A stretch of 64,000 nucleotides of DNA from Candidatus Eiseniibacteriota bacterium (GTDB lineage: Bacteria; Eisenbacteria; RBG-16-71-46; JACRLI01): NCBI GenBank assembly GCA_025351485.1, contig JANXVU010000147.1:6067-70066 (forward strand). The letters are read 5' to 3'. Made by a program: the position numbers and the translations under genes. Positions within the stretch are counted from its first letter, which is position 1. Each line of letters opens with the position of its first letter. The notes under the pieces are model-generated. The model searched no databases and was not told the origin of the DNA. It worked only from the letters and a program-made list of their open reading frames with translations. Of the stretch, positions 1 to 64,000 are shown one piece after another.

Positions 1-1023
1 CGGGAACTGCACCGGGGGGGACTTCTTGAAGTAGGACGAGGGCCCGACGAGCGCGCCCTTCAGGCCGTGGTCCATCGCCAGCTTGCAGCAGCGCACCGCG
101 TCGATGACGACGCCCGCGGAGTTGGGCGAGTCCCACACCTCGAGCTTCATTTCCAGGTTGAGCGGCACGTTGCCGAAGGTGGTGCCTTCCATGCGGATGT
201 GGCACCACTTGCGGTCTTCCAGCCAGGGCACGTAGTCGCTGGGGCCCACGTGGATGTCCTTCTCGGGCAGGGCATAAGGAATGATGCTGGTCACGGCGGC
301 GGTCTTGGAGATCTTCTTGGACTCCAGGCGCTCGCGCTCCAGCATGTTCAGGAAGTCGGTGTTGCCGCCGAAGTTCAGCTGGTAGGTGCGGTCGATCCGC
401 ACACCGCGATCCACGAACAGGTTCGCGAGCACGCGGTGCGTGATGGTGGCGCCAACCTGCGACTTGATGTCGTCACCGATGACCGGCAGGCCCTTCTTCT
501 CGAAGCGCTGCTGCCAGTACCGCTCGCGCGCGATGAACACCGGGATGCAGTTCACGAAGCCGCAACCGGCCTCCAGGATCTGCTCCTCGTACCACTTGGT
601 GGCTTCCTCGGAACCGACCGGCAGGTAGTTGATCACCACGTCGGTCCTGGTTTCGCGGAGCAGCTTGACCACGTCCACGGTGGACCCGGGGGCCTTGTGG
701 ATGATCTGGGAGAGGTACTTGCCCAGGCCGTCGTGGGTCATGCCGCGGTGCACCGGCACGTTGAGCTTGGGAACGCTGTCGAACTTGAAGGTGCAGTTCG
801 GCTTGGCGTAGATGGCCTCGGAGAGGTCCTTGCCCACCTTGTTGCGGTCGATGTCGATCGCGGCGCTGAACTCGATGTCGCGGATGTGGTAACCGCCCAG
901 GTTGACATGCATGAGCCCCGGGACCATGTCGTTGTCCTTGGCGTTCCGGTAGAAGTGGACGCCCTGGACGAGGGACGAGGCGCAGTTGCCCACGCCAATG
1001 ATGGCGACTCGGACCTTGGACAT
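1..1023 (-). CDS. ino1: myo-inositol-1-phosphate synthase (partial; C-terminus runs off the window start)
   Basis: Reverse-strand ATG at 1021-1023 with GGAGGAAG RBS upstream. Translation [32 protein letters not shown]...[30 protein letters not shown]...[20 protein letters not shown] matches bacterial/actinobacterial-type Ino1 (Rossmann GxGxxA, SKKISKT motif). The listed + ORF 67..1095 is antisense. Confidence 0.9.
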
Positions 1024-1042
1024 GTTAGGAATCTTCCTCCCT

Positions 1043-1642
1043 TTAGAGTTGGCGCCCGACGTGGACCAGGCGTTGCACGAAAGTCAAAAAGTTAAGCGCG
1101 GCGAGAATCGCCAGGGCCCATGCCCACGCCGGTTCCCAGAAGGCTGCCAGCAGCAGCGCCGCGATCTGAAGAATCATCCGCTCGGTGCGCTCCATGAGCC
1201 CCACGCGGCACTCCGCGCCAAGCCCCTCGGCGCGAGCGCGCACATAGCTGACGAGCAGGGCGCTGGCCAGGGCCAGCAGCGGGAGCGTCACCTCCCAGCG
1301 GGTGCCGGCCCACTCGCGCACCAGCGCGAGCCCGCGCCAGGCGGACCCCACGTACAGGGCCGCCTCCCCGGCGCGGTCCAGGGTTGAGTCCAGGAACGCG
1401 CCGAGCCGGGTTTCGCCGCCGCCCATGCGCGCCACCGATCCGTCCAGCATGTCGCACAGCCCGGCGAGGGTCAGCAGGCCGGCGGCGTAATCGTAGCGTC
1501 CCTGGGCCAGCTCGAATGCGGCTCCAACCGAGACGGCGAAGCCGAACACCGTGAGATGGTTGGCCGTGACCCCGGCGCCGACCAGCAGTCGGGTGGGGCC
1601 CTCCATCCATGAGCGTCCCAGGGCCCTGATGGCCAGCTTCAC
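1043..1642 (-). CDS. CDP-alcohol phosphatidyltransferase family membrane protein (phosphatidylinositol-phosphate synthase-like)
   Basis: 199 aa beginning at GTG 1640-1642. Signature [30 protein letters not shown] (D-x2-DG-x2-AR...G-x3-D-x3-D) plus several TM helices. Sits directly downstream of rsmI and upstream of ino1. The longer 319-aa ORF N-terminus is an Arg-rich artefact. Confidence 0.75.
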
Positions 1643-2388
1643 TCGAAATCCTCTTGCGCGCCGCCGGACTCGCCGGCCTGGGCACGCTCCCCGCGCGTCA
1701 GGCCGCCCACGCAAACCACCAGTTCGCCCAGCACCTTGGCCTCGCCGTAGCGCGCCGCCAGCCGGTCGAGCGGCTCCCGCACGACTTCCTCGTAGAGCTT
1801 GGTGAGCTCCCGGCACACGGCCCCAGGCCTCGGTCCAAGGACCTCGAAGGCGTCCTTCAGGAACGCTCCGAGCCGGTGCGGGCTTTCGTAAAAGACCAGC
1901 GTGCCCTCGTAATCGCGCAACTCTTCCAGCGCGCGCCGCCTGGCTCCGCTCTTTCGTGAAAGAAACCCGCGGAACAGGAACTGGTCGGTGGGCAGGCCGC
2001 ACACTTGCAGGGCCGTGATCGCCGCCGAGGGTCCCGGAATGGAAATCACGCGGATTCCACGGGCCACCGCCTCGCGCACCAGCCGGTAGCCCGGATCACT
2101 CACGCCGGGAGAACCGGCGTCGGTGATGAGAGCCACCTTTTCCCCGCCCTCGAGGGCCCGGAGCACCGGCTCCAGGCGGCGCACTTCATTGTGCTCGAAG
2201 AAACTCGACAGGGGCCGCGAGATTTCATAACGGTCCAACAGCACCCGTGCCCGCCGGGTGTCCTCCGCCAGGATCCTGTCCGCCTCCTTGAGCGTGCGGA
2301 CGGCGCGGTGGGTGATGTCCTCGAGGTTTCCGATCGGCGTGCCGACCAGGTAGAGGGCGCCTGCCTTCGGGCTGGAGTCAGCGGACAT
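1639..2388 (-). CDS. rsmI: 16S rRNA (cytidine1402-2'-O)-methyltransferase
   Basis: MSADSSPKAGALYLVGTPIGNLEDITHRAVRTLKEADRILAEDTRRARVLLDRYEI... is a tetrapyrrole-methylase-fold RsmI. ATG at 2386-2388. Its stop TGA overlaps the GTG of the downstream gene (GTGA). Confidence 0.85.
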   Translation of the reverse strand: MSADSSPKAGALYLVGTPIGNLEDITHRAVRTLKEADRILAEDTRRARVLLDRYEISRPLSSFFEHNEVRRLEPVLRALEGGEKVALITDAGSPGVSDPGYRLVREAVARGIRVISIPGPSAAITALQVCGLPTDQFLFRGFLSRKSGARRRALEELRDYEGTLVFYESPHRLGAFLKDAFEVLGPRPGAVCRELTKLYEEVVREPLDRLAARYGEAKVLGELVVCVGGLTRGERAQAGESGGAQEDFE

Positions 2389-2522
2389 TAGCACACCCCG
2401 GAAACAGGGGGCAACCGCAGCGGGGGAGCCGCATTGACAAAGCTCCACCGGGCGGCTTGAATCGGCCGTGGGGCCGGTGCATCTTCCGGCCGTCCCTTCT
2501 CATCCAAGATATCAGGAGGTGC

Positions 2523-3224
2523 ATGAATATGTTTTTTCCCTTTTGGGATCCGACCTATCTGATGATCCTGCCGGCCCTGGCGCTGGCGATGTACGCCCAG
2601 TGGAAGGTCCGGTCCACTTACCAGAAGATGAGCGAGGTGCCGTCTGCCGCCGGGAAGACCGGCCGTGAAGTGGCACAATATCTGATGCAGGCGAACGGCA
2701 TCACCGGCGTGACCATCGAAGAGGTCCCCGGGACGCTGACCGACAACTATGATCCGCGCAGCCACACGGTACACCTGTCCTCGGACATCTACAACGGCAC
2801 GTCCGTGGCGGCTATCGGGGTGGCAGCCCACGAGATCGGGCACGTCATCCAGCATGCCCGCGGCTACGCGCCCATCGCGATCCGTGACGCCATCGTGCCG
2901 GTGGCCGGGATCGGGTCGTGGGCCGCTTTCCCGCTGTTCTTCATCGGGCTGATCTTCCACAGCGGCGTGAGCCATCTGTTCATGGATCTTGGAATCGCCC
3001 TGTTCGGGGTGGCGGTGCTGTTCCACGTGGTCACGCTCCCGACGGAGTTCGATGCCAGCAGCCGTGCCCTCAACGAGTTGCAGAGTCGCGCGCTGCTCGC
3101 CCCGGGAGAGGTGGTCATGGCGCGCCAGGTACTGAGTGCGGCCGCCCTGACCTACGTCGCCGCCGCCGCCATGGCCGCCCTGCAACTCATCCGAATGGTG
3201 CTGCTCCGCAACAGCCGCGACTAG
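2523..3224 (+). CDS. YugP-like membrane zinc metallopeptidase (Zn_peptidase_2 family)
   Basis: AGGAGG precedes ATG 2523. MNMFFPFWDPTYLMILPALALAMYAQWKV...GKTGREVAQYLMQANGITGVTIEEVPGTLTDNYDPRSHTVHLSSDIYNGTSVAAIGVAAHEIGHVIQHA... carries an HEIGH zinc motif and TM helices. Confidence 0.85.
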   Translation: MNMFFPFWDPTYLMILPALALAMYAQWKVRSTYQKMSEVPSAAGKTGREVAQYLMQANGITGVTIEEVPGTLTDNYDPRSHTVHLSSDIYNGTSVAAIGVAAHEIGHVIQHARGYAPIAIRDAIVPVAGIGSWAAFPLFFIGLIFHSGVSHLFMDLGIALFGVAVLFHVVTLPTEFDASSRALNELQSRALLAPGEVVMARQVLSAAALTYVAAAAMAALQLIRMVLLRNSRD

Positions 3225-3245
3225 CCTTCGAGCCCGTGCAGGCCC

Positions 3246-3290
3246 AAAGAAAAGGGGAAGAGACGACGTCTCTTCCCCTTGGTTCTTTTT
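3246..3290. terminator. bidirectional intrinsic terminator between convergent genes
   Basis: A-run aaagaaaa, then an 11-bp stem ggggaagagac / gtctcttcccc (3254-3278) with a 3-nt loop, then ttggttcttttt. Confidence 0.7.
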
Positions 3291-3317
3291 GCCCGGAACG
3301 GATGCGGGCAGTGGCGG

Positions 3318-3596
3318 TTAACCCTGCGCCACCATGTCTTTCAATTCCTTGGAGACCTTGAACAGGGGCACCCTGCGCGCCGGCACGGGCACCGACTCTC
3401 CGGTGCGCGGATTGCGAGCCAGGCGCGGCTTGCGGTCCTTGACCTTGAATGTGCCGAATCCCCTGATTTCGATGTGATGGCCCTGCTGGAGCGACCGTGA
3501 AACGGCCGCGAGGAACTCATCCACCGTCTCTGCGACGTCTTTTTTCGTCAAGCCGGTACGCTCGGCGATTTCGTCCACGATGTCCGCCTTGGTCAT
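3318..3596 (-). CDS. HU/IHF-family nucleoid-associated DNA-binding protein
   Basis: 92 aa MTKADIVDEIAERTGLTKKDVAETVDEFLAAVSRSLQQGHHIEIRGFGTFKVKDRKPRLARNPRTGESVPVPARRVPLFKVSKELKDMV shows the bacterial histone-like fold signature (GFGTF...R.ARNP.TGE). Confidence 0.85.
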   Translation of the reverse strand: MTKADIVDEIAERTGLTKKDVAETVDEFLAAVSRSLQQGHHIEIRGFGTFKVKDRKPRLARNPRTGESVPVPARRVPLFKVSKELKDMVAQG

Positions 3597-4021
3597 CGGA
3601 CTCCTCCTCGGCTTGGCCTCAACTTGGAACGCGGCTTGACCTTAGGTGTTTGGTCGCGCTGTTGCCGAATTCATATTCCGCGATGCCCCGGAGGCTGTCA
3701 AGCTAAATGCTGATGTGGCAACGTGCAATGGGCGCGGTGCAGACTGCCCCCCTTTCGGCGCCTCCCTCGGCCAGTCCCCCAAAGACGCTGTTTTCGGCGG
3801 GTTTACCCAAGTCTAACTCATTGAACGACTTGAATTTGGAGGAGCCTCGCCGGGCCCGGCATGGCACACCGGTTGCGTTACGGGAAAGCAGCCTGATTCC
3901 GGCCCGGCGAGGACGGCAGGGGTGCTGTGGCGCAATGACGACAACGCCATCGACCACTGACCAACCGCAACGTCGCTGCTCACCCCTGTCCGTCCCGGCT
4001 GGGTTGGAATCGAGTAAAGAC

Positions 4022-4103
4022 GCACGAAAAGGCCCGGTTGCTTCCCCCTCCGCTCAGGCGCATTCGCGATTCGCTCGGGGGAAGCAACCGGGCCTTTTCG
4101 TGC
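4022..4103. repeat. perfect 27-bp inverted repeat with a 28-nt spacer
   Basis: gcacgaaaaggcccggttgcttccccc (4022-4048) pairs with gggggaagcaaccgggccttttcgtgc (4077-4103). It lies 12 nt 3' of the stop (TAA 4115-4117) of the minus-strand gene. Confidence 0.8.
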
Positions 4104-4114
4104 TCCGGGCTTCC

Positions 4115-4645
4115 TTACTGCAGTTCGTCCTTGTTCTCGCTTTGCTCCCCTTCTTCATCTTCTTCCCAGTGGGTGCCGCCGTTGACGAGGGAGATCTCGG
4201 CGGATTCGAGGACTTCCTTGGCTTCTTCGTCGCGGCTCGGGGGAATCCGGAGTTCGTGCTCGTTGGCGTGCACGCCCCGGTAGTCGCCGGGGGCGAATCT
4301 CACCGCGCTGATGTGGCTCTGGTTCAGCAACTGGCGGCGCGCCTCCACCTCCCACTCCTCGGCGCTGCTGAAGATCACCGTCCACGGCTCGGTCTCGGCG
4401 GCGCCCACGTCGTTTTCGCAGGTGTAGCGGCCGTCGTGCTCGCGGGCGCACTCGTCGCACAGCGGGGTCTCGCAGGCCACGCACCGGGCCAGCGCCTCTC
4501 GACGGGGATGCTCACCGCACATCTCCCCGCTGTCGGCCTGCATGGATCCACAGTGGGGGCAGTAGCCCAGCGCGGGATCGAAAATGGCCGAACAGTTCTC
4601 GCAATCCGCCACCGCCGCCTCGCTCTCCTTGAATTCGTCGCTCAT
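4115..4645 (-). CDS. double zinc-ribbon plus DUF2007-like domain protein with an acidic C-terminal tail
   Basis: ATG at 4643-4645 gives MSDEFKESEAAVADCENCSAIFDPALGYCPHCGSM...CGEHPRREALARCVACETPLCDECAREH with four CxxC pairs. The following WTVIFSSAEEWEVEARRQLLNQSHISAVRF resembles the PII-like DUF2007 fold. The tail is Glu/Asp-rich. Confidence 0.55.
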   Translation of the reverse strand: MSDEFKESEAAVADCENCSAIFDPALGYCPHCGSMQADSGEMCGEHPRREALARCVACETPLCDECAREHDGRYTCENDVGAAETEPWTVIFSSAEEWEVEARRQLLNQSHISAVRFAPGDYRGVHANEHELRIPPSRDEEAKEVLESAEISLVNGGTHWEEDEEGEQSENKDELQ

Positions 4646-4667
4646 GAATGCAGTCCCTTCCAGTTTT

Positions 4668-5294
4668 TTATTTCGCGATCCGCGCCCGCACCTGCCGGGG
4701 CGTGACATGTAGATAAGTCGAGGCGGATTTCAGATTCAACATCCATTCACCCTTGGCGCCCGCCGGCGCGCTTTCGGTCTGGATCCACTCGGTATGGTTC
4801 ACCAGCGCGGCCGGTCCATCCACGCTCACCGATTCGGGCAGCGCCCGGGCCCCGAGGACGACCCCCGAGGCGGCCATCACCCGCACCGGGACCCGGCGCT
4901 CGGCGTGGCGGTCGAGCTGGACTTCGAGCGTCTCCGGGGAAGCGACGTCGGTCACCAGCACGTCGAGCCCCGCCGGGATGCTCACGTCCCGGCTCGAGGC
5001 CAGGTGGCGACGCCAGCCCGGACCGGCGGTCCCCAGGTCCAGCTCCATGCGCGCGCCGCGGAGCAGCGCCAGGTAAATGTCACGGCCGCGGCCGCGAAAG
5101 GTCACCTGCGCCTCGGCCGGAACAGGGCTCATGATGCTGAGCGTATCGGCCAGGTTCTTGACCCGCAGCGGAACCTTGTAGGTGAGGTCCTGCTCGCGGT
5201 TGGTCGCGACGTGCGCGTACACCAGCACCGCCAGAAAGACGGACACCAGCTTGATGCTCAGGTTGCTGAAGAACAGCCGCCACAGTGTTTTCAT
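4668..5294 (-). CDS. YbbR-like domain membrane-anchored protein
   Basis: N-terminal TM helix MKTLWRLFFSNLSIKLVSVFLAVLVYAHVA, then repeated V-P-V / G-P segments typical of YbbR repeats. It sits in an operon with the upstream HK and RR. Confidence 0.45.
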   Translation of the reverse strand: MKTLWRLFFSNLSIKLVSVFLAVLVYAHVATNREQDLTYKVPLRVKNLADTLSIMSPVPAEAQVTFRGRGRDIYLALLRGARMELDLGTAGPGWRRHLASSRDVSIPAGLDVLVTDVASPETLEVQLDRHAERRVPVRVMAASGVVLGARALPESVSVDGPAALVNHTEWIQTESAPAGAKGEWMLNLKSASTYLHVTPRQVRARIAK

Positions 5295-6682
5295 TCTTCC
5301 ACGCCCTCGTCCCCTTCGCCGGCCGGCGCCAGCCCGTAGCGCTCCAGCCGCGAGTACAGCGTGCGTCGGGTGAGGCCCAGCAGCCGCGCCGCCTGGCTCT
5401 TGTTGCCCTGGGAGCGCGCGATCGCTTTCAGGATCAGGTCCTTTTCAAGGTCTTCCAGCACCAGGCCGCCCGGCGGGATCTCGAAATCGTAGGAGCCGCC
5501 CGCGCCGCCGCGTTCCTTGAGCTCCGGAATGTGCTCGGCGCCGATCGGATCGGGACCCGCGGTGATCACGATGCGTTCGATCAGATTTTGCATCTCGCGG
5601 ATGTTCCCCGGGTAACTGTAGCCGAGGAGCCTGCGGCGCACCTCCGGGGCCACCCTGGAAATGTCGGAACCGAACTGCTTGAGAAAGAAATCCAGCAGCA
5701 GCGGCAGGTCCCCGGCGCGCTCGCGGAGCGGCGGCAGGTGGATTGGAAACACGTTGAGCCGGTAGAACAGGTCCTCGCGGAACTCCTTCTTCGCGATGGC
5801 CTCTTCCAGGTTCCTGTTGGTCGCGGTCACGATGCGGCAATCGGATTGGAGAGTTTCGGTTCCGCCGACCGGCACGAAGCTCTTTTCCTCCAGCACCTGG
5901 AGAATCTTCACCTGCAATGCTCCGGCGATGTCCCCGATCTCGTCCAGGAAGATGGTGCCGCCGTGGGCCAGCGAAAACCGGCCCGGCCTGTCGGCGATGG
6001 CCCCGGTGAACGCGCCCTTCTTGTGCCCGAAGAGCTCGCTTTCCAGGAGCTGCTCGGGGATGGCCCCGCAGTTCACCTTCACGAACGGCCCCCGGGAGCG
6101 GCCGCTGGCAACGTGGATGGAGCGCGCGACCACGTCCTTGCCGGTGCCGCTCTCGCCCCGCAGGAGCACCGTGGCATCGGTCTGGGCCACCCGCTCGGCC
6201 AGCGCCAGGGCCTTTTGAAACGTGGGCGCCTGCCCGATCAGGCCCTCGAATCCGGGGGCCCCGCCGAGCGTCTTGCGAAGCGATTCGTTCTCCACCGCGA
6301 GCCGTTCGCGCTCGGAGCGGTCCTCCAGCTTGGAGCCCACCTTGCGCACCCGGATGCGCAGCTCGTCCAGTTCGATCGGCTTGTTCAGGAAGTCGAACGC
6401 CCCGTCCTTCATGGCCTGCACCGCGGCGGCCACGGTGGCGAACGCCGTCATCACGATCACCTCGGTGCGCGGATACCTTTCCTTGACGATCTTGAGGAGC
6501 GCCAGCCCGTCGGGCGGCGGCATCTTCAGATCGGTGAGCAGCAGGTCGAATCGCTCCTTTTCCAGCACCTCCACCGCCTCGGAGCCGCTGTGGCGCAGAA
6601 CCAGGTCGTGGCCCTCCTCCGAGAGCGTGTCTCCCAGCAGGCGGGCCAGCCGCGGCTCGTCGTCAACCAGCAGGATTTTCAT
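5291..6682 (-). CDS. sigma-54-dependent response regulator (NtrC family: REC + AAA+ + HTH)
   Basis: MKILLVDDEPRLARLL...DLKMPPPDG (receiver), GESGTGKDVVARSIH (Walker A), GAFTG, ESELFGH, and a C-terminal Fis-type HTH QAARLLGLTRRTLYSRL. ATG at 6680-6682. Confidence 0.9.
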   Translation of the reverse strand: MKILLVDDEPRLARLLGDTLSEEGHDLVLRHSGSEAVEVLEKERFDLLLTDLKMPPPDGLALLKIVKERYPRTEVIVMTAFATVAAAVQAMKDGAFDFLNKPIELDELRIRVRKVGSKLEDRSERERLAVENESLRKTLGGAPGFEGLIGQAPTFQKALALAERVAQTDATVLLRGESGTGKDVVARSIHVASGRSRGPFVKVNCGAIPEQLLESELFGHKKGAFTGAIADRPGRFSLAHGGTIFLDEIGDIAGALQVKILQVLEEKSFVPVGGTETLQSDCRIVTATNRNLEEAIAKKEFREDLFYRLNVFPIHLPPLRERAGDLPLLLDFFLKQFGSDISRVAPEVRRRLLGYSYPGNIREMQNLIERIVITAGPDPIGAEHIPELKERGGAGGSYDFEIPPGGLVLEDLEKDLILKAIARSQGNKSQAARLLGLTRRTLYSRLERYGLAPAGEGDEGVEE

Positions 6683-8021
6683 TCGACCTCGCGGGGAATC
6701 GGACCTGGAACACGGAACCCTTGCCCGGGGCGCTCTGCACCTCGACGCGGCCACGGTGCTCGCGCACGATGCGGTCCACCACGGCGAGCCCCAGGCCGGT
6801 GCCGCGTTCCTTGTTGGAATAGAAGGGATCGAAAATCTTGCGGAGCGCTTCCCGCGGGATTCCCTGGCCGGTGTCGCCCACCTCGCAGACCCACTCGCGG
6901 CCGTCGCGCCTGAGCCCCAGCGTGAGCGTGCCTCCTTCGGCCATGGAATCCTGCGCGTTCAGGATCAGGTTCAGGAACACCTGCCGAACTCCGGCCGGGC
7001 TACCCTGCACGAACGCCGGCCCGGTGCCCTCGGGGTAGCGGGTCTCCACGCTCACGCCGTGCTTGGACAGGTTGGGTTCGCACAGGAGCCGCACCCGCTC
7101 CAGCGACTCGCGCAGGTCCAGTTCCGAGGACTGGTCCGGATCGCTGCGCGCAAAATCGAGGTAGGTGGAAAGAATCCTGTTCAGCCGCTCCACTTCTTCA
7201 GGGATATATTGCCAGATTTCATCCTCGGGCGGGGCCTTCTTCAGCCGCTCGGCGGTGGCCCGGATGATGGCCAGGGGGTTGCGGATCTCGTGGGCCATGG
7301 TCGCGGCCAGCTGGCCCATGGTGGCCAGCGTCTCGTTCCGGCGCGCCCGCTGCTCGGCCTCCAGCAATCCGCGGGTGGCCCGGGCGAAAACCCAGCCCAG
7401 CAGCAGCACCGCCAGGGTGGATACCGCCGCCACCCCGAGGAGGTTCCGCCGCAGCTGCTCCAGCCCGCCGAAAAACGAGGCGTCCGCCTCCACCGAGAGC
7501 ACCGCGCCGATGTCGGAAGAATCGTACGCCACCGGGGCGAAGGCCGTCTTGTAGTAGACCCCCTGCTGACTGTAGAGAGAGCTGGCCGAGGGCCGGCCCA
7601 TGAGGGCCGCGTCGGCGGCCGGTCGGTCGAACACCAGGGCCGGGTTGGGCCCCGCGAGCGGCGGATCGGCGTCCAGGTCCAGCAGCGGATGGCGCTCCCG
7701 GTCGAACAGGAAGATGTTGCGGATCCAGCCCGTGCCGCTCCGGGTTCGCAGGAGCTGGTGGCGCAGCGTCACGTAGGCAAAGCCGAACCGGCCGTTGTCC
7801 AGCAGGTCTTGCAGTTCGGACTGGGTGATGCGGGAGGCGGCCGTGACCGCGACGGCGGTGAGGCTGCGGCTAAGCTCGGATTCCCAGTGCTCCCGGAACG
7901 ACCGGTAGTAGAACCACCCGGCGGCGTTGAGGACGAGCAGCATGAACACCAGGAAGGACAGGGTCCAGCCCAGCTGGACGGCATGGGTGGGGATCCCCGG
8001 GCGGGGCGAACGGACGCGCAT
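6663..8021 (-). CDS. sensor histidine kinase (TM, HisKA, HATPase_c)
   Basis: TM helix LGWTLSFLVFMLLVLNAAGWFYY, H-box MAHEIRNPLAIIRATAERL, and N/G boxes LILNAQDSM...GDTGQGIP...GTGLGLAVV. Overlaps the RR start by 20 nt. The start could be ATG 8021 or an upstream TTG at 8057; neither has a clear RBS. Confidence 0.8.
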   Translation of the reverse strand: MRVRSPRPGIPTHAVQLGWTLSFLVFMLLVLNAAGWFYYRSFREHWESELSRSLTAVAVTAASRITQSELQDLLDNGRFGFAYVTLRHQLLRTRSGTGWIRNIFLFDRERHPLLDLDADPPLAGPNPALVFDRPAADAALMGRPSASSLYSQQGVYYKTAFAPVAYDSSDIGAVLSVEADASFFGGLEQLRRNLLGVAAVSTLAVLLLGWVFARATRGLLEAEQRARRNETLATMGQLAATMAHEIRNPLAIIRATAERLKKAPPEDEIWQYIPEEVERLNRILSTYLDFARSDPDQSSELDLRESLERVRLLCEPNLSKHGVSVETRYPEGTGPAFVQGSPAGVRQVFLNLILNAQDSMAEGGTLTLGLRRDGREWVCEVGDTGQGIPREALRKIFDPFYSNKERGTGLGLAVVDRIVREHRGRVEVQSAPGKGSVFQVRFPARSNENPAG

Positions 8022-8201
8022 GCCTGCATAGTAGGGGCGCGGTCCGGCGAAGGGCAACGTGGTTGCACAGTTCGTTTGGGCGCGGCGCCGGGCGTGGCCC
8101 GGTTGCGCGCCGGGAAGTTCAAGCCGGCCAGGCGCCGGGGAAAGGAGCCGCGGCCCGCCGTGCGGCGCACCACGCTCCTCCCCACGGGCGCCCGGTCGTG
8201 A

Positions 8202-8960
8202 TCAGACCTTGGTTCCGATTTCCAGCGGGGCGCCGGTCTCGAGCAGCGTCTTCAGCCCGCTCAGCACCGGGTTCCAGCCCGGCTGCACGCTCTTGTAGGT
8301 GGCGGTCTCGCCGTCGAAGTCGTCGTGGGTCAGAATCACCAGCACCGATCCGCTGTAGGGACGGATTTCCCAGGTTACCCGCGAGGCCCGGTCGGCCTTC
8401 GACTCGGGATTGTGGGTGGCGTTGAAGGTCATCACCAGCTTGCGGTTGGGCTGGACTTCCAGGATTTCACCCGAGAGCGCCACGCCGCCGTCGGCGTTGT
8501 TGTAGGTGTACCTGGATCCGGGCTTCAGCTCGGCCTGCAGGGTCGTGCCGTAGAAATACTGGCGGGTGAACTCGGGGTTCGTGATCGCCTGCCAGACGTT
8601 TTCCGGCGTGGACTTGATGTACACCTCGTAGACGTGCTTCAGGTTCGAGGGCATGGATTCCTCCAGTGCGGACTTGAGCGCCCCCATGGCGCTCACCCAG
8701 GGTTTGGCAAACTTGCTGATCCAACGGTCGTGGATGAGCTGGATTGGAACAGAATTCAGGAAGTGCAGCTTTTCGCGGCCCTCCCGGCGGGTGACCACCA
8801 GGTGCGCCTCCTCCAGCAGGCGCAGGTGCTTCATGACCCCGTAGCGGGTCATGGGGAGCCCCTCGCACAGTTCGGCCAGCGTCTGGCCGTCCTTTTCACG
8901 AAGTCTATCCAGCAGCTTCCTGCGACTGGGGTCGGCCAGCGCCCTGAATGCCTCTTCCAT
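8202..8960 (-). CDS. ArsR-family HTH regulator fused to an SRPBCC (AHSA1/START-like) domain
   Basis: MEEAFRALADPSRRKLLDRLREKDGQTLAELCEGLPMTRYGVMKHLRLLEEAHLV (ArsR wHTH) followed by an Aha1/BPI-like C-terminal half. Confidence 0.8.
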   Translation of the reverse strand: MEEAFRALADPSRRKLLDRLREKDGQTLAELCEGLPMTRYGVMKHLRLLEEAHLVVTRREGREKLHFLNSVPIQLIHDRWISKFAKPWVSAMGALKSALEESMPSNLKHVYEVYIKSTPENVWQAITNPEFTRQYFYGTTLQAELKPGSRYTYNNADGGVALSGEILEVQPNRKLVMTFNATHNPESKADRASRVTWEIRPYSGSVLVILTHDDFDGETATYKSVQPGWNPVLSGLKTLLETGAPLEIGTKV

Positions 8961-8973
8961 TCCCGGATTATAT

Positions 8974-8989
8974 GTGACTATTTGGTCAC
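8974..8989. promoter_or_regulatory. candidate autoregulatory operator palindrome for the ArsR-like gene
   Basis: GTGAC-TATTTG-GTCAC is a perfect 5-6-5 inverted repeat 14 nt upstream of the start codon (8960, minus strand). Confidence 0.45.
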
Positions 8990-9000
8990 CTGTTAAGTCT

Positions 9001-9037
9001 TAAAAGAAAGACGGGCCCCTGATCCCCGGGGCCCGTC
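9001..9037 (-). terminator. orphan intrinsic-terminator-like hairpin oriented on the minus strand
   Basis: 10-bp GC stem gacgggcccc / ggggcccgtc (9010-9019 / 9028-9037) with an 8-nt loop. On the minus strand it is followed by UUUCUUUUA (plus-strand taaaagaaa 9001-9009). No annotated minus-strand gene ends here. Confidence 0.45.
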
Positions 9038-9300
9038 CGACACCGTCCCTATGTTCCGGTGTCCCATCTATGTGAAAACGTGTTCCCCACCGCGAAGTCG
9101 TTCCGTAAACTACTGAAACACCCCGTGTAAGGATGCCCAGCGTTGGGTTGCGAACTTGGCAGGGAACAACACCGTGCTCCTGCTCTCATGGTGTTGGATG
9201 CACCGCGACCCTGCGGAGTTGCCCGGCGTCTCCTCTTGAAGGAAATCGGAAGGAAATCCCACTGAAAACGAACCTGAGCCCGGGGCACGACCACCTGGCC

Positions 9301-9969
9301 GTGATGGCCCGCGAGCCCGTGGCCGGTCGCGCCAAGACCCGCCTGTCGCCGCTGTTCGGCGCCGACGGCGCCGCGCACTTGTACGAAGCCTTTCTGAGGG
9401 ACACTCTGGAGCTTTCGCGGCTCTCGGGGACACGAACCAGCGTGTTCACCAGCGGCGGCACCTTGAAATCACTTCGCGGGGCGGCCCCGCACGTGAGCCG
9501 GTGGCTGCCGCAGGGCAAGGGAGACCTGGGCGAGCGCATGCGACGCGCCTTCGCCTCGTGCTTTCGCGCCGGCGCCCGGCGCGTGGTGCTGATCGGCACC
9601 GACAGCCCCGGCCTGCCCCTGCTGGAGCTTCGCGCGGCGTTCCGCGGCCTGCGCCGGTCGGACGTGGTGGTCGGCCCCGCTTCGGATGGCGGGTACTATC
9701 TGCTGGGGCTCGCGAGGCCGCTCCCCGCTCTCCTGCATCGAATGCCGTGGAGCACCCCGTCGCTGCTTTCGGCCACCGCCGCGCGCGCGCGGGAGCTCCA
9801 CCTGAAACTGGAAACGCTTCCCCTGTGGTTTGACGTGGACGCACCGGAAGACCTGGGCGTGCTGGAAGGGCTGGCGGCGCTGGGGCGCCTCCGTCCCCGG
9901 CCGCGCCACTCCCTGGCGGCGCTCGAGCAGTTGCGCGCGCGCCTCACCCCCAAGAAACGAGGCTCCTGA
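9301..9969 (+). CDS. DUF2064 family protein (TIGR04282-like nucleotide-diphospho-sugar-transferase fold)
   Basis: (M)MAREPVAGRAKTRLSPLFG...RVVLIGTDSPGLP...VVGPASDGGYYLLGL matches DUF2064 conserved blocks. The start is GTG 9301 or ATG 9304. The stop overlaps the next ATG (TGATG). Confidence 0.6.
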   Translation: MMAREPVAGRAKTRLSPLFGADGAAHLYEAFLRDTLELSRLSGTRTSVFTSGGTLKSLRGAAPHVSRWLPQGKGDLGERMRRAFASCFRAGARRVVLIGTDSPGLPLLELRAAFRGLRRSDVVVGPASDGGYYLLGLARPLPALLHRMPWSTPSLLSATAARARELHLKLETLPLWFDVDAPEDLGVLEGLAALGRLRPRPRHSLAALEQLRARLTPKKRGS

Positions 9970-10820
9970 TGTCCAAGACGTGGTTCATCACCGGCTGCTC
10001 CACCGGCTTCGGCCGCCTGCTCACGCAACGCTGCCTCGACGAAGGGCACAACGTCGCCGCCACCGCCCGGGACGCCTCGAAGATGGAAGGTTTCAAGGCG
10101 GTCCGGGACGGACAGCTCCTCGCGCTCCCGCTGGACGTGACCTCCGGCGCCCAGGTGACCTCCGCGGTCGAGGCGGCCCGGAAGAAATTCGGGCACGTCG
10201 ACGTGCTGGTGAACAACGCCGGCTACGGCTACTTCGCCACCCAGGAGGAGTCCGATCTGGACGAGGTGAGAAGGATGTTCGAGACCAACGTGCTGGGGCT
10301 CGCGCGGGTCACTTCGGCGGTGTTGCCCCTGCTGCGCGCCCAGGGCGGCGGGACGGTGGTGAACCTGTCCAGCATCGGCGGCCGGATGGCCACGCCGCGC
10401 GGAGGCTTCTACCAGGCCACCAAGTGGGGCGTGGAGGCCATGTCCGAGGCGTTGTACTTCGAGACCTGCTCGTTCGGCATCAAGGTGGTGGTGATCGAGC
10501 CGGGCGCCTACGAGACGGACTTCGGCCCCCGCTCGGCGAAGAGCTCGCCGAAGCTCACCGACCCGGGCTCGCCGTACGCGGAGCTGTACCCGAAGTGGAC
10601 CGAAATGTCCGGGCACGTGTTCGTGCCGCGCCAGGACCCCAAGGAAGTGGTGGACGCGATCTGGAACGCGGTGAAATCGGAGGAACCCTTCGTGCGCGTG
10701 CCGGTGGGACGCGACGCCGTGGACCTGGTGTCCCAGCGCGAGAAGCGCACCAGCGCCGAATACATCCAGTACCTGCACGAGCGGGCAGGCTACGGAGTGG
10801 GAGCGGCGAAGTCGAAGTAG
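9969..10820 (+). CDS. SDR-family short-chain dehydrogenase/reductase
   Basis: MSKTWFITGCSTGFGRLL (TGxxxGxG), NNAG, and S-Y-K catalytic triad residues (...SSIGG..., YQATKWG). Confidence 0.9.
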   Translation: MSKTWFITGCSTGFGRLLTQRCLDEGHNVAATARDASKMEGFKAVRDGQLLALPLDVTSGAQVTSAVEAARKKFGHVDVLVNNAGYGYFATQEESDLDEVRRMFETNVLGLARVTSAVLPLLRAQGGGTVVNLSSIGGRMATPRGGFYQATKWGVEAMSEALYFETCSFGIKVVVIEPGAYETDFGPRSAKSSPKLTDPGSPYAELYPKWTEMSGHVFVPRQDPKEVVDAIWNAVKSEEPFVRVPVGRDAVDLVSQREKRTSAEYIQYLHERAGYGVGAAKSK

Positions 10821-10904
10821 CCGCGGAGACCGAGACAATCACGGCCCGTCGGGGTGTTCCCGGCGGGCCGTCCTGTTGCGGGATGTCCGTGCAGTGCCGC
10901 GGCG

Positions 10905-11816
10905 CTAGTAGATGCCCTTGCCCATGGCCGAACAGAGCAATTCCACCCCCAGGGCCGCGGTGCGATTGGCATCGTCCAGCACCGGGTTGATTTCAACCAG
11001 GTCGATGGAGCGGATCCGCTCGCAGTCGGAGAGCATTTCCATGGCCAGGTGCGCCTCGCGGTACGAGATGCCGCCGCGCACCGGCGTTCCGGTCCCGGGC
11101 GCGTCGCGCGGGTCCAGCGCGTCCATGTCGAAGCTCAGGTGGACCCCCGCCGTGCCCGCGGTGGCCCGCTCGATGGCGAGCTCCATCACCCTGCGCATGC
11201 CCAGTTCGTCGATGTGGCGCATGGTGTACACCGTGACGCCCGCGCGGCGCATGTTCTCGCGCTCGCCCGGGTCCAGGTCGCGGGCCCCGATGAGCACGGA
11301 TTCCTCCGGGCGCACCTTGGGCGAGAATCCCATGAGCCCGGTGAGTTGCGGCGCGCCCAGTCCGCAGGAGACCGCGAAGGACATGCCGTGGATGTTCCCC
11401 GACGGCGTGGTCTCCGGAGTGTTGAAGTCCCCGTGGGCGTCGATCCACACCAGACCCAGTCGCTCCCCGCGCTCATGAAAATAGGCCGAGGAGCCCGCCA
11501 CCGAGCCCACGGAAAGCGAGTGGTCCCCTCCCAGCACCACGGGAGTGCGCCCGTCGGTGATGGACTGCTTCACCTGGGCCGCGAGTTCGCGGGAGATCGT
11601 GGAAATGACGTCGCAGAACTTGAGCTTGGGATCGCCGACGGTGGAGGTTTCCAGGATGGAGGCGTTGATGTCCCCGGAATCCTCCACGTCCAGCCCCAGC
11701 GCGCGCAGCCGGGGCTCGAGATCCGCCACGCGCAGCGCCGACGGACCCATGTCCACGCCCCGGCGCCCCGCGCCTAGGTCGATACGCATTCCGATCAAAC
11801 GGACTTTGTCGCTCAC
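10905..11816 (-). CDS. arginase-family ureohydrolase (arginase/agmatinase)
   Basis: GTG start at 11814-11816 with GAGGAAG upstream. (M)SDKVRLIGMRIDLGAGRRGVDMGPSALR, GGDHSLS, DAHGDFNTPETTPSGNIHGM, SFDMDALDP - the binuclear-Mn arginase-fold motifs. Confidence 0.85.
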   Translation of the reverse strand: MSDKVRLIGMRIDLGAGRRGVDMGPSALRVADLEPRLRALGLDVEDSGDINASILETSTVGDPKLKFCDVISTISRELAAQVKQSITDGRTPVVLGGDHSLSVGSVAGSSAYFHERGERLGLVWIDAHGDFNTPETTPSGNIHGMSFAVSCGLGAPQLTGLMGFSPKVRPEESVLIGARDLDPGERENMRRAGVTVYTMRHIDELGMRRVMELAIERATAGTAGVHLSFDMDALDPRDAPGTGTPVRGGISYREAHLAMEMLSDCERIRSIDLVEINPVLDDANRTAALGVELLCSAMGKGIY

Positions 11817-11839
11817 GGCTTCCTCTGGGGGATGGGGAT

Positions 11840-12634
11840 TCAGGGCATCTTTTTGCCGGCGATGAGCGCCTTCACTTCCGCGGTGTGCGGCCCGTTCGGC
11901 TCCGCCTTGAGATAGGCCTGCCACGAAGCCTTGGCCTCCGCTTCCCGGCCCATCATGTGCAGGATCACGCCGCGGTTGTAAATGGCATTGGGATGGCCGG
12001 GCCCGTGCGCGAGCACGCTGTCCAGTTCCCCCAGGGCCAGGTCGTGCTTGCCGGTCTGGTACAGGCAGGTCGCCAGGTCCACGCGGGCGTCGTCCTTGTC
12101 CGGCTCCAGGGCGAGGGCGCGGCGATAGTAGGTCGCCGCCTGGTCGAAGTGGCCGGCGTCGTAGAGCACGTTGGCCATGCCGATCAGGTGCATGGGGTTG
12201 TTGGGCTGTTTTTCCACGGCCTGCTTGAGGATCGCCAACTGGCTGGTGTCGCCGGGGACGCCGGCGCCCGCGGTCACGCGCCCGTTCTCGGCCCGGGCAT
12301 CGGCTCCGGCCTCGGAGCCGGCGGGCTTCTGTTGTTTGAGATACAGCAGGAACAGCGCGACCACGGTCACAGCTGTAAATACGCCGATGATCGCGTTCCG
12401 GGTGCCCCGGGAAAGCGGGCCGTGGGCGGCATGGGGCTTCGCAGCGGCGGCCGCGGGCTTACGCGGAGCAGGAGCCGGGGCCGGGGCCGGTTTGGCCGCC
12501 GGTGGCGCGGGCGGGGCCGCGTGGGCCTCGGCGGGGATCGCGGAGGCATGCAGCGGCAGCCCGCACTCCGGGCAGACGGCCCCTCCCGGCAAGATCGATG
12601 CACCGCATTCCCTGCAACGGATCGATTCGTTCAC
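11840..12634 (-). CDS. zinc-ribbon / TM / TPR-repeat protein
   Basis: GTG 12632-12634 with AGGAGGAG RBS 7 nt upstream. (M)NESIRCRECGASILPGGAVCPECGLP is a zinc ribbon, followed by a Pro/Ala-rich linker, a TM helix AIIGVFTAVTVVALFLLYL, and C-terminal TPR repeats (...YYRRALALEPDKDDARVDLATCLYQTGKHDLA...). Confidence 0.7.
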   Translation of the reverse strand: MNESIRCRECGASILPGGAVCPECGLPLHASAIPAEAHAAPPAPPAAKPAPAPAPAPRKPAAAAAKPHAAHGPLSRGTRNAIIGVFTAVTVVALFLLYLKQQKPAGSEAGADARAENGRVTAGAGVPGDTSQLAILKQAVEKQPNNPMHLIGMANVLYDAGHFDQAATYYRRALALEPDKDDARVDLATCLYQTGKHDLALGELDSVLAHGPGHPNAIYNRGVILHMMGREAEAKASWQAYLKAEPNGPHTAEVKALIAGKKMP

Positions 12635-12654
12635 GAACTCTCCTCCTGACATAG

Positions 12655-12685
12655 GAAAGGGCAGGGCGGATCGCCCTGCCCTTTC
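12655..12685. repeat. perfect 14-bp stem / 3-nt loop hairpin in the intercistronic region
   Basis: gaaagggcagggcg-gat-cgccctgccctttc. No flanking T-run. It lies between the HMA-like gene stop and the Zn-ribbon/TPR gene RBS. Confidence 0.7.
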
Positions 12686-12707
12686 CCGAATTGAGCTGAC
12701 GGGCGAT

Positions 12708-13253
12708 CTAGAGCGTCTTGTCCTTGCTGCCGGAGCCGGTGCTCACCTTGGCGCCGGTGGTCGAGTGCGGGCAGGCCTTGCCGGCCGAAGCGCCCTTGGC
12801 GTACGGGCAGCTGCCGCCGTTTTCCGACATGTCGGCCGTGACGACCTCGGCCTTGTAGCCGAGGGTCGCGAGCTTGCGGGCGCAGGCGGCCGAGGAGGCG
12901 GTGCCGTTGTGGCAGACCACCGCGGTGCCGTTCTCCAGGTCGCAGTTCACGTCGTTCACGCCCTTCATGGAGGCGAAGGCCGCCTGGATCTTCTTGGCGT
13001 CCTTGTCGGCCTTCAGGCCGGCGATCGCGAACGTGGTGTGCTCCATCTTCATCGACTTGGTGGCGGAAGCGCCCTCGGCGCCGTCGCAGTGCATCTTGGA
13101 GCACTGGCCGGCGGACATCCCGGCGGAACACTGGCCGGCGCCCGTCGAGGCCGCGCTGGCGGAAGCGCCCTTCGCGCCCTTGTCGTTGGGGCAGGCCATG
13201 GCCGCGGAAGCGACCAGGGCGAGGAGCACGGTAAGAGCGAGAATCTTCTTCAT
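12708..13253 (-). CDS. secreted Cys/Met-rich protein with an HMA-like (ferredoxin-fold) core lacking the canonical MxCxxC
   Basis: GGGAGGA RBS. Signal peptide MKKILALTVLLALVASAAMAC (possible lipobox). Core beta-alpha-beta-beta-alpha-beta TTFAIAGLKADKDAKKIQAAFASMKGVNDVNCDLENGTAVV...AACARKLATLGYKAEV. Flanking GQCSAGMSAGQCSKMHC and SCPYAKGASAGKACPHS Cys/His clusters. Confidence 0.55.
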   Translation of the reverse strand: MKKILALTVLLALVASAAMACPNDKGAKGASASAASTGAGQCSAGMSAGQCSKMHCDGAEGASATKSMKMEHTTFAIAGLKADKDAKKIQAAFASMKGVNDVNCDLENGTAVVCHNGTASSAACARKLATLGYKAEVVTADMSENGGSCPYAKGASAGKACPHSTTGAKVSTGSGSKDKTL

Positions 13254-13483
13254 GAATATCCTCCCGTAAGGATGTGGGTATCGATTCCGAGCTTCAAACC
13301 GGGGCCGGGGAAGGGGCCCTCGGGTTCTGACATCTCATGGATAAGGGTATCATCGGCACAATCCGGGAGCAAGCCCAGTTCAATCTTGGGACACCTGCTT
13401 TAAACTTCTGCGATATAAGAGGTTGCGGTCACGGGTCCAACCTGCCCCGGCCGGCTCCCGCCCGCGCCTGCTATGTTCCTCCC

Positions 13484-14518
13484 ATGAACATCCAGGAAAA
13501 CGTGCCGCTCGCCCCCCACACCACCCTGCGGATCGGCGGCCCCGCGCGCTACTATGCCACTGCCCTGAGCGAGGAAGAGCTGCGTGACGCGGCGCTGTGG
13601 GCGCGCTCCAGGTCGCTGCCGGTCTTCGTGCTTGGAGGCGGCAGCAACCTGGTGATTTCCGACGACGGTTTCCCGGGACTGGTCCTGCACGTGAGGCTGC
13701 GCGGCATCGAGGCGACCCAGGACGGTCGCGTGGTGGCCGCGGCCGGCGAGGACTGGGACGCGCTGGTCTCCCGCTGCGTCGCCGCCGGACTCGCCGGGAT
13801 CGAGTGCCTGAGCGGCATCCCCGGCAGCGTGGGCGGAACTCCGGTGCAGAACGTGGGCGCGTACGGGCAGGAAGTGAGCGCGACGATCCGCTCGGTGCGC
13901 GCCATGGACATCGCCACCGGGGAGTTCCGCAACCTGGCCGCCTCCGAATGCGGCTTCTCGTACCGCACCAGCATCTTCAATTCATCGGAGCGCGGCAGGC
14001 ACGTGGTCTCTTCCGTCACCTATGAGCTCGATCCCGGCGGCGCGCCCCGGCTGGACTACAAGGAATTGAAAGACCGGTTCGAAGGCAGGCCTGCGCCCTC
14101 GCTGGCGGAAGTGCGCGAGGCGGTGCTCACGGTGCGCGCGGGCAAATCCATGCTGCTCGCCTCCGACGACCCGAATTCGCGCAGCGCCGGGTCCTTTTTC
14201 AAGAACCCGATCGTGAGGGAGCCTTTGTGGGCGGCGCTGGAAAAGACCACCGGCGTGCCCGCGCCGCGCTACGCGGTGAGCCCGGGCCTGGTCAAGGTGC
14301 CGGCCGCCTGGCTGATCGACCGGGCCGGGTTCCAGCGCGGAGAGCGGCGCGGACCGGTGGGAATCTCGTCGCGCCACACCCTGGCCCTGGTCAACTTCGG
14401 GGGCAACGCGACCGCGGCGCAGTTGATGAAGTTGGCCGTGGAGATCCAGGCGCGCGTGATGAAGCGTTTCGGAATTGAGCTGGAGATGGAACCGGTGCGG
14501 GTGGGCTTCGGGGAGTGA
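13484..14518 (+). CDS. murB: UDP-N-acetylenolpyruvoylglucosamine reductase
   Basis: MNIQENVPLAPHTTLRIGGPARYYA...VLGGGSNLVISDDGFPGLV...GIECLSGIPGSVGGTPVQNVGAYGQE...RSAGSFFKNP - FAD-binding MurB motifs. The upstream 49 codons of the listed ORF are an artefact. Confidence 0.9.
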   Translation: MNIQENVPLAPHTTLRIGGPARYYATALSEEELRDAALWARSRSLPVFVLGGGSNLVISDDGFPGLVLHVRLRGIEATQDGRVVAAAGEDWDALVSRCVAAGLAGIECLSGIPGSVGGTPVQNVGAYGQEVSATIRSVRAMDIATGEFRNLAASECGFSYRTSIFNSSERGRHVVSSVTYELDPGGAPRLDYKELKDRFEGRPAPSLAEVREAVLTVRAGKSMLLASDDPNSRSAGSFFKNPIVREPLWAALEKTTGVPAPRYAVSPGLVKVPAAWLIDRAGFQRGERRGPVGISSRHTLALVNFGGNATAAQLMKLAVEIQARVMKRFGIELEMEPVRVGFGE

Positions 14519-14978
14519 TCGTGGTCTCAAGGAAGTAGAAGTTGGACAGCAGGGCAAGGGTTGGCAAGTCCCGGGACTCATGCGGCGCGGCAGGCAAGCC
14601 ATACCCAAAGAAACCGACTCTGTTACCTAGCGTTAGACGTTCGATCCGCCGGCTGCAGACCCTTCTCGATCACGCAATCGATGCCCACAGAGCCTGCGCA
14701 CCAAGTGGCAACGCTTTCCAGGGAGCTCCCAGATCGTTACCCGGGAGGTCAATCCTGTTTCCGCGCCGTTTGAGCGTCGCCTCGGTCCCGCAGAACAACA
14801 CAGAACAGAGGCGTGGGGCACCAAGCCGCGAGTTCGTCATGTATCTTGAACCTGACGATTGATCAGGTAATTTGATGAGACCCAGAGTCAGGAGGTTGGG
14901 ACTTCAGTCATATCCGCGATCCCTGCTCTGCCTAAGAGACGCGCTTCCCGACGTCAGCCATGCGCTTCAAACAAGCGG

Positions 14979-16259
14979 CTACTGATCGAACTCCGGGCTC
15001 ACGGCGGACACCGCGTCCTTGAGCGTGATCAATCCCTTGAGGTGGCCGCCCTCGTCCACCACCGGCAGCGCCAGGAAATCGTACTTGGCGAAGGCCGACA
15101 CCACCTCCTGGTGGTCGGCATCCAGCGGAATGGTCTTGGGGTGGGTCTCCATGATCTCGGAGACCGGCGTGTCCGACGTGGCACGCAGCAGGTCCACGAT
15201 GGTCAGCGCGCCGCGCAGCGTCTCGTCGCGGTCGATGACGAAGACGTAGGCGGAGGACTCCAGCGGCTGGTCGATGGCGCGGATCCGATCCAGGGCGTGG
15301 GATGCGGTCTGGTGCTTTTCCACGCTCACGAACTCGGTCGTCATCAGCGCGCCGGCCGAACCCTCCGGGTAGCTGAGCAGCTCCCGCAGTTCTTCCCGCC
15401 GCTCCGATTCCATGTCTTCCATCAGGCTCTCGGCGTCGCTCTCCGGCATGTCTTGCAGCAGGTCCGCGGCCTCGTCGGGGGCCATTTCCTCCAGGATATC
15501 GGCGGCCATCTCCTCGCCCACCGACTCCAGCAGCGGGATCTGCAGCTTTTCGTCCACCTCTTCCAGGGTCTCGGCGGCGGTCTCCACGTCGAGCGAGCGG
15601 AACATGGCCTGGCGCTGGTGGATGTTGAGGTCTTCCATGATGTCGGCCAGGTCGGAGGGGTGCAGGTCGTTGAGCTTGCGCTGGGTGACGTTGATCTTGA
15701 GCGCCGCGGCCCCGGGGTCCGACACCAGCGGCTGCACGAACTTCCAGGAAACCAGGTGGTCGGGTACGGTGTAGCTGAAGAGCCAGTCGGTGAAGGCGTC
15801 GAACGCCCGGGCCAGCCCCAGCCGCCGCACCAATCCTCGAAAACCGACGTCCACGTGCACCACCCGCAGCTCGCGCTCGGCCACCAGGAAGTGCAGGTCG
15901 TTCACCCGCTCCAGCTTGGCTCCGTGGGTGTCCACGATCTGCTTGTCCAGGATCTCGCGGCGCAACTGGATGTGCTGGGTCTGGGGATTGAACGGAACCA
16001 TCTGGTCCTCGGCCCCCGCGCGCAGGCGCAGCTCCTTGCCATTCAACCCTTCCACCCCGCTCCAGTCCAGCTGCATCAGTCCGCGCCGGCTCTTCAGGAC
16101 CACCGTGGTCACCCGAGGATAGATCTCCCCCAGCTGGATGATCAGGTCATGCACCTTCCCGTGATGCCCCCCGTCCGGCGTGACGGCGCGCGCGTCCAGG
16201 ACTTCCGTGAGGAAGACGAACATTTTCAGGACGTCCATGGGGTAGGCGGAAGTGCTCAT
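14979..16259 (-). CDS. soluble MgtE-N / CBS-pair protein with an N-terminal PRC-barrel-like domain (no membrane domain)
   Basis: GKVHDLIIQLGEIYPRVTTVVL (PRC-barrel-like); acidic MgtE_N helix bundle ADIMEDLNIHQRQAMFRSLDVETAAETLEEVDEKLQ...; two CBS motifs (ALMTTEFVSVEKHQT..., VSEIMETHPKTIPLDADHQEV...FLALPVVDEGGHLKGLITLKDAV). ATG at 16257-16259. Confidence 0.8.
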   Translation of the reverse strand: MSTSAYPMDVLKMFVFLTEVLDARAVTPDGGHHGKVHDLIIQLGEIYPRVTTVVLKSRRGLMQLDWSGVEGLNGKELRLRAGAEDQMVPFNPQTQHIQLRREILDKQIVDTHGAKLERVNDLHFLVAERELRVVHVDVGFRGLVRRLGLARAFDAFTDWLFSYTVPDHLVSWKFVQPLVSDPGAAALKINVTQRKLNDLHPSDLADIMEDLNIHQRQAMFRSLDVETAAETLEEVDEKLQIPLLESVGEEMAADILEEMAPDEAADLLQDMPESDAESLMEDMESERREELRELLSYPEGSAGALMTTEFVSVEKHQTASHALDRIRAIDQPLESSAYVFVIDRDETLRGALTIVDLLRATSDTPVSEIMETHPKTIPLDADHQEVVSAFAKYDFLALPVVDEGGHLKGLITLKDAVSAVSPEFDQ

Positions 16260-17425
16260 GGGTTCGTTTCCGGGTCGATGGTCTGCCGAGGCAAGGAAGC
16301 CGGATGCAATCGGCCTAAGATCGCGCCAAGCGTGCGTCGCTCGTAGATCCACAACAGAGTCGAAAGCCACGCCGGATCCGGCTCCGCGCCGATCCGGGGG
16401 ACTTCCAGGGAGTCGGTCCCGGCCACCGCGGCGAAAGGCTCGGTCGTGAATATCAGGTCGTAGCCGAGCTCGTGCGCGCGGCGAACAAGTTCGGGGCTGC
16501 GCTGGCCCCATGGCCAGGCGAAGGCGTCGGTCGGAGCGCCAAGGTGTTCTTCGATGGCTCTTCGCGAGCCGGCAAGCTCGAGATTCAGGCGGGCTTCGTA
16601 GTCGGACCTGGCTTCGAAACGGCCAGAGCCTCCGCGCAATCTGAAGTTTCTCACGGTTTCCCGTCCCGAGGCAACCGTTCGAGCCTTGGAGCCGGAGGCG
16701 ACCAAGGCAGCGACGAGGTTCGAGTCGGGATGAAACGACGGCCCGAGCAGCGCAGATCGCCCCAGGAACACCGGAAGAGATGCCCGGGAATCCCCCGACG
16801 AGGCTTGAATGGTCTTCCAGTTGGGGCTGGTCGCAAACCCCAGGAGCGACTCGGAGCCGAAGGCGAACGAGTGCGAAGCGCTATGCGATCCGAGTTCGAC
16901 GATGCCGGCCCGCGCCATGAGGACAACCTCGGACCAGCGCAGGGAGTAGGGGTTCGGGGCGTGCGGAGCGCTCGCCGCATACCGATCCGCGTCGCCGGCC
17001 CCTCGAAGGGCCGCCGCGGGGGAATTCTCCTGAGGCGACTTGGAGCGAAGCGACGGAGCCGAAGGGGAAATCCCCCGTGGTGGCCCTTCGCCCAGTCTGT
17101 CCGTCACGAGGAACAGTATCGCGTGCTCGCGATGCCGGATCAGCGGACGCATCAGCCCCGCGTAGTTCGAGGCGTCGCCGTCGTCGAAGGTCAACAAGAT
17201 CTCGCCGCGACCGGGCTTTCGCGTCCCCCTTAGAACTCCTCGAAATTCCTCAAGGCTGAGAGTTCGGAACCCGTTTCTGGACAGCCAGGCTGCGGTGCGC
17301 TCAAAGTCTTTCGTCTTGTGGAAGAACAGCACTGGAACAGTCGGCAGAACTACCGGCTCCAGCCAGATGATCCAGGTCGCCAACATCATCAAGGCGACCA
17401 CGCCCCACAGGATCAGCCGGCGCAC
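16256..17425 (-). CDS. polysaccharide deacetylase (NodB-homology) with an N-terminal TM anchor
   Basis: TM MRRLILWGVVALMMLATWIIWL; NodB motifs LLTFDDGDASNY and AILFLVTDRLG...; C-terminal ELGYDLIFTTEP. Confidence 0.75.
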   Translation of the reverse strand: MRRLILWGVVALMMLATWIIWLEPVVLPTVPVLFFHKTKDFERTAAWLSRNGFRTLSLEEFRGVLRGTRKPGRGEILLTFDDGDASNYAGLMRPLIRHREHAILFLVTDRLGEGPPRGISPSAPSLRSKSPQENSPAAALRGAGDADRYAASAPHAPNPYSLRWSEVVLMARAGIVELGSHSASHSFAFGSESLLGFATSPNWKTIQASSGDSRASLPVFLGRSALLGPSFHPDSNLVAALVASGSKARTVASGRETVRNFRLRGGSGRFEARSDYEARLNLELAGSRRAIEEHLGAPTDAFAWPWGQRSPELVRRAHELGYDLIFTTEPFAAVAGTDSLEVPRIGAEPDPAWLSTLLWIYERRTLGAILGRLHPASLPRQTIDPETNP

Positions 17426-17428
17426 TTC

Positions 17429-19150
17429 TCAACTCTTCCCGGCGGGCGACGTTTCGGGGCGCTCGACTCCGTCTACGAACAGGAAGCGCTTCACCTTTCC
17501 CGTGGTCGTCCTCGGGAAATCCTCCCGGCGCAGCGCAAAGTCCCTCACTCGCTTGAAGTCCGCCAACTGGCTGCACACGCGGCTGACTTCCGCCTTCATG
17601 AACGTCTTCGCGGCAGCTTCGTCCGAGGCTCCGCCGGCTTCAGCCAGCTTCGCTTCCAGCCGTTCCCAATCGGGAAAGATCACGGCGCACACGTCCTCGT
17701 GCCCCACCCGGTCGCGCTTTCCGTAGACCATGGAATCCACGATGCATGGGCTCGCTTGCAGCGCGGCTTCGACCTCTTCCGGATAGATCTTCTTCCCGGC
17801 GCCGCTCGCGATCATGAGCTTGCTCCTGCCGCTCAGGTACAGGTAGCCGTCCTGGTCCAGGCGGCCCAGGTCTCCGGTGCGGAAGAAATCGCCGCTCATC
17901 ACCGAGGCGGTCAGATAGGGGTCGCCATAGTATCCCTGCATCACGTTTTCGCCGCGGGCCAGCACCTCGCCGACCCCGTCCGGCCCGGGGCGGTCGAGCA
18001 GGATCTCCACTCCCTGGATCGGCGGGCCCACGGAGCCTTCGCGGGCCTTGCCGGGCGGGTTCACCGTGAGCACCGGGGAGGTCTCCGTGAGGCCGTAGCC
18101 CTGCAGCATATCCACGCCCAGGGCGCGAAAACCGTGGAAGGCTTCCGGGCCCAGCGCGGCGGCGCCGGAGACGAAGAACTTCAGGTGCCGGATACCGGCC
18201 CGGGAGCGAATCGGAGCCAGCAGAACCCGGCCGAGCCCCATGGGCGCCCGGGTGCGGCGCAGGGCCCGGAACACCGGCAGGAAGATTCCGCGCGCGATCA
18301 GGTTGCCCTCGGCGAGCGTCCGCTCGATGCCGGCGATCATCTTGGAGTAGAGCAGCGGCACGCCCAGCATGAGCGTGGCCTGGCTGTCGCGCAGGTCTTC
18401 CATGAGTTCCCGGGATTTCAGGCTGCGCGAGTACACCACCGTGGCCCCGGCGCTCAGCGGCATCATCATTCCCATGGTGCACTCGAAGGTGTGGTGGAGC
18501 GGCAGGACCGACAGCAGGCGATCTCCGGGACCGATGGAAAATTCGGTCAGCACCGCGTTGACGTTGGTGGTGAGGTTCCGGTGGGAAAGCGCCACGGCCT
18601 TGGGCCGCCCGGTGGTCCCCGAAGTGAAGATGAGCGCCGCCAGGGATTCCGGGGAGACCCGCCGCTCGGCCAGTTGGGCGTGCCGGGTGGACTGGTCGCC
18701 CCGGGCCAGCGCCTGGGCGTAGCCGGCGTGGGCCCCGGCGGATTCGTCCAGGGAAAGGACTCTCACCCTGGGTAGCGCCGCCTTCACCACCGGCTCCAGG
18801 CGCTCGCTGGCGAAGACATATCGCAGTTCGGCGGCCTTGCCGATCTCCCCCACCTCCCGCTCCTTTAAGAGGGCGTCCATTGGAACGGCGATCCCGCCCG
18901 CCCGCTGCACCGCCAGGTAGGCGGCGCACCAGCGCGGACGGTTCTCGCTGAACACCCCGACGCGCTCCTCGCGCACCAGGCCCATCTCCAGCAGCGCCAG
19001 CGCCAGACGGGTGGTTTCCTGGTCCAGCTCGGCGAACGTAAAGGTTTCGCCCTCGCGATTGGCGCGCCGGGAGAAGAGTTTGTCGGGGTACAGGCGCGCG
19101 GACCGCTCCAGGATTTCCAGGACGGTGCGCGGCGGGGCGTTGGAGTCCAC
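17429..19150 (-). CDS. long-chain fatty-acid--CoA ligase (AMP-binding family)
   Basis: FTSGTTGRPKAVALSH (AMP-binding P-loop), GYGLTETS, FRTGDLG, GRSKLMIASGAGKKIYPEEVE (A8/A10). GTG start at 19148-19150. Confidence 0.9.
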   Translation of the reverse strand: MDSNAPPRTVLEILERSARLYPDKLFSRRANREGETFTFAELDQETTRLALALLEMGLVREERVGVFSENRPRWCAAYLAVQRAGGIAVPMDALLKEREVGEIGKAAELRYVFASERLEPVVKAALPRVRVLSLDESAGAHAGYAQALARGDQSTRHAQLAERRVSPESLAALIFTSGTTGRPKAVALSHRNLTTNVNAVLTEFSIGPGDRLLSVLPLHHTFECTMGMMMPLSAGATVVYSRSLKSRELMEDLRDSQATLMLGVPLLYSKMIAGIERTLAEGNLIARGIFLPVFRALRRTRAPMGLGRVLLAPIRSRAGIRHLKFFVSGAAALGPEAFHGFRALGVDMLQGYGLTETSPVLTVNPPGKAREGSVGPPIQGVEILLDRPGPDGVGEVLARGENVMQGYYGDPYLTASVMSGDFFRTGDLGRLDQDGYLYLSGRSKLMIASGAGKKIYPEEVEAALQASPCIVDSMVYGKRDRVGHEDVCAVIFPDWERLEAKLAEAGGASDEAAAKTFMKAEVSRVCSQLADFKRVRDFALRREDFPRTTTGKVKRFLFVDGVERPETSPAGKS

Positions 19151-19389
19151 TTGGGTTCGGCTACTCCTATGGATTCGGTGTCCCGGAATGGGGGCGCGGT
19201 CTTCCGGGGAGGGGTTCGGACCGCGGCGTGCCGTGGTGGGCGGCCGGAAACCCTTCTCTGGCGGGAAAGAATACCACCTTCCCCGCCCCTAACGAAGCCC
19301 GGACGGCCCGCCGATAACCCCGCGGAGAGAATATTTCCCGGCCCGCTCATTCCGCGACGCCGGAAACTGCCCCAAAATACGAGGGAACC

Positions 19390-21096
19390 ATGCCGGCAGA
19401 AACCCGGAAATCGCTCGGACAGTACCTGCTCGAGCGCAACCTGCTCTCCCGCGAGCAGCTGCAGACCGCGCTGAACGAGGCCCGCAAGCAGGGTATCTTC
19501 CTGCGCCAGTCCCTGGCCAAGATGAACCTGGTCAAGGAAGAGCACCTGCTGGACTACCTCGAGAACGAGCTGGGCATCCCGCGCATGGACCTGTCGTCCT
19601 ACGACAGCGACCCGGTGCTCCAGAAGCTGGTCCCGGAGCGGCTGGCCCGCAAGCACATGCTGCTGCCGGTCTTCAAGATCTCCAACATCCTCACGGTCGC
19701 CATGGTGGACCCGCTGGACATCATCGCGCTGGACGAGGTGAAGATGGCCTCCGGCTGCGAGGTGGAGGCGGTGGCTTCCCCCGAGTCGCAGATCCTGGAT
19801 GCCATCGACAAGTACTACCCGATGGGCCGGATGGTCGAAAGCCATGACCTTTCGGCCGACGAGCCGCGCGACGTGGACTTCATGGCCGAAACGGGCAAGC
19901 CGGTGGCGGCCGAGGAAGGCCCCATCGTCAAGCTGGTGAACGCGCTCATGACCCAGGCCATGCGCGAGAACGCGAGCGACATCCACATCGAACCCGAAGA
20001 GACCTGCATCCGGGTGCGCATCCGGGTGGACGGCATGCTCCGCGACGTGGGCACGCACCCCAAGGCGCTCCACAGCTCCATTGTCTCGCGCATCAAAGTG
20101 GTTTCGGAGATGGACATCTCCGAGCGCCGCGTGCCGCAGGACGGCCGCTTCAAGGTGAGCCTGGAGGGCAAGGAACTGGACCTGCGCGTGTCCACCTGCC
20201 CCACCATCCACGGCGAAAACGTGGTGATCCGGATCCTGCGCAAGGACGCGCTGGTACTGAGCCTGGATTCCATCGGGATGTCCGCGCGGGACCTGGTCCT
20301 GGTGCAGGGCATGATCGCCCGCCCGCACGGGATGCTGCTCGTGACCGGCCCGACCGGATCGGGCAAGACCACCACCCTGTACTCGTGCCTGAACGCGATC
20401 AACAACCCGAACCGCAACGTGGTGACGCTGGAAGACCCGGTGGAATACCGTCTCCCCTACGTGCGACAGACCCAGGTCGACCCGGAAGCGGGATTGACCT
20501 TTGCGCGCGGCCTGCGCTCGTTCCTGCGCCAGGATCCGGACGTGATCATGCTGGGCGAGATCCGCGACAGCGAAACCGCCGAAATCGCGATCCGCTCCGC
20601 GCTCACCGGCCACATGATGCTTTCGACGCTCCACACCAACGACGCGCCCAGCTCCCTGGCCCGGCTCCTGGACATGGGCATCGACCCGTTCCTGGTGTCG
20701 TCTTCGATCATCGGCGTGATCGCCCAGCGGCTGCTGCGCGGGGTGTGCGAGAAGTGCAAGGAACCCGAGGTGGTGCGCCCCGAGGTGCTCCTGCGCCTGG
20801 GCATGCGCGCGGCCGAGGACCAGTTCGTGCGCGGGGCCGGCTGCAAGGCCTGCAACGGCACCGGCCTCAAGGGCCGTCTGCCAGTGTTCGAAGTGCTGCA
20901 GGTGGACGACGAAGTGCGCGGCATGATCGCCCAGCGTGCCTCGTTCGAGGCGATCGGGCAGGCGGCCCGCCGCTCGGGCATGCGCACGCTGCGCGACGAC
21001 GCCCTGGACAAGGCGCGCCGCGGGCTGACCACCCTGGGCGAGGTCTCGCGCGTCACCGGCGAGGACCCGGAAGCGGTCCGCGAGGTGGCGGCTTGA
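19390..21096 (+). CDS. pilB: type IV pilus assembly / T2SS ATPase (PilB/GspE family)
   Basis: N-terminal GSPII domain LGQYLLERNLLSREQLQTAL; Walker A TGPTGSGKTTTLYS; Asp box; tetracysteine CEKCKE...GCKACNGTG. Confidence 0.9.
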   Translation: MPAETRKSLGQYLLERNLLSREQLQTALNEARKQGIFLRQSLAKMNLVKEEHLLDYLENELGIPRMDLSSYDSDPVLQKLVPERLARKHMLLPVFKISNILTVAMVDPLDIIALDEVKMASGCEVEAVASPESQILDAIDKYYPMGRMVESHDLSADEPRDVDFMAETGKPVAAEEGPIVKLVNALMTQAMRENASDIHIEPEETCIRVRIRVDGMLRDVGTHPKALHSSIVSRIKVVSEMDISERRVPQDGRFKVSLEGKELDLRVSTCPTIHGENVVIRILRKDALVLSLDSIGMSARDLVLVQGMIARPHGMLLVTGPTGSGKTTTLYSCLNAINNPNRNVVTLEDPVEYRLPYVRQTQVDPEAGLTFARGLRSFLRQDPDVIMLGEIRDSETAEIAIRSALTGHMMLSTLHTNDAPSSLARLLDMGIDPFLVSSSIIGVIAQRLLRGVCEKCKEPEVVRPEVLLRLGMRAAEDQFVRGAGCKACNGTGLKGRLPVFEVLQVDDEVRGMIAQRASFEAIGQAARRSGMRTLRDDALDKARRGLTTLGEVSRVTGEDPEAVREVAA

Positions 21097-21143
21097 GCAT
21101 GGCCCGGGGCCTTCGGTACGCCGAAGGGACGGAGGGCTAGCCG

Positions 21144-22376
21144 ATGGCGGCCTACGAATTCAAGGCGCGCGAGCGCGCGGGCGCGGTGCGCGAGGGCGTG
21201 CTGCACGCCGAAGGCGAAGCGGAAGTCCTGAAATTGCTCGAAGAGCAGGGGCTGCTCCCCATCCGCATCGTGAAGCAGGCGGCCGCGGACAATCCCCGGC
21301 CCGCGGGATCCGTCCCCTCGATCCCCTTCATGGCCCGGAAGGTCCCGGTCAACGAACTGATCATCTTCACCCGCCAGCTCGAGACGCTGCTCGACGCCGG
21401 CATCCCGATCACGCAGAGCCTGGAGATCCTGGAGGACCAGACCCCGGGCCAGCAGCTCCGCGAAGCCACCGGCCGGGTGCGGGAATCGGTCCAGCAGGGC
21501 GACAGCATGGCCGAGGCGCTGGCCCGCGAGCCGCTGGCGTTCCCCCTGCTGTACGTGAACATGATGCGGGCCGGCGAAGAAGGCGGTGTGATGGCCGCCA
21601 TGCTGGAGCGCACCGCCACCCTGATGGAGCACGAGGCCGAGACCCGCGAGCGCGTCAAGTCGGCGCTGTTCTACCCGCAGCTCATCCTGGGCGAGCTGGT
21701 GCTGGCGTTCGCGGTGCTGGTGAAATTCGTCCTTCCCCGCTACAACGCATTCTTCAAGGGCATGGGCGCCAAACTGCCGCTCCCGACGCGGATGCTGATC
21801 GCCATGGACGTGTTCATGGAACAGCACGGCCTGGTGGTGCTGGTGGCCGCCGTGGCCCTGGTGGGGCTGTTCATGTACCTGGTCCGGCTTCCGGCCGGAC
21901 GCTGGAAGTTTCACGAGTTCCAGATCCGCGTGCCGCTGTTCGGCGAGATCGTGCTCAAGAGCATCATGTCCAGGTTCGCGCGGGTCCTCGCAGCATTGAT
22001 CGATTCGGGCATCCCGATCACGGTCGGGCTCGATATCTCCCGCCGGGTCGCCGAGAACCTGGTGGTCGAGCGCGAGATCGAGCGGATGCACGAGGGGATC
22101 ATCTCGGGCCGCGGGGTGACCGGATCGCTCAAGGGCGGCAAGGTGTTCCCGCCGCTGGTGGTCAAGATGCTGGCCGTGGGCGAGGAGACCGGCACGATGG
22201 ACAAGATGCTGCTCAAGGTGAGCGCCTATTTCGACCGCGACGTCGAGTACGCGGTGAAGAACCTGACCCAGGCCATCGAGCCGATCCTGCTGGTGATCAT
22301 GGGCGTGGCGGTGCTGTTCATCGCGCTGGCCGTATTCCTCCCCATGTGGAACCTGATGCAGGCCATGACCCACTAG
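21144..22376 (+). CDS. pilC: type IV pilus inner-membrane platform protein (PilC/GspF family)
   Basis: Two T2SSF domains (ELIIFTRQLETLLDAGIPITQSLEIL... and LKSIMSRFARVLAALIDSGIPITVGLDI...) with 3 TM segments. Confidence 0.9.
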   Translation: MAAYEFKARERAGAVREGVLHAEGEAEVLKLLEEQGLLPIRIVKQAAADNPRPAGSVPSIPFMARKVPVNELIIFTRQLETLLDAGIPITQSLEILEDQTPGQQLREATGRVRESVQQGDSMAEALAREPLAFPLLYVNMMRAGEEGGVMAAMLERTATLMEHEAETRERVKSALFYPQLILGELVLAFAVLVKFVLPRYNAFFKGMGAKLPLPTRMLIAMDVFMEQHGLVVLVAAVALVGLFMYLVRLPAGRWKFHEFQIRVPLFGEIVLKSIMSRFARVLAALIDSGIPITVGLDISRRVAENLVVEREIERMHEGIISGRGVTGSLKGGKVFPPLVVKMLAVGEETGTMDKMLLKVSAYFDRDVEYAVKNLTQAIEPILLVIMGVAVLFIALAVFLPMWNLMQAMTH

Positions 22377-22700
22377 AAGGCCCCGGCCCGGCCGGCGGCC
22401 GAATGGGATTCCCGGGGCCAATCCCGGCGCCGGCCCCCCGGTGCCGGGTTCCCGGCCCGCCGGGCCCCGATTCCCAACTTCAATCATCCCAACGTTTTTC
22501 CGCTTTCCCGTGCCATGGGTAATTGAGCCGGAATCCCTCTCAAACCGCTCAAGATGCAATCCGCCCCTCCCGATACATATCTCGTGACACCCCCGCCCCC
22601 GGGCGGGCGCCAGCAGGTCGCGTTCGTTTCGCCGTCAGGCGGCCCGGGCAGCGGCCCGGTACGCCGCCACCGCGGCAATTCCACACAGGAGGAAGTTCCC

Positions 22701-23084
22701 GTGAAACTCATCCGCAGCCAGCGTGGCTTCACGCTCATCGAGCTCGTGATCGTCATCGTGATCCTGGGCATCATCGCTTCGATCGCCCTTCCGAAGTATG
22801 AAGACATGCGCGAGAACGCCCGTTCGGCCGCCATCAAGGGCCAGCTGGGCGCCATCCGCGCGGCGGTCGCCATCCAGTACGCCAAGACCTCGTTGACCAC
22901 CAACGCGGCGGCCTTCCCCAGCCTGACCGGCGCCATCTTCGCCGACGGACAGATCCCGCTGGAGCCGGTGACCAACGTGCGCACGGTCAAGGCCACCAGC
23001 GGCGTGGACAACGCGGGCGGCTGGCAGTACCTGTCGGCCACCGGCGTCGTGAAGTGCAACCTGAACTCCTACTCGAGCTACTAA
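22701..23084 (+). CDS. pilA: type IV pilin (class III prepilin signal)
   Basis: AGGAGG RBS then GTG 22701. (M)KLIRSQRG|FTLIELVIVIVILGIIASIALPKY is the canonical prepilin cleavage/methylation motif. 127 aa with a single Cys and a C-terminus ...NLNSYSSY. Confidence 0.85.
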   Translation: MKLIRSQRGFTLIELVIVIVILGIIASIALPKYEDMRENARSAAIKGQLGAIRAAVAIQYAKTSLTTNAAAFPSLTGAIFADGQIPLEPVTNVRTVKATSGVDNAGGWQYLSATGVVKCNLNSYSSY

Positions 23085-23094
23085 GGGACCGCAG

Positions 23095-24945
23095 GTGAGG
23101 TTCACGGGAACCACCACGCAGCGTCCTGGGGGCGCGCCGGGCCAGTCCCGGCGCGCCTTCCCCGAAGCCGCGTTGGTGGCCCTGGCCGGGGGCGTCGCGT
23201 TCCTGGCGACGGCCTCGCGCGACCTGGCGGCGGGCGATTCGGGGGAGCTTCTCCTGGCCGCCCGGACGTTCGGCATCCCGCATCCTCCCGGGTACCCCCT
23301 GTGGGTGCTGCTGGCGGGGCTCTTCGGAATGATCCCGGTTGGAACGTTCGCGCTTCGCGTGGCGCTCCTCTCGGTGCTGTCCGCTTCCGTGGGCCTGGGA
23401 ATCCTCTACCTGATCATGCGTCGCTGCGGCCTGGACCGGCCCGTGTGCGCCGCCTCGACCCTGGCGCTCGCGTTTACCCCGCAGTTCTGGTCATCGGCCG
23501 GATCGGTGGAGGTGTACGCGCTGGCGTTCGCGGTGGACGCGGCTGCGGCATGGACGGCCTGGAACTACGTCGAGCTCGGCGGACCGAGGCGGCTCTTCGC
23601 GTGCATGACGCTCGCGGGACTCGCCCTTGTTTCGCACCAGAGCGCGGCGGTCTTCCTGCCGCTGCTTCTCATGGTGACCGCGCCAAGGATGGCGAGGGAC
23701 GGCATCCGGGGATGCATGCTGGCGGCCGCCGGCCTGGTCACGGGCCTCCTGCCGTTCGCGTGGCTGCCCCTGCGTTCCTCCCAGCATCCGGTGTTGGACT
23801 GGGGCCATGACGCCAACCCGGTCCGGCTCCTGGCGAACCTGAGCCGTGCCTGCTACGGGGATGTTGCCCAGCATGCGTTCAGCTGGGGACGCCTGGGCCG
23901 CGAAATGGCGTTCTTCGGATCGCAGCAGGTATCGGAGTGGGGGGTCGGCATGGTGTTCGCGGCGCTCGCAGGGTTCGTGCTGTGGGCCTTTCGCAGCCGG
24001 CGCGGAGCGACCCTGGGAATCGTGGCGCTGCTGTCACTCCCGTTTGGACTGGCCGTGATCTTGAATTTTGAACCCGATCCCACGCACGCCTTCCAGGTTT
24101 CGCAGTTCCTGATGCCGGTCTCGGCGGTGATGGCGATCGCCATCGCCCACGGTCTCGCGCCGCTGCTGCGTTCCCCTGCCAGGATCCCGGCGCTGACGCT
24201 GATGGCCGCGTGGGTGCTGGGCGGCGCGGCGGCCCACTATCCGCTGGCCGACCAGCACGACCTGCATCTGGCCCGCCGCTACGGCCAGGACCTGCTCGCC
24301 GGCCTGCCGCGCGGGGCCACGCTGTTCGTGGAAGGCGACAACGAGACCTTCACCGTGGCCTACCTCCAGAAGGCGGAGGGGCTTCGTCCGGACGTGCGGG
24401 TGATTCACCGCAAAGGATTTGTGTTCGAGGATCCCTACGGGCTGGCTTCGCTTCCGCGCCGGGAGTGGCCCGCCCGCCAGCGCGCGGTGGAAGCCTCGCT
24501 CCTCTCTGCGATCCGGGGCCCGGTCTATTCCACCTCGGACATGCCGCTGCCGACTGGTTTCGGGCTGGAACCCGTGGGCCTGGTCTCCCGGGTGGTGCGC
24601 GGCCAGGTCGTTCCCGCCCCGGCTGCGGTGCCGGCGTTGTCGGCCGACCTCGCCCGGGTGCGGCGCACCGACTACGTCACGCGCAAACTGGCCGTGAGCT
24701 ACCTGGAAGGGGACGCGCGCGAGGCGTTGCGCCGCGGCTCGCTCATGCAGGCGGTGGAGGCCTACCGAAGGCTGGCCTACGTGGCCTACGACTTTCCCGA
24801 GGCTCATTACGACCTGAGCCGTCTCTTGCTTCTCGACGGGCAGCGCGATGCCGCCCGGGCCGAGTTTCTAACCGCGCTCCACCTGGCGCCGCACGAAGTG
24901 TGGCTGCGCGAGGAAGGTCGCAAGATGGGATTCGTGCTCTCATGA
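23095..24945 (+). CDS. DUF2723-family polytopic membrane protein (GT-C-like, PMT/ArnT-type fold) with C-terminal TPR repeats
   Basis: ...DSGELLLAARTFGIPHPPGYPLWVLLAGLFGMIPVGTFALRV... is the DUF2723 signature, with more than 10 TM helices. C-terminal TPR-like ...QAVEAYRRLAYVAYDFPEAHYDLSRLLLLDGQRDAARAEFLTALHLAP. GTG start at 23095. Confidence 0.7.
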   Translation: MRFTGTTTQRPGGAPGQSRRAFPEAALVALAGGVAFLATASRDLAAGDSGELLLAARTFGIPHPPGYPLWVLLAGLFGMIPVGTFALRVALLSVLSASVGLGILYLIMRRCGLDRPVCAASTLALAFTPQFWSSAGSVEVYALAFAVDAAAAWTAWNYVELGGPRRLFACMTLAGLALVSHQSAAVFLPLLLMVTAPRMARDGIRGCMLAAAGLVTGLLPFAWLPLRSSQHPVLDWGHDANPVRLLANLSRACYGDVAQHAFSWGRLGREMAFFGSQQVSEWGVGMVFAALAGFVLWAFRSRRGATLGIVALLSLPFGLAVILNFEPDPTHAFQVSQFLMPVSAVMAIAIAHGLAPLLRSPARIPALTLMAAWVLGGAAAHYPLADQHDLHLARRYGQDLLAGLPRGATLFVEGDNETFTVAYLQKAEGLRPDVRVIHRKGFVFEDPYGLASLPRREWPARQRAVEASLLSAIRGPVYSTSDMPLPTGFGLEPVGLVSRVVRGQVVPAPAAVPALSADLARVRRTDYVTRKLAVSYLEGDAREALRRGSLMQAVEAYRRLAYVAYDFPEAHYDLSRLLLLDGQRDAARAEFLTALHLAPHEVWLREEGRKMGFVLS

Positions 24946-26702
24946 GCCTCAAGCCGCCTGCCGTGATTGAGTTCGGCAACCTGCTGGGCAGGGGCCGCGC
25001 GCTGATTGCCTCCCTGGGCCGGCCCGGCCGCTCTGCCGCTGTGCGGGGAGAGCTGGTGGGCGTGGACCTGGGAGGCAGCAGCATCAAGCTGACCCGGATG
25101 CGCCGCGGCAAGGGCAGGCCGCAGCTGCTGGACTTTGCCGAGCTCGCGCTTCCCCCGGCGGAGGCGTTCGCCAAGGAGTCGCGCACCGGGGCGCTCAAGG
25201 AGGGGCTCGCGGAGCTGGTGCGCACCCATCGCCTCAAGGGCAAGCAGGCGGTCGGCCTGGTCTACGGGCTGGACGTGGTGCTGCGCCGGACCATCATGCC
25301 CAGCATGCCCCACGCCGACCTGCATTCGGCGCTGGAGCTGGAAGCCCACAAGTACGTGCCCTTTCCCCCCGACCGGATCGCGCTGGACTACGAGGTGATC
25401 GGCCCCACGGCCGACGCCGGCCAGGTGGAAGTCCTGGTGGCGGCGTGCGACCGCGAACGACTGGCGGAGATCTACGAGATCCTTTCTTCGGCCGGGCTCA
25501 AGGTGCGCGGGATCACGGTCCCTCCGCTGGCCTTCCGAAACGTGATGCGCCACACCAGTCTCGCGGGCAGCCAGGAAGTGACCGCGTTCTTCGACGTGGG
25601 CCATCACTCGATCAACCTGTGCATCTTCAAGCGCGACGAGCTGCGCTTTTCGCGCGAGCTCTCGCTGGGCAGCCACGCGTTCACCGAAGCGCTCCGCACC
25701 ATCATCGTGCCGGGGCAGGGCACCATCAAGCTCACCGAGGAAGAGGCCGAGCGCCTCAAGCTGGAGCACGGCATCCCGATGGGCGAGGACGAGAAGAAGA
25801 TCGTGGGCGGAATCGCGCTCGCCAACGTGACCGTCATGCTCCGGCCCACGCTGGAAAGGCTGACCCGCGAGATCTGGAGCTCGTTCGACTACTGCAACGA
25901 GGAGTTCTTCGGCGAATCGGTGCAGCGGGTGTTCCTGACCGGGCGGGGTGCGCGGCTGAAGAACCTGCCGGCCTACCTGGAGTCGGTGCTGCGCGTGCCG
26001 GTATCTCTTTTCGACGTGGGGACGGAGTTCGGCATCTCCGGCGAGCGGACAGCCGGCGAGTTGGACGGGCTCGGCTTCGCCCCGGCGCTGAGCCTGGAGG
26101 ACTTTGCCGGGATCAACCTGGAGCGCGCGCTGCTGCCGGCCGAGGTCGCTCCCATCCGGGTCGTGGCCGGCTACCTCACCGTGCCGCGAATGGCGACCGC
26201 CGCGCTGCTGGCGGTGGCCGTGGACGCCTCGCTGCTGGAGCTTCATCACAATGGCGTGCAGCAGCGGCTTTCGGCGATGGAAGCCGCGCAGGCCCGCATG
26301 ACCCAGGAAGCCCCGGAATTGACCAGGATCCAGTCGCGCATGAAGGCAAGCCAGAACCGCGCCGCCATCCGCGCCCAGCTTTCGATGGGATCGCCGGACT
26401 GGTCGCTGGTCTTGAAAGATCTGTCGCTGCGCATCGGCCCCCGGGTCCGGTTGCGTGAGATACGCCCCGAGATGACGCATCCCGACCAGGCCTCCCAGCC
26501 CGGCGCGCTTCCCGAGCAGCGGCTGCTCCTGGATGGGAACGTGGACAAGTGGGTGGACCGGCCGGAACTGGAAGTGGCGTCCACCATGCGCTCCCTGATG
26601 GCTTCGGCCTTCTTCAGCGACGTGCGCCTGGTGGAGAGCTCGCCGAGCGATTCGAACGGGACGCGCGTGGTGATCTCTTGCGCATTGCGGGGTGGCCAGT
26701 GA
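24942..26702 (+). CDS. pilMN: fused PilM (actin-like ATPase) / PilN type IV pilus alignment protein
   Basis: ATG 24942 overlaps the upstream stop (ATGA). The N-terminal 350 aa LVGVDLGGSSIKLTRM...GYDLGHHSINLCIF... is PilM/FtsA-like. The C-terminal 230 aa has a TM helix (RMATAALLAVAVDASLL), a coiled coil and a PilN-like periplasmic part. The listed ORF 24210..26702 has an artefactual 244-aa N-terminus. Confidence 0.8.
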   Translation: MSLKPPAVIEFGNLLGRGRALIASLGRPGRSAAVRGELVGVDLGGSSIKLTRMRRGKGRPQLLDFAELALPPAEAFAKESRTGALKEGLAELVRTHRLKGKQAVGLVYGLDVVLRRTIMPSMPHADLHSALELEAHKYVPFPPDRIALDYEVIGPTADAGQVEVLVAACDRERLAEIYEILSSAGLKVRGITVPPLAFRNVMRHTSLAGSQEVTAFFDVGHHSINLCIFKRDELRFSRELSLGSHAFTEALRTIIVPGQGTIKLTEEEAERLKLEHGIPMGEDEKKIVGGIALANVTVMLRPTLERLTREIWSSFDYCNEEFFGESVQRVFLTGRGARLKNLPAYLESVLRVPVSLFDVGTEFGISGERTAGELDGLGFAPALSLEDFAGINLERALLPAEVAPIRVVAGYLTVPRMATAALLAVAVDASLLELHHNGVQQRLSAMEAAQARMTQEAPELTRIQSRMKASQNRAAIRAQLSMGSPDWSLVLKDLSLRIGPRVRLREIRPEMTHPDQASQPGALPEQRLLLDGNVDKWVDRPELEVASTMRSLMASAFFSDVRLVESSPSDSNGTRVVISCALRGGQ

Positions 26703-27265
26703 AAGAACCGATCAACCAGGCATCCCGGCGGGCCGTGACCGCGATCGTGATCGCGGCGGTGGCCGTGGCGGCCTTCCACGCGCTGGCCCTCGCGCCGCGC
26801 CGCGTCCAGACCCGCAACCTGGAAGTGCAGGCGGCCTCGCTGGCGTACCAGCAGGCGGCGCAGCTCCAGGACACCCGGGAATTGACCGACTGGCTCAAGG
26901 AGCACGTGGGCGCCGCGCCCACCCTGCCGCCGGAGCCGGTCAGCTCCGCCTCGGCCGTGCCGACGCTGCTCCAGAAGATGGCGGACATCGGAAGCAAGCA
27001 CGGCATCCAGGTGGTCAGCGTCAGGCCCGATGCCCCGGAAGCCCCGGTGACCGTGAACACCGGCGACGGCGAGACCCGCACCTATGCGCGCATCCCGGTG
27101 CACCTGACCGCCCGCGCCGATTACCGGGCGCTGGGCGCGTTCCTGGAAGAGCTCCGGGCCCAGGGGGATCTGGCCGTGGTGCGCAGCGTCCACCTCAGCC
27201 TGGACGTCCCGCACCACGCGTGGAACGTGGACCTCCTGGTGGACGCGTTCGGGAGGATCTCCTGA
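26699..27265 (+). CDS. pilO: PilO-like type IV pilus assembly protein
   Basis: GTG 26699 overlaps the pilMN stop (GTGA). TM helix AVTAIVIAAVAVAAFHALAL, a coiled coil, and a C-terminal IPVHLTARADYRALGAFLEELRAQGDLAVVRSVHLS ferredoxin-like PilO/GspM domain. Confidence 0.65.
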   Translation: MKEPINQASRRAVTAIVIAAVAVAAFHALALAPRRVQTRNLEVQAASLAYQQAAQLQDTRELTDWLKEHVGAAPTLPPEPVSSASAVPTLLQKMADIGSKHGIQVVSVRPDAPEAPVTVNTGDGETRTYARIPVHLTARADYRALGAFLEELRAQGDLAVVRSVHLSLDVPHHAWNVDLLVDAFGRIS

Positions 27266-27762
27266 TGCAGATGTCCGCCAAGCTGACTCGCAACAGCAAA
27301 GTCATGATCGGGCTGCTCGCAGTGCTGCTGCTGTGGTCGCTCCACGAGCAGTCGCAGATGAAGGCGCGCAAGGCCGGACTGGCAGCCGCGCGCGCGGCAG
27401 CCCCGCCCGCCGCGCCGGTCGGGCCATCCGGGATCGCGCCCGTGACGGAGGCCGCGCTGGCTTCGCTCCGGGTGGCGCCGTGGGGCCAGGATCCCTATTT
27501 CAAGAGCCAGGACGCTCCGGTTTCAGCCGGCCCGCTCCAGGCCACCCACCTTCAACGGCCGGGCCGGCCGACCGGCGCCGGGCTCAAGCTGAATGGAATC
27601 CTCTTCGCCGGCGCCAATTCCAGCGCTCAGATCTGCGACCGGGTCGCGGGCGTGGGTGAATCCGTGTACGGCTGGAAGATCGTAGATATCCGCCCGACGA
27701 CGGTCACACTCGTCCATCGCGGCGTCACCATCAAACTCCAACTCCACGAGGACGAGCCATGA
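27265..27762 (+). CDS. pilP: PilP-like type IV pilus assembly protein
   Basis: GGGAGGA RBS; ATG overlaps the pilO stop (TGATG). N-terminal TM/signal, Pro/Ala linker, and a C-terminal beta-sandwich LKLNGILFAGANSSAQICDRVAGVGESVYGWKIVDIRPTTVTLVHRGVTIKLQL. Confidence 0.6.
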   Translation: MQMSAKLTRNSKVMIGLLAVLLLWSLHEQSQMKARKAGLAAARAAAPPAAPVGPSGIAPVTEAALASLRVAPWGQDPYFKSQDAPVSAGPLQATHLQRPGRPTGAGLKLNGILFAGANSSAQICDRVAGVGESVYGWKIVDIRPTTVTLVHRGVTIKLQLHEDEP

Positions 27763-29069
27763 ACGTGCGCATCACCACCGGCCTTTGCGCCGCGGCGCTG
27801 GTGCTCACCCTGAGCCTGGCCACCGCCGACGAGCCGCGCTTTTCCATGGACTACCGGAACGCGCGCCTGGAGGACGTCCTGCGCGCCCTGGCCGCCCAGG
27901 CCAACATCGGCCTGGTGACGCCGGGAACGTTGACCGGAAGCGTGACCTTGAAGCTCAAGGACGTGACGTTCGACGAGGCCCTGCGCCACGTCTCGGACGC
28001 CACCGGAGTGCACTGCGCCCGGAGCGGCAGCGTGCTCACCGTGAACCCCCAGGGCGTCAGCACCCGCACCTACAACATTCGCTACGTGAGCGCGTCCGCC
28101 GTGAGGGACGCCATTTCCAAGGTGCTCAGCGCCCAGGGCACCGCCGACGTGTTCAACGGGTCGGTCAAGGACGACATCGGCAAGACCGGCGAACTGGTGG
28201 CCTCGAACACCCTGGTGGTACGCGACAACGACGCCAAGCTGGACGAGGTCGCGGCGCTGGTGGCCTCGCTCGACAAACGCCCCCGCCAAATCGAGATCGA
28301 CGCCAAGCTGGTGGAGGTCTCGCTCAACAACGACGACAAGATGGGCATCGAATGGCAGCTGGCCGCGCACATTTCGGGCGCCACCATGCCGACCACGTTC
28401 CCCTTCGACAAGAACGCCACCGGCGGCGACTACAGCCCGACCGGCAACACCACCGGCGGGACCACCGGGGGCGCGCCCTTCCCCAAGGGGCAGGTGTTCC
28501 CCTACGCCTCGCCGGGCGACTTTACGTTCGGAAAGCTGTCGGCCTCCGAGTTCAGCGTGGCGCTGGCGTTCCTGTCCTCGCACAACAAGACCAACCTGGT
28601 GTCCAACCCCAGGATCTCCACGCTGGAAAACAAGCCGGCCGAGATCCTGGTGGGCACGGTGGTGCCGATCGCCATCTACCAGTACTCGCAGCTGGGCGGC
28701 AATCTTCAACTCTCGGGCTACGAGGAAAAGCGGATCGGCGTGAAGCTCGCGGTGAATCCCCGGGTCACCGAGGACGGGCGCATCCTGATGTCGGTGCACC
28801 CGGAGATCAGCGAGATCGTGGAGTACCGCGGCCAGTTCAACGAGCGCCCAGTCACCAGCAACCGCGAGGCCAGCACCGAGGTCATGATCAAGGACGGCGA
28901 GACCCTGGTGATCGGCGGCCTGGTGCGGGAGACGTCCGTGGAGACCGTCAAGAAGGTCCCGTTCCTGGGGGACATCCCGTTCCTGGGCGCCCTGTTCACC
29001 AGCAAGCACACCGCCAAGGAAAAAGTGGAGTTGATGGTGTTCGTGACGCCGCACCTGCTGCCGGAATAG
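27759..29069 (+). CDS. pilQ: type IV pilus secretin (PilQ/GspD family, short form)
   Basis: Signal peptide, N0/N1 domains, and a secretin C-domain ...NKPAEILVGTVVPI...VMIKDGETLVIGGLVRETSVETVKKVPFLGDIPFLGALF... The start overlaps the pilP stop. Confidence 0.85.
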   Translation: MNVRITTGLCAAALVLTLSLATADEPRFSMDYRNARLEDVLRALAAQANIGLVTPGTLTGSVTLKLKDVTFDEALRHVSDATGVHCARSGSVLTVNPQGVSTRTYNIRYVSASAVRDAISKVLSAQGTADVFNGSVKDDIGKTGELVASNTLVVRDNDAKLDEVAALVASLDKRPRQIEIDAKLVEVSLNNDDKMGIEWQLAAHISGATMPTTFPFDKNATGGDYSPTGNTTGGTTGGAPFPKGQVFPYASPGDFTFGKLSASEFSVALAFLSSHNKTNLVSNPRISTLENKPAEILVGTVVPIAIYQYSQLGGNLQLSGYEEKRIGVKLAVNPRVTEDGRILMSVHPEISEIVEYRGQFNERPVTSNREASTEVMIKDGETLVIGGLVRETSVETVKKVPFLGDIPFLGALFTSKHTAKEKVELMVFVTPHLLPE

Positions 29070-29171
29070 AGGCGGCCGGGGTCAGTCAGAAGGGTAAAGT
29101 CGCGCCGCCCGGCGGCCGATATTCCCATTCAGACACATTCGAATTGCCTTCGCACCGCAAAGGAGTCGTCG

Positions 29172-29579
29172 ATGGAGGTCAAAGCCAAGGCCCGGATCCT
29201 GGTCGTGGATGACGAGGAAGACCTGGGACGGATTCTCAAGTTCGCGCTCATGGCCGCGGGGCACGAAGTGCTCCTGGCAATGGACGGCGCGGAAGGACTG
29301 AAGCTGGCCCGCGAAGGCGGCCCGGACCTCATCCTGCTGGACCTGATGCTGCCCAAGATCGACGGCTACAAGGTGTGTCGGATGCTGAAATTCGACGAGC
29401 GCTACAAGAGCATCCCCATCGTGATCCTGAGCGCGCGCACCCAGGAGGCGGACAAGGAAATGGCCCGCGACACCGGCGCCGACCTGTTCATCACCAAGCC
29501 GTACAACCTGGAAGAAATTCTCCGGACGATCGACCGGCTGCTTTTGACCTCGCCGAGCTATCTCCAGAAGGCCAGCTAG
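29172..29579 (+). CDS. single-domain response regulator (CheY-like receiver)
   Basis: ARILVVDDEEDLGRIL...DLILLDLMLPKIDGY...IPIVILSAR...DLFITKPY - complete receiver consensus (DD, D, T/S, K) with no output domain. Confidence 0.9.
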   Translation: MEVKAKARILVVDDEEDLGRILKFALMAAGHEVLLAMDGAEGLKLAREGGPDLILLDLMLPKIDGYKVCRMLKFDERYKSIPIVILSARTQEADKEMARDTGADLFITKPYNLEEILRTIDRLLLTSPSYLQKAS

Positions 29580-29614
29580 TCCCGGTCTCCGGCAGTTCCT
29601 GAAAGCCCCTTGCA

Positions 29615-29648
29615 CGGCGGCCCGTCCCACGGCGGGCCGTTTTGCTTG
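29615..29648 (+). terminator. intrinsic terminator after the receiver gene
   Basis: Stem cggcccg / cgggccg (29618-29624 / 29633-29639), 8-nt loop, then ttttgcttg. Confidence 0.55.
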
Positions 29649-29711
29649 ACTCCCGCCGCGCCGGCATTACACTCCGCGAAGAGACCCAACCCCCAACGCG
29701 GAGGCCCTGCC

Positions 29712-30080
29712 ATGCTGTCGGTTCTAGCCCGCTGGATCGCGATGACGCTCGCCGTCCTGATCACCGCCTACATTTTCAAGGGATCGATCACCGTCCAGAA
29801 CCCCCAGACGGCGTTCCTGGTGGCGGTGGTGCTGAGCCTGCTCAACGTATTCCTGCGCCCGATCCTGATCCTGCTCACCCTGCCCTTCAATCTGATCACG
29901 CTGGGATTGTTTACCCTGGTCATCAACGCGTTCCTGCTGTGGCTGACGTCCCAGCTCCTGCACGGGGCGTTCTCCGTGAGCGGGATCGTGCCGGCCCTGC
30001 TGGGTTCGATCACCATCTCGATCCTGAGCGGGCTCATCAACTGGATGATCAAGCCCAAGAAGCAAGAGGATGCCCGCTAG
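29712..30080 (+). CDS. small 4-TM membrane protein of the phage-holin-4 (Phage_holin_4_2) family
   Basis: MLSVLARWIAMTLAVLITAYIF...LSLLNVFLRPILILLTLPFNLITLGLFTLVINAFLLWLTSQLL... The first 34 codons of the listed ORF are not conserved-looking. Confidence 0.6.
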   Translation: MLSVLARWIAMTLAVLITAYIFKGSITVQNPQTAFLVAVVLSLLNVFLRPILILLTLPFNLITLGLFTLVINAFLLWLTSQLLHGAFSVSGIVPALLGSITISILSGLINWMIKPKKQEDAR

Positions 30081-30648
30081 GGCCGGGATGTTCACCGCGG
30101 CCGCCCGGCGCCTGTTGCAGGCGCTGGCGCTGACCACGGCCCTGTGGGCATCCCCCGCCCGGGCCGCGGACTTCGGGATCGGGCTCTTCGGCGGGGCCAG
30201 CCTGCCGGTGAACCAGGCGGACGAGGAGAACGGCAACATCTTTGGAGCGCGCTTTCCGGTGAGCCTGCTGGGGCTGGTCACCGTGGAGCCGTACTTCGCC
30301 ACTTCCAGGCAGAAGGACGTGATCCGGACGGTGGGCGGGATGCAGGTGCCGGACCCGGGCTGGGAGGGCTCGCTCTTCGGGGCCAACTTGATGCTGGGGT
30401 CGCCGCTCCGGGTGGGATTGATCTTCTTTCCGTATGCCGGGATCAACAGCGCCCGCCTGATTCGCGTGGGCGGGGAGCGGGTCAGCGGCACCGGAGTCGA
30501 CATCGGGGCAGGAGTGGGAATCGCCCCGAGCCGGCACATGTCGATGGTGTTGCGGGCGGAAGCGAATTCGATCGCCGCGGGCGGTTCCACCCGCCGGTTC
30601 GGATATCTTACGTTCGGCCTGAACTACCGGCTGGATCGGATCGACTGA
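30070..30648 (+). CDS. small outer-membrane beta-barrel protein
   Basis: Signal peptide ...ALWASPARA|AD, then alternating hydrophobic beta-strand pattern (FGIGLFGGASL, VSLLGLVTV, LIFFPYAGI, GAGVGIAP, YLTFGLNYRL). The start is ATG 30070, which overlaps the upstream gene by 11 nt, or ATG 30088. Confidence 0.5.
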   Translation: MPARAGMFTAAARRLLQALALTTALWASPARAADFGIGLFGGASLPVNQADEENGNIFGARFPVSLLGLVTVEPYFATSRQKDVIRTVGGMQVPDPGWEGSLFGANLMLGSPLRVGLIFFPYAGINSARLIRVGGERVSGTGVDIGAGVGIAPSRHMSMVLRAEANSIAAGGSTRRFGYLTFGLNYRLDRID

Positions 30649-30654
30649 TCGGGC

Positions 30655-31926
30655 CTAGCCGGCTTTCGGACCGCCGTGCAGGTCGGGGCGCCGGTGGTTC
30701 CACAGCACCGGCGTTCGCGCGGCGATCCACATCGTGGCCAGCACGCACCCGATTCCCCCGCTGATCACCGAGAAGGGCGCGCCCAGCGTGCCCGCGACCA
30801 GCCCCGCCTCCATCTCCCCCAGCTGCGGTCCGCCCATGAAGAACACCATGTTCACGCTGGTCATCCGGCCGCGCATTTCATCGGGCGTGGAGAGCTGTCG
30901 CACCACGTTGCGCAGGGTCATGCTGACGGTGTCGGTCACCCCGGTGAGCGCAAGGCAAGCGAAGGTCAGCCAGAAGCTCCTGGAAAATCCGAACAGCACG
31001 GTGGCCAGCCCGAACCCCGCCGCGGCCAGGATCATCACCCGGCCCCGCCATTGGATCCGGTCCACGAAGCGGACCATCAAGAAACTGGTAAACAAAGCGC
31101 CGATCGACGGGGCCGCGTAGAGCCAGCCGTAGCCGCTGGCGCCCACCTTCAGGATGTCCTGGGCAAAGATCGGCAGCAGCGCCGTGGCGGACGCAAAGAA
31201 GGTCGCGAAGAAATCCAGCAGCATGGCCGACCGGATGAGCGGCCGCGAGAACACGAAGCGCAGGCCCTCCAGCCCGGCGCCCAGGCTCACGTCGCTGCGG
31301 GTTCCCGCCGCCGGCTTGGGCACCGAGCGCATGGCGATCAGCGCCCCGATCACCGCCAGGAACGACGCCGCGTTGAACGCGTACACCGCTCCCACCCCGC
31401 TCGTGGCGATGAAGATGCCGGCCAGCGAAGGGCCCAGCACCGAGGCCGCCTGGAACATGGCGCTGGAAAGGGTGATGGCGTTGGGCAGGTCCTCCACCGG
31501 AACCAGGGATGGCATCAAGGAAGCGCGGGCGGGAATGTCGAACGCGGTGGCCCCGGCGCTCACCGCGGCCAGGATGTAGATCGGCCACACGTCGTGCAGC
31601 CCGCGGAAGGTCAGGAAGGCCAGCACGCCCGCGGACAGGGCCATCACCGTCTGGGTGCCGAGCATCACGGTGCGGCGGTCGCGCGCGTCGGCGACCACGC
31701 CGCCGAGGATGGAAAATCCCAGGATCGGAAGGAGTCGCACGAATCCAACCGCGCCCAGGGCAAAGCCCTTCTGCGCGGGCGGCACCAGCAGCGAGACGTG
31801 CCACAGCTGTGCGGCCATCTGCATCATGCTGCCGGTCATGGAGACGAGTTGGCCGAGCCACAGGAGCCGGAAGTTGCGATGCCGGAGGGCGCGGAAGGGC
31901 GAAGTCGAGGGGCTCACGGAGGGCAT
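30655..31926 (-). CDS. MFS transporter (EntS/YbdA-like exporter family)
   Basis: 12 predicted TM segments, FRLLWLGQLVSMTGSMMQ..., MFS motif A-like VVADARDRRTVML. Confidence 0.85.
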   Translation of the reverse strand: MPSVSPSTSPFRALRHRNFRLLWLGQLVSMTGSMMQMAAQLWHVSLLVPPAQKGFALGAVGFVRLLPILGFSILGGVVADARDRRTVMLGTQTVMALSAGVLAFLTFRGLHDVWPIYILAAVSAGATAFDIPARASLMPSLVPVEDLPNAITLSSAMFQAASVLGPSLAGIFIATSGVGAVYAFNAASFLAVIGALIAMRSVPKPAAGTRSDVSLGAGLEGLRFVFSRPLIRSAMLLDFFATFFASATALLPIFAQDILKVGASGYGWLYAAPSIGALFTSFLMVRFVDRIQWRGRVMILAAAGFGLATVLFGFSRSFWLTFACLALTGVTDTVSMTLRNVVRQLSTPDEMRGRMTSVNMVFFMGGPQLGEMEAGLVAGTLGAPFSVISGGIGCVLATMWIAARTPVLWNHRRPDLHGGPKAG

Positions 31927-31965
31927 TCTAGGACATCGCGGGGAGGGGCGCCAGAACGACGCCCC

Positions 31966-33285
31966 TCAGCCGGCGAGCTTCTGCAGCGTGGCTTTCAGCC
32001 GCGGCAGAAGCGCATCGATCTGTGCCGGGGAAACCGCGCCGACGGAAAGGCGGAACCAGCCGGTCTCGTCCATCAGCCCGAAAGCCTGGAACGGCACCAC
32101 GGCCATGCCCGCGTCCTCCAGGAGATGGCGGCGGATGTCCTCATTGGTCCCGAGCGTCTGCCCGGCGGGGGTGCGCCGGCCGATCAGGTTGAACCGCGCG
32201 CTCAGGTAGATCGCGCCCATGGGCGCGATGGACTCCACCGGGAATCCTTCCGCCTGGAGGATGGCGATCCCCGCGTGCAGCGCGTCCAGCCGGGCCTTCA
32301 GGCCACTCTTGAAATCCTTGTGATAGGCGACGATTTCGTCCGTCGCCTGCAGCAGCGCCGCCGTGGCGAGTTGCTCCGCCTTGGGCGCCCACGCGCCCAC
32401 GTGGCCCAGGTGGTTGCTCATGCGGTCCACGATGTCTTCGGGGCCCAGCGTCCAGCCCACGCGCACGCCGGTCGCGGCGAATGCCTTGGAGATGCCGTCC
32501 ACGAAGATGGTGTAGGGCGCCATGTCCGGGCGCAGGCTCACCGGGTTGCAGTGCTGCGCGGCCCCGAACGTGAGCATCCAGTAAACCTGGTCGTACAGAA
32601 CGCAAAGCGGGCGGCCGGCGCGTTCCGGGCGGGCGTTCTCCTCGAGCACCGCGTCGCAGATATCCCCGAGCGCCCGCTCGGAAAAGACCGTGCCGGAGGG
32701 ATTCAGCGGCGAATTGAGCGACAGCAGCCGGGCGCCCCGCAGGTGCGGGCGCAGCAGGGCAGCCGTCGGCAGGAACGCGTCCGCGCTTCCGCACACCACC
32801 TTCACCCCTTCGACTCCCGAGAGATGGCAGTAGTGGTTGTTGTTCCAGCTCGGAACCGGGTAGACCACCTTGTCGCCCGGATCGCACACCGCGCGGTACG
32901 CTCCGTAGATGATGGGCCTCGATCCGCCCGCGACCAGCACCGAGCCCACCGGGTACTTGAGTCCCAGCCAGCGCTCGTAGAAGGCCACCACCGCGTCCCG
33001 CAGCTGGGGCACGCCGTTGGACGGCGGATAGTTGGTCTCGCCCTTGCGCAAGAGCTCGGCGATCTTGTCCTCGAGCAGGCGCGGGATCCGGAACTCGGTG
33101 GAGCTGAAATCGCCCACGGTCAGGTTGCACACGTCCTTGCCGGCGGCCACGATGGCGCGCACTTCCGCGGCGATCTTGAGCACTTCGGAGCCCAGCAGGC
33201 CCCGGGCCATGCCGGAGATCCGGCCCGCGTCCTCGGTCTTCGGAAATTTCACTTCGACGGGCGTCTGCAGGGTCCTGGGATTCAT
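31966..33285 (-). CDS. class I/II pyridoxal-phosphate-dependent aminotransferase (aspartate/aromatic type)
   Basis: ATG 33283-33285. ...NYPPSNGVPQLRDAVVAFY..., the PLP-lysine region SKAFAATGVRVGW, YDQVYWMLTF. Confidence 0.85.
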   Translation of the reverse strand: MNPRTLQTPVEVKFPKTEDAGRISGMARGLLGSEVLKIAAEVRAIVAAGKDVCNLTVGDFSSTEFRIPRLLEDKIAELLRKGETNYPPSNGVPQLRDAVVAFYERWLGLKYPVGSVLVAGGSRPIIYGAYRAVCDPGDKVVYPVPSWNNNHYCHLSGVEGVKVVCGSADAFLPTAALLRPHLRGARLLSLNSPLNPSGTVFSERALGDICDAVLEENARPERAGRPLCVLYDQVYWMLTFGAAQHCNPVSLRPDMAPYTIFVDGISKAFAATGVRVGWTLGPEDIVDRMSNHLGHVGAWAPKAEQLATAALLQATDEIVAYHKDFKSGLKARLDALHAGIAILQAEGFPVESIAPMGAIYLSARFNLIGRRTPAGQTLGTNEDIRRHLLEDAGMAVVPFQAFGLMDETGWFRLSVGAVSPAQIDALLPRLKATLQKLAG

Positions 33286-34595
33286 GATCGCGGCTCCGCT
33301 GTGAGCTGAGAGGTCTCCAACGCGGGCATGACCACGCCCGTCACTTCTCCAAATCCGATCCTGTACCCGGCGCCCTGGCACCAGCCCCGGATGGTCAGCC
33401 GGTCGCCGTCGCGCAGGAACGTGCGCTCTTCCCCGTTCGAGAGGCGGATCGGCTCCTTGCCGCCCCAGCACAGCTCGAGCATGGAACCCCGCGATTCGCG
33501 CGTAGGCCCGCTGATGGTGCCGGAGGCCACCAGGTCCCCGGGCCGGGTGTTGCAGCCGTTCACCGTGTGGTGCGCCAGTTGCTGGGCCATGTTCCAGTAG
33601 AGATACTTGAAGTTGGTGAGGGTGAGCCGCTCCTCGTTCCTGCCGCCCGCGGGCGCCAGCAAGGCCTCCAGCTGGATGTCAAAACCATGGGCGCCGGGCG
33701 TGTGCAGATATTCGAGAGGCTCGGGATCCTGGATCGGGCCGGCGCACCGGAAAGGCTCGAGCGCATCCAGCGTCACCACCCACGGGGAAACCGACGTCGC
33801 GAAATTCTTTCCCAGGAACGGGCCCAGCGGCTGGTACTCCCACTTCTGGATGTCTCGCGCGCTCCAGTCGTTCACCAAGAGCAGCCCGAAGATGTGGTCT
33901 TCTGCCTCCGCCGCCGGGATCGGGCGGCCCAGCTCGTTGCCCGGGCCGGTCAGGAAACCGACCTCCAGCTCGAAATCCAGCAGGCGGCTGGCTCCAAACG
34001 AAGGCGCGGGCGCCGTGTCGGCCTTGGTCTGCCCGCACGGACGCCTCACCGGCGTGCCGCTCACCACCAGCGAGCTGGAGCGTCCGTGGTAGGCGATCGG
34101 CATGTGGAGCCAGTTGGGCATCAGGGCGTTGTCGGGCCCGCGGAACATCACCCCGACGTTGGTGGCATGCTCGCGCGAGGAATAGAAATCGGTGTAGTCC
34201 CCCACCTGGGCGGGCAGGCACATCTCCACGGAGGAGGCGGGAAGCAGCGCCCGCGCGCGCAGCGCCTGATTGTCCCGCAGGGCCTCCTCGGTGTCGCGCA
34301 GCAGCAGGCTGAGGGTCTGGCGCGCCTCCCGCCATGCTGGACGCCTGGCGGCGAGGAACGCGTTCAGCGACGGACCACGCAGAAGGTCCCGGCCGCGAAG
34401 CTCCGGGCCGTCGAACAGGCCGGCAGCCTCAATTTCTAACAGGTCCAGCACATGATCGCCGATGCGCGCCCCGATCCTGGGCGCCGGGGAATCGGCCCGA
34501 CGGAACACGCCGAACGGCAGGTTCTGGATGGGAAAGTCCGAGCCTTCGGGAACGGGGACAAAGCTCCTGAGAGAAGGATCGTTCGCCGCGATCAT
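33282..34595 (-). CDS. fumarylacetoacetase (FAH family)
   Basis: GGGAGGA RBS, ATG 34593-34595. MIAANDPSLRSFVPVPEGSDFPIQNLPFGVF...DYTDFYSSREHATNVG...HMPIAYHGRSSSLVVSGT...GLLLVNDWSARDIQKWEYQPLGPFLGKNFATS...RPGDLVASGTISGP - diagnostic FAH blocks. Confidence 0.85.
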   Translation of the reverse strand: MIAANDPSLRSFVPVPEGSDFPIQNLPFGVFRRADSPAPRIGARIGDHVLDLLEIEAAGLFDGPELRGRDLLRGPSLNAFLAARRPAWREARQTLSLLLRDTEEALRDNQALRARALLPASSVEMCLPAQVGDYTDFYSSREHATNVGVMFRGPDNALMPNWLHMPIAYHGRSSSLVVSGTPVRRPCGQTKADTAPAPSFGASRLLDFELEVGFLTGPGNELGRPIPAAEAEDHIFGLLLVNDWSARDIQKWEYQPLGPFLGKNFATSVSPWVVTLDALEPFRCAGPIQDPEPLEYLHTPGAHGFDIQLEALLAPAGGRNEERLTLTNFKYLYWNMAQQLAHHTVNGCNTRPGDLVASGTISGPTRESRGSMLELCWGGKEPIRLSNGEERTFLRDGDRLTIRGWCQGAGYRIGFGEVTGVVMPALETSQLTAEPRS

Positions 34596-35590
34596 TGGGA
34601 TCCTCCCGAGGCGGCGGCCGGCTCCAGCAGCTTGAGGGCGCGCAGGTCTTCCCGCGGCTCGTCGAAGCTGCACGAGCCGAAACTGGTGACCAGAGCGCGG
34701 GACGCCTCGATCTCCTGCGTCTTCGCCTCGAGCTTCTTCCAGGCGAAGGCATCTTCCGTGAACGTGAAGTGCGTCCCGTCCTCGTCGCCCAGGATCGCCA
34801 GCAACGCCTTTTCGTCCAGGCGCCGGGCGTGCGCCAGGACCGCTCCGCCGATCACGTTGAGGAAACCGTGCGTGGTGGCGCCCAGGCCCTTGTCGCGGCG
34901 CCGCACCGGGTGGTGCAGCCCGGCGGTGAACTTGAGCGGCACCCCGTTGTCGCGGCAGCACAGGATCACGTGGGCCACCACCGCGGGCTCGGGAAAGGCG
35001 TCGGCCTTGACCCCGCCGCAGCGAAGCTTGAATCCCTCGGGGGTCTTGCGATCCCGGCGGATCTCGGCAATTTCGCGGATGGCCGCTTCGAAGATCGCTG
35101 CCGGATTCCCCGCGGGGACGATTTCGTGGAATACGGGCAGGGCGGCAAAGCCGCCGTCCGCGAGCCGTTCGCGCGCGGCCGGGAGCAGCACCGCCACCGA
35201 TCCGGGCACGTCGCGCTCGTGGGCCAGCGCGCCGGGCAGCCGGGTCTCCAGCGCGTCGAGCGTGACCTCGCCCTCGTAGTAGTCCAGGAAGCTCCTCATG
35301 GATTCGACGTCGCTCTCCAGGCCGGAAAGGAATCCGGACGCGGACTCGCCGGCCCCGCTCAGGGCAGAGACGGCGAGCGGCGAGCTATCGTCAAGGAAAA
35401 CGGACGACGCGTCGGCGAGCTCCTGGAGCTTGCCCGCAGGGCACACGAAGCGCCCCAGCATCCAGGAGTCGGGATCGTCGCGGTAGGAAAAGTAGTTCCG
35501 GGCGGCCGGTTCCATCGCGAGCCCGGCCGGAGGAAACAGCCCGGCGTAGTCCACGAGAGCGCCCATGAAGGCCTTGAGGGATGTGGTCAT
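34592..35590 (-). CDS. hypothetical protein (332 aa) translationally coupled to fumarylacetoacetase
   Basis: ATG 35588-35590; the stop overlaps the FAH start (ATGA). MTTSLKAFMGALVDYAGLFPPAGLAMEPAARNYFSYRDDPDSW... I recognise no family. The upstream 55 codons of the listed ORF are an artefact. Confidence 0.5.
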   Translation of the reverse strand: MTTSLKAFMGALVDYAGLFPPAGLAMEPAARNYFSYRDDPDSWMLGRFVCPAGKLQELADASSVFLDDSSPLAVSALSGAGESASGFLSGLESDVESMRSFLDYYEGEVTLDALETRLPGALAHERDVPGSVAVLLPAARERLADGGFAALPVFHEIVPAGNPAAIFEAAIREIAEIRRDRKTPEGFKLRCGGVKADAFPEPAVVAHVILCCRDNGVPLKFTAGLHHPVRRRDKGLGATTHGFLNVIGGAVLAHARRLDEKALLAILGDEDGTHFTFTEDAFAWKKLEAKTQEIEASRALVTSFGSCSFDEPREDLRALKLLEPAAASGGSQ

Positions 35591-35753
35591 GATGAAGGCA
35601 TTGTAGCCGCCGGACCCGATCCCGGCCACAGGAAAGCTCTTCCTTCCGGGCGGCCCCGGCGGTTGCGCGGGCGCACCGGTTCGGCCATAATCCCGGACGG
35701 ATATCGTAGCTGAGCCAGGCCGCTCCTGAAGACTCCCGGAGACCGAAATCCCC

Positions 35754-36764
35754 ATGAATTCCCGCTGCGTGCTGCTCCTGACCTACGGCGAACCACCCAC
35801 ACCCGAATTTTTCTCCCAGCTGCAATATTCGTGGCGGATCCTGCTGGGATTGACGCGCTCCGTGGCCCCGATTCCCATGGCGGTGCTCCCGATCATCGCG
35901 CTCAAGCGCGGCTTCGCCCGCAACAAGATGTGGTCCGATGAAAAGTACGGATCGCCGCTGGAGAAGATCCACGACGCGCAGGTGCGCGCGGTGAAGCAGG
36001 CGCTGGAAAAGGCCGACCCGCGCACCCGGTGGGATGTGCGCGCGGCCTACGAGTTCCGGGACCCGCTGCTCCAGGACGTGGTGAATGGCGCGCCCGCGGG
36101 CATTCCGGTGGACGTGGTCCCGATGTACGCGGCCTGCTCGGCATTCACGCACGATCTTTCGCGCCAGCTCCTGGCATCCGATTCGAGCCTGGCCGCTTCC
36201 GGCCGGGCCGTGCACGTGCTGCCGCCGCTGCCCGAGGAGCGCCTTGCCGACATGATGATCGCCCACGTCAAATCGGAGCTCAAGAAGCGCGGCGTCACCA
36301 CCGGCAAAGACTGGGCGCTGCTCCTCTCCGCCCACGGCACGCTTCTCCAACCCCCGCGCCCCTACGAGACCGGCAGGCTGGCCACCGAGCGGTTGTGCGA
36401 GCGCATCCGGCGGGGCCTCCAGGGTGAGTTCGGAAAGGTCTGCAACGGCTGGCTTAACCATATTTACGGCGGAGAGTGGACCAAGCCCCCGGCCGACGAG
36501 GCGCTCAAGTGCCTGGCCGGGGAAGGCTATAAGAAAGTGGTGTATTTCCCGTACGGGTTCCTGGCGGACAACGCGGAGAGCGAGCTGGAAGGACGGCAGG
36601 TGCTGCGCACCCAGCCCCAAATGGAATCCGTCCATCTGGCTTGCCTGAACGAGAGCCCGGCGCTGGCGGAACTGATCGCGTGGCAAGTGGCGGGACGGAT
36701 ACCGCTGCGGGCCGCGAGCCGCGCCGGAGCGAAGGCGCGGGCCCCCGAAGCCGTGGGCGTGTAG
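35754..36764 (+). CDS. ferrochelatase-family protein (divergent)
   Basis: CVLLLTYGEPPTPEF (compare GxLLxNLGGPxT), LLLSAHGTLL (compare LLxSxHGxP), and C-terminal VVYFPYGFLADNAESELE (compare PGFxADCLETLEE). Confidence 0.5.
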   Translation: MNSRCVLLLTYGEPPTPEFFSQLQYSWRILLGLTRSVAPIPMAVLPIIALKRGFARNKMWSDEKYGSPLEKIHDAQVRAVKQALEKADPRTRWDVRAAYEFRDPLLQDVVNGAPAGIPVDVVPMYAACSAFTHDLSRQLLASDSSLAASGRAVHVLPPLPEERLADMMIAHVKSELKKRGVTTGKDWALLLSAHGTLLQPPRPYETGRLATERLCERIRRGLQGEFGKVCNGWLNHIYGGEWTKPPADEALKCLAGEGYKKVVYFPYGFLADNAESELEGRQVLRTQPQMESVHLACLNESPALAELIAWQVAGRIPLRAASRAGAKARAPEAVGV

Positions 36765-36774
36765 CGAAGCGGCT

Positions 36775-37818
36775 CTACTTCAGGAAGTAGAACGTCAGGG
36801 CAAACAACGAATAGACCGCGATCAGCAGCACCCCCTCGAACCAGGTGGTCTCCCCGTCCTGGGCGATCGAGTTCACCGCGAACGCCGCCCCGGCGATCGC
36901 GAAGAGCTCCAGCGGATCGTGGAACACCAGGTCCATCGGCGTGCCCATGGCGTAGGAAATCAGTACCAGGAGCGGCGCGGTCAGGAGCGCCACCTGGATT
37001 CCCGAGCCCGCCGTGAGCCCCACCACCAGGTCCATCCGCCCCTTGCGCGCAAAGTAGATCGCCGAGAAGTACTCCGAGGCATTCCCCAGCAACGGCAGGA
37101 TGATCACGCCAAGGAAGATGGTGGAAAGCCCGGTGGTGAGCGCCGCGGCCTCCAGCGCCCCGGTCACGAGCTCGGCCTCCAGCGCCACCGCCAGCGTGGC
37201 GGCCACCAGGATCCCCAGCGACCGGGCCAGCGGCCACGGATCGGAGGCGGCCTCTTCGTCGTCCCCGTCCAGGAACACCCGGTGAGTGATCAGCGTGTAG
37301 CCCAGGTTGGCAAAGTAAGCCAGCAGCAGCACCACCGCCACGCCCAGGCTCAGGTGCTGGTCCAGCGCGGCGGCGCGCGGCGCGCCGACGCTGGCGCGCT
37401 CCACGCTGTCGAACACCGCCGGCACCAGCAGCGCGATCACCGAGAGCATCAGCAGGCTGCCCAGGAGCCCCGCGCGCTCGCGGCGGAAGCTCTGCTTTTC
37501 CCGCCCCACCGTACCCGCCAGGATCGCCACGCCCAGGCCCAGCAGGCTGTTCCCCAGGATCGAACCGATAATGGTGGCCTTGACCACCGCCAGGTTGCCC
37601 GCGCGCAGCACGAACAGGGCCAGGATAAGCTCGGCCATGTTGCCGAACGTCACATTCAGCAGGCCGCCGATGGCCGAACCGGTGCGGTGGGCCAGTTGCT
37701 CGGTGGCCCGACGGATCCACTCGGCCAGCGGCAGGATGGCCGCCGCCGCGCACGCGAACACCGCCACCGCCGGCGCGTGCAGGAAGTGCAGCGCCACCGA
37801 GACCGGGATCAGCAGCAA
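36775..37818 (-). CDS. Ca2+/cation antiporter (CaCA family, ChaA/CAX-like)
   Basis: Two alpha-repeat regions: GNMAELILALFVLRAGNLAVVKATIIGSILGNSLLGLG and GNASEYFSAIYFARKGRMDLVVGLTAGSGIQVALLTAPLLVL. 10-11 TM segments. Start uncertain (TTG near 37818). The upstream 80 codons of the listed ORF are Arg/Pro-rich and probably untranslated. Confidence 0.75.
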   Translation of the reverse strand: MLLIPVSVALHFLHAPAVAVFACAAAAILPLAEWIRRATEQLAHRTGSAIGGLLNVTFGNMAELILALFVLRAGNLAVVKATIIGSILGNSLLGLGVAILAGTVGREKQSFRRERAGLLGSLLMLSVIALLVPAVFDSVERASVGAPRAAALDQHLSLGVAVVLLLAYFANLGYTLITHRVFLDGDDEEAASDPWPLARSLGILVAATLAVALEAELVTGALEAAALTTGLSTIFLGVIILPLLGNASEYFSAIYFARKGRMDLVVGLTAGSGIQVALLTAPLLVLISYAMGTPMDLVFHDPLELFAIAGAAFAVNSIAQDGETTWFEGVLLIAVYSLFALTFYFLK

Positions 37819-38081
37819 GAGCAGTTGAAAGAGCAGGGGTCCCCCGCGGGTTCGGGCTGGCCCCGAGGAACCGGCCGGGCGGCCGCTCGCGGGGGAGCTT
37901 CGCGGGTAGATTACATCGGATGCCCCGCGCGACGCACCCGGTTTGGCGGATGGGGCGTGGCAGGCAGCCGCGGGGCGGTGTAGAGTCGCGGCCTCAGGCC
38001 GCCCGGGGCATCCCGGGCCCGACTCCCACCCGATCACCACCGCCGGACGCGCAGGCCGACCACCGCGCACGAGGAGGGCCG

Positions 38082-38678
38082 ATGGCCCCGATGTACCACG
38101 AAGGCAGCCGCCGCTTCCAGGACCTGTTCGACACCCGGCGCCTGGCCGACCGGATCGAAGAACAGCGCGTGAAACCGGGAATCGACGCCTCCCAGAAGGA
38201 GTTCATCGAGGGCCGCGACATGTTCTTCCTGGCCACCGCCGACGCGGAAGGCCGGCCGAGTTGCTCCTACAAGGGCGGCGACCCGGGGTTCGTGCGGGTG
38301 CTGGACGAGCGCACCCTGGCCTTTCCGCTCTACGACGGCAACGGAATGTACCTATCCGCCGGCAACTCCGCGATCAATCCCCAGGTGGGCCTGCTGTTCA
38401 TTTCCTTCGAGAAGCCGCGCCGGGTGCGGGTGAGCGGCGAGGCCTCGGTGGATCCGGAAGATCCCCTGCTTTCGGAATATCCGGGGGCGCAGATGGTGGT
38501 GCGGGTGCGGACCCGCGAAGTGTTCACCAACTGTCCGCGCTACATTCACCGCTATAAGAAGGAAGAAGCCTCCAGGTTCGTCCCGCGCGGGGACGCGCCG
38601 CCCCCCATCCCGGATTGGAAGCGGGACGCCTGGGCCAAGGACGTTCTTCCGAAGGGAGATCCGGCGACGGAAAGTTAG
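38082..38678 (+). CDS. pyridoxamine-5'-phosphate-oxidase-like FMN-binding split-barrel protein
   Basis: GAGGAGGG RBS, ATG 38082. ...FFLATADAEGRPSCSYKGGDPGFVRVLDERTLAFPLYDGNGMYLSAGN... is the PNPOx-like fold. Confidence 0.7.
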   Translation: MAPMYHEGSRRFQDLFDTRRLADRIEEQRVKPGIDASQKEFIEGRDMFFLATADAEGRPSCSYKGGDPGFVRVLDERTLAFPLYDGNGMYLSAGNSAINPQVGLLFISFEKPRRVRVSGEASVDPEDPLLSEYPGAQMVVRVRTREVFTNCPRYIHRYKKEEASRFVPRGDAPPPIPDWKRDAWAKDVLPKGDPATES

Positions 38679-38789
38679 CGGGCGAATCGGGCTGGCCCAC
38701 CCGGCCGGTCCGGGTGTAGAATCCCCCCATTGCAAGCACAGGCGGCCCCGGACACTTCGCCGCTCTCCATCCACGAATCGGAGGCACCC

Positions 38790-39218
38790 ATGGGTCTGCT
38801 CGACAATCTGCTGGGCCAGGTCGGCCAGATGCTCGGCGGCACCGCCACCGGCACCACCCAGAACAACCTGCTAGGCGGAATCATCGAAATGGTGCAGCAG
38901 CACCCCGAAGGCCTGCAGGGCCTGATGAACCAGTTCAACGGCGCGGGCCTTGGAAACATCGTGCAGTCCTGGATTTCCACCGGCCAGAATCTGCCGATCT
39001 CGCCGGAACAGATCCAGGGCGCGCTCAACAATGAGCAGTTGCAGACTCTGGCCGCCAAGGCCGGCGTCAATCCCCAGGAAGTCGCCACCCAGCTATCCAG
39101 CCTGCTGCCGGGGCTGGTGGACAAACTCACGCCGAACGGGCAGCTGCCGACGGGCGGGATTGTGGACCACCTGCAGGGATTGCTGGGAGGCCTGGGAAAC
39201 CTGGGCGGAACCAAGTAG
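38790..39218 (+). CDS. YidB-family (DUF937) protein
   Basis: GGAGG RBS, ATG 38790. MGLLDNLLGQVGQMLGG...GLQGLMNQFNGAGLGNIVQSWISTGQNLPISPEQIQGALNNEQLQTLAAKAGVNPQEVATQLSSLLPGLVDKLTPNG shows the typical YidB repeat architecture. Confidence 0.7.
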   Translation: MGLLDNLLGQVGQMLGGTATGTTQNNLLGGIIEMVQQHPEGLQGLMNQFNGAGLGNIVQSWISTGQNLPISPEQIQGALNNEQLQTLAAKAGVNPQEVATQLSSLLPGLVDKLTPNGQLPTGGIVDHLQGLLGGLGNLGGTK

Positions 39219-39250
39219 GCCGCTCCGGTGCCCTGCGCCGGATGCGAGAA

Positions 39251-39289
39251 GCCCCCGGAGACGCCAATCCCCGGGGGCTTCGTTTTTTG
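39251..39289 (+). terminator. intrinsic terminator downstream of the YidB-like gene
   Basis: Stem gcccccgg / ccgggggc (39251-39258 / 39271-39278), 12-nt loop, then ttcgttttttg. Confidence 0.7.
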
Positions 39290-39596
39290 CTGGTGCAACC
39301 CGAACAGCGGGCTAGGAGCCTGTCCAATTAGATCGTAGCTACCGCACTTGAGGGCTCGGCACGAGGAAATATACTCTGCCCGGATTCCTCGAAAGTGACT
39401 GCACCCGAGACCTCCAGGATGGTCGCTCGGATACCGCCTCGATCGTATTGATAGAATTGAATGCTTGGTGGTTTCGTAGCGGGGTTTGGAAAGGTCCGGA
39501 TCGCTTCTTTTGCGCCAACATGCTCCCCGGAGACCGACGTGACCGAAGATATCCCGACGGTCGGGGGGGACCCGGAGCCTACCCCACTGCCCGGAC

Positions 39597-40991
39597 CTAG
39601 ACCGTTCGCGAGTAAGTCGGCTTCCCCGCATCCGGCTGCTTCAGGTAGCGGTCGAACTCCATCGCGACCAGCCGCACGAACAGCCGCCCCATTTCGGTGA
39701 CCTCCACCACTCCGCCCTCGACGTTGGCAATGCCGTCCGCCACCGGGCCGCGCTTGAGCGACTCGAGCTCGGTCGCGAAGTGCCTCCGGAAGTCGATCCC
39801 GAACTTCTGCTCCACCGCCGGCACGTTCACCCTGAAGTTGCACATCAGCTGCATGATCACGTCGCGGCGCAGCGCGTCGTCGCCCACCAGCGCGTAGCCC
39901 TTTTCGGTGGCCGGGCGGCCGCCATCCACCGCCGCGTAGTAGATCGGCAGCTTCTTGGTGTTCTGCGCGAAGGCCTCGCGCACGTCGCCGATCGCCGAAA
40001 CTCCCATGCCGATCTGGTCGCTTGCCGGCATCACGGTGTATCCCATGAAGTTCCGATACAGGCTTCCGGAGGCCGAGGCGCGCGCCAACTCGTCGGTCGC
40101 GAGCGCGAAGTGGTCCATGCCCACCTGCACGTAGCCGCCCGACAGGAATCCGTCGATGGCGGTGGCGAAGAGCTCCACCTTCACCTCGCGCGCCGGCAGG
40201 TCCTCGGGCTGGATGCCCTTCTGGTTGTGCTTGATCCAGGGCACGTGCGCGTAGGAATAGCAGGCGACGCGGTCGGGACGCAGGCTCACCACCTGCTCCA
40301 CGGTCTGCGCGAACGACTCGGGGTTCTGGTAGGGCAGGCCGTAGATGAGGTCCAGGTTGATGGAGCCGAAGCCCTCCGCGCGGCAGGCGTCGAAGCACTC
40401 CTTGGTCATGTCGAAGGGCTGGATGCGGTTCACCGCCTCCTGCACCTCGGGCGTGAAGTCCTGCACCCCCATCGAGATCCGGTTCCATCCGAGCTTTCGG
40501 AGCAGCGCGATCTGGTCGCGCGTGGTGACCCGCGGGTCCACTTCGATCGCGACCTCGGCGTCGGGCGTGAACTGGAACTCCTCGCGCACCACGTGGTGCA
40601 GATGCTCGATCTGTTCGCAGGTCAGGTAGGTCGGCGTGCCGCCGCCCCAGTGGTACTGGTTCACCTGGCGGCGGTCCTTGAGGCGGGAGGCGATCAATCG
40701 CACCTCGCGCTCCAGGGACTCCAGGTAGCGGTCCGAGATCCCGGTCTTGCGGGTGATGATCACGTTGCAGCCGCAGAACCAGCAGCGCTCTTCGCAGAAC
40801 GGCAGGTGCAGGTACAGCGAGACCGGCGAGTCCTTGAGCTCGGAGGCGCGCTCCAGGTGCTCCAGGTACTGGTCGGCCCCGAAGCTCTCGGAAAACTCGA
40901 CCGCGGTGGGATAGCTGGTGTAGCGCGGTCCCGGCCGGTCGAACCGGGCCAGCCGTTCCGCGGTGACCTGGATTCTCTCGTTTCGGATCAT
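39597..40991 (-). CDS. hemN: oxygen-independent coproporphyrinogen-III oxidase (radical SAM)
   Basis: MIRNERIQVTAERLARFDRPGPRYTSYPTAVEF...SLYLHLPFCEERCWFCGCN (CxxxCxxC radical-SAM motif)...GGGTPTYL. ATG 40989-40991. Confidence 0.9.
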   Translation of the reverse strand: MIRNERIQVTAERLARFDRPGPRYTSYPTAVEFSESFGADQYLEHLERASELKDSPVSLYLHLPFCEERCWFCGCNVIITRKTGISDRYLESLEREVRLIASRLKDRRQVNQYHWGGGTPTYLTCEQIEHLHHVVREEFQFTPDAEVAIEVDPRVTTRDQIALLRKLGWNRISMGVQDFTPEVQEAVNRIQPFDMTKECFDACRAEGFGSINLDLIYGLPYQNPESFAQTVEQVVSLRPDRVACYSYAHVPWIKHNQKGIQPEDLPAREVKVELFATAIDGFLSGGYVQVGMDHFALATDELARASASGSLYRNFMGYTVMPASDQIGMGVSAIGDVREAFAQNTKKLPIYYAAVDGGRPATEKGYALVGDDALRRDVIMQLMCNFRVNVPAVEQKFGIDFRRHFATELESLKRGPVADGIANVEGGVVEVTEMGRLFVRLVAMEFDRYLKQPDAGKPTYSRTV

Positions 40992-42028
40992 GCCGTGGGC
41001 CTCCACTCGCGCACCGTGTCCACTAGGGCCTGCACGCATTCGAGCGGGGCGTTCGGCAGGATGCCGTGCCCCAGGTTAAAGATGTGTCCGGGTCTGCCGG
41101 CGTTGCTTTCCAGAACCTGCCGCGCGCGGCGGCGCACCTGGTCAGGGCCCGCGAGCAGCGAGACCGGGTCCATGTTGCCCTGGACGGCCAGGTTCGGCCC
41201 CAGAATGTCGCGCGCCGAGCCGATGTCCATCCGAAAATCCAGTCCCACCACCTGCACCGGCAACTGCGAGATGCGCTTGAGCGCCCCTGCCGTGCCGTTG
41301 GAATAGTAGATGATCGGCACGTTGTATCGCGCCATGGCCCGGGCCACCTTGTCGACCGGCCCGGCCACGTAGCGGTCGAACTCTTCGGGAGCCAGCAGCC
41401 CCGCGTGGGTGTCGAACAGCATCAGCGCGTCGGCGCCGGCCTCGGCCTGCGATCCCAGGTACTCGATGGTTCCCTGGGTGAGCGTGTCCAGCAACGCGTT
41501 GGCCGCCTCGGGCGCGGTAAACAGCAGCGACTTGATTCGCTCGAAGTTCCGCGAGCCGCCGCCTTCGACCATGTAGGTCGCCACGGTGAACGGGGCGCCC
41601 GCGAACCCGATCAGCGGCGTCTCGCCCTTCAGCAGTTCGCGCGATGCGCGCACCGCACCGGGCACGAAGGAAAGCTTTTCCGCGACCTCCCCGGTGTGCA
41701 GCTTGCTCACGTCCGCCAGCGATTCGATCCGCGACTTGAACACCGGGCCGGGATTGAATTCCACGTCCATGCCCAGCGCCTGGCAGATGAGCAGGATGTC
41801 GCTGAACAGGATCGCCGCGTCGAATCCGTAGCGGCGGATCGGCTGCACCGTCACCTCCGCGGCCAGCTCCGGCGTGCGGCACACGGTCAGGAAGTCGTGC
41901 TTCGCGCGCAGTTCCCGGTACTCGGGCAGGTAGCGGCCCGCCTGGCGCATGACCCAGATGGGAGTGCGCTCCAACGGCTGGCGGCGGCAGGCGCGGATGA
42001 AGAGCGATGTTTCGAGCGACGTGGGCAA
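40988..42028 (-). CDS. hemE: uroporphyrinogen decarboxylase
   Basis: TTG start 42026-42028 with GGGAG 6 nt upstream, giving (M)PTSLETSLFIRACRRQPLERTPIWVMRQAGRYLPEYRELR... The N-terminal block is characteristic of HemE. The stop overlaps the hemN start (ATGA). Confidence 0.9.
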   Translation of the reverse strand: MPTSLETSLFIRACRRQPLERTPIWVMRQAGRYLPEYRELRAKHDFLTVCRTPELAAEVTVQPIRRYGFDAAILFSDILLICQALGMDVEFNPGPVFKSRIESLADVSKLHTGEVAEKLSFVPGAVRASRELLKGETPLIGFAGAPFTVATYMVEGGGSRNFERIKSLLFTAPEAANALLDTLTQGTIEYLGSQAEAGADALMLFDTHAGLLAPEEFDRYVAGPVDKVARAMARYNVPIIYYSNGTAGALKRISQLPVQVVGLDFRMDIGSARDILGPNLAVQGNMDPVSLLAGPDQVRRRARQVLESNAGRPGHIFNLGHGILPNAPLECVQALVDTVREWRPTA

Positions 42029-42030
42029 GT

Positions 42031-43353
42031 CTATCTCCCGTCCCTGGCGGCGGCCAGCGACTCGGCGGCGGCGCGCAGCGTGAAATCGATGTCGGCGTCG
42101 GTGTGCGCCGAAGAAAGAAAAGCCGATTCGAACGGCGAGGGCGGCAGGTAGATCCCCCGCGCGAGCATGGCGGCATGAAAGCGCACGAACATCGCCCGGT
42201 CGGCGCGCAGGACGGACTCCATGTCGTCCACCGGACCGGGCGCGAAAAACAGGCTCCACATCGAGCCCACCTGGTTGACCGTGGCGGTGAGGCCCGCCGT
42301 GGCCACGGCCTTGCGTAGTCCTTCGGCGAGCCGGGCGGCGGACGCTTCCGCCCGCTCCGAGGCCCCGGAAGTTTCCACCTCGTGCAGCGCGGCGATCCCC
42401 GCGGCGCACGACACCGGGTTACCGGAATTGGTCCCGGCCTGGTAAACCGGGCCGGCCGGCGCGATACGCTCCATCAGGTCCGCCCGGCCGCCGTAGGCCG
42501 CGATCGGCATGCCGCCCCCGATCACCTTGCCAAGGGTCACCAGGTCCGCGCGCACGCCGTAGCGCGCCTGCGCGCCGCCGCGGGCCACCCGGAACCCGGT
42601 CATGACCTCGTCGAAGCACAGCAGCGCCCCCTCGGCGTCGCACAGCTCGCGCAGGCCCTGCAGGAATCCCGGTCGCGGCGGGAGAACACCGTAGTTCCCC
42701 ACCACCGGCTCCACGAACAGCGCCGCGATCTTCCCCGGGTGCGCCTTGAATACCGCGCGCACCGAATCCAGGTCGTTGTAGCGCGCCACCCGGGTCATGG
42801 CCGCCAGCGCCGCGGGCACGCCCGGGGAGTCCGGCAGATCCAGGGTGGCCGCGCCGCTCCCCGCCTTGACCAGGAAGGAATCCGCGTGGCCGTGATAGCA
42901 GCCGTCGAACTTAATGAGCAGGTCGCGGCCGGTGGCGGCCCGCGCCAGGCGCAGCGCGCTCATGGTGGCCTCGGTCCCGGAACTCACCAGGCGCACCCGT
43001 TCCATGTTGGGCACCAGTCTCAGGATGGCCTCCGCCAGCTCCACTTCGCCGGCGCACGGGGCCCCGAACACCATCCCGCGGCCGGCCTGCTCCTGCACCG
43101 CCCGGACCACCGTGGGCGCGCCGTGGCCCAGCAGCAGCGGTCCCCAGGCCAGCACGTAGTCCAGGTAGCGGTTCCCGTCCACGTCGAACAGGTACGGCCC
43201 CTCGGCGTGGTCCATGAACCGCGGCGTACCGCCCACCGACTTGAACGCGCGCACCGGGGAATTCACCCCGCCGGGCATGAGCGTGCAGGCCCGGCGAAAG
43301 AGTTCGGCGCTCTTCTGCACCGCGGAGGCGGCGATGTTTCCGGTGTCGGTCAT
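42031..43353 (-). CDS. hemL: glutamate-1-semialdehyde 2,1-aminomutase
   Basis: ...LMPGGVNSPVRAF...YLDYVLAWGPLLLGH...CFDEVMTGFRV...TLGKVIGGGMPIAAYGG (PLP lysine) - canonical HemL. Confidence 0.9.
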   Translation of the reverse strand: MTDTGNIAASAVQKSAELFRRACTLMPGGVNSPVRAFKSVGGTPRFMDHAEGPYLFDVDGNRYLDYVLAWGPLLLGHGAPTVVRAVQEQAGRGMVFGAPCAGEVELAEAILRLVPNMERVRLVSSGTEATMSALRLARAATGRDLLIKFDGCYHGHADSFLVKAGSGAATLDLPDSPGVPAALAAMTRVARYNDLDSVRAVFKAHPGKIAALFVEPVVGNYGVLPPRPGFLQGLRELCDAEGALLCFDEVMTGFRVARGGAQARYGVRADLVTLGKVIGGGMPIAAYGGRADLMERIAPAGPVYQAGTNSGNPVSCAAGIAALHEVETSGASERAEASAARLAEGLRKAVATAGLTATVNQVGSMWSLFFAPGPVDDMESVLRADRAMFVRFHAAMLARGIYLPPSPFESAFLSSAHTDADIDFTLRAAAESLAAARDGR

Positions 43354-43363
43354 GTCGTTCCCT

Positions 43364-44332
43364 CTAGAGCAGCTCCGCGAGCTCGCGGGCGTGGTAGGTG
43401 ATGATCATGTCGGCGCCGGCCCGGCGGATGGAGGTCAGCACCTCCAGCGCGGCTCGCTCGCCGTCCAGCCAGCCCTTTTCCGCGGCCGCCTTGATCATGG
43501 AATACTCGCCGGAAACGTTGTACGCGCACACCGGCACCCGGAAGGTGTCCTTGACCCGGCGGATGATGTCCAGGTAGGGCAGCGCGGGCTTGATCATCAC
43601 CGCGTCCGCTCCCTCGGCCAGGTCCATCTCCACCTCGCGCAGCGCCTCGTCGGTGTTCGGCGGGTCCATCTGGTAGCCGCGCCGGTCGCCGGACTTGGGA
43701 GTGGACTCGGCCGCTTCCCGGAACGGCCCGTAGAAGGCCGAGGCGTACTTGGCGGCGTAGGAAACGATCGGGGTCATTTCGAAGCCCTCGCCGTCCAGCG
43801 TCTCGCGGATCGCGCCCACGCGGCCGTCCATCATGTCGGAGGGGGCGATGATGTCGGCGCCGGCCTTGGCGTACTCGACCGCCATGCGCGAGAGCAGCTC
43901 CAGGGTGGCGTCATTGTCCACGTGGGCGTTCCTGAGCACGCCGCAGTGGCCGTGGTCGGTGTACTCGCACAGGCACACGTCGGTCCACACCACCAGGTCG
44001 GGGTGCGCCTTCTTGAGCGCCCGGACGGCGGTGGCCACCACGCCCTTGGGATCGTAGCCGGAGGAGCCCAACGCGTCCTTGGTCTCGGGGATTCCGAACA
44101 GCAGCACCGAGTTCACCCCGCGTGCCAGCGACTCGCCGGCGGCCTTCACGGTGAGGTCGACGGACTGCTGCGAATAGCCGGGCATGGATGCGATGGGCCG
44201 GTCCAGCCCCTGGCCCGGGCACACGAACAGCGGCTGGACCAGCTGGTCCGGGGAGACTCGGGTCTCGCGCACCAGGGCGCGCAGCGCGGGCGTGCGGCGA
44301 AAGCGGCGCATGCGAAGCTCGGGAAAATTCAC
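43364..44332 (-). CDS. hemB: porphobilinogen synthase (delta-aminolevulinate dehydratase)
   Basis: RMRRFRRTPALRALVRET...VLLFGIP...CLCEYTDHGHCG...SDMMDGRV...YAAKYASAFYGPFREA...VMIKPALPYLDIIR - the active-site Lys blocks. Confidence 0.9.
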   Translation of the reverse strand: MNFPELRMRRFRRTPALRALVRETRVSPDQLVQPLFVCPGQGLDRPIASMPGYSQQSVDLTVKAAGESLARGVNSVLLFGIPETKDALGSSGYDPKGVVATAVRALKKAHPDLVVWTDVCLCEYTDHGHCGVLRNAHVDNDATLELLSRMAVEYAKAGADIIAPSDMMDGRVGAIRETLDGEGFEMTPIVSYAAKYASAFYGPFREAAESTPKSGDRRGYQMDPPNTDEALREVEMDLAEGADAVMIKPALPYLDIIRRVKDTFRVPVCAYNVSGEYSMIKAAAEKGWLDGERAALEVLTSIRRAGADMIITYHARELAELL

Positions 44333-44339
44333 TTCGGGT

Positions 44340-45092
44340 TCATCCTTTCAGGATCGAGGTCAGGGCCTCGGCCACGCCCTCTCCGTCGGCGGCCGGGGCG
44401 CGCATCACCCGGGTCGCTCCGGCGCGGGTGAGGCGGATCTCGGTCGTCGTGCCCTGGGCGATGCAGGGAATTCCCATCAGCGTGCGCCACGCCGCGCTGT
44501 CCATGTTCTGCCGCAGCGAATCCACGGCCGAGGGCGACGCAAACACCGCCGCCGCCAGCAAGTGCTTGTCCATGGCGGAAAGAAGCTGCGCCACGTTCAC
44601 GTGCACCCCGATGGTGCGATAGACTTCCAACTCTTCCACTTCCCACCCGGCATCTTCCAGCGCGTCGGGCAGCGTGTCGAGCGACAGATTGCCCCTCAGG
44701 AACAGCGCCCGCCGCGGCTCGGGGTGACGGGCCAGCAGCCATTCGGCCATCTCCAGCGCTCCGGTGCCGGGCGAGATTTCCACTTCTACTCCCAGGCGCG
44801 CGAGCGGCTCGGCGGTGGCCTTTCCAACCGCCACGCACACCGGCAGCACTTCCAGGTCCGGCCCGAGGGCCGCGGCCAGGGCCGCGGAAGCCCGCGCGCT
44901 GGTGAGCGCGATCAGGTCGGGGGGAGTGTCCGAGCGCAGCCTTTCCGAAAGTTTCGAGATCTCGCGGCCGGGCTCGAACCGCAGCACTTCCAGTTCGATC
45001 TGGGCGCAGCCGGCCGACTGGACCGCGTGCCGCTCCGGGCAGTCCTTGTCGAGGACCCGCGTGAACAGGACCTTCCGGCGTCCCTCGCTCAT
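44340..45092 (-). CDS. hemD: uroporphyrinogen-III synthase
   Basis: 250 aa with a HEM4 two-lobe pattern (VLFTRVL...ALTSARA...; ...LFLRGNLS...AAVFASPSAV...). Sits between hemB and hemC. Confidence 0.8.
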   Translation of the reverse strand: MSEGRRKVLFTRVLDKDCPERHAVQSAGCAQIELEVLRFEPGREISKLSERLRSDTPPDLIALTSARASAALAAALGPDLEVLPVCVAVGKATAEPLARLGVEVEISPGTGALEMAEWLLARHPEPRRALFLRGNLSLDTLPDALEDAGWEVEELEVYRTIGVHVNVAQLLSAMDKHLLAAAVFASPSAVDSLRQNMDSAAWRTLMGIPCIAQGTTTEIRLTRAGATRVMRAPAADGEGVAEALTSILKG

Positions 45093-45105
45093 CGGTCGCG
45101 CTTGC

Positions 45106-46008
45106 TCACAGGCTCGGCAGCAATTCCGCGGCGCCCTGCTCCAGCAGCGCCGTGGCCACCTGCCGGCCCAGCGCCTCGGGGTCGCGGGCGGTGCCGGCGC
45201 CCGAGGCGCGCAGCACCGTCTTGCCGTCCAGCGAGCAGGCGCATCCGGTCAGGAGCAGCCGGCCGTCTTCGATGCGGCCCCAGCCGCCGATCGGGAGCCG
45301 GCACCCGCCGCCGAGCCGGCGCAGAAGCGCTCTCTCGGCCAGCACCGCCGCCTTGGTGTCGGCGTGGCTGATCCCCACGGCCGCGGCGCACGTCTCGGTG
45401 TCGCCCGAGCGGGCCTCCAGCCCCAGCGCGCCCTGCGAGATGGCGGGCAGCATCACCTCGGGCTCCAGGACCTGCGTGATCCGGTCCGCGAGCCCGAGCC
45501 GCTTCAGCCCGGCCACGGCCAGCACGATGGCGTCGAACTCTCCCTCGTCCATCTTCCGGATGCGCGTGGGCACGTTGCCGCGGATCTCCACGCATACCAG
45601 GTCCGGGCGCGCCGCCAGCACCTGGGAACTTCGCCGCTGCGAGGAAGTGCCGACGCGGCCGCCCGCGGGGATTCGTTCCAACGTCAGGCCGCCGCGCGAG
45701 AGCCACGCATCCCGCGGATCCTCCCGCACCGGCACGCCCGCCAGGGTCAACCCCTCGGGCAAAATGGTGGGCAGATCCTTCAAAGAATGCACCGCCAGGT
45801 CGGCCACCTCGCCGAGCAGCGCCTGCTCCAGCTCGCGCGTGAACACCCCGAGCCCGCCGATTTCTGAAAGCGGGCGCACCCGGTCCTTGTCTCCCGAGGT
45901 GCGGATCTCCAGGAGCTCCACCCCCGGAACCCCGGCATCCCGGAGCAGACCTGCAATGTGGTTGGACTGTGCCAGCGCCAGCGCGCTAGCGCGCGTCGCG
46001 ATCTTCAT
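45106..46008 (-). CDS. hemC: hydroxymethylbilane synthase (porphobilinogen deaminase)
   Basis: MKIATRASALALAQSNHIAGLL...AVHSLKDLPT...RVGTSSQRRSSQ...IRGNVPTRIRK...GGCRLPIGG (dipyrromethane cofactor Cys). Confidence 0.9.
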   Translation of the reverse strand: MKIATRASALALAQSNHIAGLLRDAGVPGVELLEIRTSGDKDRVRPLSEIGGLGVFTRELEQALLGEVADLAVHSLKDLPTILPEGLTLAGVPVREDPRDAWLSRGGLTLERIPAGGRVGTSSQRRSSQVLAARPDLVCVEIRGNVPTRIRKMDEGEFDAIVLAVAGLKRLGLADRITQVLEPEVMLPAISQGALGLEARSGDTETCAAAVGISHADTKAAVLAERALLRRLGGGCRLPIGGWGRIEDGRLLLTGCACSLDGKTVLRASGAGTARDPEALGRQVATALLEQGAAELLPSL

Positions 46009-47284
46009 CGGTCTCCCCTGGCCCGGTGGGCTCTTTCTCGAGGTCGAACAGGTGCCGCACCGCGCCCGCCAGTTCCGGGCCTCGGCGCGGATCGTCCTTG
46101 GCCTGCATCAGGCGCAGGGTCGGTTCACGAAGTATATCGTTGATGATGCTCCGCGTGAGCAACTCCAGCTTTTCGCGGTCCTCCGCGCGGAACTTGCCCG
46201 CCACCGCCTCCACCCGCGCGTGGCGCAGCGATTCCAGCCGCGAGCGCATGTCGGCCAGCGTCGGCGTGACGGCAAGGCTGCGGTACCAGTCCAGGAACTT
46301 CGCGCTCTCTTCGGCGACGATCGCCTCGGCCCGCGGCGCCTCGCGGCGGCGGCGCTCCAGGTTGTCGTCCACGATGGACTTCACGGATTCGGTGGAATAC
46401 ACGAACACGTTGGAAATCTTGTTCACCGCGGGATCCACGTCGCGGGGCATGGCCAGGTCCACGATCACCATGCTGCGGCCGCGCCGTGCGCGGATCGCCT
46501 GCCGCACCATCTCCTCGCCGATCAAAGGCGCCGGGGACGAGGTCGCGCTGAACACCAGGTCGGCTTCGGGGAGCAACCTGGGCAGGTCCTCCAGCGAATG
46601 GGCGCGACCTCCGAGGCGCTGGGCCAGGACCCCGGCGCGCTCCAGGGTGCGGTTGGCCACCGTGAAATCCTTTACGCCGGCGTCGCGCAGGTAGTCTGCG
46701 GCCACGCGGCAGGTCTCGCCGGCGCCCACGATCAGCACCCGGGTCTCCTGGAGCGCGCCCAGCACCTTGGCGGCCAGGCCCACCGAGACCGAGGCCATGG
46801 AAATGGAGCCCTCGGTGAGCGAAGTTTCGGTGCGCACCCGGCGAGAGCAACGCACCGCGCTGTCCACCATGCGGCGCAGCACCGGCCCGCTCGCGCCCAT
46901 TCGCGCGGCGAGGTCGGCGGCGTTGCGGACCTGGCCGGCGATTTCCGTCTCCCCGATCACCATCGAGTCCAGCCCCGAGGTGACGCGAAAGAAGTGGGGC
47001 ACGGTGTCGGCGGTCTTCCAGACGTAGGTGAGTCCTTCGTGCTCCAGGATGTCCACGCCCTTGAGCCATCGGAAGATCGCGGCCAGCGCTTCCACCGGCG
47101 GCTGTTCCTCCGGGCTGCGCGCGTAGAACTCCATGCGGTTGCAGGTGGCCAGGATGAGGGTTTCCTTGTGGCCTTCCTCGCGCAGCCGGCTCAGGGCCTT
47201 CTCGGTTTCTTCCGGAGTGAGCGCCACGGCTTCGCGGATCTCGGCGGGCGAAGTCGTGTGGTTCAGTCCGATGCAGTGGATCAT
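45986..47284 (-). CDS. hemA: glutamyl-tRNA reductase
   Basis: ATG 47282-47284. MIHCIGLNHTTSPAEIRE...LILATCNRMEFY (catalytic Cys)...VLIVGAGETCRVAADYL. Its 3' end overlaps the hemC start by 23 nt. The 198-codon N-terminal extension of the listed ORF is an artefact. Confidence 0.9.
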   Translation of the reverse strand: MIHCIGLNHTTSPAEIREAVALTPEETEKALSRLREEGHKETLILATCNRMEFYARSPEEQPPVEALAAIFRWLKGVDILEHEGLTYVWKTADTVPHFFRVTSGLDSMVIGETEIAGQVRNAADLAARMGASGPVLRRMVDSAVRCSRRVRTETSLTEGSISMASVSVGLAAKVLGALQETRVLIVGAGETCRVAADYLRDAGVKDFTVANRTLERAGVLAQRLGGRAHSLEDLPRLLPEADLVFSATSSPAPLIGEEMVRQAIRARRGRSMVIVDLAMPRDVDPAVNKISNVFVYSTESVKSIVDDNLERRRREAPRAEAIVAEESAKFLDWYRSLAVTPTLADMRSRLESLRHARVEAVAGKFRAEDREKLELLTRSIINDILREPTLRLMQAKDDPRRGPELAGAVRHLFDLEKEPTGPGETDEDRDAR

Positions 47285-47289
47285 GCGGC

Positions 47290-48111
47290 CTACCTGAACT
47301 GGTGGAACGACCCGGCGAGGTGTCCCGGGATCAGGGTCGAGATCAGGAGCAGGCCGAAACCCGCGAGCGACAGGTACACCGTGAGCGTCCCGCCCCGGTG
47401 CAGCCGGTAGTGCACGAACAGCGCGCTGCCCGAGACCAGCCACACCAGCACGGTCAGGATCACCTTGGGGTCGGCGTAGTAGCCCGGAAACACGTGCGAG
47501 ATCCACACGATTCCCAGGATGATGGTGATGCCCAGCAGCGTGAATCCCGCGGCGGTGGACCGGATCATGGTGCGCGAGAGTTCGTCCAACGACGGCAGCC
47601 GGTGGTAGACCAGCGAGAAGCGGCCGAGCTTGAGTTCGTGGTAGAGCAGCAGGAACAGCACGCCGTAGACCGCGGCCAGGGCCAGCGCGCAGTAGCTGGC
47701 GATGGCGGCCAGCGTGTGCATGGCAAAAAGCGGAGAGCGCAGGACCGCCGAAGGATGCGGCTCGGTTCCGAAGCCCAGCGCCCCGGGCAGCATGAGCAGG
47801 GCCACCACCGCGACCACGAACATTCCGATCATGGGCGTGCCGCGGCGGATCTCGATCCAGAAGTAGCAGATCGCCAGGCACAGCGCGACCATGCCCAGGG
47901 CCTCGCCCGCGCTGGTGATGGGAAGCATTCCCAGCTTGGTGGCCCGAAGCATCAGGGCGTTGGCGTGCAACAGGATGGCAGCCATCAGGAGCGGCTGCGC
48001 GGCGCGGCCCAGGCCCGGGGCGCGGCCCCAGAACACGGCGGCGTAGGAGGCGGCGGTCAGGGCGTACATTCCGAGCACCAGGAGCAGGATCAGGGACACG
48101 AGGGCTTCCAT
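47290..48111 (-). CDS. CcsA-family (cytochrome c assembly / HemX-like) polytopic membrane protein
   Basis: ATG 48109-48111. 8 TM segments with the CcsA-like Trp-rich region ...ICYFWIEIRRG... and conserved His-containing helices. Sits directly upstream of hemA, as in B. subtilis hemAXCDBL. Confidence 0.7.
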   Translation of the reverse strand: MEALVSLILLLVLGMYALTAASYAAVFWGRAPGLGRAAQPLLMAAILLHANALMLRATKLGMLPITSAGEALGMVALCLAICYFWIEIRRGTPMIGMFVVAVVALLMLPGALGFGTEPHPSAVLRSPLFAMHTLAAIASYCALALAAVYGVLFLLLYHELKLGRFSLVYHRLPSLDELSRTMIRSTAAGFTLLGITIILGIVWISHVFPGYYADPKVILTVLVWLVSGSALFVHYRLHRGGTLTVYLSLAGFGLLLISTLIPGHLAGSFHQFR

Positions 48112-48227
48112 GGATACGGGGTGGACTCCGCCCGGCCGGGGATCTCCCGGTCCGGTAACCCTAAGAATATAATGGTGGAAGGCGATTCTGACAAACGGGG
48201 AGTACCGGGGGGCCGGCCTTGCCGGAC

Positions 48228-49490
48228 CTAGCCCACCTTGCGGGTCGGCACGATCACGTTGGCCAGCAGCATCCCGGCGGCCAGGGCGGCCGTCATCAGC
48301 AGCATGCGGAAGGCGGTTTCCACGCCCGGCACCACCTCGTGACCCATGAGCGAAAGCAGGCTCCGAAAACCCATGCTTCCCGGCACCAATAGAATTAGCC
48401 CCGGCACGAGGGTGACCGTGGGCGGCCGCCGGAAAACGCGGCTGTAAAGATTGCTCGCCACCCCCAGAGCCAGCGAGCCCACGAACACTCCCAACCGGTG
48501 CCCCAGCAGCACTCCTCCCAGGCGCGCCCCGCCGAACCCCGCCAGGCCGGCGGCCAGCACCCACGGGATGTCCCGCGGCGCCGCGCGAAAGAGCACGCTG
48601 AACGCCAGCGGTCCCACCACGAGGCCCACCGCCGTGGTCCATGGAGGCAGCGCAGCCACCAGGGCCGGCCCGGGAACTCCAAAGACCGATGCCGCCACCG
48701 TGTTTCCGACCGCCACACCAAAGGCGATCGCCAGGAACAGCATGAACGCTCCGGCCAGGCGCGTCGTGCCCGACACCAGGTGGCGGGAAGAGAGTTCCAT
48801 CATGGCCAGCGTCAGGGTGAGGCCCGGCAGCACCACCAGCAGGCTGGCCAGGGTGACGTTGGAAGTGTCCAGTCCGTGCAGGCTACGCGCGGCCCCGGCC
48901 GAAAGAAACGCCGCCACGAAGGCCGCCGCCGGCTCGAACACCCGGCCGGTGCCGGGGCTTCGCGTGAGCAGCAGCGCCAGCAGGCCGGTCAGGAGGCCGA
49001 TCACCCCGGCCACGGCCGCTTCGCGCGCCCCCCCGCCCAGCAGCACCGCGCCCGCACAGGCCGACACCGCCGAGGCCAGCAGCGTGAGAGCCGAACGGTA
49101 GCGCCGGGGAGCCGCCACGATTTCCTGGATCCGGGCCAGTCCTTCGGCGGGATTGCCGCCGCCGTGCAGGACCTTCTGGGCCACGCCTTCCAGGTCGGCC
49201 AGTTTTTCCAGGTTCACTTCGCCGGGCTCGGCGCGCAGCAGGAACGACTTCTGTTCCGGGAGCGGCCCGAAGGCCGCAAAGATGGCCGTGGGAGTGGAAA
49301 AGAACTGTCCCACCACCCCCAGCCGGAGGGCCGCGTGCTCCAGGACTTCTTCAAGGCGCTGGGAAGAGTAACCGTAGCGATGGAGGGCGCGGGCGAGCTG
49401 CAGGATGAAGTGGATAGGCTCGCGGTCGGGCGTGGCGGGAGATTCGGAGGCGGCGGATACGGCGGAACCTGGAGCAGGCCTTTCGGCCAT
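48228..49490 (-). CDS. ThrE-family putative threonine/serine exporter (DUF1212 + DUF3815)
   Basis: Cytoplasmic N-domain IHFILQLARALHRYGYSSQRLEEVLEHAALRLG..., then 10 Gly/Ala-rich TM helices typical of ThrE. Confidence 0.75.
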   Translation of the reverse strand: MAERPAPGSAVSAASESPATPDREPIHFILQLARALHRYGYSSQRLEEVLEHAALRLGVVGQFFSTPTAIFAAFGPLPEQKSFLLRAEPGEVNLEKLADLEGVAQKVLHGGGNPAEGLARIQEIVAAPRRYRSALTLLASAVSACAGAVLLGGGAREAAVAGVIGLLTGLLALLLTRSPGTGRVFEPAAAFVAAFLSAGAARSLHGLDTSNVTLASLLVVLPGLTLTLAMMELSSRHLVSGTTRLAGAFMLFLAIAFGVAVGNTVAASVFGVPGPALVAALPPWTTAVGLVVGPLAFSVLFRAAPRDIPWVLAAGLAGFGGARLGGVLLGHRLGVFVGSLALGVASNLYSRVFRRPPTVTLVPGLILLVPGSMGFRSLLSLMGHEVVPGVETAFRMLLMTAALAAGMLLANVIVPTRKVG

Positions 49491-49759
49491 CAGTCCACGT
49501 CCACCCGGTCCACCACACCGACCACCATGGTGCGCACCGGGCCCTGCTTGATGCCCAGGATCTGGGAGGCGGCGTTGCCCTCGTCCACCACCAGGACCTT
49601 TTCGCCTTCGCCGGCGGACACGGTGTCGAGCGCGATCACCGGCGGGCCCTTGGGCTGATCCTTCTCATCCACGAGCTGCACGTACAGCAGCTTGTGGCAG
49701 CAGAGGGGATCGATCTTGACAGTGGCGACCACTTCGCCCACCACGATGCCGAGCTTCAT
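49490..49759 (-). CDS. bacterial microcompartment vertex protein (BMC-P; EutN/CcmL/PduN family)
   Basis: 89 aa MKLGIVVGEVVATVKIDPLCCHKLLYVQLVDEKDQ...VIALDTVSAGEGEKVLVVDEGNAASQILGIKQGPVRTMVVGVVDRVDVD aligns along its full length with the EutN/PduN consensus (M.lg.VvG.VvaT.K...L.G.KLL.V...AlDtVgAG.GE.VLV..G.aA.....PvdamvVGvvDrVd). Its ATG directly follows the dNK stop. Confidence 0.8.
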   Translation of the reverse strand: MKLGIVVGEVVATVKIDPLCCHKLLYVQLVDEKDQPKGPPVIALDTVSAGEGEKVLVVDEGNAASQILGIKQGPVRTMVVGVVDRVDVD

Positions 49760-50437
49760 CTAGCCCGCCGTGCCGCTGCGCGCGGGCTGGGCCGGCTGCG
49801 GATCGCGCTTGACCGTGCCGGTCTCCCGGCACAGGACGTCCAGGAGCTCTTCGACCTCCGCCGAGCCGTCCAGGTCCTTGAGCGTGTTGGTGTCGATCCG
49901 GACCACGCGCGTGGCCGACGCCATTTCCGTGGCCCAGCGCTCGTAGCTCTCTTCGAGGCCCGCCAGGTACTCGCGGGAAATGGTGCGCTCGCAATCCCGG
50001 CCGCGCTGGGCGATGCGCCCGAGCAGCGTGTCGGGCGAGGCGGCCAGAAAGACAATCATGTCGGGGTGGCGGAACTCCTGTAGAAAGCGCTCGTACTCGG
50101 CGCGATAGTAGGCGTGCTCCTCGGCGGTCATCATGCCCATGTCGTGCAGCGCCCGCTCGAACACCTCGGCGTCTTCGTAAATGGTCCGGTCCTGGATGAA
50201 ATGACGTTCGGAGCTCATCATGCGGCGCTGGAACTTGACGCGGTGCTCCAGGAAGTAGAGCTGCGACTTGAGCGCCCACTTCTTCATGTCGGCGTAGAAG
50301 TCGGCCAGGTGCGGATTTTCCACGGAGGGCTCGAAATACGCGATCCAGTCCAGGCGCGCATGGATCAAGCGCGTGAGATAGGTCTTACCGACCCCGATGT
50401 TGCCGGCGATGGCGAGGAAGAACGGTCGCGATTCCAT
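49760..50437 (-). CDS. deoxynucleoside kinase (dGK/dCK/TK2 family)
   Basis: ATG 50435-50437. FLAIAGNIGVGKTYLTRL (P-loop), FEPSVENP..., ERHFIQDRTIYEDAEVF (ERS/DR motif), LQEFRHPDMIVFLAASPDTLLGRIAQRGRDCE (LID). Confidence 0.85.
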   Translation of the reverse strand: MESRPFFLAIAGNIGVGKTYLTRLIHARLDWIAYFEPSVENPHLADFYADMKKWALKSQLYFLEHRVKFQRRMMSSERHFIQDRTIYEDAEVFERALHDMGMMTAEEHAYYRAEYERFLQEFRHPDMIVFLAASPDTLLGRIAQRGRDCERTISREYLAGLEESYERWATEMASATRVVRIDTNTLKDLDGSAEVEELLDVLCRETGTVKRDPQPAQPARSGTAG

Positions 50438-50669
50438 TGAAAAACGATTATCGCACCACAGGTGACAGCTTACAAGGATTGGCTGCGCGACAGGTGACGC
50501 GGGGGGAAAAATTTGCGCCGGCCCTGGTCGCCGCTCGCACAAGGCGTGGCGGGCGATAGAGCCGGCGGCAAGTTCTTAAAGGCCGGGGGGAAACCGCCTC
50601 GAGGGGCGGTGTCCCTTCACATCGTTGGATGCTTTTCGGTGCGATTTAGTTCCGGAAAATCTGCGTTTT

Positions 50670-51128
50670 CTAGTCGCGATCGCGATCCCGGTCCCGGTCC
50701 TCGTCGCCATGGCGTCCGTGGTCGTGATGTTCGCGCTTCATCTTCCAAAGGTGGCGCGAATCCCGGTCCTCGTACATGCCATGGTGATAACGGCGATAGT
50801 GCCGGTTGGCGCCGAGCAACTGGCGAGGCACGCGATCGATTCCCACGGACATCCAGGGCCCGCGGTGCGCGCGCGACCAGAACCAGTTGCGGCCGCGGCA
50901 GGAGTACCAGCCGCCTTCCCCGCGATAGACTTCGGCTTCCTGGTAGTCGGCGGCGTACCCGGATCGGGTTCCCGGCTCCAGGACGCACCCCGCTTGATCT
51001 CCCCCGCTCCGGACATCCACATGGATATACGTGGCGGCGGAAGCTACCGTGACGCTGAATCCGACGGTCACCAGGACCGCCAGGGCGGCCGCGGCCCCCA
51101 GCCGTAGTTGCTTCGATGTCAAGTTCAT
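50670..51128 (-). CDS. secreted protein with a His/Asp/Arg-rich C-terminal tail
   Basis: GGGAGGAG RBS, ATG 51126-51128. Signal peptide MNLTSKQLRLGAAAALAVLVTVGFSVTVASA, then ...WYSCRGRNWFWSRAHRGPW..., ending RYHHGMYEDRDSRHLWKMKREHHDHGRHGDEDRDRDRDRD. Confidence 0.5.
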   Translation of the reverse strand: MNLTSKQLRLGAAAALAVLVTVGFSVTVASAATYIHVDVRSGGDQAGCVLEPGTRSGYAADYQEAEVYRGEGGWYSCRGRNWFWSRAHRGPWMSVGIDRVPRQLLGANRHYRRYHHGMYEDRDSRHLWKMKREHHDHGRHGDEDRDRDRDRD

Positions 51129-51289
51129 GCGCTCCTCCCTTTCCAGGGCCCCGAGCTGGCCTGTCCGGATGTCTGGAATCCTCAATTGCGTCCCAAACTC
51201 GAGCTCGAATCCATAGATCCTGCATAAGGCAACGGGCGTGCCGGACCTGGGGCTACTGTAGAAAACAGACTAAGACGCTATCAAATTAA

Positions 51290-51472
51290 CACATAGGCTA
51301 ACAGGCCCCACCGGGACCCGTGCCAACTCCCGGAGCCAAGTGACCGTGCTGACACACCCTTGCTGCGCCAGGGTCACACTTCCCGGCGGGGATCCCTCAA
51401 GTTCAATCCCCACGTGACCGATCTTCTGGTTGGAGCCGAACTTTAGATTCCCCTAAACTTCCTTTTAGGCTA
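51290..51472. promoter_or_regulatory. candidate DtxR/MntR-type operator half-sites in the mntR upstream region
   Basis: TAGGCTA occurs twice (ataggctaacag at ~51292 and ttttaggctattct at ~51461, about 15 nt before the mntR ATG). It resembles the TTAGGTTAGCCTAACCTAA iron-box half-site. Confidence 0.25.
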
Positions 51473-51482
51473 TTCTCAACTT

Positions 51483-52151
51483 ATGCCCAGCCCAACCGTG
51501 GAAAACTACCTGAAAGCGTTGTTCCAGCTCGCCGTTCCGGAGCGGGGGGTCAGCACGCGCGAGCTGGCCGGCAGGTTGCTGGTCAAGGACGCCTCGGTCA
51601 CCCATATGCTCAAGCGGCTGTCCGGGACCGGGATGGTGAGCTACGAGCCGTACCGGGGGGCGACCCTTACACCGGAGGGACGGCAGGCGGCCACGGCGGT
51701 CCTGCGGCGCCACCGAATATTGGAATTGTTCCTTCACCGGATGTGCCGGCTGTCGCTGGACAAGGTGCACGCCGAGGCGGAGCGGCTGGAGCACGCCGCC
51801 TCCGAGGACTTCGTGGACGCCCTGGACCGGCTGATGGACTTTCCCACCCTGGATCCGCATGGAGATCCCATCCCCGACCGCGAAGGCCGGCTGCGCGGGA
51901 TCGACTCCCGCCCGCTGACCGATATCCCACCGGGCGCACGGGTGGTGCTGGTGCGCGTGGAAGATGCCCGCCCGGAGGCCCTCACTTACCTGGTCAGCGA
52001 GGGACTGGTCCCGGGCCGCAAAGTCACGGTGGCGCGCCGGCTGGACTTCGATGGATCGGTGGAGCTCCAGTTGGGCCGCCGCCGCCTCATGCTGGCACGC
52101 GAGCTGGCCGAGGGCATCCATGTGACCCCCGACGAGGGGAGCGCGGAATGA
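51483..52151 (+). CDS. mntR: DtxR/MntR-family metal-dependent transcriptional repressor with a C-terminal FeoA/SH3-like domain
   Basis: MPSPTVENYLKALFQLAVPERGVSTRELAGRLLVKDASVTHMLKRL (wHTH); the metal-site helices ...RRHRILELFL...HAEAERLEHAASEDF...; C-terminal ...GARVVLVRVED... (FeoA-like). Confidence 0.85.
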   Translation: MPSPTVENYLKALFQLAVPERGVSTRELAGRLLVKDASVTHMLKRLSGTGMVSYEPYRGATLTPEGRQAATAVLRRHRILELFLHRMCRLSLDKVHAEAERLEHAASEDFVDALDRLMDFPTLDPHGDPIPDREGRLRGIDSRPLTDIPPGARVVLVRVEDARPEALTYLVSEGLVPGRKVTVARRLDFDGSVELQLGRRRLMLARELAEGIHVTPDEGSAE

Positions 52152-53566
52152 GCTCTCCCAACCCGAAGCAGCCCGAGAGGTCCGCCCCGCCCGGGCGTCC
52201 TTCCACGCCGTCCCTTTCGGAGGTTTTCCGAAGCGTCCCGGTCAGCGGACGCGGCTGGCTCCGACGGCTGTTCGCCTTTGCGGGGCCGGGCTATCTGGTG
52301 AGCGTGGGCTACATGGACCCGGGCAACTGGGGCACCGACATCGCCGGCGGCGCGCAGTTCGGCTATGCGCTGCTGTGGGTGATCCTGCTTTCCAATCTCA
52401 TGGCGATGCTGCTGCAGACCCTGTGCGTGCGACTGGGCCTCGCGACCGGAAGAGACCTGGCGCAGGCGTGCCGGGACTACTACAAGAGGCCGGTGGCCGT
52501 GGCGCTGTGGCTGCTGTGCGAGATCGCCATCGTGGCCTGCGACCTGGCCGAGGTGGTGGGTTCGGCCGTGGCGCTCAACCTGCTGTTCCATATCCCGCTG
52601 CTGTGGGGCGTGCTCATCACCGGGCTGGACGTGCTGCTGCTGCTGGGCGCCATGAGTTTCGGATTCCGAAAGATCGAGGCCGTGGTGGTCACGCTGGTGT
52701 TCACGGTGGGGATCTGCTTCGCCATGCAGACCTTCCTGGCCCACCCGGCGTGGCCGCAGGTGGCCGCGGGCTTCGTGCCGAGCATTCCGGGGCCGCAGGC
52801 CTTCGTGATCGCGCTCGGGATCCTGGGAGCGACGGTCATGCCGCACAATCTGTACCTGCATTCGGCGCTGGTGCAGACCCGCGCGAGCCGGCAGACGCCC
52901 GCGGGTATCACCGAAGCCATCAAGTTCAACACCATCGACACCATCGTGGCGCTGGGCGCGGCGTTCTTCGTGAACGCGGCCATCCTGGTGGTGGCATCCG
53001 CGGTGTTCCACACTCGCGGATACACCCACGTCTCGGAGCTGCAGGAGGCGCACAAACTGCTCACCCCGCTGCTGGGCGCCCCGGTGGCGGCCACGGCGTT
53101 CGCGGTGGCGCTGCTGGCCTCGGGGCAGTCGTCCACCATCACCGGAACGCTGGCCGGGCAGATCGTGATGGAAGGCTTTCTCAACATCCGGATCCGGCCG
53201 TGGCTGCGGAGGATCATCACCCGGAGCCTGGCGATCATTCCGGCGATGGTGCTGTTCTCCTTCACCGGCGGCAGGGACACGGTGGCCCTGCTGGTCATGT
53301 CCCAGGTGGTGCTGTCGCTGCAACTCTCCTTCGCGATCTTTCCGCTGATGATGTTCACCAGCGACCGGCGGCTCATGGGCGAGTTCGTGAACCCGCCGGC
53401 GCTCAAGATCGCGGGCTATGCGACGTGCCTGCTGATCGCCTCGCTGAATGCCTACTACTTGTACACCAGCATCGGGCCGCTGTGGCTGGGCGTGGTGGCC
53501 GCGGCGATGATTGGTTTTGCGGTCTGGGTCCGGTATTTCTACCGGGAGGGCCCGGCGGCCGCCTGA
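52148..53566 (+). CDS. mntH: NRAMP-family divalent metal (Mn2+/Fe2+) transporter
   Basis: ATG overlaps the mntR stop (ATGA). ...FAFAGPGYLVSVGYMDPGNWGTDIAGGAQFGYALLWVILLSNLMAMLLQ... (DPGN motif) and MPHNLYLHSAL (consensus transport motif). Confidence 0.9.
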   Translation: MSSPNPKQPERSAPPGRPSTPSLSEVFRSVPVSGRGWLRRLFAFAGPGYLVSVGYMDPGNWGTDIAGGAQFGYALLWVILLSNLMAMLLQTLCVRLGLATGRDLAQACRDYYKRPVAVALWLLCEIAIVACDLAEVVGSAVALNLLFHIPLLWGVLITGLDVLLLLGAMSFGFRKIEAVVVTLVFTVGICFAMQTFLAHPAWPQVAAGFVPSIPGPQAFVIALGILGATVMPHNLYLHSALVQTRASRQTPAGITEAIKFNTIDTIVALGAAFFVNAAILVVASAVFHTRGYTHVSELQEAHKLLTPLLGAPVAATAFAVALLASGQSSTITGTLAGQIVMEGFLNIRIRPWLRRIITRSLAIIPAMVLFSFTGGRDTVALLVMSQVVLSLQLSFAIFPLMMFTSDRRLMGEFVNPPALKIAGYATCLLIASLNAYYLYTSIGPLWLGVVAAAMIGFAVWVRYFYREGPAAA

Positions 53567-53668
53567 GGCGAATGGTCAGCGCCTGGTGCGCCCGCTCCCT
53601 GCCCTTTTCAAGCCTTGCCCCCCCATCCCCTGTTCAGCCCCCCTTCAAAGTGGTAAATTTCCCATCCC

Positions 53669-54310
53669 ATGGAACGCAAGGATCTGGAAGGTCTGGTTCG
53701 GCAGTTGGTGACGGACGTGGTGGCCCGCGTGGATGCGGCCGCCAAGGCTCCGGTGGCCCCGCCGTGCCATGAAACCGAGCCGCTTTCGCCGAAAAAGTCC
53801 GCGGCTCCGGCCGGGGCCTCGCCCGCCGCCGCGGGACCCGCGCCGCTCTCCAAGGAGCTTCGCGTGGTGATCGGCTCCGACCATGGCGGCTTTGCGCTGA
53901 AAGAGGAGCTGGTCTCGCACCTGCATGCGCTGGGCTACGCGGTGATCGACGTGGGCACGCACGGCACCGAGGCGGTGGACTATCCTGACTTTGCCAAGGC
54001 GGTGGCCCAGCGGGTCGCGCGCGGCGAATGCGACCGTGGGATCGTCATCGACGGGGCCGGGATCGGCTCCGGGATGGCGTGCAACAAGGTGGCCGGTGTT
54101 CGCGCCGCGGTGTGTCACGACCTGAAGAGCGTGCTGAACTCGCGCGACCACAACGACGCCAACGTGCTTTCCCTGGGCTCCGGCGTGGTGAGCCCCGAAC
54201 TGGCCCGCGAAATGGTGGCCACCTGGCTCAAGACCCCCTTTGGCGCCGGCCGCCACTCCCGCCGGATCGCCAAGATCAACGAACTCGACCGCGACAGGAC
54301 CCGCGCATGA
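53669..54310 (+). CDS. rpiB: ribose-5-phosphate isomerase B (RpiB/LacAB family) with a 62-aa N-terminal extension
   Basis: Core [19 protein letters not shown]...[30 protein letters not shown]...[10 protein letters not shown] is RpiB. The extension [21 protein letters not shown] + [40 protein letters not shown] is a predicted amphipathic helix followed by an Ala/Pro-rich linker. Confidence 0.85.
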
Positions 54311-55215
54311 CCGACCCCAAGCTGATCGAAGCCATCGTCCAGGAAGTGCTGCGCCGCCTGCCGTCCTCCGCGGGAGCCAGCACCTGCGGCGACTGCACCT
54401 CGTGCGGGCACTGCGCGGTGAAGAAGCCCGAGATGATCAAGAGCCTCGTGGACCAGGGCGCCTGCCGCATCGGCTGCTGCCCCGGCGTGGGATCGGGCAT
54501 GCCGCCCACGCTGGCCTGCCTGATCGACCACACCCTGCTCAAGCCCGACGCCCCGCGCTCCGACGTGGAAAAGCTGTGCACGGAAGCGCTCGAGTACAAC
54601 TTTGCCTCGGTGTGCATCAACCCCTCGTGGGTCTCCCTGTGCCGCGACAAGCTGCGCGGCAGCGAGGTCAAAGTTTGCACCGTGATTGGTTTCCCGCTGG
54701 GGGCCAACACCACCCAGACCAAGGCGTTCGAAACCCGGCGGGCCATCCTGGACGGGGCCACCGAGGTGGATATGGTGATCAACGTCGGGCGGCTCAAGAG
54801 CGGCGACAACGACTACGTGGAAAAGGACATTCGCGAAGTGGTGGAGCAGGCCCGCCCCAACGTGCTGACCAAGGTGATCCTCGAGACCGCCCTGCTCAGC
54901 AAGGAAGAGATCGTGCGCGCTTCGCTGCTCGCGCGTTCCGCCGGGGCCAACTTCGTGAAAACCTCCACCGGGTTCGCCTCCGGCGGGGCCACCGCCGAGG
55001 ACGTGCGCCTGATGCGCCAGGCCGTGGGCGACCGCATGGGCGTGAAAGCTTCCGGCGGCATCCGAGACCGCAAAGTGGCCGAGGAAATGGTGGAGGCCGG
55101 CGCAACCCGCATCGGCGCCTCCGCCAGCGTGAAGATCGTGACCGAGGCGGCGGCCGCGGCCGGCGCGCCCAAGGCGGTCACCGAGAGCGCGGCCTCGGCA
55201 AAGTCGCAGTACTAG
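54307..55215 (+). CDS. deoC: deoxyribose-phosphate aldolase (DERA) with a 78-aa N-terminal extension
   Basis: ATG overlaps the rpiB stop (ATGA). Core [14 protein letters not shown]...CINPSWV...[12 protein letters not shown]...[10 protein letters not shown]...[10 protein letters not shown] (Schiff-base Lys)...VKASGGIRD is DeoC. The extension [18 protein letters not shown] + [50 protein letters not shown] is a predicted amphipathic helix followed by a Cys-rich segment. Confidence 0.85.
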
Positions 55216-55281
55216 GCAGCTTCCTTCCGCGCTACACTTGCTGCATGGGCGACCCTCCGCCCCGGCTTCGGAGATCCGGCC

Positions 55282-57417
55282 ATGCCCGTCCGCAAGATTG
55301 CCGCCCGCGCCACTCTTCTGACGCTCCTCCTGGGGCTGCTTCCGCTTATCAATTCCTGCGGCGACTCCACCACCCAACCCAATCCCGCTGTGTGCGAGAT
55401 CACCCCGGCGTCGCTCGACTTCTCGATCGTCCTGGCCGGGAGTAGCTCCGACCGGCAGATCACCGTCCGGAACACCGGCGGCTCCCGGTTGGAGGGCGCA
55501 GCGCGGGTGACCAGCGCGGTGTTCCACCTGGTGGGCGATACAACGTTTTCCCTGGATGCCGGACGCAGCGCGGTGCTCACGTTGCGCTATTCACCCGCAG
55601 CGGCGGGATCCGATTCGTGCGTGGTGAGCTTCACGGCGGCGGGCTGCGGGAGCCTCCGCGCGCGGGGCACGGGCACGGTGGTGGCGCAGACGTCCTGCCG
55701 GGTGCGGCCGGCGCAGATTGACTTCGGCCCGGTGCCTACCACCGGCTTCTCCGATCGCACCTTTACATTGGCCAACACCGGCAACGTCCGGATCACCGGC
55801 ATGGTCCAGGCCAATTGTGCATGGTTCCAGGTGGTCTCGCCGCCTTCCGGGTACGACCTCGCGCCCGGGGACTCGGCCACGTTCACCGTGCGCTTCCGTC
55901 CCGGATCGGTCGGTGCGCAGTCGTGCAGCATTTCCACGGGACAGAATGGTTGCGGCTCCGTGCTGGTCTCCGGAACGGGCAGCAGCAATTCCGGTGCGGT
56001 GTGCCAGTTCGATCCTGCCTCCCTCGATTTCGGGCGGGTCACGGGCGGGAGCCAGGACCGCACCTTCACTTTGGCCAACAATTCCGAACTGCCGATCACC
56101 GGGAGCATCCAACTGAGCTGCCCGGATTTCTCGCTGCTCGGAGCCGGCTCGGTTTCGCTGGCCGCACACCAGTCGGCATCGTATACGGTGAGATTTCACC
56201 CCGCGGTCTATGGAACCGAGACGTGCATGCTATCCGCGACCATCGCGGGCTGCGGAACCCTGCCCATGAGCGGAAGCTATGGCGGCCTGAACAGCTGCGA
56301 CGTGGCTCCGACAGATCTCGACTACGGGCTCCTGACCACGGGCCAGTCCCGGGAACTCACTTTCCGGATCCTGAATACCAGCGTGCAGGTGGTGGCAGGC
56401 GTGGTGTCCTCGCCCGAAGCGGGGTTCACCGTCGAAAACCCGACCTACAGCCTTGCCCCGGGCGCCCAGGTCACCATCCGGGTCACGGCGCATGCGCTCG
56501 GCGCCGGAACTCGTACCGCCCAACTCGACCTGGGCACGACCGCTTGCTTCGGCCCCCGGGCCAGGGTGCGGGTCTCGGAACCGCTGGCGCCGGGCTACCT
56601 GAAATGGGGTTCGCTGGGAAGCGCGGACGGCCAGTTCAGCAGCCCCTCGGGTGTGGCGGTGGGAGTGGACGGATCCGTCTATGTGACGGACGAGCACAAT
56701 GACCGGGTGCAGAAGTTCGGCGCAGACGGAGTTTTCCAGGCGTCGTTCACCGGATTCCATGGTCCTGCGGGTATCGCCGCCGATAAGCTGGGCGATATCT
56801 TCGTGAAAGATTCCGGGACCGGGATGATCCTCCGGATGAATTCCAGCGGCGCTGTGCTTGGCTCCTGGCAAGTCGGGATCTACAGCACGGGTCTCGCCTC
56901 GGACGACTCGGGAAACGTCTACGTGGCCATCGATGCAGCGCCCGCTGGGGTCTACAAGTACACCCGGGAAGGCGTACTGACGGGCCGTCTCACCGGCCAG
57001 ACGGGGGCCGGCCTGGGAGTGGATGGGGCCGGCGACGTTTACATCGGAGCCGCGGAGGCGGTGTACAGGTTGCATGCGGGCAGCGTGATCGCCACCTGGC
57101 CGAGCCCCCTGGGCCCGAACCTGCCATACAATCAATCGAGCCTGGGAGGGCTGGCCCTGGACGGGGCCGGGAACGTGTTGGTGACCCGCTACACCAACGA
57201 CACGGGAGTGGCGGCCGAAGTGGAAGTGCTCGAATCCCACGGAATCCTGGTCCACCGCTTCGGCGTGCAGGGCAGCGAGGACGGGGCCTTCTACTACCCC
57301 ACCGGCATCGCCGTCTCCCCCTCCGGTTACGTCTACGTGGTGGACCGCGCCAACCACCGGATCCAGCGCTTCGGGCCGGGGCAGTACTCCAAAGGCAGGT
57401 CAACTCTCCATCCTTGA
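55282..57417 (+). CDS. lipoprotein with five tandem Ig-like (ASH / choice-of-anchor-D-type) domains followed by an NHL-repeat beta-propeller
   Basis: Signal + lipobox LLPLINSC. Five ~75-aa repeats share C..I.P..LDFG.V..G.S.DRTFTL.N.G...ITG......C.F........Y.LAPG.S..F.VRF.P...G...C.....GCG. C-terminal NHL repeats (GSADGQFSSPSGVAVGVDGSVYVTDEHNDRVQKF..., ...YVVDRANHRIQRF). Confidence 0.75.
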   Translation: MPVRKIAARATLLTLLLGLLPLINSCGDSTTQPNPAVCEITPASLDFSIVLAGSSSDRQITVRNTGGSRLEGAARVTSAVFHLVGDTTFSLDAGRSAVLTLRYSPAAAGSDSCVVSFTAAGCGSLRARGTGTVVAQTSCRVRPAQIDFGPVPTTGFSDRTFTLANTGNVRITGMVQANCAWFQVVSPPSGYDLAPGDSATFTVRFRPGSVGAQSCSISTGQNGCGSVLVSGTGSSNSGAVCQFDPASLDFGRVTGGSQDRTFTLANNSELPITGSIQLSCPDFSLLGAGSVSLAAHQSASYTVRFHPAVYGTETCMLSATIAGCGTLPMSGSYGGLNSCDVAPTDLDYGLLTTGQSRELTFRILNTSVQVVAGVVSSPEAGFTVENPTYSLAPGAQVTIRVTAHALGAGTRTAQLDLGTTACFGPRARVRVSEPLAPGYLKWGSLGSADGQFSSPSGVAVGVDGSVYVTDEHNDRVQKFGADGVFQASFTGFHGPAGIAADKLGDIFVKDSGTGMILRMNSSGAVLGSWQVGIYSTGLASDDSGNVYVAIDAAPAGVYKYTREGVLTGRLTGQTGAGLGVDGAGDVYIGAAEAVYRLHAGSVIATWPSPLGPNLPYNQSSLGGLALDGAGNVLVTRYTNDTGVAAEVEVLESHGILVHRFGVQGSEDGAFYYPTGIAVSPSGYVYVVDRANHRIQRFGPGQYSKGRSTLHP

Positions 57418-57699
57418 GGTCTTTGCGGCCTCTGAAATATCCCCATTGAGCCGCCGCCCCCGCTTGGGCTAAAGTGGCTGGACTCGAAACCCACGAGAGT
57501 GCGCGACCGGAAACCCACCCTCCCCGGATGCCCGCACCGGCAGCAGCGCGGCCCCTTGAGAGCCCGCCAGGCGTGATTCGTCACGAAGAATTCATCCGGA
57601 CGGTGGCCGTTTGTCGCTTGCCTGCCCTGTATCGTTGGGGCAGACTCGCGCCTCACCCATGACTGCCAGCGTCCTTTACCGGGGCCCACAAACGCACGC

Positions 57700-60558
57700 A
57701 TGATCCTGCGCCGCTCGACTCACCTCGCCCTCGCCCTGATCGTGTTCTTGATCACCTCCCTGGCCACCGCCCATGCGGACCAGCGAGGCCTTCTTTCCGG
57801 AAGGATCCTGGACCAGGACGGCCACGCCATCCCTTTTGCCAGCGTGGGCATCCCGGCGGCCAAGACCGGGGGCCTCAGCGATGCCGAGGGCAACTACCGC
57901 GTTTCAGGCCTCACGGCCGGCACCTACCAGGTCAAGGTTAACTATATTGGTTATGAACCGACCACGGACGATGTGGTCATCGAAGAGGGTAAAACCACCC
58001 AGAAGAATTTCAAGCTCAAACAAATTATCGTCAAAAGAGAGAAGGAAGTAGTCGTTACCGCCGACCGGCCGCTGGTCGAAGTCCGCTCCTCCTCCACCGT
58101 CCGCTCCGTCACCAGCGAAGACATCAAGAAGCTGGCCGTCACCAACCTGGAGCAGGTGCTGGAGCAGCAGACCGGCACGGCCAAGACCAACGACGAGATC
58201 CACGTGCGTGGAGGTCGTTCGGACGAAGTGAGTTACGTGGTGGACGGGGCTAAGACCCGCGACCTGGTCTCGGGCAAGGGCACCGCCGGCAAGATCTCCT
58301 CGGGATCGGTCGCCGAAGTCGGCGTGATCACCGGGGGCTTCGACGCCGAGTTCGGGCAGGCGCTCTCGGGCGTGGTGCAGGTGCGGCTCAAGGAAGGCTC
58401 GTCGAAGTACCACGGCAGCTTCGAGTACCGCACCGACAAGGTCGGTTCCCTGGTGGACTCGTCCAGCTCGTTCAACACCGACGGGGCCAGCTTCCAGGTG
58501 GACGGGCCGGAGCCGCTGACCCGCCTGCTGGGCTGGAACGGGGATTCCAAGCTGACCTTCCTGGCCAGCCTGAACACCGAGTTCTCCGACACTTACCTGA
58601 AGAACATCCACAGCAACGGCAACGACTTCAAGCTCACGCCCGGCTACCAGGACTCGTTCCTGGGCAGCCTGCTCCGCTACGGCCACTTCTTTTCGCCGCG
58701 GCAGGACAACGGCTGGCAGTGCCTGTACAAGCTGGCCTACAAGGCCGCCACCAGCGACAAGTATTCGATCACTTACAATAAGTCGCTGCAGATCGACCAG
58801 GGCTTTGGCCGCCACCTGGTGAGCGACATCGCCGACGACCGCAACACCTACCCCTACCGCTGGACCAACCGCCTGGATCACGCGGCCATCGACACCGAGG
58901 ACAACACCACGATCTCCGGCACCTGGACCCACGTGTTCGGAACCAGCCTGGTCCAGCAGGTGCAGCTGGCCCGCAACGTGAGCGTGCTGCACGTAGGGGT
59001 GCAGGGCAAGAACGGCGAAGAGACCCCGTGGCGCGAGTACGTGGCCCCCAACGACGACATCTGGAAGGTGCTGGGCGCCGGGACCGCCGATACGCTGCGG
59101 GCCTACGACCTGTTCTACGACACCGGCGACGACTCCATCTTCCAGGACCGCTACAGCCGCGAGACCACGCTTTCCTACAGCTTGAACAGCGCCTCGCGTC
59201 ACCACGACATCAAGTTCGGCACCGAGCTCAATCTGCAATCGGCGCAGTTCATCGACATCGAGAACCCGTGGGACTACGACCCCGACACCCTGGGCAGCAA
59301 GCACGACATCTTCACCGTGCACCCGGCCACGGGCGACCTGTACCTGCGCGACCGCGTGGACTACGAGGGTTTCGTGGCCGACATCGGCGCCCGCTGGGAC
59401 CTGTACTTCCCGGGCAAGGAAGCCGAAGCCGCGGTCCTGGACACCAACAACCTGAACATCACCAGGACCGTGCGGGACGGATTCCAGAACGAAACCTTCA
59501 GCCTGATGGGCCGGCGCGTGAAGGCCCATCTTTCGCCGCGCATCTCGGTGTCGCACCCGATCACCGAGCGGGACAACTTCTATTTCAACTACGGCGAATT
59601 CACGCAGTGGCCGGCCTACTACTACATCTATTCCAAGATCGGCTCGATCTCGAGCGAGAACTTTCCGCAGATCGGCAACGTGAATCTGGACCCGACGGTC
59701 TCCATCCAGTTCGAGCTGGGCGGCCGGCACCAGATCTCGGATTTCCTCGGGGCCAACATCGCGTTCTACCAGAAGGACACCTACGGCTACCCGACGCTGG
59801 CCAGCTCGCAGCGCATCCAGGGCGCCAGCAACGCGCCGTTCTCGATCTACCTGAACAGCGACTTTTCGCGCTCCCGCGGAATCGAGCTGGAGCTGGAGAA
59901 GCGCCGCTCGAAGTATTTCTCGTACAAGGGCACCTACGAATACTCCACCATCCGCTCCAAGTCGTCCTCGCCCAACCAGCTGAAGATCATCCAGGAACTG
60001 GGCGGCGACACGCGCGAGGCGCGGGTGGGCGAGGAGATCGCCTACTGGCATCGCCCGCACCAGGGCCGGTTGCGGCTCTCCTGGAGCACCGGGGACGAAA
60101 CCGGCAAGAAGGCGTTCCTGGGCCTGATCGATCTGCCCAGCCGCTTCAGCATGTCGTGGAACTTCAGTCTGCGCTCGGGCCGCGCCTACACGCCGGGCCG
60201 GGTGCGGTTGACGTACGACTCCAAGGACTCGTCGGTGGCGGTTTCTTCGGAAGCCATCGGCGCTTCCAATTCGGCCAACGCGCCGGCGGAGTTCAACTGC
60301 GACCTGAAGCTGGCCAAGTCTTTCAGCATTTTCGGCCGCTCCCTGGATGCGAACCTGACCGCCACCAATCTTTTCAACACCGGCCGCTCGAAGTTCATCG
60401 ACCCGACCACCGGCAAGGCGTACACGGACGGCCAGGGGCTGTGGGGCTACTACGAGAAGACGGCGATCCAGAAGTACCGGCACACCCAGATCGCATCGAA
60501 TCCGTCGGTGCTGGGACAGGGAAGGAACATCCGATTGAGCGTGGGCTATGACTGGTAG
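57700..60558 (+). CDS. TonB-dependent outer-membrane receptor with an N-terminal carboxypeptidase-regulatory-like domain (SusC/RagA-like architecture)
   Basis: Signal peptide; GRILDQDGHAIPFASVGIPAAKTGGLSDAEGNYRVSGLTAGTYQVKVNYIGYEP (CarbopepD_reg_2); plug (EVVVTADRPLVEVRSSSTVRSVTSEDI...EIHVRGGRSDE...YVVDG); ~22-strand barrel ending ...GRNIRLSVGYDW. Confidence 0.8.
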   Translation: MILRRSTHLALALIVFLITSLATAHADQRGLLSGRILDQDGHAIPFASVGIPAAKTGGLSDAEGNYRVSGLTAGTYQVKVNYIGYEPTTDDVVIEEGKTTQKNFKLKQIIVKREKEVVVTADRPLVEVRSSSTVRSVTSEDIKKLAVTNLEQVLEQQTGTAKTNDEIHVRGGRSDEVSYVVDGAKTRDLVSGKGTAGKISSGSVAEVGVITGGFDAEFGQALSGVVQVRLKEGSSKYHGSFEYRTDKVGSLVDSSSSFNTDGASFQVDGPEPLTRLLGWNGDSKLTFLASLNTEFSDTYLKNIHSNGNDFKLTPGYQDSFLGSLLRYGHFFSPRQDNGWQCLYKLAYKAATSDKYSITYNKSLQIDQGFGRHLVSDIADDRNTYPYRWTNRLDHAAIDTEDNTTISGTWTHVFGTSLVQQVQLARNVSVLHVGVQGKNGEETPWREYVAPNDDIWKVLGAGTADTLRAYDLFYDTGDDSIFQDRYSRETTLSYSLNSASRHHDIKFGTELNLQSAQFIDIENPWDYDPDTLGSKHDIFTVHPATGDLYLRDRVDYEGFVADIGARWDLYFPGKEAEAAVLDTNNLNITRTVRDGFQNETFSLMGRRVKAHLSPRISVSHPITERDNFYFNYGEFTQWPAYYYIYSKIGSISSENFPQIGNVNLDPTVSIQFELGGRHQISDFLGANIAFYQKDTYGYPTLASSQRIQGASNAPFSIYLNSDFSRSRGIELELEKRRSKYFSYKGTYEYSTIRSKSSSPNQLKIIQELGGDTREARVGEEIAYWHRPHQGRLRLSWSTGDETGKKAFLGLIDLPSRFSMSWNFSLRSGRAYTPGRVRLTYDSKDSSVAVSSEAIGASNSANAPAEFNCDLKLAKSFSIFGRSLDANLTATNLFNTGRSKFIDPTTGKAYTDGQGLWGYYEKTAIQKYRHTQIASNPSVLGQGRNIRLSVGYDW

Positions 60559-61546
60559 CGTGAAGAAGATGGCCCTGCTGGCCGCCCTGCTCGCCCTTCC
60601 GTGCGCCGCGCATGCCCAGGATCAGCAGTTGGGCGGACAGCGCCGCGGCACGGCCTCGCTGGAGTTCTTGAAGATCGGCGTGGGCGCCCGGGCCGAGGCC
60701 ATGGGCGAGGCGTTCGTCTCGGTGGCCAACGACCCCAGCGCCATGTACTGGAACCCCGCGGGCGTGGCCTCGCTGCAGCGCCGTTCGGCCCAGATTTCCA
60801 CGACCCAGTATCCGGCCGACATCCGGTACAACCACCTCTCGGTGGTGTTCCCTTCCGAGGCGCTCGACGGCTCGATCGGGATCCAGATTGGCGGCCTGGC
60901 CTCCGACATGCCGGAGACGGACGAGTTCCATCCCTACGGCACCGGCCGCACCTTCACGTTCACGGACTTCGTGATGGGCGCCACCTACGCGCGGCGCTTC
61001 ACGGACAAGCTGCTGATCGGCTTTGGAATGAAGTTCGCGCGCGAGGACTACGGCTCGCAGCTCGACGCCCCGGTCACGCAGGCGCTGCTCTTCGACATCG
61101 GCTCGATCTACTACATCGGCTTCCGCAGCCTGCGCGTGGGCATGTCGCTCACCAATTTCGGCGGCGACGTGGGCCCACGGGGCTCGTTCGTCTCCTCCAA
61201 CGGCAGCGGCACCCGCTCCTACGACACTTTCACCGCGCCCACGACGTTCCGCTACGGCGTCGGCTTCGAGCCGCTGGAACGCGAGAACCTCCGCGTGACC
61301 GCGGCCCTGGAGGCCACCCAGCCTTCCGACAACCGGATCGAGTACCGGGTGGGCACCGAGGTCCTGTTCCAGGGCCACCTGGCGCTCCGCTCGGGATACC
61401 AGATCCGCAGCGACGCGTTCAAGTTCTCGGCCGGCGCCGGATTCAAGGGCGAGATCAGCTCGCTGGCGGGCGAAGTGGACTACGCCTACACCGACGGCGG
61501 CCCGCTGGGGCACGTGAACCGGCTTTCGCTGCAGGTGGCGTTCTGA
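60548..61546 (+). CDS. PorV/PorQ-family outer-membrane beta-barrel protein (T9SS PorV-like; FadL-like fold)
   Basis: Signal peptide ALLAALLALPCAAHAQ; family signature GTASLEFLKIGVGARAEAMGEAFVSVANDPSAMYWNPAGVA; C-terminal ...NRLSLQVAF. ATG 60548 overlaps the TBDT stop by 11 nt (alternative ATG 60569). Confidence 0.7.
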   Translation: MTGSVKKMALLAALLALPCAAHAQDQQLGGQRRGTASLEFLKIGVGARAEAMGEAFVSVANDPSAMYWNPAGVASLQRRSAQISTTQYPADIRYNHLSVVFPSEALDGSIGIQIGGLASDMPETDEFHPYGTGRTFTFTDFVMGATYARRFTDKLLIGFGMKFAREDYGSQLDAPVTQALLFDIGSIYYIGFRSLRVGMSLTNFGGDVGPRGSFVSSNGSGTRSYDTFTAPTTFRYGVGFEPLERENLRVTAALEATQPSDNRIEYRVGTEVLFQGHLALRSGYQIRSDAFKFSAGAGFKGEISSLAGEVDYAYTDGGPLGHVNRLSLQVAF

Positions 61547-62589
61547 TGGCCCGCACGCGAGGCGGCGCGTTTGCCGCGATCTCCCTGCTCACCCTGGCCC
61601 TGACCGGCTGCGGGCGGCTCTTCCCCGCGCCGATCGAGCGGCCCAAGGTCGGGGTGATTCCCCCGCCCGCGACGTTCATCCGCGTGGCCAGCTGGACGCG
61701 TTCCGACTGGAATCCCACCTGCGTCTTCCTGTCCCACAGCGGCGTGCTGCTGGTGGCCGAGGACAGCGCCCGGGTCCAGTACTACACCTCGCTGGGCTAC
61801 CGCGGGCAGGCCCAGCCGTTCAACGACATCTACTCCTTCGGCGGCCTGACCAGGCCGGTGCAGATCGCCGAGGGCGCGGGGCACATCTTCATCGCCGACA
61901 TGGGCGACGGCACCGCGGCGCACCCGATGGCGGTTTTCGAATACGACCCGGTGGGCGCCCTTCCGTTCGCGCCGATCAAGACCATCCGGGACACCTCCTG
62001 GGTCAGGATCCGCGGGCTCGCGGCGGACGAGGCCCGCACGGTGTACGTCTCCTGCGATGCCCGGGTGCTGGTGCCGCAGACGCCCAACCCCGCGGTCATC
62101 GATGTGCAGTCCCTCATTTACCACTACCACGCCAACGGCCTGCGGGACACGACGGCCGAGCAGGGCACCGGGATCGGAACCGTGCAGGGCGCCGGCGCGC
62201 TGGCCTACAAGGACGGCGCGATCTACGCGGCCGACACCGAGAAGGACTGGGGCCAGAAGATCGACGCGGCCGGGAAGAACCTGGGTTACTTCAAGGTGGA
62301 CGGCACCGAGGACGGCGCCCCCGGCCCGCTCAAGGGCCCGGTGGGCGTGGCGGTGGACGACAGCAACTATTTCTACATTTCCGACACCGGGCACGGGCGG
62401 GTGCTGCGCTACTACGTGGACGGCACGTTCAACCAGGTGGTGAACCAGAACGACACGCTGAATGTGGCCGGCGCCAACAACCTGGCCCATCCGGGCTCGG
62501 TGACCGTCGGGCTGGTGAGCGGCAGGCTGTACGCCTACGTGGCCGATCCCTTCCTTCACATCATCAACCTGTACAAGTTCCAGCGATGA
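61546..62589 (+). CDS. lipoprotein with NHL/YVTN-like beta-propeller repeats
   Basis: ATG overlaps the upstream stop (TGATG). Signal + lipobox LTLALTGCG. Repeats HIFIADMGDG..., GPVGVAVDDSNYFYISDTGHGRVLRYY. The upstream 315 codons of the listed ORF 60601..62589 are an artefact. Confidence 0.7.
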   Translation: MARTRGGAFAAISLLTLALTGCGRLFPAPIERPKVGVIPPPATFIRVASWTRSDWNPTCVFLSHSGVLLVAEDSARVQYYTSLGYRGQAQPFNDIYSFGGLTRPVQIAEGAGHIFIADMGDGTAAHPMAVFEYDPVGALPFAPIKTIRDTSWVRIRGLAADEARTVYVSCDARVLVPQTPNPAVIDVQSLIYHYHANGLRDTTAEQGTGIGTVQGAGALAYKDGAIYAADTEKDWGQKIDAAGKNLGYFKVDGTEDGAPGPLKGPVGVAVDDSNYFYISDTGHGRVLRYYVDGTFNQVVNQNDTLNVAGANNLAHPGSVTVGLVSGRLYAYVADPFLHIINLYKFQR

Positions 62590-64000
62590 TGCGCGCGCGA
62601 CTCCTTTCCCTGCTGCTCCTGTCCGGAATGGCTCTGCCGTCGGCGGCGCGAGCCCAGGACCCCGCGCGCCAGAACTACGTCCGGCCGCAGGTGGTGGCGG
62701 TGGGCGGCACCGACTCGATCGGGCTCTACGGCACGAAGACCACCTCGAACAACCTGATCAACCTGACCATATCCAACTCCGGCGGCTGGGGCGTGGGCTT
62801 CACCAGCGCGTCCATCCCGAACATGACTTATCCCGCGGGCCTGCCCTACGAGCACATGGTGCGCGGCGGCCTCTGGATCGGGGCCAAGGTGCTGTGCCCG
62901 GACTGCGACACCTCCGCGCACGGACAGCGGATCGCGGTCTCATTCGGATCCCAGGACGAGGACGGTGGGCAGTCCACCCCGCTCACCGAGTACACTCCGC
63001 TCCCGAACACCGCCTCCAACCGTATCTCCGAGCGCAGCAATCTGGCCAACAGCCCGTTCTTTTCCAAGTTCGCGGTTTCGGAGCAGGACCTGGTGGCGCG
63101 CTTCCGCGACACTCCCGGCAACCGGGTGGGCTCGGAGCCGCACGTGCCACTCAACGTGGAAGTGACCGAGTCCATGTACAGCTGGTCGTTCAGTTTTGCC
63201 GAGAGCTTCGTGATCCAGCACCTGGTGATCAAGAACACCGGCGACCTGCTGCGGGACGTGTACGTGACCCACTACACGGAAATGCAGAGTCTGAACAAGG
63301 CCATCTACGCCAATTACCCGGCCTCCCCGCTGCGTCCGAGCCCCTACAGCAAGAAGAAGTTGACCTACTTTCCGGAGCTGCGGCTGATCGCGGAGAACTA
63401 CTGCGAGTCGCCGCAGAACTGCCACCTGGAGAGGGTGCCGGCCTACGCCGGGGTGATGATCCTGGGGACTCACCCGGACACGGTCGTCAACCTGAACCCC
63501 AAGATCCTGACCCACAAGTACGCGGGCACCGGGCTGGATGAAGGCACGCCCTACGCGCGCGTGGACGATTCGGAGAAGTACGCTTTCCAGCAGTTACCCG
63601 GCGATATCGAGGCCCAGAGCCCCGGGTCCAGCGACCCTTCCCAATGGTTGACGGTGGGACCGATTCCCTCCATCAACCGCGGCGACTCCGTGGTGGTGGA
63701 CTTCGCGTTTGTGGGCGGCATGAGCCCGGAAGAAATCAAGACCACTGCCCGCCACGCGCAACTGGCTTTCGACCTGAACTACAAGCTGCCCACCCCGCCG
63801 CCGTCGCCGCGCATGTACGCGCGCCCGGTGGAACAGGGCGTGGAACTGCTGTGGGAAGGCTCGCCGGACACCACCTTCGACTCCACGGGGCCCGACGGCG
63901 CCCAGCGCGACTTCGAGGGCTACCGGATCTACCTGGGCCCGAACCAGACCAGCCTGAAGTTGATTGCCGCCTTTGACCGGAAGGACACCACCGGGTTCAA
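62586..64000 (+). CDS. secreted hypothetical protein (partial; continues past the window end)
   Basis: ATG overlaps the upstream stop (ATGA). Signal peptide MMRARLLSLLLLSGMALPSAARA|QD. Open frame to 64000 with no stop. No recognised domain. Confidence 0.5.
   Translation, partial: MMRARLLSLLLLSGMALPSAARAQDPARQNYVRPQVVAVGGTDSIGLYGTKTTSNNLINLTISNSGGWGVGFTSASIPNMTYPAGLPYEHMVRGGLWIGAKVLCPDCDTSAHGQRIAVSFGSQDEDGGQSTPLTEYTPLPNTASNRISERSNLANSPFFSKFAVSEQDLVARFRDTPGNRVGSEPHVPLNVEVTESMYSWSFSFAESFVIQHLVIKNTGDLLRDVYVTHYTEMQSLNKAIYANYPASPLRPSPYSKKKLTYFPELRLIAENYCESPQNCHLERVPAYAGVMILGTHPDTVVNLNPKILTHKYAGTGLDEGTPYARVDDSEKYAFQQLPGDIEAQSPGSSDPSQWLTVGPIPSINRGDSVVVDFAFVGGMSPEEIKTTARHAQLAFDLNYKLPTPPPSPRMYARPVEQGVELLWEGSPDTTFDSTGPDGAQRDFEGYRIYLGPNQTSLKLIAAFDRKDTTGF

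Follow-up and report, generated by a model that had tools for sequence, protein, structure and literature searches.

A conserved four-cysteine loop, predicted to bind metal, in the N-terminal extension of a microcompartment-type deoxyribose-phosphate aldolase

The closest described relatives of the protein considered here are the deoxyribose-phosphate aldolases (DERAs) of sugar-phosphate (SPU) compartments, one of the most widely distributed kinds of bacterial microcompartment, reported from 26 phyla (PMC8217296). Dwyer et al. (2024, Commun Biol, PMC11585597) reported an N-terminal extension of about 70 residues on all SPU DERAs, which they treated as an encapsulation peptide and described as a helix followed by two low-confidence strands. 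According to the same account, non-compartment DERAs lack the extension, automated start calls often miss it, and the partner enzyme, RPI, has Asp in place of the catalytic Cys. The full-length SPU DERA was insoluble in E. coli; the enzyme without its extension was soluble, dimeric and active and still bound RPI, and the module that we describe below is therefore not needed for catalysis. The signature enzyme has, on this account, been studied so far only after removal of the extension. PduS homologues, proposed to recycle NAD+, were found in all SPU subtypes except SPU6. The main text of Dwyer et al. makes no mention of conserved cysteines, metal, a ferredoxin-like motif or a copy of strand beta-8, and in the literature that we searched no paper connects cysteines, Fe-S or zinc with a DERA extension. 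The whole extension is thus already known; what is undiscussed in the literature searched is the four-Cys loop within it as a metal site.

We analyzed a 64-kb stretch of a contig from a Candidatus Eiseniibacteriota bacterium, which we call the window. Its deoC gene (54307..55215, + strand) translates to a 302-residue DERA that ends at Tyr302 and carries an N-terminal extension of 68 residues. The ATG at 54307 overlaps the stop codon of the upstream rpiB gene by 4 nt (ATGA). That gene (53669..54310, + strand) encodes an SPU-type RPI with the Pfam LacAB_rpiB domain at residues 66-203 and its own encapsulation-like helix and Pro/Ala linker; Asp128 stands at the catalytic Cys position, and His161 is kept. 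The window protein therefore agrees with the SPU DERAs of Dwyer et al. (PMC11585597) in enzyme family, in the position and length of the extension, in having an amphipathic helix ahead of a part that is predicted with less confidence, and in an adjacent PF02502 RPI with an encapsulation peptide and the Cys-to-Asp change.

The genomic setting differs. Unlike the SPU loci of Dwyer et al. (PMC11585597), the rpiB-deoC pair lies outside a shell locus, and a single BMC-P gene is nearby. This gene, for a EutN/CcmL-type vertex protein (49490..49759, - strand; Pfam EutN_CcmL, 4.7e-23), lies 4.5 kb upstream, and the window contains no other shell gene. Directly adjoining this BMC-P gene is a deoxynucleoside kinase gene (49760..50437, - strand; Pfam dNK, 5.6e-45), which we considered as encapsulation-peptide cargo and rejected, as the likely start (MESRPFF...) leaves no extension. 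By tblastn, the 64-kb window contains neither BMC-H (PduA query) nor a PduP-type aldehyde dehydrogenase, so that the combination of BMC-H/T shell genes and aldehyde dehydrogenase genes is missing from it. It also contains no PduS-like gene, and none of the 20 proteins scanned gave a Pfam match of that kind. We dropped the idea that the window is a complete SPU locus, since the searches for BMC-H, BMC-P and PduP-type aldehyde dehydrogenase returned the one BMC-P only. It is possible that the main shell locus lies elsewhere in the genome. The same satellite layout occurs in two loci of relatives, one of them on a syntenic Eisenbacteria contig (L005) and the other in L008.

The reading frame is well supported at the codon level. 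GC content by codon position is 0.59/0.56/0.94 over deoC codons 1-64, and comparison with the 96%-identical relative in L008 gives 10 synonymous and 4 non-synonymous changes over codons 1-68. Because of the high third-position GC and the synonymous excess, the Cys-rich segment is real, translated coding sequence. On the contig of the Eisenbacteria relative, too, the module precedes the annotated start in frame.

The TIM-barrel core occupies residues 69-278 (54511..55140, + strand). It matches the DeoC equivalog model TIGR00126 over exactly these residues, scoring 292 bits (cut-off 117.3), and Pfam DeoC over residues 70-271, scoring 77 bits (cut-off 23.8); both models begin only at residue 69-70. 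The catalytic residues D155, K189 and K218 are invariant in an alignment of 79 sequences and, judging from the motifs and from the description in PMC11585597, probably correspond to D102, K167 and K201 of E. coli DERA. Ordinary DERAs, as seen in three loci (L002-L004), start 10-13 residues before the IDHT motif with stop codons upstream and hence lack an extension, which bears out the earlier statement that they have nothing comparable to the module.

The extension itself begins with an amphipathic helix of the encapsulation-peptide type at residues 4-18 (54316..54360, + strand). AlphaFold2 (AF2) predicts a helix over residues 4-17, the helix is kept in relatives, and its hydrophobic moment is 1.84, compared to a mean of 0.91 for shuffled sequences, with 2.7% of shuffles reaching the observed value. 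It is followed by a linker at residues 19-26 (54361..54384, + strand) that differs in length among the aligned sequences; for residues 19-28 pLDDT stays below 50. A short amphipathic helix with a poorly conserved linker is what characterizes an encapsulation peptide, and residues 4-26 have this form. Next come the four-Cys loop at residues 27-36 (54385..54414, + strand), with C27, C30, C33 and C36 as the probable metal ligands, and a helix at residues 37-50 (54415..54456, + strand), for which AF2 predicts helical segments at 36-39 and 41-49 with a pLDDT of about 80 when the module is modeled alone. The last element before the barrel, at residues 51-60 (54457..54486, + strand), is a copy of the barrel's own strand beta-8; we call it pseudo-beta-8, and it carries C53, C57 and C58. 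Over the module as a whole AF2 pLDDT is 46-74, with no defined fold around the Cys loop. The segment thus lies where it was first placed, between an encapsulation-type helix and the DERA barrel. The Cys loop and the GAxRIG motif of pseudo-beta-8 are not linker, because they are conserved and stand at a fixed short distance before the barrel.

Translation of 54307..55215 (+) gives seven Cys (27, 30, 33, 36, 53, 57 and 58) and one His (35) within residues 27-62, which agrees with the original count of seven Cys and one His in 36 residues. The spacing first given for these residues was right for the second group (CxxxCC) and off by one residue for the first, which reads CxxCxxCxxC and not CxxCxxCxxxC. 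Cys makes up 1.08% of the 9,927 residues in the 23 likely proteins of the window, and at this frequency the probability of at least seven Cys in 36 residues is about 1e-7 per position and about 1e-3 over all positions. None of the other likely proteins has more than four Cys in any 36-residue stretch.

The two groups of Cys are distributed differently. Among 115 unique modules, the site formed in the window protein by C27, C30, C33 and C36 has four Cys in 94, five in 4 and three in 17. For 15 of the 17 three-Cys modules, one to three His residues are found nearby; the remaining two are cut at the N-terminus. In a second alignment, of 57 members, C30 and C36 are present in all 57, C33 in 48, G34 in 51, P41 in 42 and V44 in 45. 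In contrast, none of C53, C57 and C58 is present in 99 of the 115 unique modules; these residues occur only in the closest relatives, a clade in which they still vary and which has a further Cys at position 71. C53, C57 and C58 are lineage-specific replacements of Ala or Ser in the GAxRIG element, outside the conserved site. We therefore rejected the seven Cys as one site. Alignment of homologues, the check proposed in the earlier note, accordingly upholds the four-Cys set and not the second group.

The consensus of the module is C-x(2-8)-C-x2-C-G-x-C-x3-[K/C]-P or, in a longer form, C-x(2-8)-C-x2-C-G-x-C-[VA]-x-K-x-P-x2-V. Ligand spacings vary (x2/x2/x2; x4-8/x2/x2; x2/x5/x3; x6/x3 plus His-His), and a Blastocatellia module has a Cys3His-type set, CxLHHDECFVKCP. 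Variable spacing of this sort suits zinc knuckles as well as clusters. Two DERAs lack the Cys loop and keep the helix and GAxRIG; some lineages can therefore do without the loop.

The module has two motif-level similarities, one to 4Fe-4S ferredoxins and one to the DERA barrel itself. When the module profile was compared to PDB, the top match was PsaC, which holds two [4Fe-4S] clusters (E 6e-4), through the segment 'gdCsaCGhCvekrpeaV'. Taken singly, the matches to ferredoxin motifs are weak (i-Evalue 0.2-1.3), and scores of this kind profit from a Cys-rich composition. A lenient Pfam scan of the 57 members found Fer4 in 7 (E at least 0.0047) and other Fer4 types in 1-5; E 3.8e-4 was the best value for any model of the Fer4 clan, and only Fer4 families recurred to any extent. 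The window's own module matched no Pfam family even at E 10 and thus falls short of the Fer4 gathering threshold. What is shared with Fer4 and PsaC is the loop-plus-helix signature C-x2-C-G-x-C-x3-(C)-P-x2-V. Some relatives, such as P0109, keep the full CxxCxxCxxxCP, whereas the window protein reads C30-x2-C33-x2-C36-x3-K40-P41, with Lys in place of the fourth Cys, K40-P41 being at the position of Cys-Pro in the ferredoxin motif. The DERA module differs from ferredoxins in having a single motif and not two, with Lys, Ala, Arg or Asn in most cases where the fourth Cys would be and an extra Cys 2-8 residues upstream. No (beta-alpha-beta)2 fold was recovered for it, AF2 confidence for the Cys loop being moderate or low.

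Compact four-ligand sites offer another comparison. CXXC domains bind zinc by a CxxCxxC triplet and a distal Cys, and endonuclease III holds a [4Fe-4S] cluster in a C-x6-C-x2-C-x5-C loop. Such sites likewise place four ligands within 10-17 residues and bind Zn or cubane clusters in this way, but the DERA module has no detectable homology to them. No matches to the glycosylase loop were seen, and zf-CXXC was found in one of the 57 members (E 0.0031). The window's module gave no match to zf-CXXC and has a single Cys unit where CXXC-type zinc fingers have two CGxCxxC(x)nC units that bind two Zn, and we do not assign it to that family.

The second similarity is to the barrel's last alpha/beta unit, the helix and strand beta-8 ('GATRIGAS'). 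Module residues 38-61 were placed by hhalign on core residues 252-275 with a probability of 91% and P 9e-7, and 0 of 200 column shuffles reached the score. The profile of pseudo-beta-8 also matches the C-termini of PDB DERAs (6d33, 3ngj, 1mzh). In the copy, G51 and R54 are invariant, A52 is present in 53 of 57 members and G60 in 54 of 57. The copy differs from the original in lying outside the barrel at the N-terminus, without the following helix; in this clade it has Cys where the barrel has Ala or Ser, and AF2 predicts coil.

Helix, Cys loop and GAxRIG occur together in close relatives of about 280-310 and about 470 residues, with sources that include Cand. Eisenbacteria, Blastocatellia, Calditrichota and a Pseudomonadota MAG. 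These relatives came from the full-length query; the N-terminus alone (83 residues) returned 1 candidate, and none scored. A scan of the genome collection gave four distant loci only, none from a close relative of the window organism. In its entirety the module is confined to DERAs: of the best 150 of 211 matches from 1.84 billion representatives, all non-repeat ones were DERAs, fragments of DERAs or frameshifted pieces. The other matches, which fit part of the profile, were polyferredoxins and ankyrin-like and other repeat proteins, and polyferredoxins were the only non-DERA proteins in this set to match the Cys-loop half. We therefore rejected fusion of the module to other enzymes, since the non-repeat matches among these 150 were all derived from DERA.

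In the relatives of about 470 residues, an HFCD-type flavoprotein-like domain of about 150 residues (6jls_A, E 4e-5; Pfam Flavoprotein, 2e-4 in one member) separates the Cys loop from the encapsulation helix. These flavoprotein-DERA fusions, known from SPU loci and from Hodarchaeales microcompartments (PMC12747264), share with the window protein the Cys loop, the helix and GAxRIG, the core and the encapsulation helix at the extreme N-terminus; the window DERA lacks the flavoprotein-like domain. In the fusions the Cys loop stays beside the barrel, with the encapsulation helix about 200 residues off. One of them is encoded in a complete SPU locus, alongside shell proteins, AldDH, PTAC and a PduS-like Complex1_51K/Fer4 protein.

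We tentatively read residues 1-68 as an encapsulation helix followed by a metal-stabilized adaptor subdomain, made up of the Cys loop and the pseudo-strand, on a DERA that is microcompartment cargo. That the module binds metal is likely, given the conserved ligand set. C27, C30, C33 and C36 would hold one metal centre, most likely a [4Fe-4S] cluster, with Zn(II) as the main alternative; Fe-S is somewhat favored, at slightly less than an even chance. The loop would be the ferredoxin CxxCxxCxxxCP motif with its fourth Cys replaced (Lys40), and the extra upstream Cys would serve as the fourth ligand. The pseudo-strand may pack this knuckle onto the DERA body or a partner subunit, so that the knuckle would be a rigid, metal-dependent adaptor subdomain and not part of a floppy encapsulation tether. 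Its job might be to provide geometry or oligomeric contacts for gathering DERA into the microcompartment core; we hold this packaging role with low to moderate confidence. Because the knuckle would depend on metal, and possibly on oxygen, packaging could depend on cell state. The earlier suggestion of a metal or Fe-S knuckle is thus reasonable for the four-ligand set, which is conserved across phyla and whose sole recurrent similarity is to 4Fe-4S ferredoxin motifs; it does not hold for seven Cys as one motif. If a conserved part of the extension forms a subdomain that binds metal, as opposed to a floppy tag, models of cargo recruitment would change, and loading of the organelle might depend on iron, oxygen or redox state. 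It would also suggest that soluble full-length enzyme could be obtained by anaerobic expression with Fe-S assembly factors, or with Zn.

Less probable, though a real possibility, is a purely structural zinc knuckle: one Zn(II) on four Cys or Cys3His with no redox role, the likeness to ferredoxins being a matter of shared Cys spacing. It is consistent with the variable spacing, with Cys3His-type sets such as that of the Blastocatellia, which are aerobes, with the one zf-CXXC match (E 0.003) and with the weak per-motif ferredoxin scores. However, the Gly that follows the middle Cys (51/57), the conserved Pro (42/57) and the x-x-V reproduce CxxCGxCxxxCPxxV beyond the Cys alone, Fer4 families recur in the Pfam scan where zinc-finger families appear once, and some relatives have the complete CxxCxxCxxxCP.

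A more ambitious proposal, which we regard as improbable, is that a redox-active [4Fe-4S] cluster on a ferredoxin-derived knuckle couples the redox or oxygen state of the compartment to the packaging or activity of DERA, as sensor or relay. Were this so, the enzyme would be, to our knowledge, the first Fe-S-bearing class I aldolase, and failed assembly of the cluster could add to the insolubility of the full-length protein in aerobic E. coli. In a specific and slightly less probable form, the cluster would relay electrons, for example with a PduS-like NADH dehydrogenase or with the fused flavoprotein-like domain, and so link NADH recycling to the signature enzyme. The placement of the flavoprotein-like domain directly before the Cys loop in the relatives of about 470 residues points this way, as do the PduS-like protein encoded beside one fusion, the PduS homologues in all SPU subtypes but SPU6 (PMC11585597) and the Asgard fusions, which have been noted in connection with NADH build-up (PMC12747264). 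Against it stand the non-redox chemistry of DERA, the absence of a flavoprotein domain from the window protein and of PduS-like and BMC-H genes from the window, and the complete lack of the Cys loop in some lineages. The flavoprotein-like fusions, which are bacterial and also Asgard archaeal (PMC12747264), make the redox question directly testable.

We consider it quite unlikely that the loop is a metal-free thiol/disulfide switch, in which CxxC pairs oxidize and the tether changes conformation. The loop does consist of overlapping CxxC motifs, and this clade has its extra Cys at 53, 57, 58 and 71, but the His beside the remaining Cys in three-Cys lineages suits metal ligation and not disulfides, and the conserved Gly/Pro context is that of cluster-binding loops.

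The idea that translation really begins at a Met further downstream (M42 or M65), the Cys stretch being untranslated or a GC-rich chance run, draws on the automated annotations of relatives, which begin downstream, and can be dismissed, given the in-frame module ahead of the annotated start on the Eisenbacteria contig, the third-position GC of 0.94, the synonymous excess in codons 1-68, an amino-acid sequence kept across phyla, a chance probability that is about 1e-3 for the window even with conservation left aside, and the report of the same annotation error by Dwyer et al. (PMC11585597). The earlier note had named a start codon downstream of the segment as grounds for giving up its claim; by the pattern of codon changes, the start is not downstream. 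These comparisons flag a systematic start-codon error in the public annotation of these DERA genes: among the relatives, automated annotation places downstream starts in P0008 (236 residues), P0281 (244 residues) and P0284/5 (223 residues).

The deoC gene (54307..55215, + strand, from the open reading frame and its translation) encodes a 302-residue deoxyribose-phosphate aldolase (DERA), and its ATG overlaps, as ATGA, the stop codon of rpiB, the gene just upstream. Pfam DeoC matches residues 70-271, and TIGR00126, the curated deoC equivalog, matches residues 69-278, scoring 292 bits (cut-off 117); no curated family was assigned to residues 1-68. The Cys-rich string quoted in the earlier note lies in this extension, at residues 27-62, and does contain seven cysteines (27, 30, 33, 36, 53, 57 and 58) and one histidine (His35), although its first motif is spaced CxxCxxCxxC, one residue off the CxxCxxCxxxC claimed. 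Cysteine makes up 1.08% of the 23 likely window proteins, and at window composition the probability of seven cysteines in 36 residues is approximately 1e-7 per position. None of the other likely proteins (23 counted in all) has more than four cysteines in any 36 residues.

The Cys-bearing segment is translated. The possibility that the true start codon lies downstream of it fell to three observations: a coding GC pattern, an excess of synonymous changes, and an in-frame module in a relative. In codons 1-64, GC content at the three codon positions is 0.59/0.56/0.94, which is how coding sequence looks in this 67%-GC genome. Compared with a 96%-identical relative (Logan contig L008), codons 1-68 carry 10 synonymous and 4 non-synonymous differences, and the core codons 39 and 9. 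For a Candidatus Eisenbacteria contig (L005, JACRLI010000004), the NCBI product is called at 236 aa, and the module (VADSKLVETIVAEVLRRIG...CSDCSACGQC...GASRIGCGPG) lies in frame upstream of that start; further NCBI entries are shortened likewise (244 versus 297 aa; 223 versus 283 aa). NCBI starts are often too far downstream in this group (L005 9806..10000 and the related proteins P0008, P0281, P0284, P0285 and P0289), with calls for these proteins of 236, 244, 223 and 278 aa versus approximately 283-303 aa and the whole N-terminal module lost. The same start-annotation problem was described by Dwyer et al. (PMC11585597).

The extension is evidently tripartite and conserved: nearly all of the best 120 full-length homologues are 278-325 aa or approximately 460-500 aa long, and have it. 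Among 115 unique modules, the loop contains four cysteines in 94, five in 4, and three in 17; of the last, 15 have one to three histidines nearby and two are cut at the N-terminus. The commonest spacing is Cx2Cx2Cx2C (36 modules), followed by Cx7Cx2Cx2C (26), Cx5Cx2Cx2C (12), and Cx6Cx3C with His-His (11; one named member of that clade is from Blastocatellia). In a 57-sequence alignment, C30, C36, G51 and R54 are invariant, and C33 (48/57), G34 (51/57), P41 (42/57), V44 (45/57), A52 (53/57) and G60 (54/57) are each present in most sequences. On these alignments, a floating cysteine and C-x2-C-G-x-C clearly make up the apparent four-ligand set. The tail positions corresponding to C53, C57 and C58 are without cysteine in 99 of the 115 modules, and they differ even within the closest clade (CRIGCC, SRIGCC, SRIGCR, SRIGCG). 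Thus, what had been taken for a single seven-Cys motif resolves into a conserved four-ligand set, which stands, and three lineage-specific residues, which do not belong to it.

We used a profile of the module (Cys loop plus helix-GAxRIG) to search 1.84 billion cluster representatives, obtained 211 hits at E <= 1e-3, and inspected the best 150. Whole, fragmentary or frameshifted DERAs account for most of these; polyferredoxins match the first half of the profile only, many times over, and in a few ankyrin-like or other repeat proteins the match is limited to the helix region. Among these 150 hits, the complete module is confined to DERAs. Ordinary DERAs, which share 47-58% identity in the core, begin only 10-13 residues ahead of IDHT and have stop codons upstream; without the encapsulation-type extension, they lack the module. 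Two DERAs, P0265 and P0223, have the encapsulation helix and helix-GAxR[IV]G without the Cys loop, so the module's Cys loop and helix-GAxRIG parts are separable. A 107-aa protein (P0167) runs from the Cys module straight into the final quarter of the DERA barrel (…GAARVGAKIEDIVLMRRVVG…GASRIGVSPS); it may have arisen by internal deletion or be a chimera of the assembly.

On three kinds of match, the module resembles half of a ferredoxin motif joined to a duplicate of the helix and strand that end the barrel. Across all PDB sequences, the profile's top hits were to PsaC, the photosystem I subunit that carries 2x[4Fe-4S] (E 6e-4), with the consensus 'gdCsaCGhCvekrpeaVkslv' aligned on a 21-residue PsaC segment; in a lenient Pfam scan of 57 modules, Fer4-type families were the only ones recurring to any extent (Fer4 in 7 members, other Fer4 types in 1-5, best E 3.8e-4), with no family found for the window's own module. 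The second half of the profile matches designed TIM barrels and, in solved DERAs, the region of the C-terminal strand (6d33 residues 195-217, E 0.003; 3ngj; 1mzh). Within the protein itself, residues 38-61 align to residues 252-275 in a profile-profile comparison (probability 91%, P 9e-7), scoring 37.1 versus a best of 17.2 in 200 column shuffles. An AF2 model from a 79-sequence alignment has a confident barrel, a helix at residues 4-17, and short helices at 36-39 and 41-49, with a pLDDT of 65-74 over residues 31-70 that falls below 50 over residues 19-28; it contains no strand at GACRIG.

The four ligands probably bind one metal centre. We tentatively favor a [4Fe-4S] cluster, because the Gly, the Pro and the next hydrophobic residue of the DERA loop reproduce the ferredoxin signature and because the complete CxxCxxCxxxCP is kept in some relatives. 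Zn(II) in the predicted site is a serious rival, if a less likely one: the ligand spacing is variable, Cys3His-type variants exist, and per-motif ferredoxin scores are weak. Either metal is directly testable with standard metalloprotein methods. While the N-terminal extension itself is already published, we found no discussion of its cysteines, the ferredoxin-like motif or the beta-8 copy in the searchable literature, which for the key paper (PMC11585597) comprises the main text.

The longer relatives, many in number and approximately 470 aa long (L006, a related locus, 10001..11440, and P0009-P0118), bear on the role of the loop. Their order is encapsulation helix, linker, a domain of approximately 150 aa, helical linker, Cys loop, helix-GAxRIG and DERA core. 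The additional domain matches 6jls_A, an HFCD-type flavoprotein decarboxylase (E 4e-5), with weaker matches to EpiD and Dfp, and one member has a Pfam Flavoprotein match (2e-4); this fits the 'Flav+DERA' fusions that PMC12747264 describes in Hodarchaeales compartments. Because the Cys loop always stays beside the barrel, even where 200 residues separate it from the encapsulation helix, the loop is a subdomain of the enzyme rather than part of the tether. The most economical role is that of a putative metal-stabilised adaptor, which would fix the presentation of the enzyme for packaging. Sensitivity to oxygen or redox state, or an electron relay involving PduS-like or flavoprotein partners, would be more interesting and is less likely. 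A catalytic role is unlikely, since DERA from which the extension is missing forms an active dimer that binds RPI (PMC11585597).

The window lacks a complete microcompartment locus, and a PduA query found no BMC-H in its 64 kb. A lone BMC-P (EutN/CcmL) vertex gene (49490..49759, - strand) abuts a deoxynucleoside kinase (dNK) gene (49760..50437, - strand), and this pairing and the overall layout recur in L005 and L008. An Nramp transporter and a DtxR/MntR-type metal repressor, the latter with a FeoA domain, are encoded between this pair and rpiB-deoC (51483..53566, + strand), a placement kept in both syntenic contigs. RpiB (53669..54310, + strand) is an SPU-type RPI with an encapsulation-like amphipathic helix at aa 4-21 and a Pro/Ala-rich linker of approximately 40 aa; the catalytic-Cys position (aa 128) is Asp and His161 is retained, as reported for all SPU RPIs (PMC11585597). 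The SPU-type RPI is reported to have negligible ribose-5-phosphate isomerase activity. A full SPU locus (L006) hosts a DERA relative of approximately 479 aa, and encodes PTAC, aldehyde dehydrogenase, a PduS-like protein, TIM, RpiB, class II aldolase, three BMC-domain proteins and three BMC-P. Given this relative, the SPU-type RpiB and the lack of BMC-H in the window, the rpiB-deoC pair is best read as SPU-type cargo encoded apart from its shell genes.

Further upstream is a haem/tetrapyrrole biosynthesis cluster (39597..47881, - strand), comprising a HemN-like radical SAM enzyme, uroporphyrinogen decarboxylase, ALA dehydratase, HemD, porphobilinogen deaminase, glutamyl-tRNA reductase and a class-III aminotransferase that we read as HemL-like, followed by a cytochrome c assembly protein gene (47290..48642, - strand). 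The region 3' of deoC (55282..61546, + strand) encodes a 711-aa protein whose repeats are of the Ig-like (HYDIN/ASH-type) and NHL kinds, a TonB-dependent-receptor-like protein of 952 aa (CarboxypepD_reg + Plug), and a PorV/UPF0164-like outer-membrane protein.

Follow-up and report, generated by a model that had tools for sequence, protein, structure and literature searches.

The closest known system to the locus described here is the ddbABCDEF DNA-utilization locus of Bacteroides thetaiotaomicron, in which DNA products are imported by DdbC, a TonB-dependent transporter, together with DdbD, a DUF5689 protein (10.1101/2025.03.18.642099). Transformation of Riemerella requires both a CarboxypepD_reg-type barrel and a DUF5689 protein (PMC8459023). 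The type IX secretion system provides further points of comparison. PorZ and PorU keep their C-terminal domains, to which PorQ and PorV bind, and a protective role towards such domains has been proposed for cognate PorV-like barrels (PMC10202324). PorF (PG0534) of P. gingivalis, which resembles TonB-dependent receptors, is a precedent for a protein of this kind tied to type IX secretion (PMC5445135, PMC8754138). The BAM complex of Bacteroidota includes a FadL-like barrel that is docked on BamA and keeps surface lipoproteins in place (PMC12578637).

We analyzed a 64,000-nucleotide stretch of DNA from a Candidatus Eiseniibacteriota bacterium (the window), which holds the start of a cluster with features of several of these systems. 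Like the ddb locus and the Riemerella anatipestifer pair RA0C_RS04915/04920, the cluster has a TonB-dependent barrel (that of Riemerella is annotated by CarboxypepD_reg), surface partners of the OB-fold/DUF5689 class, secreted nucleases in the locus in several lineages, and an overall logic like that of a polysaccharide-utilization locus (10.1101/2025.03.18.642099; PMC8459023). The ddb surface partners, however, are lipoproteins, with neither a PorV-family barrel nor a type IX C-terminal-domain protein among them, whereas the cluster has two surface proteins with type IX C-terminal domains and a PorV-family barrel gene coupled to that of the transporter. Nothing in ddb corresponds to the NHL lipoprotein, the supersandwich protein g5 or the ThuA-like lipoprotein g6 of the cluster, in which DUF5689 is found in accessory genes only, unlike in ddb.

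The first-pass annotation had seen a mixture of Sus-type and type IX elements, and indeed a TonB-dependent transporter with a CarboxypepD_reg extension lies beside a PorV/PorQ-family barrel. It also knew of no functional description of PorV next to a TonB-dependent receptor; we found none in the searchable literature, nor any description of a transporter, a PorV-like barrel and type IX surface proteins in one arrangement.

Layout and conservation of the cluster

Table 1. Features of the locus, with positions counted from the first nucleotide of the window.
Feature	Position	Strand	Description
rpiB	53669-54310	+	RpiB/LacAB-family sugar-phosphate isomerase; Pfam LacAB_rpiB recorded on orthologues
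deoC-like	54307-55215	+	putative DeoC-like deoxyribose-phosphate aldolase; N-terminal CxxCxxCxxC extension
g1	55282-57417	+	711 aa lipoprotein
g1/g2 spacer	57418-57699	.	282 nt
g2	57700-60558	+	952 aa TonB-dependent transporter
g3	60548-61546	+	332 aa PorV/PorQ-family barrel
g4	61546-62589	+	347 aa NHL-repeat lipoprotein
g5	62586-64000, running past the window end	+	first 471 of 676 residues inside the window

All five of the consecutive plus-strand open reading frames initially reported were located, from position 55282 to beyond 64000 (Table 1). Coupling by overlap had been ascribed to the whole series; it holds for g2/g3 (11 nt), g3/g4 (1 nt, TGATG) and g4/g5 (4 nt, ATGA), but g1 is set apart from g2 by a 282-nt gap. 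The same overlaps recur in orthologous loci (medians -11, -1 and -4 nt; n=51-53 loci) and are therefore not due to chance. The g1/g2 spacer, in which we found no Rfam match at E<=1 and no match to either a sigma-70 or a terminator consensus, is presumably where the conserved operon has its promoter region. Nor does the cluster end with g5, as had been supposed, since the complete g5 protein has 676 residues and the conserved genes g6 and g7 come next, past the end of the window.

The conserved unit consists of these six genes, g2 to g7. Their order is kept in about 50 Candidatus Eisenbacteria genomes and in essentially all Eisenbacteria loci of sufficient length, with 195 relatives in species genomes. 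A permuted order, g5-g7-g6-g2-g3-g4, was observed in one Rhodothermia genome and in about 45 metagenome loci with unrelated flanks; the GC content of the metagenome contigs ranges from 35 to 67%. The cluster is conserved in at least two bacterial phyla. The adjacency of g2 and g3 is strongly conserved, and g4 follows g3 in every case, in both locus types.

g1, on the other hand, is a lineage-specific neighbour outside the conserved cluster: no g1 homologue lies beside the cluster in about 150 related loci, and its slot holds a membrane protein in the closest relative (L008) and a g5 paralogue in 16-18 loci. HMM searches bore out its assignment as a choice-of-anchor D protein (NF012200, 129 bits over four stretches) with an NHL propeller (E=8e-21), but the five tandem Ig-like domains ascribed to it came down to four Cys-led repeats, at residues 38, 139, 241 and 339. 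Further upstream, the RpiB isomerase gene, which overlaps the next gene by ATGA, is conserved context outside the core; among the 41 Eisenbacteria loci whose upstream sequence extends for 4 kb or more, 31 have a homologue upstream on the same strand. The product of the following gene appears to be DeoC-like, judging from its sequence and a tblastn match to L008, which shares the RpiB/DeoC-like arrangement of the window. The corresponding slot is occupied by a PF00962 adenosine deaminase in 32 of the 41 other loci. Uridine and thymidine kinase genes are also found close to Eisenbacteria cluster loci.

The transporter, the neighbouring barrel and the surface proteins

The g2 protein contains CarboxypepD_reg (59 bits) and Plug (35 bits) domains followed by a barrel. 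The first two domains were detected in all 44 g2 orthologues, and the barrel matched OMP_b-brl_3 in 25 and TonB_dep_Rec_b-barrel in 13. Residues 117-121 form a conserved, TonB-box-like V-x-V-T-A motif, the last residue of the protein is aromatic, and the g2 profile matches the plugs of Cir and XusA in the PDB. Of the SusC architecture attributed to g2 at first, the N-terminal extension is present, but membership of SusC/RagA was rejected (TIGR04056, 41 bits versus a cutoff of 368). As the annotation had stated, SusD is absent, and none of the cluster proteins matched any SusD family. The cluster resembles SusC/SusD-type polysaccharide-utilization loci in combining a CarboxypepD_reg-extended transporter with several non-catalytic surface binding proteins in one operon, and differs from them in the lack of SusD, in the place of g2 outside TIGR04056, in the presumed surface attachment by type IX C-terminal domain and barrel besides lipid, and in having no linked carbohydrate-active enzymes.

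The proposed PorV/PorQ-family identity of g3 was upheld by a score of 173 bits against NF033709 (cutoff 90). The protein nevertheless stays below the equivalog cutoffs for PorQ (71/220 bits), PorV (52/250) and PorV2 (60/325), and Rhodothermia-type orthologues show the same pattern, being members of the family but neither PorV nor PorQ. The best PDB match is F. johnsoniae PorV (6h3i_F, E=1.9e-6, versus 5e-3 for a FadL-like chain), and identity across Eisenbacteria is 50-78%. The g3 protein is a 14-strand-type barrel of a distinct subfamily within the PorV/PorQ family. The pairs PorQ-PorZ and PorV-PorU, and SprF/PorP with its type B cargo, are comparable in that the gene of a 14-strand PorV-family barrel goes together with that of a surface protein presumed to be retained via an uncleaved C-terminal domain. 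Translational coupling to a TonB-dependent transporter, as in the cluster, has not been reported for PorQ, PorV or PorP. PorF offers a possible analogy, as a TonB-dependent-receptor-like barrel functionally tied to type IX secretion, but it has not been reported as encoded beside a PorV-family barrel. With the BAM complex (BamA-BamG-BamH-K; PMC12578637) the cluster would share a 14-strand, FadL/PorV-like barrel that sits on a larger one and supports an extracellular dome of surface proteins; the large barrel, function and partners differ, and the likeness is an architectural analogy only.

Annotation of g4 as a second NHL lipoprotein agrees with its NHL match (26.5 bits, cutoff 20) and its LTGC lipobox; most orthologues have a lipobox. 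The g5 protein had been called an unrecognised secreted protein. Its signal peptide and the absence of any match in a family search fit that description, but the protein carries a type IX-type C-terminal domain. The part encoded in the window comprises the signal peptide, a galactose-mutarotase-like beta-supersandwich of sugar-binding type, a PPPSP linker and the first part of an Fn3 domain, the remainder of which lies beyond, as does the C-terminal domain. The latter is divergent, falling under the TIGR04183 threshold; it is closest to the domain of PorZ, its only match in NCBIfam (34/55 members), and is remotely related to the PorZ domain and the g7 sorting domain (hhalign probability 62%). 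Where g5 has its supersandwich, PorZ carries two beta-propellers. The g6 lipoprotein carries a ThuA-like domain besides two Fn3 domains, and g7 encodes OB-fold domains of the nuclease type along with a genuine type A sorting domain (TIGR04183, 42 bits versus a threshold of 23). No catalytic domain was found in any of the six proteins, a profile reminiscent of SusC, SusD, SusE and SusF, which serve in transport and binding.

Links to nucleic acids

ExeM/NucH nucleases are matched in their OB-fold region by residues 390-502 of g7 (E=2e-10; PDB 9sf8, E=1.6e-6), and ExeM requires this region for its activity (PMC6085458). The g7 profile also matched, with 99.7% probability, a protein adjoining the cluster in locus L161 that combines LTD, OB-fold (PF01336, above cutoff) and DUF5689 domains. 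The gene after g4 encodes an EEP nuclease bearing a type A sorting domain in at least 10 loci of the Rhodothermia type, and in about eight Eisenbacteria loci the product of the gene after g7 combines two HKD motifs with a DUF5689-like part and a sorting domain. Neighbours of three kinds point to nucleic acid: secreted nucleases of the EEP or PLD type, a DUF5689 protein, and rpiB accompanied by either adenosine deaminase or deoC. No nuclease is encoded beside the cluster in the lineage of the window itself, and the linkage to nucleoside genes, which is confined to Eisenbacteria, could be neutral synteny. The main-domain fold of g5 also speaks against a nucleic-acid substrate, as it is typical of carbohydrate-binding domains and not of nucleic-acid binders. 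On balance we tentatively favor the view, held at a little less than even confidence, that g2-g7 encode one outer-membrane complex built around the TonB-dependent transporter, with surface subunits that are type IX cargo on a dedicated PorV-like barrel and with extracellular DNA or RNA as the most likely substrate.

Competing explanations and a proposed mechanism

A sub-module of the type IX machinery, an Eisenbacteria/Rhodothermia counterpart of PorF/PorQ/PorZ, is an unlikely competitor. Here g2 would be PorF-like, g3 would act as PorQ, and g5 would be a PorZ-like, glycan- or LPS-presenting protein serving cargo attachment. PorF, a TonB-dependent-receptor-like barrel, is required for type IX function, PorQ ranks first among the specific equivalog models for g3 of the window, the C-terminal domain of g5 has PorZ as its sole NCBIfam match, the sugar-binding-type fold of g5 recalls the binding of anionic LPS by PorZ, and the cluster is a single conserved copy phylum-wide beside housekeeping genes. 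However, g3 falls below the PorQ and PorV cutoffs even in Rhodothermia, members of the Bacteroidota that are expected to encode canonical PorQ and PorV at another place in the genome; g5 lacks the two propellers of PorZ and scores 14-26 bits versus a cutoff of 260; the plug of g2 is intact and its TonB-box-like motif conserved; and the OB-fold protein g7 and the adjoining nucleases would be left unexplained.

Somewhat less probable still is glycan uptake of the polysaccharide-utilization type, with g5 replacing SusD as the glycan-binding lid and g4, g6 and g7 acting as surface glycan-binding proteins. The N-terminal extension of g2 is typical of SusC-type transporters, the ThuA-like domain of g6 is found too in GH42 and GH164 enzymes, one g7 orthologue weakly matches SusE (E=4e-4, under cutoff), and an accessory protein contains a pullulanase X25 domain. 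Yet genes for glycoside hydrolases, polysaccharide lyases or sugar catabolism were linked to the cluster in none of the lineages examined, the linked enzymes being nucleases/phosphodiesterases, and one locus conserved phylum-wide is unlike the variable repertoires of polysaccharide-utilization loci.

We consider it improbable that the cluster is a Riemerella-like outer-membrane device bringing long DNA into the periplasm for natural transformation rather than nutrition, even though it is kept as a single copy and shares with the Riemerella pair the N-terminal domain type of the barrel and the OB-fold/DUF5689 class of DNA-binding partner (PMC8459023). The neighbours of the cluster, which include secreted nucleases as well as adenosine deaminase, DeoC and RpiB, point instead to degradation and catabolism, comEC, dprA and comF were not linked in the loci examined, and a plugged 22-strand barrel is not known to pass long DNA. 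Finally, it is very improbable that g3 is a channel of the FadL type for hydrophobic compounds, whose adjacency to g2 reflects mere co-regulation of independent outer-membrane proteins, or that g2 exports protein like Myxococcus Oar (Oar-type CarboxypepD_reg transporters secrete PopC): some sources label g3 orthologues 'long-subunit fatty acid transport protein' and there are weak Toluene_X and UPF0164 matches, but the FadL/OmpP1 fit, named at the outset as a challenge to the PorV assignment, reached just 18.7 bits for Toluene_X (cutoff 29.7) versus 173 for the PorV family, two type IX C-terminal-domain proteins always accompany the barrel, and its overlaps with g2 and g4 are conserved across phyla.

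For the favored complex for nucleic-acid uptake, we propose that the overlap of their genes would lead to g2 and g3 being produced at a constant ratio, and that the two would lie side by side in the outer membrane. The g5 and g7 proteins would be exported first via Sec and next by type IX secretion, and would be kept on the surface instead of being released, with g3 holding their C-terminal domains as PorQ holds PorZ and PorV holds PorU. The lipoproteins g4, with its NHL propeller, and g6, with its two Fn3 domains and ThuA-like domain, may complete an extracellular cap. A SusD-like role had been suggested for the NHL lipoproteins and is possible; g5 is itself of type IX type and g7 is a second such protein, and these two, held by the PorV-like barrel, are therefore more likely to be the surface capture subunits. 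The cap would capture a polymer, most likely extracellular DNA or RNA, and pass fragments to g2 for TonB-energised import. The cluster thus probably functions in the capture and import of extracellular nucleic acid.

Gene content and limits of the cluster

The cluster at the end of the window (G+C ~67%) comprises plus-strand genes numbered here g1 to g5, with g6 and g7 as a conserved continuation past the window end. An ORF listing and family scans bore out the five genes and most of the domain calls of the first-pass annotation, which had also described all five as translationally coupled. Three of the four junctions were as claimed: g2 and g3 overlap by 11 nt, g3 and g4 meet in TGATG, and g4 and g5 in ATGA. 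However, g1 and g2 are separated by a 282-nt gap. An Rfam scan of 50000–64000 (E≤1) returned no match in this spacer, so there is no evidence for a riboswitch or leader, and 53500–58000 contained no match to a sigma-70 or terminator consensus, a scan that is uninformative for this phylum. At orthologous loci the median intergenic distances were −11 nt for g2/g3, −1 for g3/g4, −4 for g4/g5, −1 for g5/g6 and +316 for g6/g7.

In the product of g1, choice-of-anchor D matched over four stretches (129 bits) alongside NHL repeats, and four Cys-led repeats were counted by family scan and translation rather than the five Ig-like repeats described at first. A tblastn synteny comparison found no g1 homologue at any related locus; the slot is taken by a g5 paralogue in 16–18 loci and by a membrane protein in L008, the closest relative, and is otherwise empty. 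The NHL region resembles that of g4 only repeat by repeat. The first gene was therefore ruled out as a cluster member, and the conserved unit begins at 57700, not 55282.

Family scans of g2 detected CarboxypepD_reg and Plug domains (Plug 35.3 bits, cutoff 23.9). A generic TonB-dependent transporter consists of a Plug followed by a 22-strand barrel; the window protein scored below the barrel models, and 25 of 44 orthologues matched OMP_b-brl_3 and 13 of 44 TonB_dep_Rec_b-barrel. The N-terminal extension and plug are present in all 44 of this well-conserved family; g2 also ends in an aromatic residue. The g2 profile matched the plugs of Cir, XusA, PirA and YncD and the barrel of PhuR in the PDB, and on these family and profile matches g2 is a predicted TonB-dependent transporter. 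A TonB-box-like V-x-V-T-A motif was spotted by eye at residues 117–121, with V119 invariant in 44/44 orthologues. The SusC assignment made at first did not hold, as g2 scored 41 bits against SusC/RagA TIGR04056 (cutoff 368) with only the N-terminal 160 residues aligned; a Rhodothermia-type orthologue scored 45 bits. The reported lack of a SusD did stand, with no Pfam or NCBIfam match to this family in g1, g3, g4, g5, g6 or g7. PDB entry 9gbc, considered as a PorF structure, was rejected, being that of XusA, which transports xenosiderophores in Bacteroides.

The g3 product matched the PorV/PorQ family model NF033709 at 173.3 bits (cutoff 90) over model positions 1–326, in agreement with its original assignment to this barrel family, and Rhodothermia-type orthologues scored 178–183 bits. 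It fell under the equivalog cutoffs for PorV (NF033710, 52 versus 250 bits) and PorQ (NF033711, 71 versus 220) and also under that for PorV2; its orthologues reached 70–82 bits for PorV and 63–98 bits for PorQ. A lipobox and an NHL repeat were detected in g4.

Elsewhere in the window, 19390–29069 holds a set of genes like those for type II/IV secretion or pili. An unbroken heme-biosynthesis block encodes a HemN-like radical SAM enzyme, uroporphyrinogen decarboxylase, a class III aminotransferase (HemL-like), ALA dehydratase and porphobilinogen deaminase.

Positions of the cluster genes and other features, in window coordinates unless a related locus (L number) is named. Identity is to the window protein in Eisenbacteria loci; profile E-values are for the Rhodothermia contig.
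Feature	Position	Strand	Length or context	Identity	Profile E	Basis
T2SSE ATPase with MshEN domain	19390–21096					
T2SSF platform protein	21144–22376					
TMEM260-like protein O-mannosyltransferase	23095–24945					
Secretin	27759–29069					
Heme-biosynthesis block	39597–46008	−				
Deoxynucleoside kinase-like gene	49760–50542	−				reading of translation
Putative ORF	50670–51185	−	171 aa			
DtxR/MntR-like repressor	51483–52151		between kinase-like gene and rpiB			reading of translation
NRAMP-type transporter	about 52150–53566		between kinase-like gene and rpiB			reading of translation
RpiB and DeoC-like gene	53669–55215		ATGA overlap			
g1	55282–57417	+	711 aa			ORF listing, junction reading
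g2	57700–60558	+	952 aa	about 38–40%	2e-143	ORF listing, junction reading
g3	60548–61546	+	332 aa	about 50–57%	7e-73	ORF listing, junction reading
g4	61546–62589	+	347 aa	about 25–30%	6e-12	ORF listing, junction reading
g5	from 62586, past window end	+	676 aa complete	about 40–45%	1e-107	contigs with identical proteins
g6	beyond window, 8 nt after g5		495-aa lipoprotein	about 30%	2e-43	contigs with identical proteins
g7	beyond window, ~370 nt after g6		673 aa	about 25–30%	2e-34	contigs with identical proteins
g5 paralogue	L004:10001–11935					
Calcineurin-like phosphoesterase and PLDc_2 protein	L005:15958–19060		after g7			
Protein with choice-of-anchor Z-like region	L007:8328–12728	−	1466 aa			
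Tandem g7 paralogues	L063:13775–17989					
EEP-family enzyme	L082:16970–18226		after g4			
Composite post-g7 protein	L010:9661–12225					
Composite post-g7 protein	L014:7383–9815					
Composite post-g7 protein	L018:15166–17715					
Composite post-g7 protein	L012:15620–18193					

A type IX C-terminal domain in g7 and a possible one in g5

The mixture of Sus-type and type IX features without a SusD that had been pointed out is real and conserved, but its decisive elements were overlooked: a protein with a putative type IX C-terminal domain (g5), cut by the end of the window, and one with a clear domain of this kind (g7), encoded past it. The former, g5, had been called an unrecognised secreted protein, and the window family scans indeed gave no hit; its type IX-like C-terminal domain emerged by remote similarity. 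The AlphaFold2 model (pLDDT 82, pTM 0.84) has three parts, namely a supersandwich, a conserved PPPSP linker with an Fn3 domain, and a seven-strand C-terminal domain, and contains no propeller. This last domain aligned to the sorting domain of g7 (hhalign E=7.7e-5, probability 62%), with the motifs PNP, IxIYxxxGxLV and WD..G...A.G.Y.Y in common. TIGR04183 did not hit g5, and the similarity is remote. The PorZ C-terminal domain was the one NCBIfam model matched by the g5 family (34 of 55 members, best E=3e-6). Searches of the PDB with the g5 sequence and profile found nothing.

Other identities for g5 were rejected. Against the PorZ model NF052228 the family scored 14–26 bits (equivalog cutoff 260), in the C-terminal domain only, and the two beta-propellers of PorZ have no counterpart in the g5 model, which shows a supersandwich and Fn3. 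A PorU-like sortase or a glycoside hydrolase was ruled out since the model lacks a peptidase or (alpha/alpha)6 catalytic domain. A g5 paralogue is found in L004 and about 16–18 other Eisenbacteria loci between the adenosine deaminase and the transporter gene g2; the L004 copy gave the best PorZ C-terminal match among individually scanned proteins (E=3.6e-6).

The C-terminus of g7 is a type A sorting domain (TIGR04183 42.1 bits versus 23; FlgD_ig 39.7 bits), and its orthologues scored 48 bits against TIGR04183. Elsewhere in g7, two regions are similar to the OB-fold portion of ExeM/NucH nucleases (NF033681, E=2e-10), and the g7 profile matched PDB 9sf8 (E=1.6e-6). ExeM requires its OB-fold region, the presumed substrate-binding part, for nuclease activity (PMC6085458). 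The g7 profile also aligned at 99.7% probability with a cluster-neighbour protein of L161 in which a lamin-tail domain and an OB-fold scoring over its Pfam cutoff are combined with a pair of DUF5689 domains and a type A sorting domain. No catalytic domain was recognisable in any of the six proteins g2–g7. Several type A sorting-domain proteins occur in Eisenbacteria loci, each covered over up to 22 kb, which lends indirect support to a type IX secretion system in the host genome; no type IX genes were found among the 20 larger window genes scanned. L007, from the same lineage as the window, encodes some 4 kb downstream of the cluster a protein with choice-of-anchor Z-like and quinohemoprotein-type Ig repeats and weak dockerin and type IX sorting matches. 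A closed Eisenbacteria chromosome (L063) carries two g7 paralogues in tandem.

Conservation and genomic neighbours

At least 150 homologues of g5 were found; every one is annotated as hypothetical, and the named sources are all Candidatus Eisenbacteria. A one-genome-per-species scan returned 195 relatives, and essentially all of the best 80 came from Eisenbacteria genomes. Among the loci from these best 80, tblastn synteny found the order g2-g3-g4-g5-g6-g7 in every sufficiently long Eisenbacteria locus. Despite their Eisenbacteria-type clusters, SMAG_U catalogue entries L008, L024, L047, L049, L052 and L056 bear titles that name Saccharimonadales, Limnocylindria, Verrucomicrobiia, Polyangiaceae or Methylomirabilota, and look like mislabelled or contaminated bins.

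A search with g6 led to a protein from a Rhodothermia genome whose contig encodes all six families in the order g5-g7-g6-g2-g3-g4, as confirmed with profiles made from the Eisenbacteria orthologues. A metagenome scan seeded with the Rhodothermia g5 homologue returned 428 relatives, from which 80 loci (GC 35–67%) were kept. Almost all long loci among those 80 carry a compact six-gene operon with overlapping g6/g2 and g2/g3 and with unrelated flanks. The order g2-g3-g4 is invariant across both locus types. Given a six-gene operon in both phyla with unrelated flanks, we conclude that the module is self-contained and far older than the window's lineage.

Genes for RpiB and adenosine deaminase immediately precede the cluster, in the same orientation, in 31–32 of 41 Eisenbacteria loci (in L004 the deaminase stop lies 7 nt before the g5 paralogue), and uridine kinase and thymidine kinase genes are divergent nearby. 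In the window and L008 the deaminase is replaced by a DeoC-like aldolase whose gene overlaps rpiB. No nucleoside-gene linkage was found outside Eisenbacteria, except that two loci have a thymidine kinase gene some distance away. An N-terminal CxxCxxCxxC extension is shared by the DeoC-like proteins of the window and L008, and the window RpiB ORF is ~60 residues longer than typical RpiB. Beside the metal-regulator genes, the product of a putative ORF begins like a signal peptide and ends in a tail rich in His, Asp and Arg (…HHDHGRHGDEDRDRDRDRD).

Directly after g4, at least 10 Rhodothermia-type loci carry an EEP-family enzyme (PF03372 61 bits, weak MnuA membrane nuclease match) with a type A sorting domain; other lineages with this operon are without it. 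In the Eisenbacteria loci L010, L012, L014 and L018 (table) and in L011, L015, L072 and L079, g7 is followed by a composite protein of ~810–855 aa with an OB/DUF5689-like N-terminal region, Fn3, a pair of intact HxKxxxxD motifs (PLD superfamily) and a C-terminal sorting domain of the type IX kind, which makes it a candidate secreted nuclease or phosphodiesterase. After g7 in L005 there is a calcineurin-like phosphoesterase with a FlgD_ig-type C-terminal domain and then, on the opposite strand, a protein with two PLDc_2 domains. The nucleoside-gene, EEP and composite-protein associations arose in separate lineages, and all are nucleic-acid or nucleoside related.

A proposed uptake complex and its alternatives

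Gene content, folds and context suggest an outer-membrane uptake complex. In this architecture, which we consider probable, g2 would import the substrate and g3, made together with g2, would anchor type IX-delivered g5 and/or g7 via their retained C-terminal domains, with the lipoproteins g4 and g6 completing the surface assembly. For such anchoring there is precedent in type IX systems, where PorQ holds PorZ and PorV holds PorU by C-terminal domains that these proteins retain, and cognate PorV-like barrels have been proposed to shield such domains (PMC10202324). In the Bacteroidota BAM complex, a FadL-like barrel sits on BamA, holding surface lipoproteins (PMC12578637). Gene content, folds and context also make extracellular nucleic acid our favoured substrate, an assignment held tentatively; the architecture and this substrate taken together fall just short of an even chance. 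More tentative still is the proposal of an undescribed TonB transporter complex, widespread among FCB bacteria, in which type IX-cargo capture subunits, not SusD-type lipoproteins, would be permanently docked by C-terminal domains on a dedicated PorV-family barrel produced along with the transporter, and which would be a conserved machine to bind and import extracellular DNA or RNA.

We rate the cluster as kin of TonB-dependent polymer-utilization loci, nearest to the DNA-utilization type. According to a 2025 preprint, the ddbABCDEF locus of B. thetaiotaomicron is needed for DNA depletion and encodes, besides nucleases that are secreted, a TonB-dependent transporter, DdbC, and a DUF5689 protein, DdbD, modelled as a DNA-binding partner of DdbC (10.1101/2025.03.18.642099). 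In contrast to ddb, DUF5689 is not reached by g3–g7, although g7 has a related ExeM-type OB region; the domain occurs here only in accessory proteins, that of L161 (67.8 bits) and the PLD-type proteins. Predicted secreted nucleases accompany at least 10 Rhodothermia-type and about 8 Eisenbacteria loci, and none was found beside the cluster in the window's own lineage. The searchable literature describes neither an operon of transporter, PorV-family barrel and C-terminal-domain protein nor type IX secretion in Eisenbacteria, and we found no description in it of this mode of surface-subunit attachment.

The main alternative, which we judge unlikely, is that the cluster is part of the secretion machinery, like PorF, PorQ and PorZ. 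PorF/PG0534 is a type IX component that resembles a TonB-dependent receptor and has no assigned role (PMC5445135, PMC8754138). A glycan-uptake system is a little less likely again; the CarboxypepD_reg extension of g2 would suit it, but no carbohydrate-active enzymes occur among the cluster-neighbour associations. We give still less weight to a transformation device. The ddb locus is related to a Riemerella pair that is essential for natural transformation and whose barrel has no annotation other than CarboxypepD_reg (PMC8459023); g2 and that barrel (RA0C_RS04915) were compared through this annotation, which they share. Independent FadL-type or export functions are very improbable; g3 scored 18.7 bits against FadL/OmpP1/TodX PF03349 (Toluene_X, gathering score 29.7) with ~45 N-terminal residues aligned, and PorV of F. 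johnsoniae was its best PDB relative (E=1.9e-6), with a FadL-like chain behind it (E=5e-3).

If the uptake-complex reading is correct, type IX secretion and TonB-dependent nutrient uptake, hallmarks of Bacteroidota and their relatives, would be joined in one complex, and there would be a second route to an extracellular lid for a TonB-dependent transporter. A third PorV/PorQ subfamily would gain a function, as would the g4–g7 families, whose members in hundreds of environmental genomes now go by "hypothetical". If some cultivated member of the class carries the operon, the Rhodothermia-type form might lend itself to tests in culture. On the uptake reading, the newly recognised DNA-utilization and DNA-uptake transporters would not be confined to gut Bacteroidales and would also occur in Eisenbacteria from soil and Rhodothermia-type bacteria from marine or hypersaline settings, with a bearing on extracellular-DNA turnover in soils and oceans.
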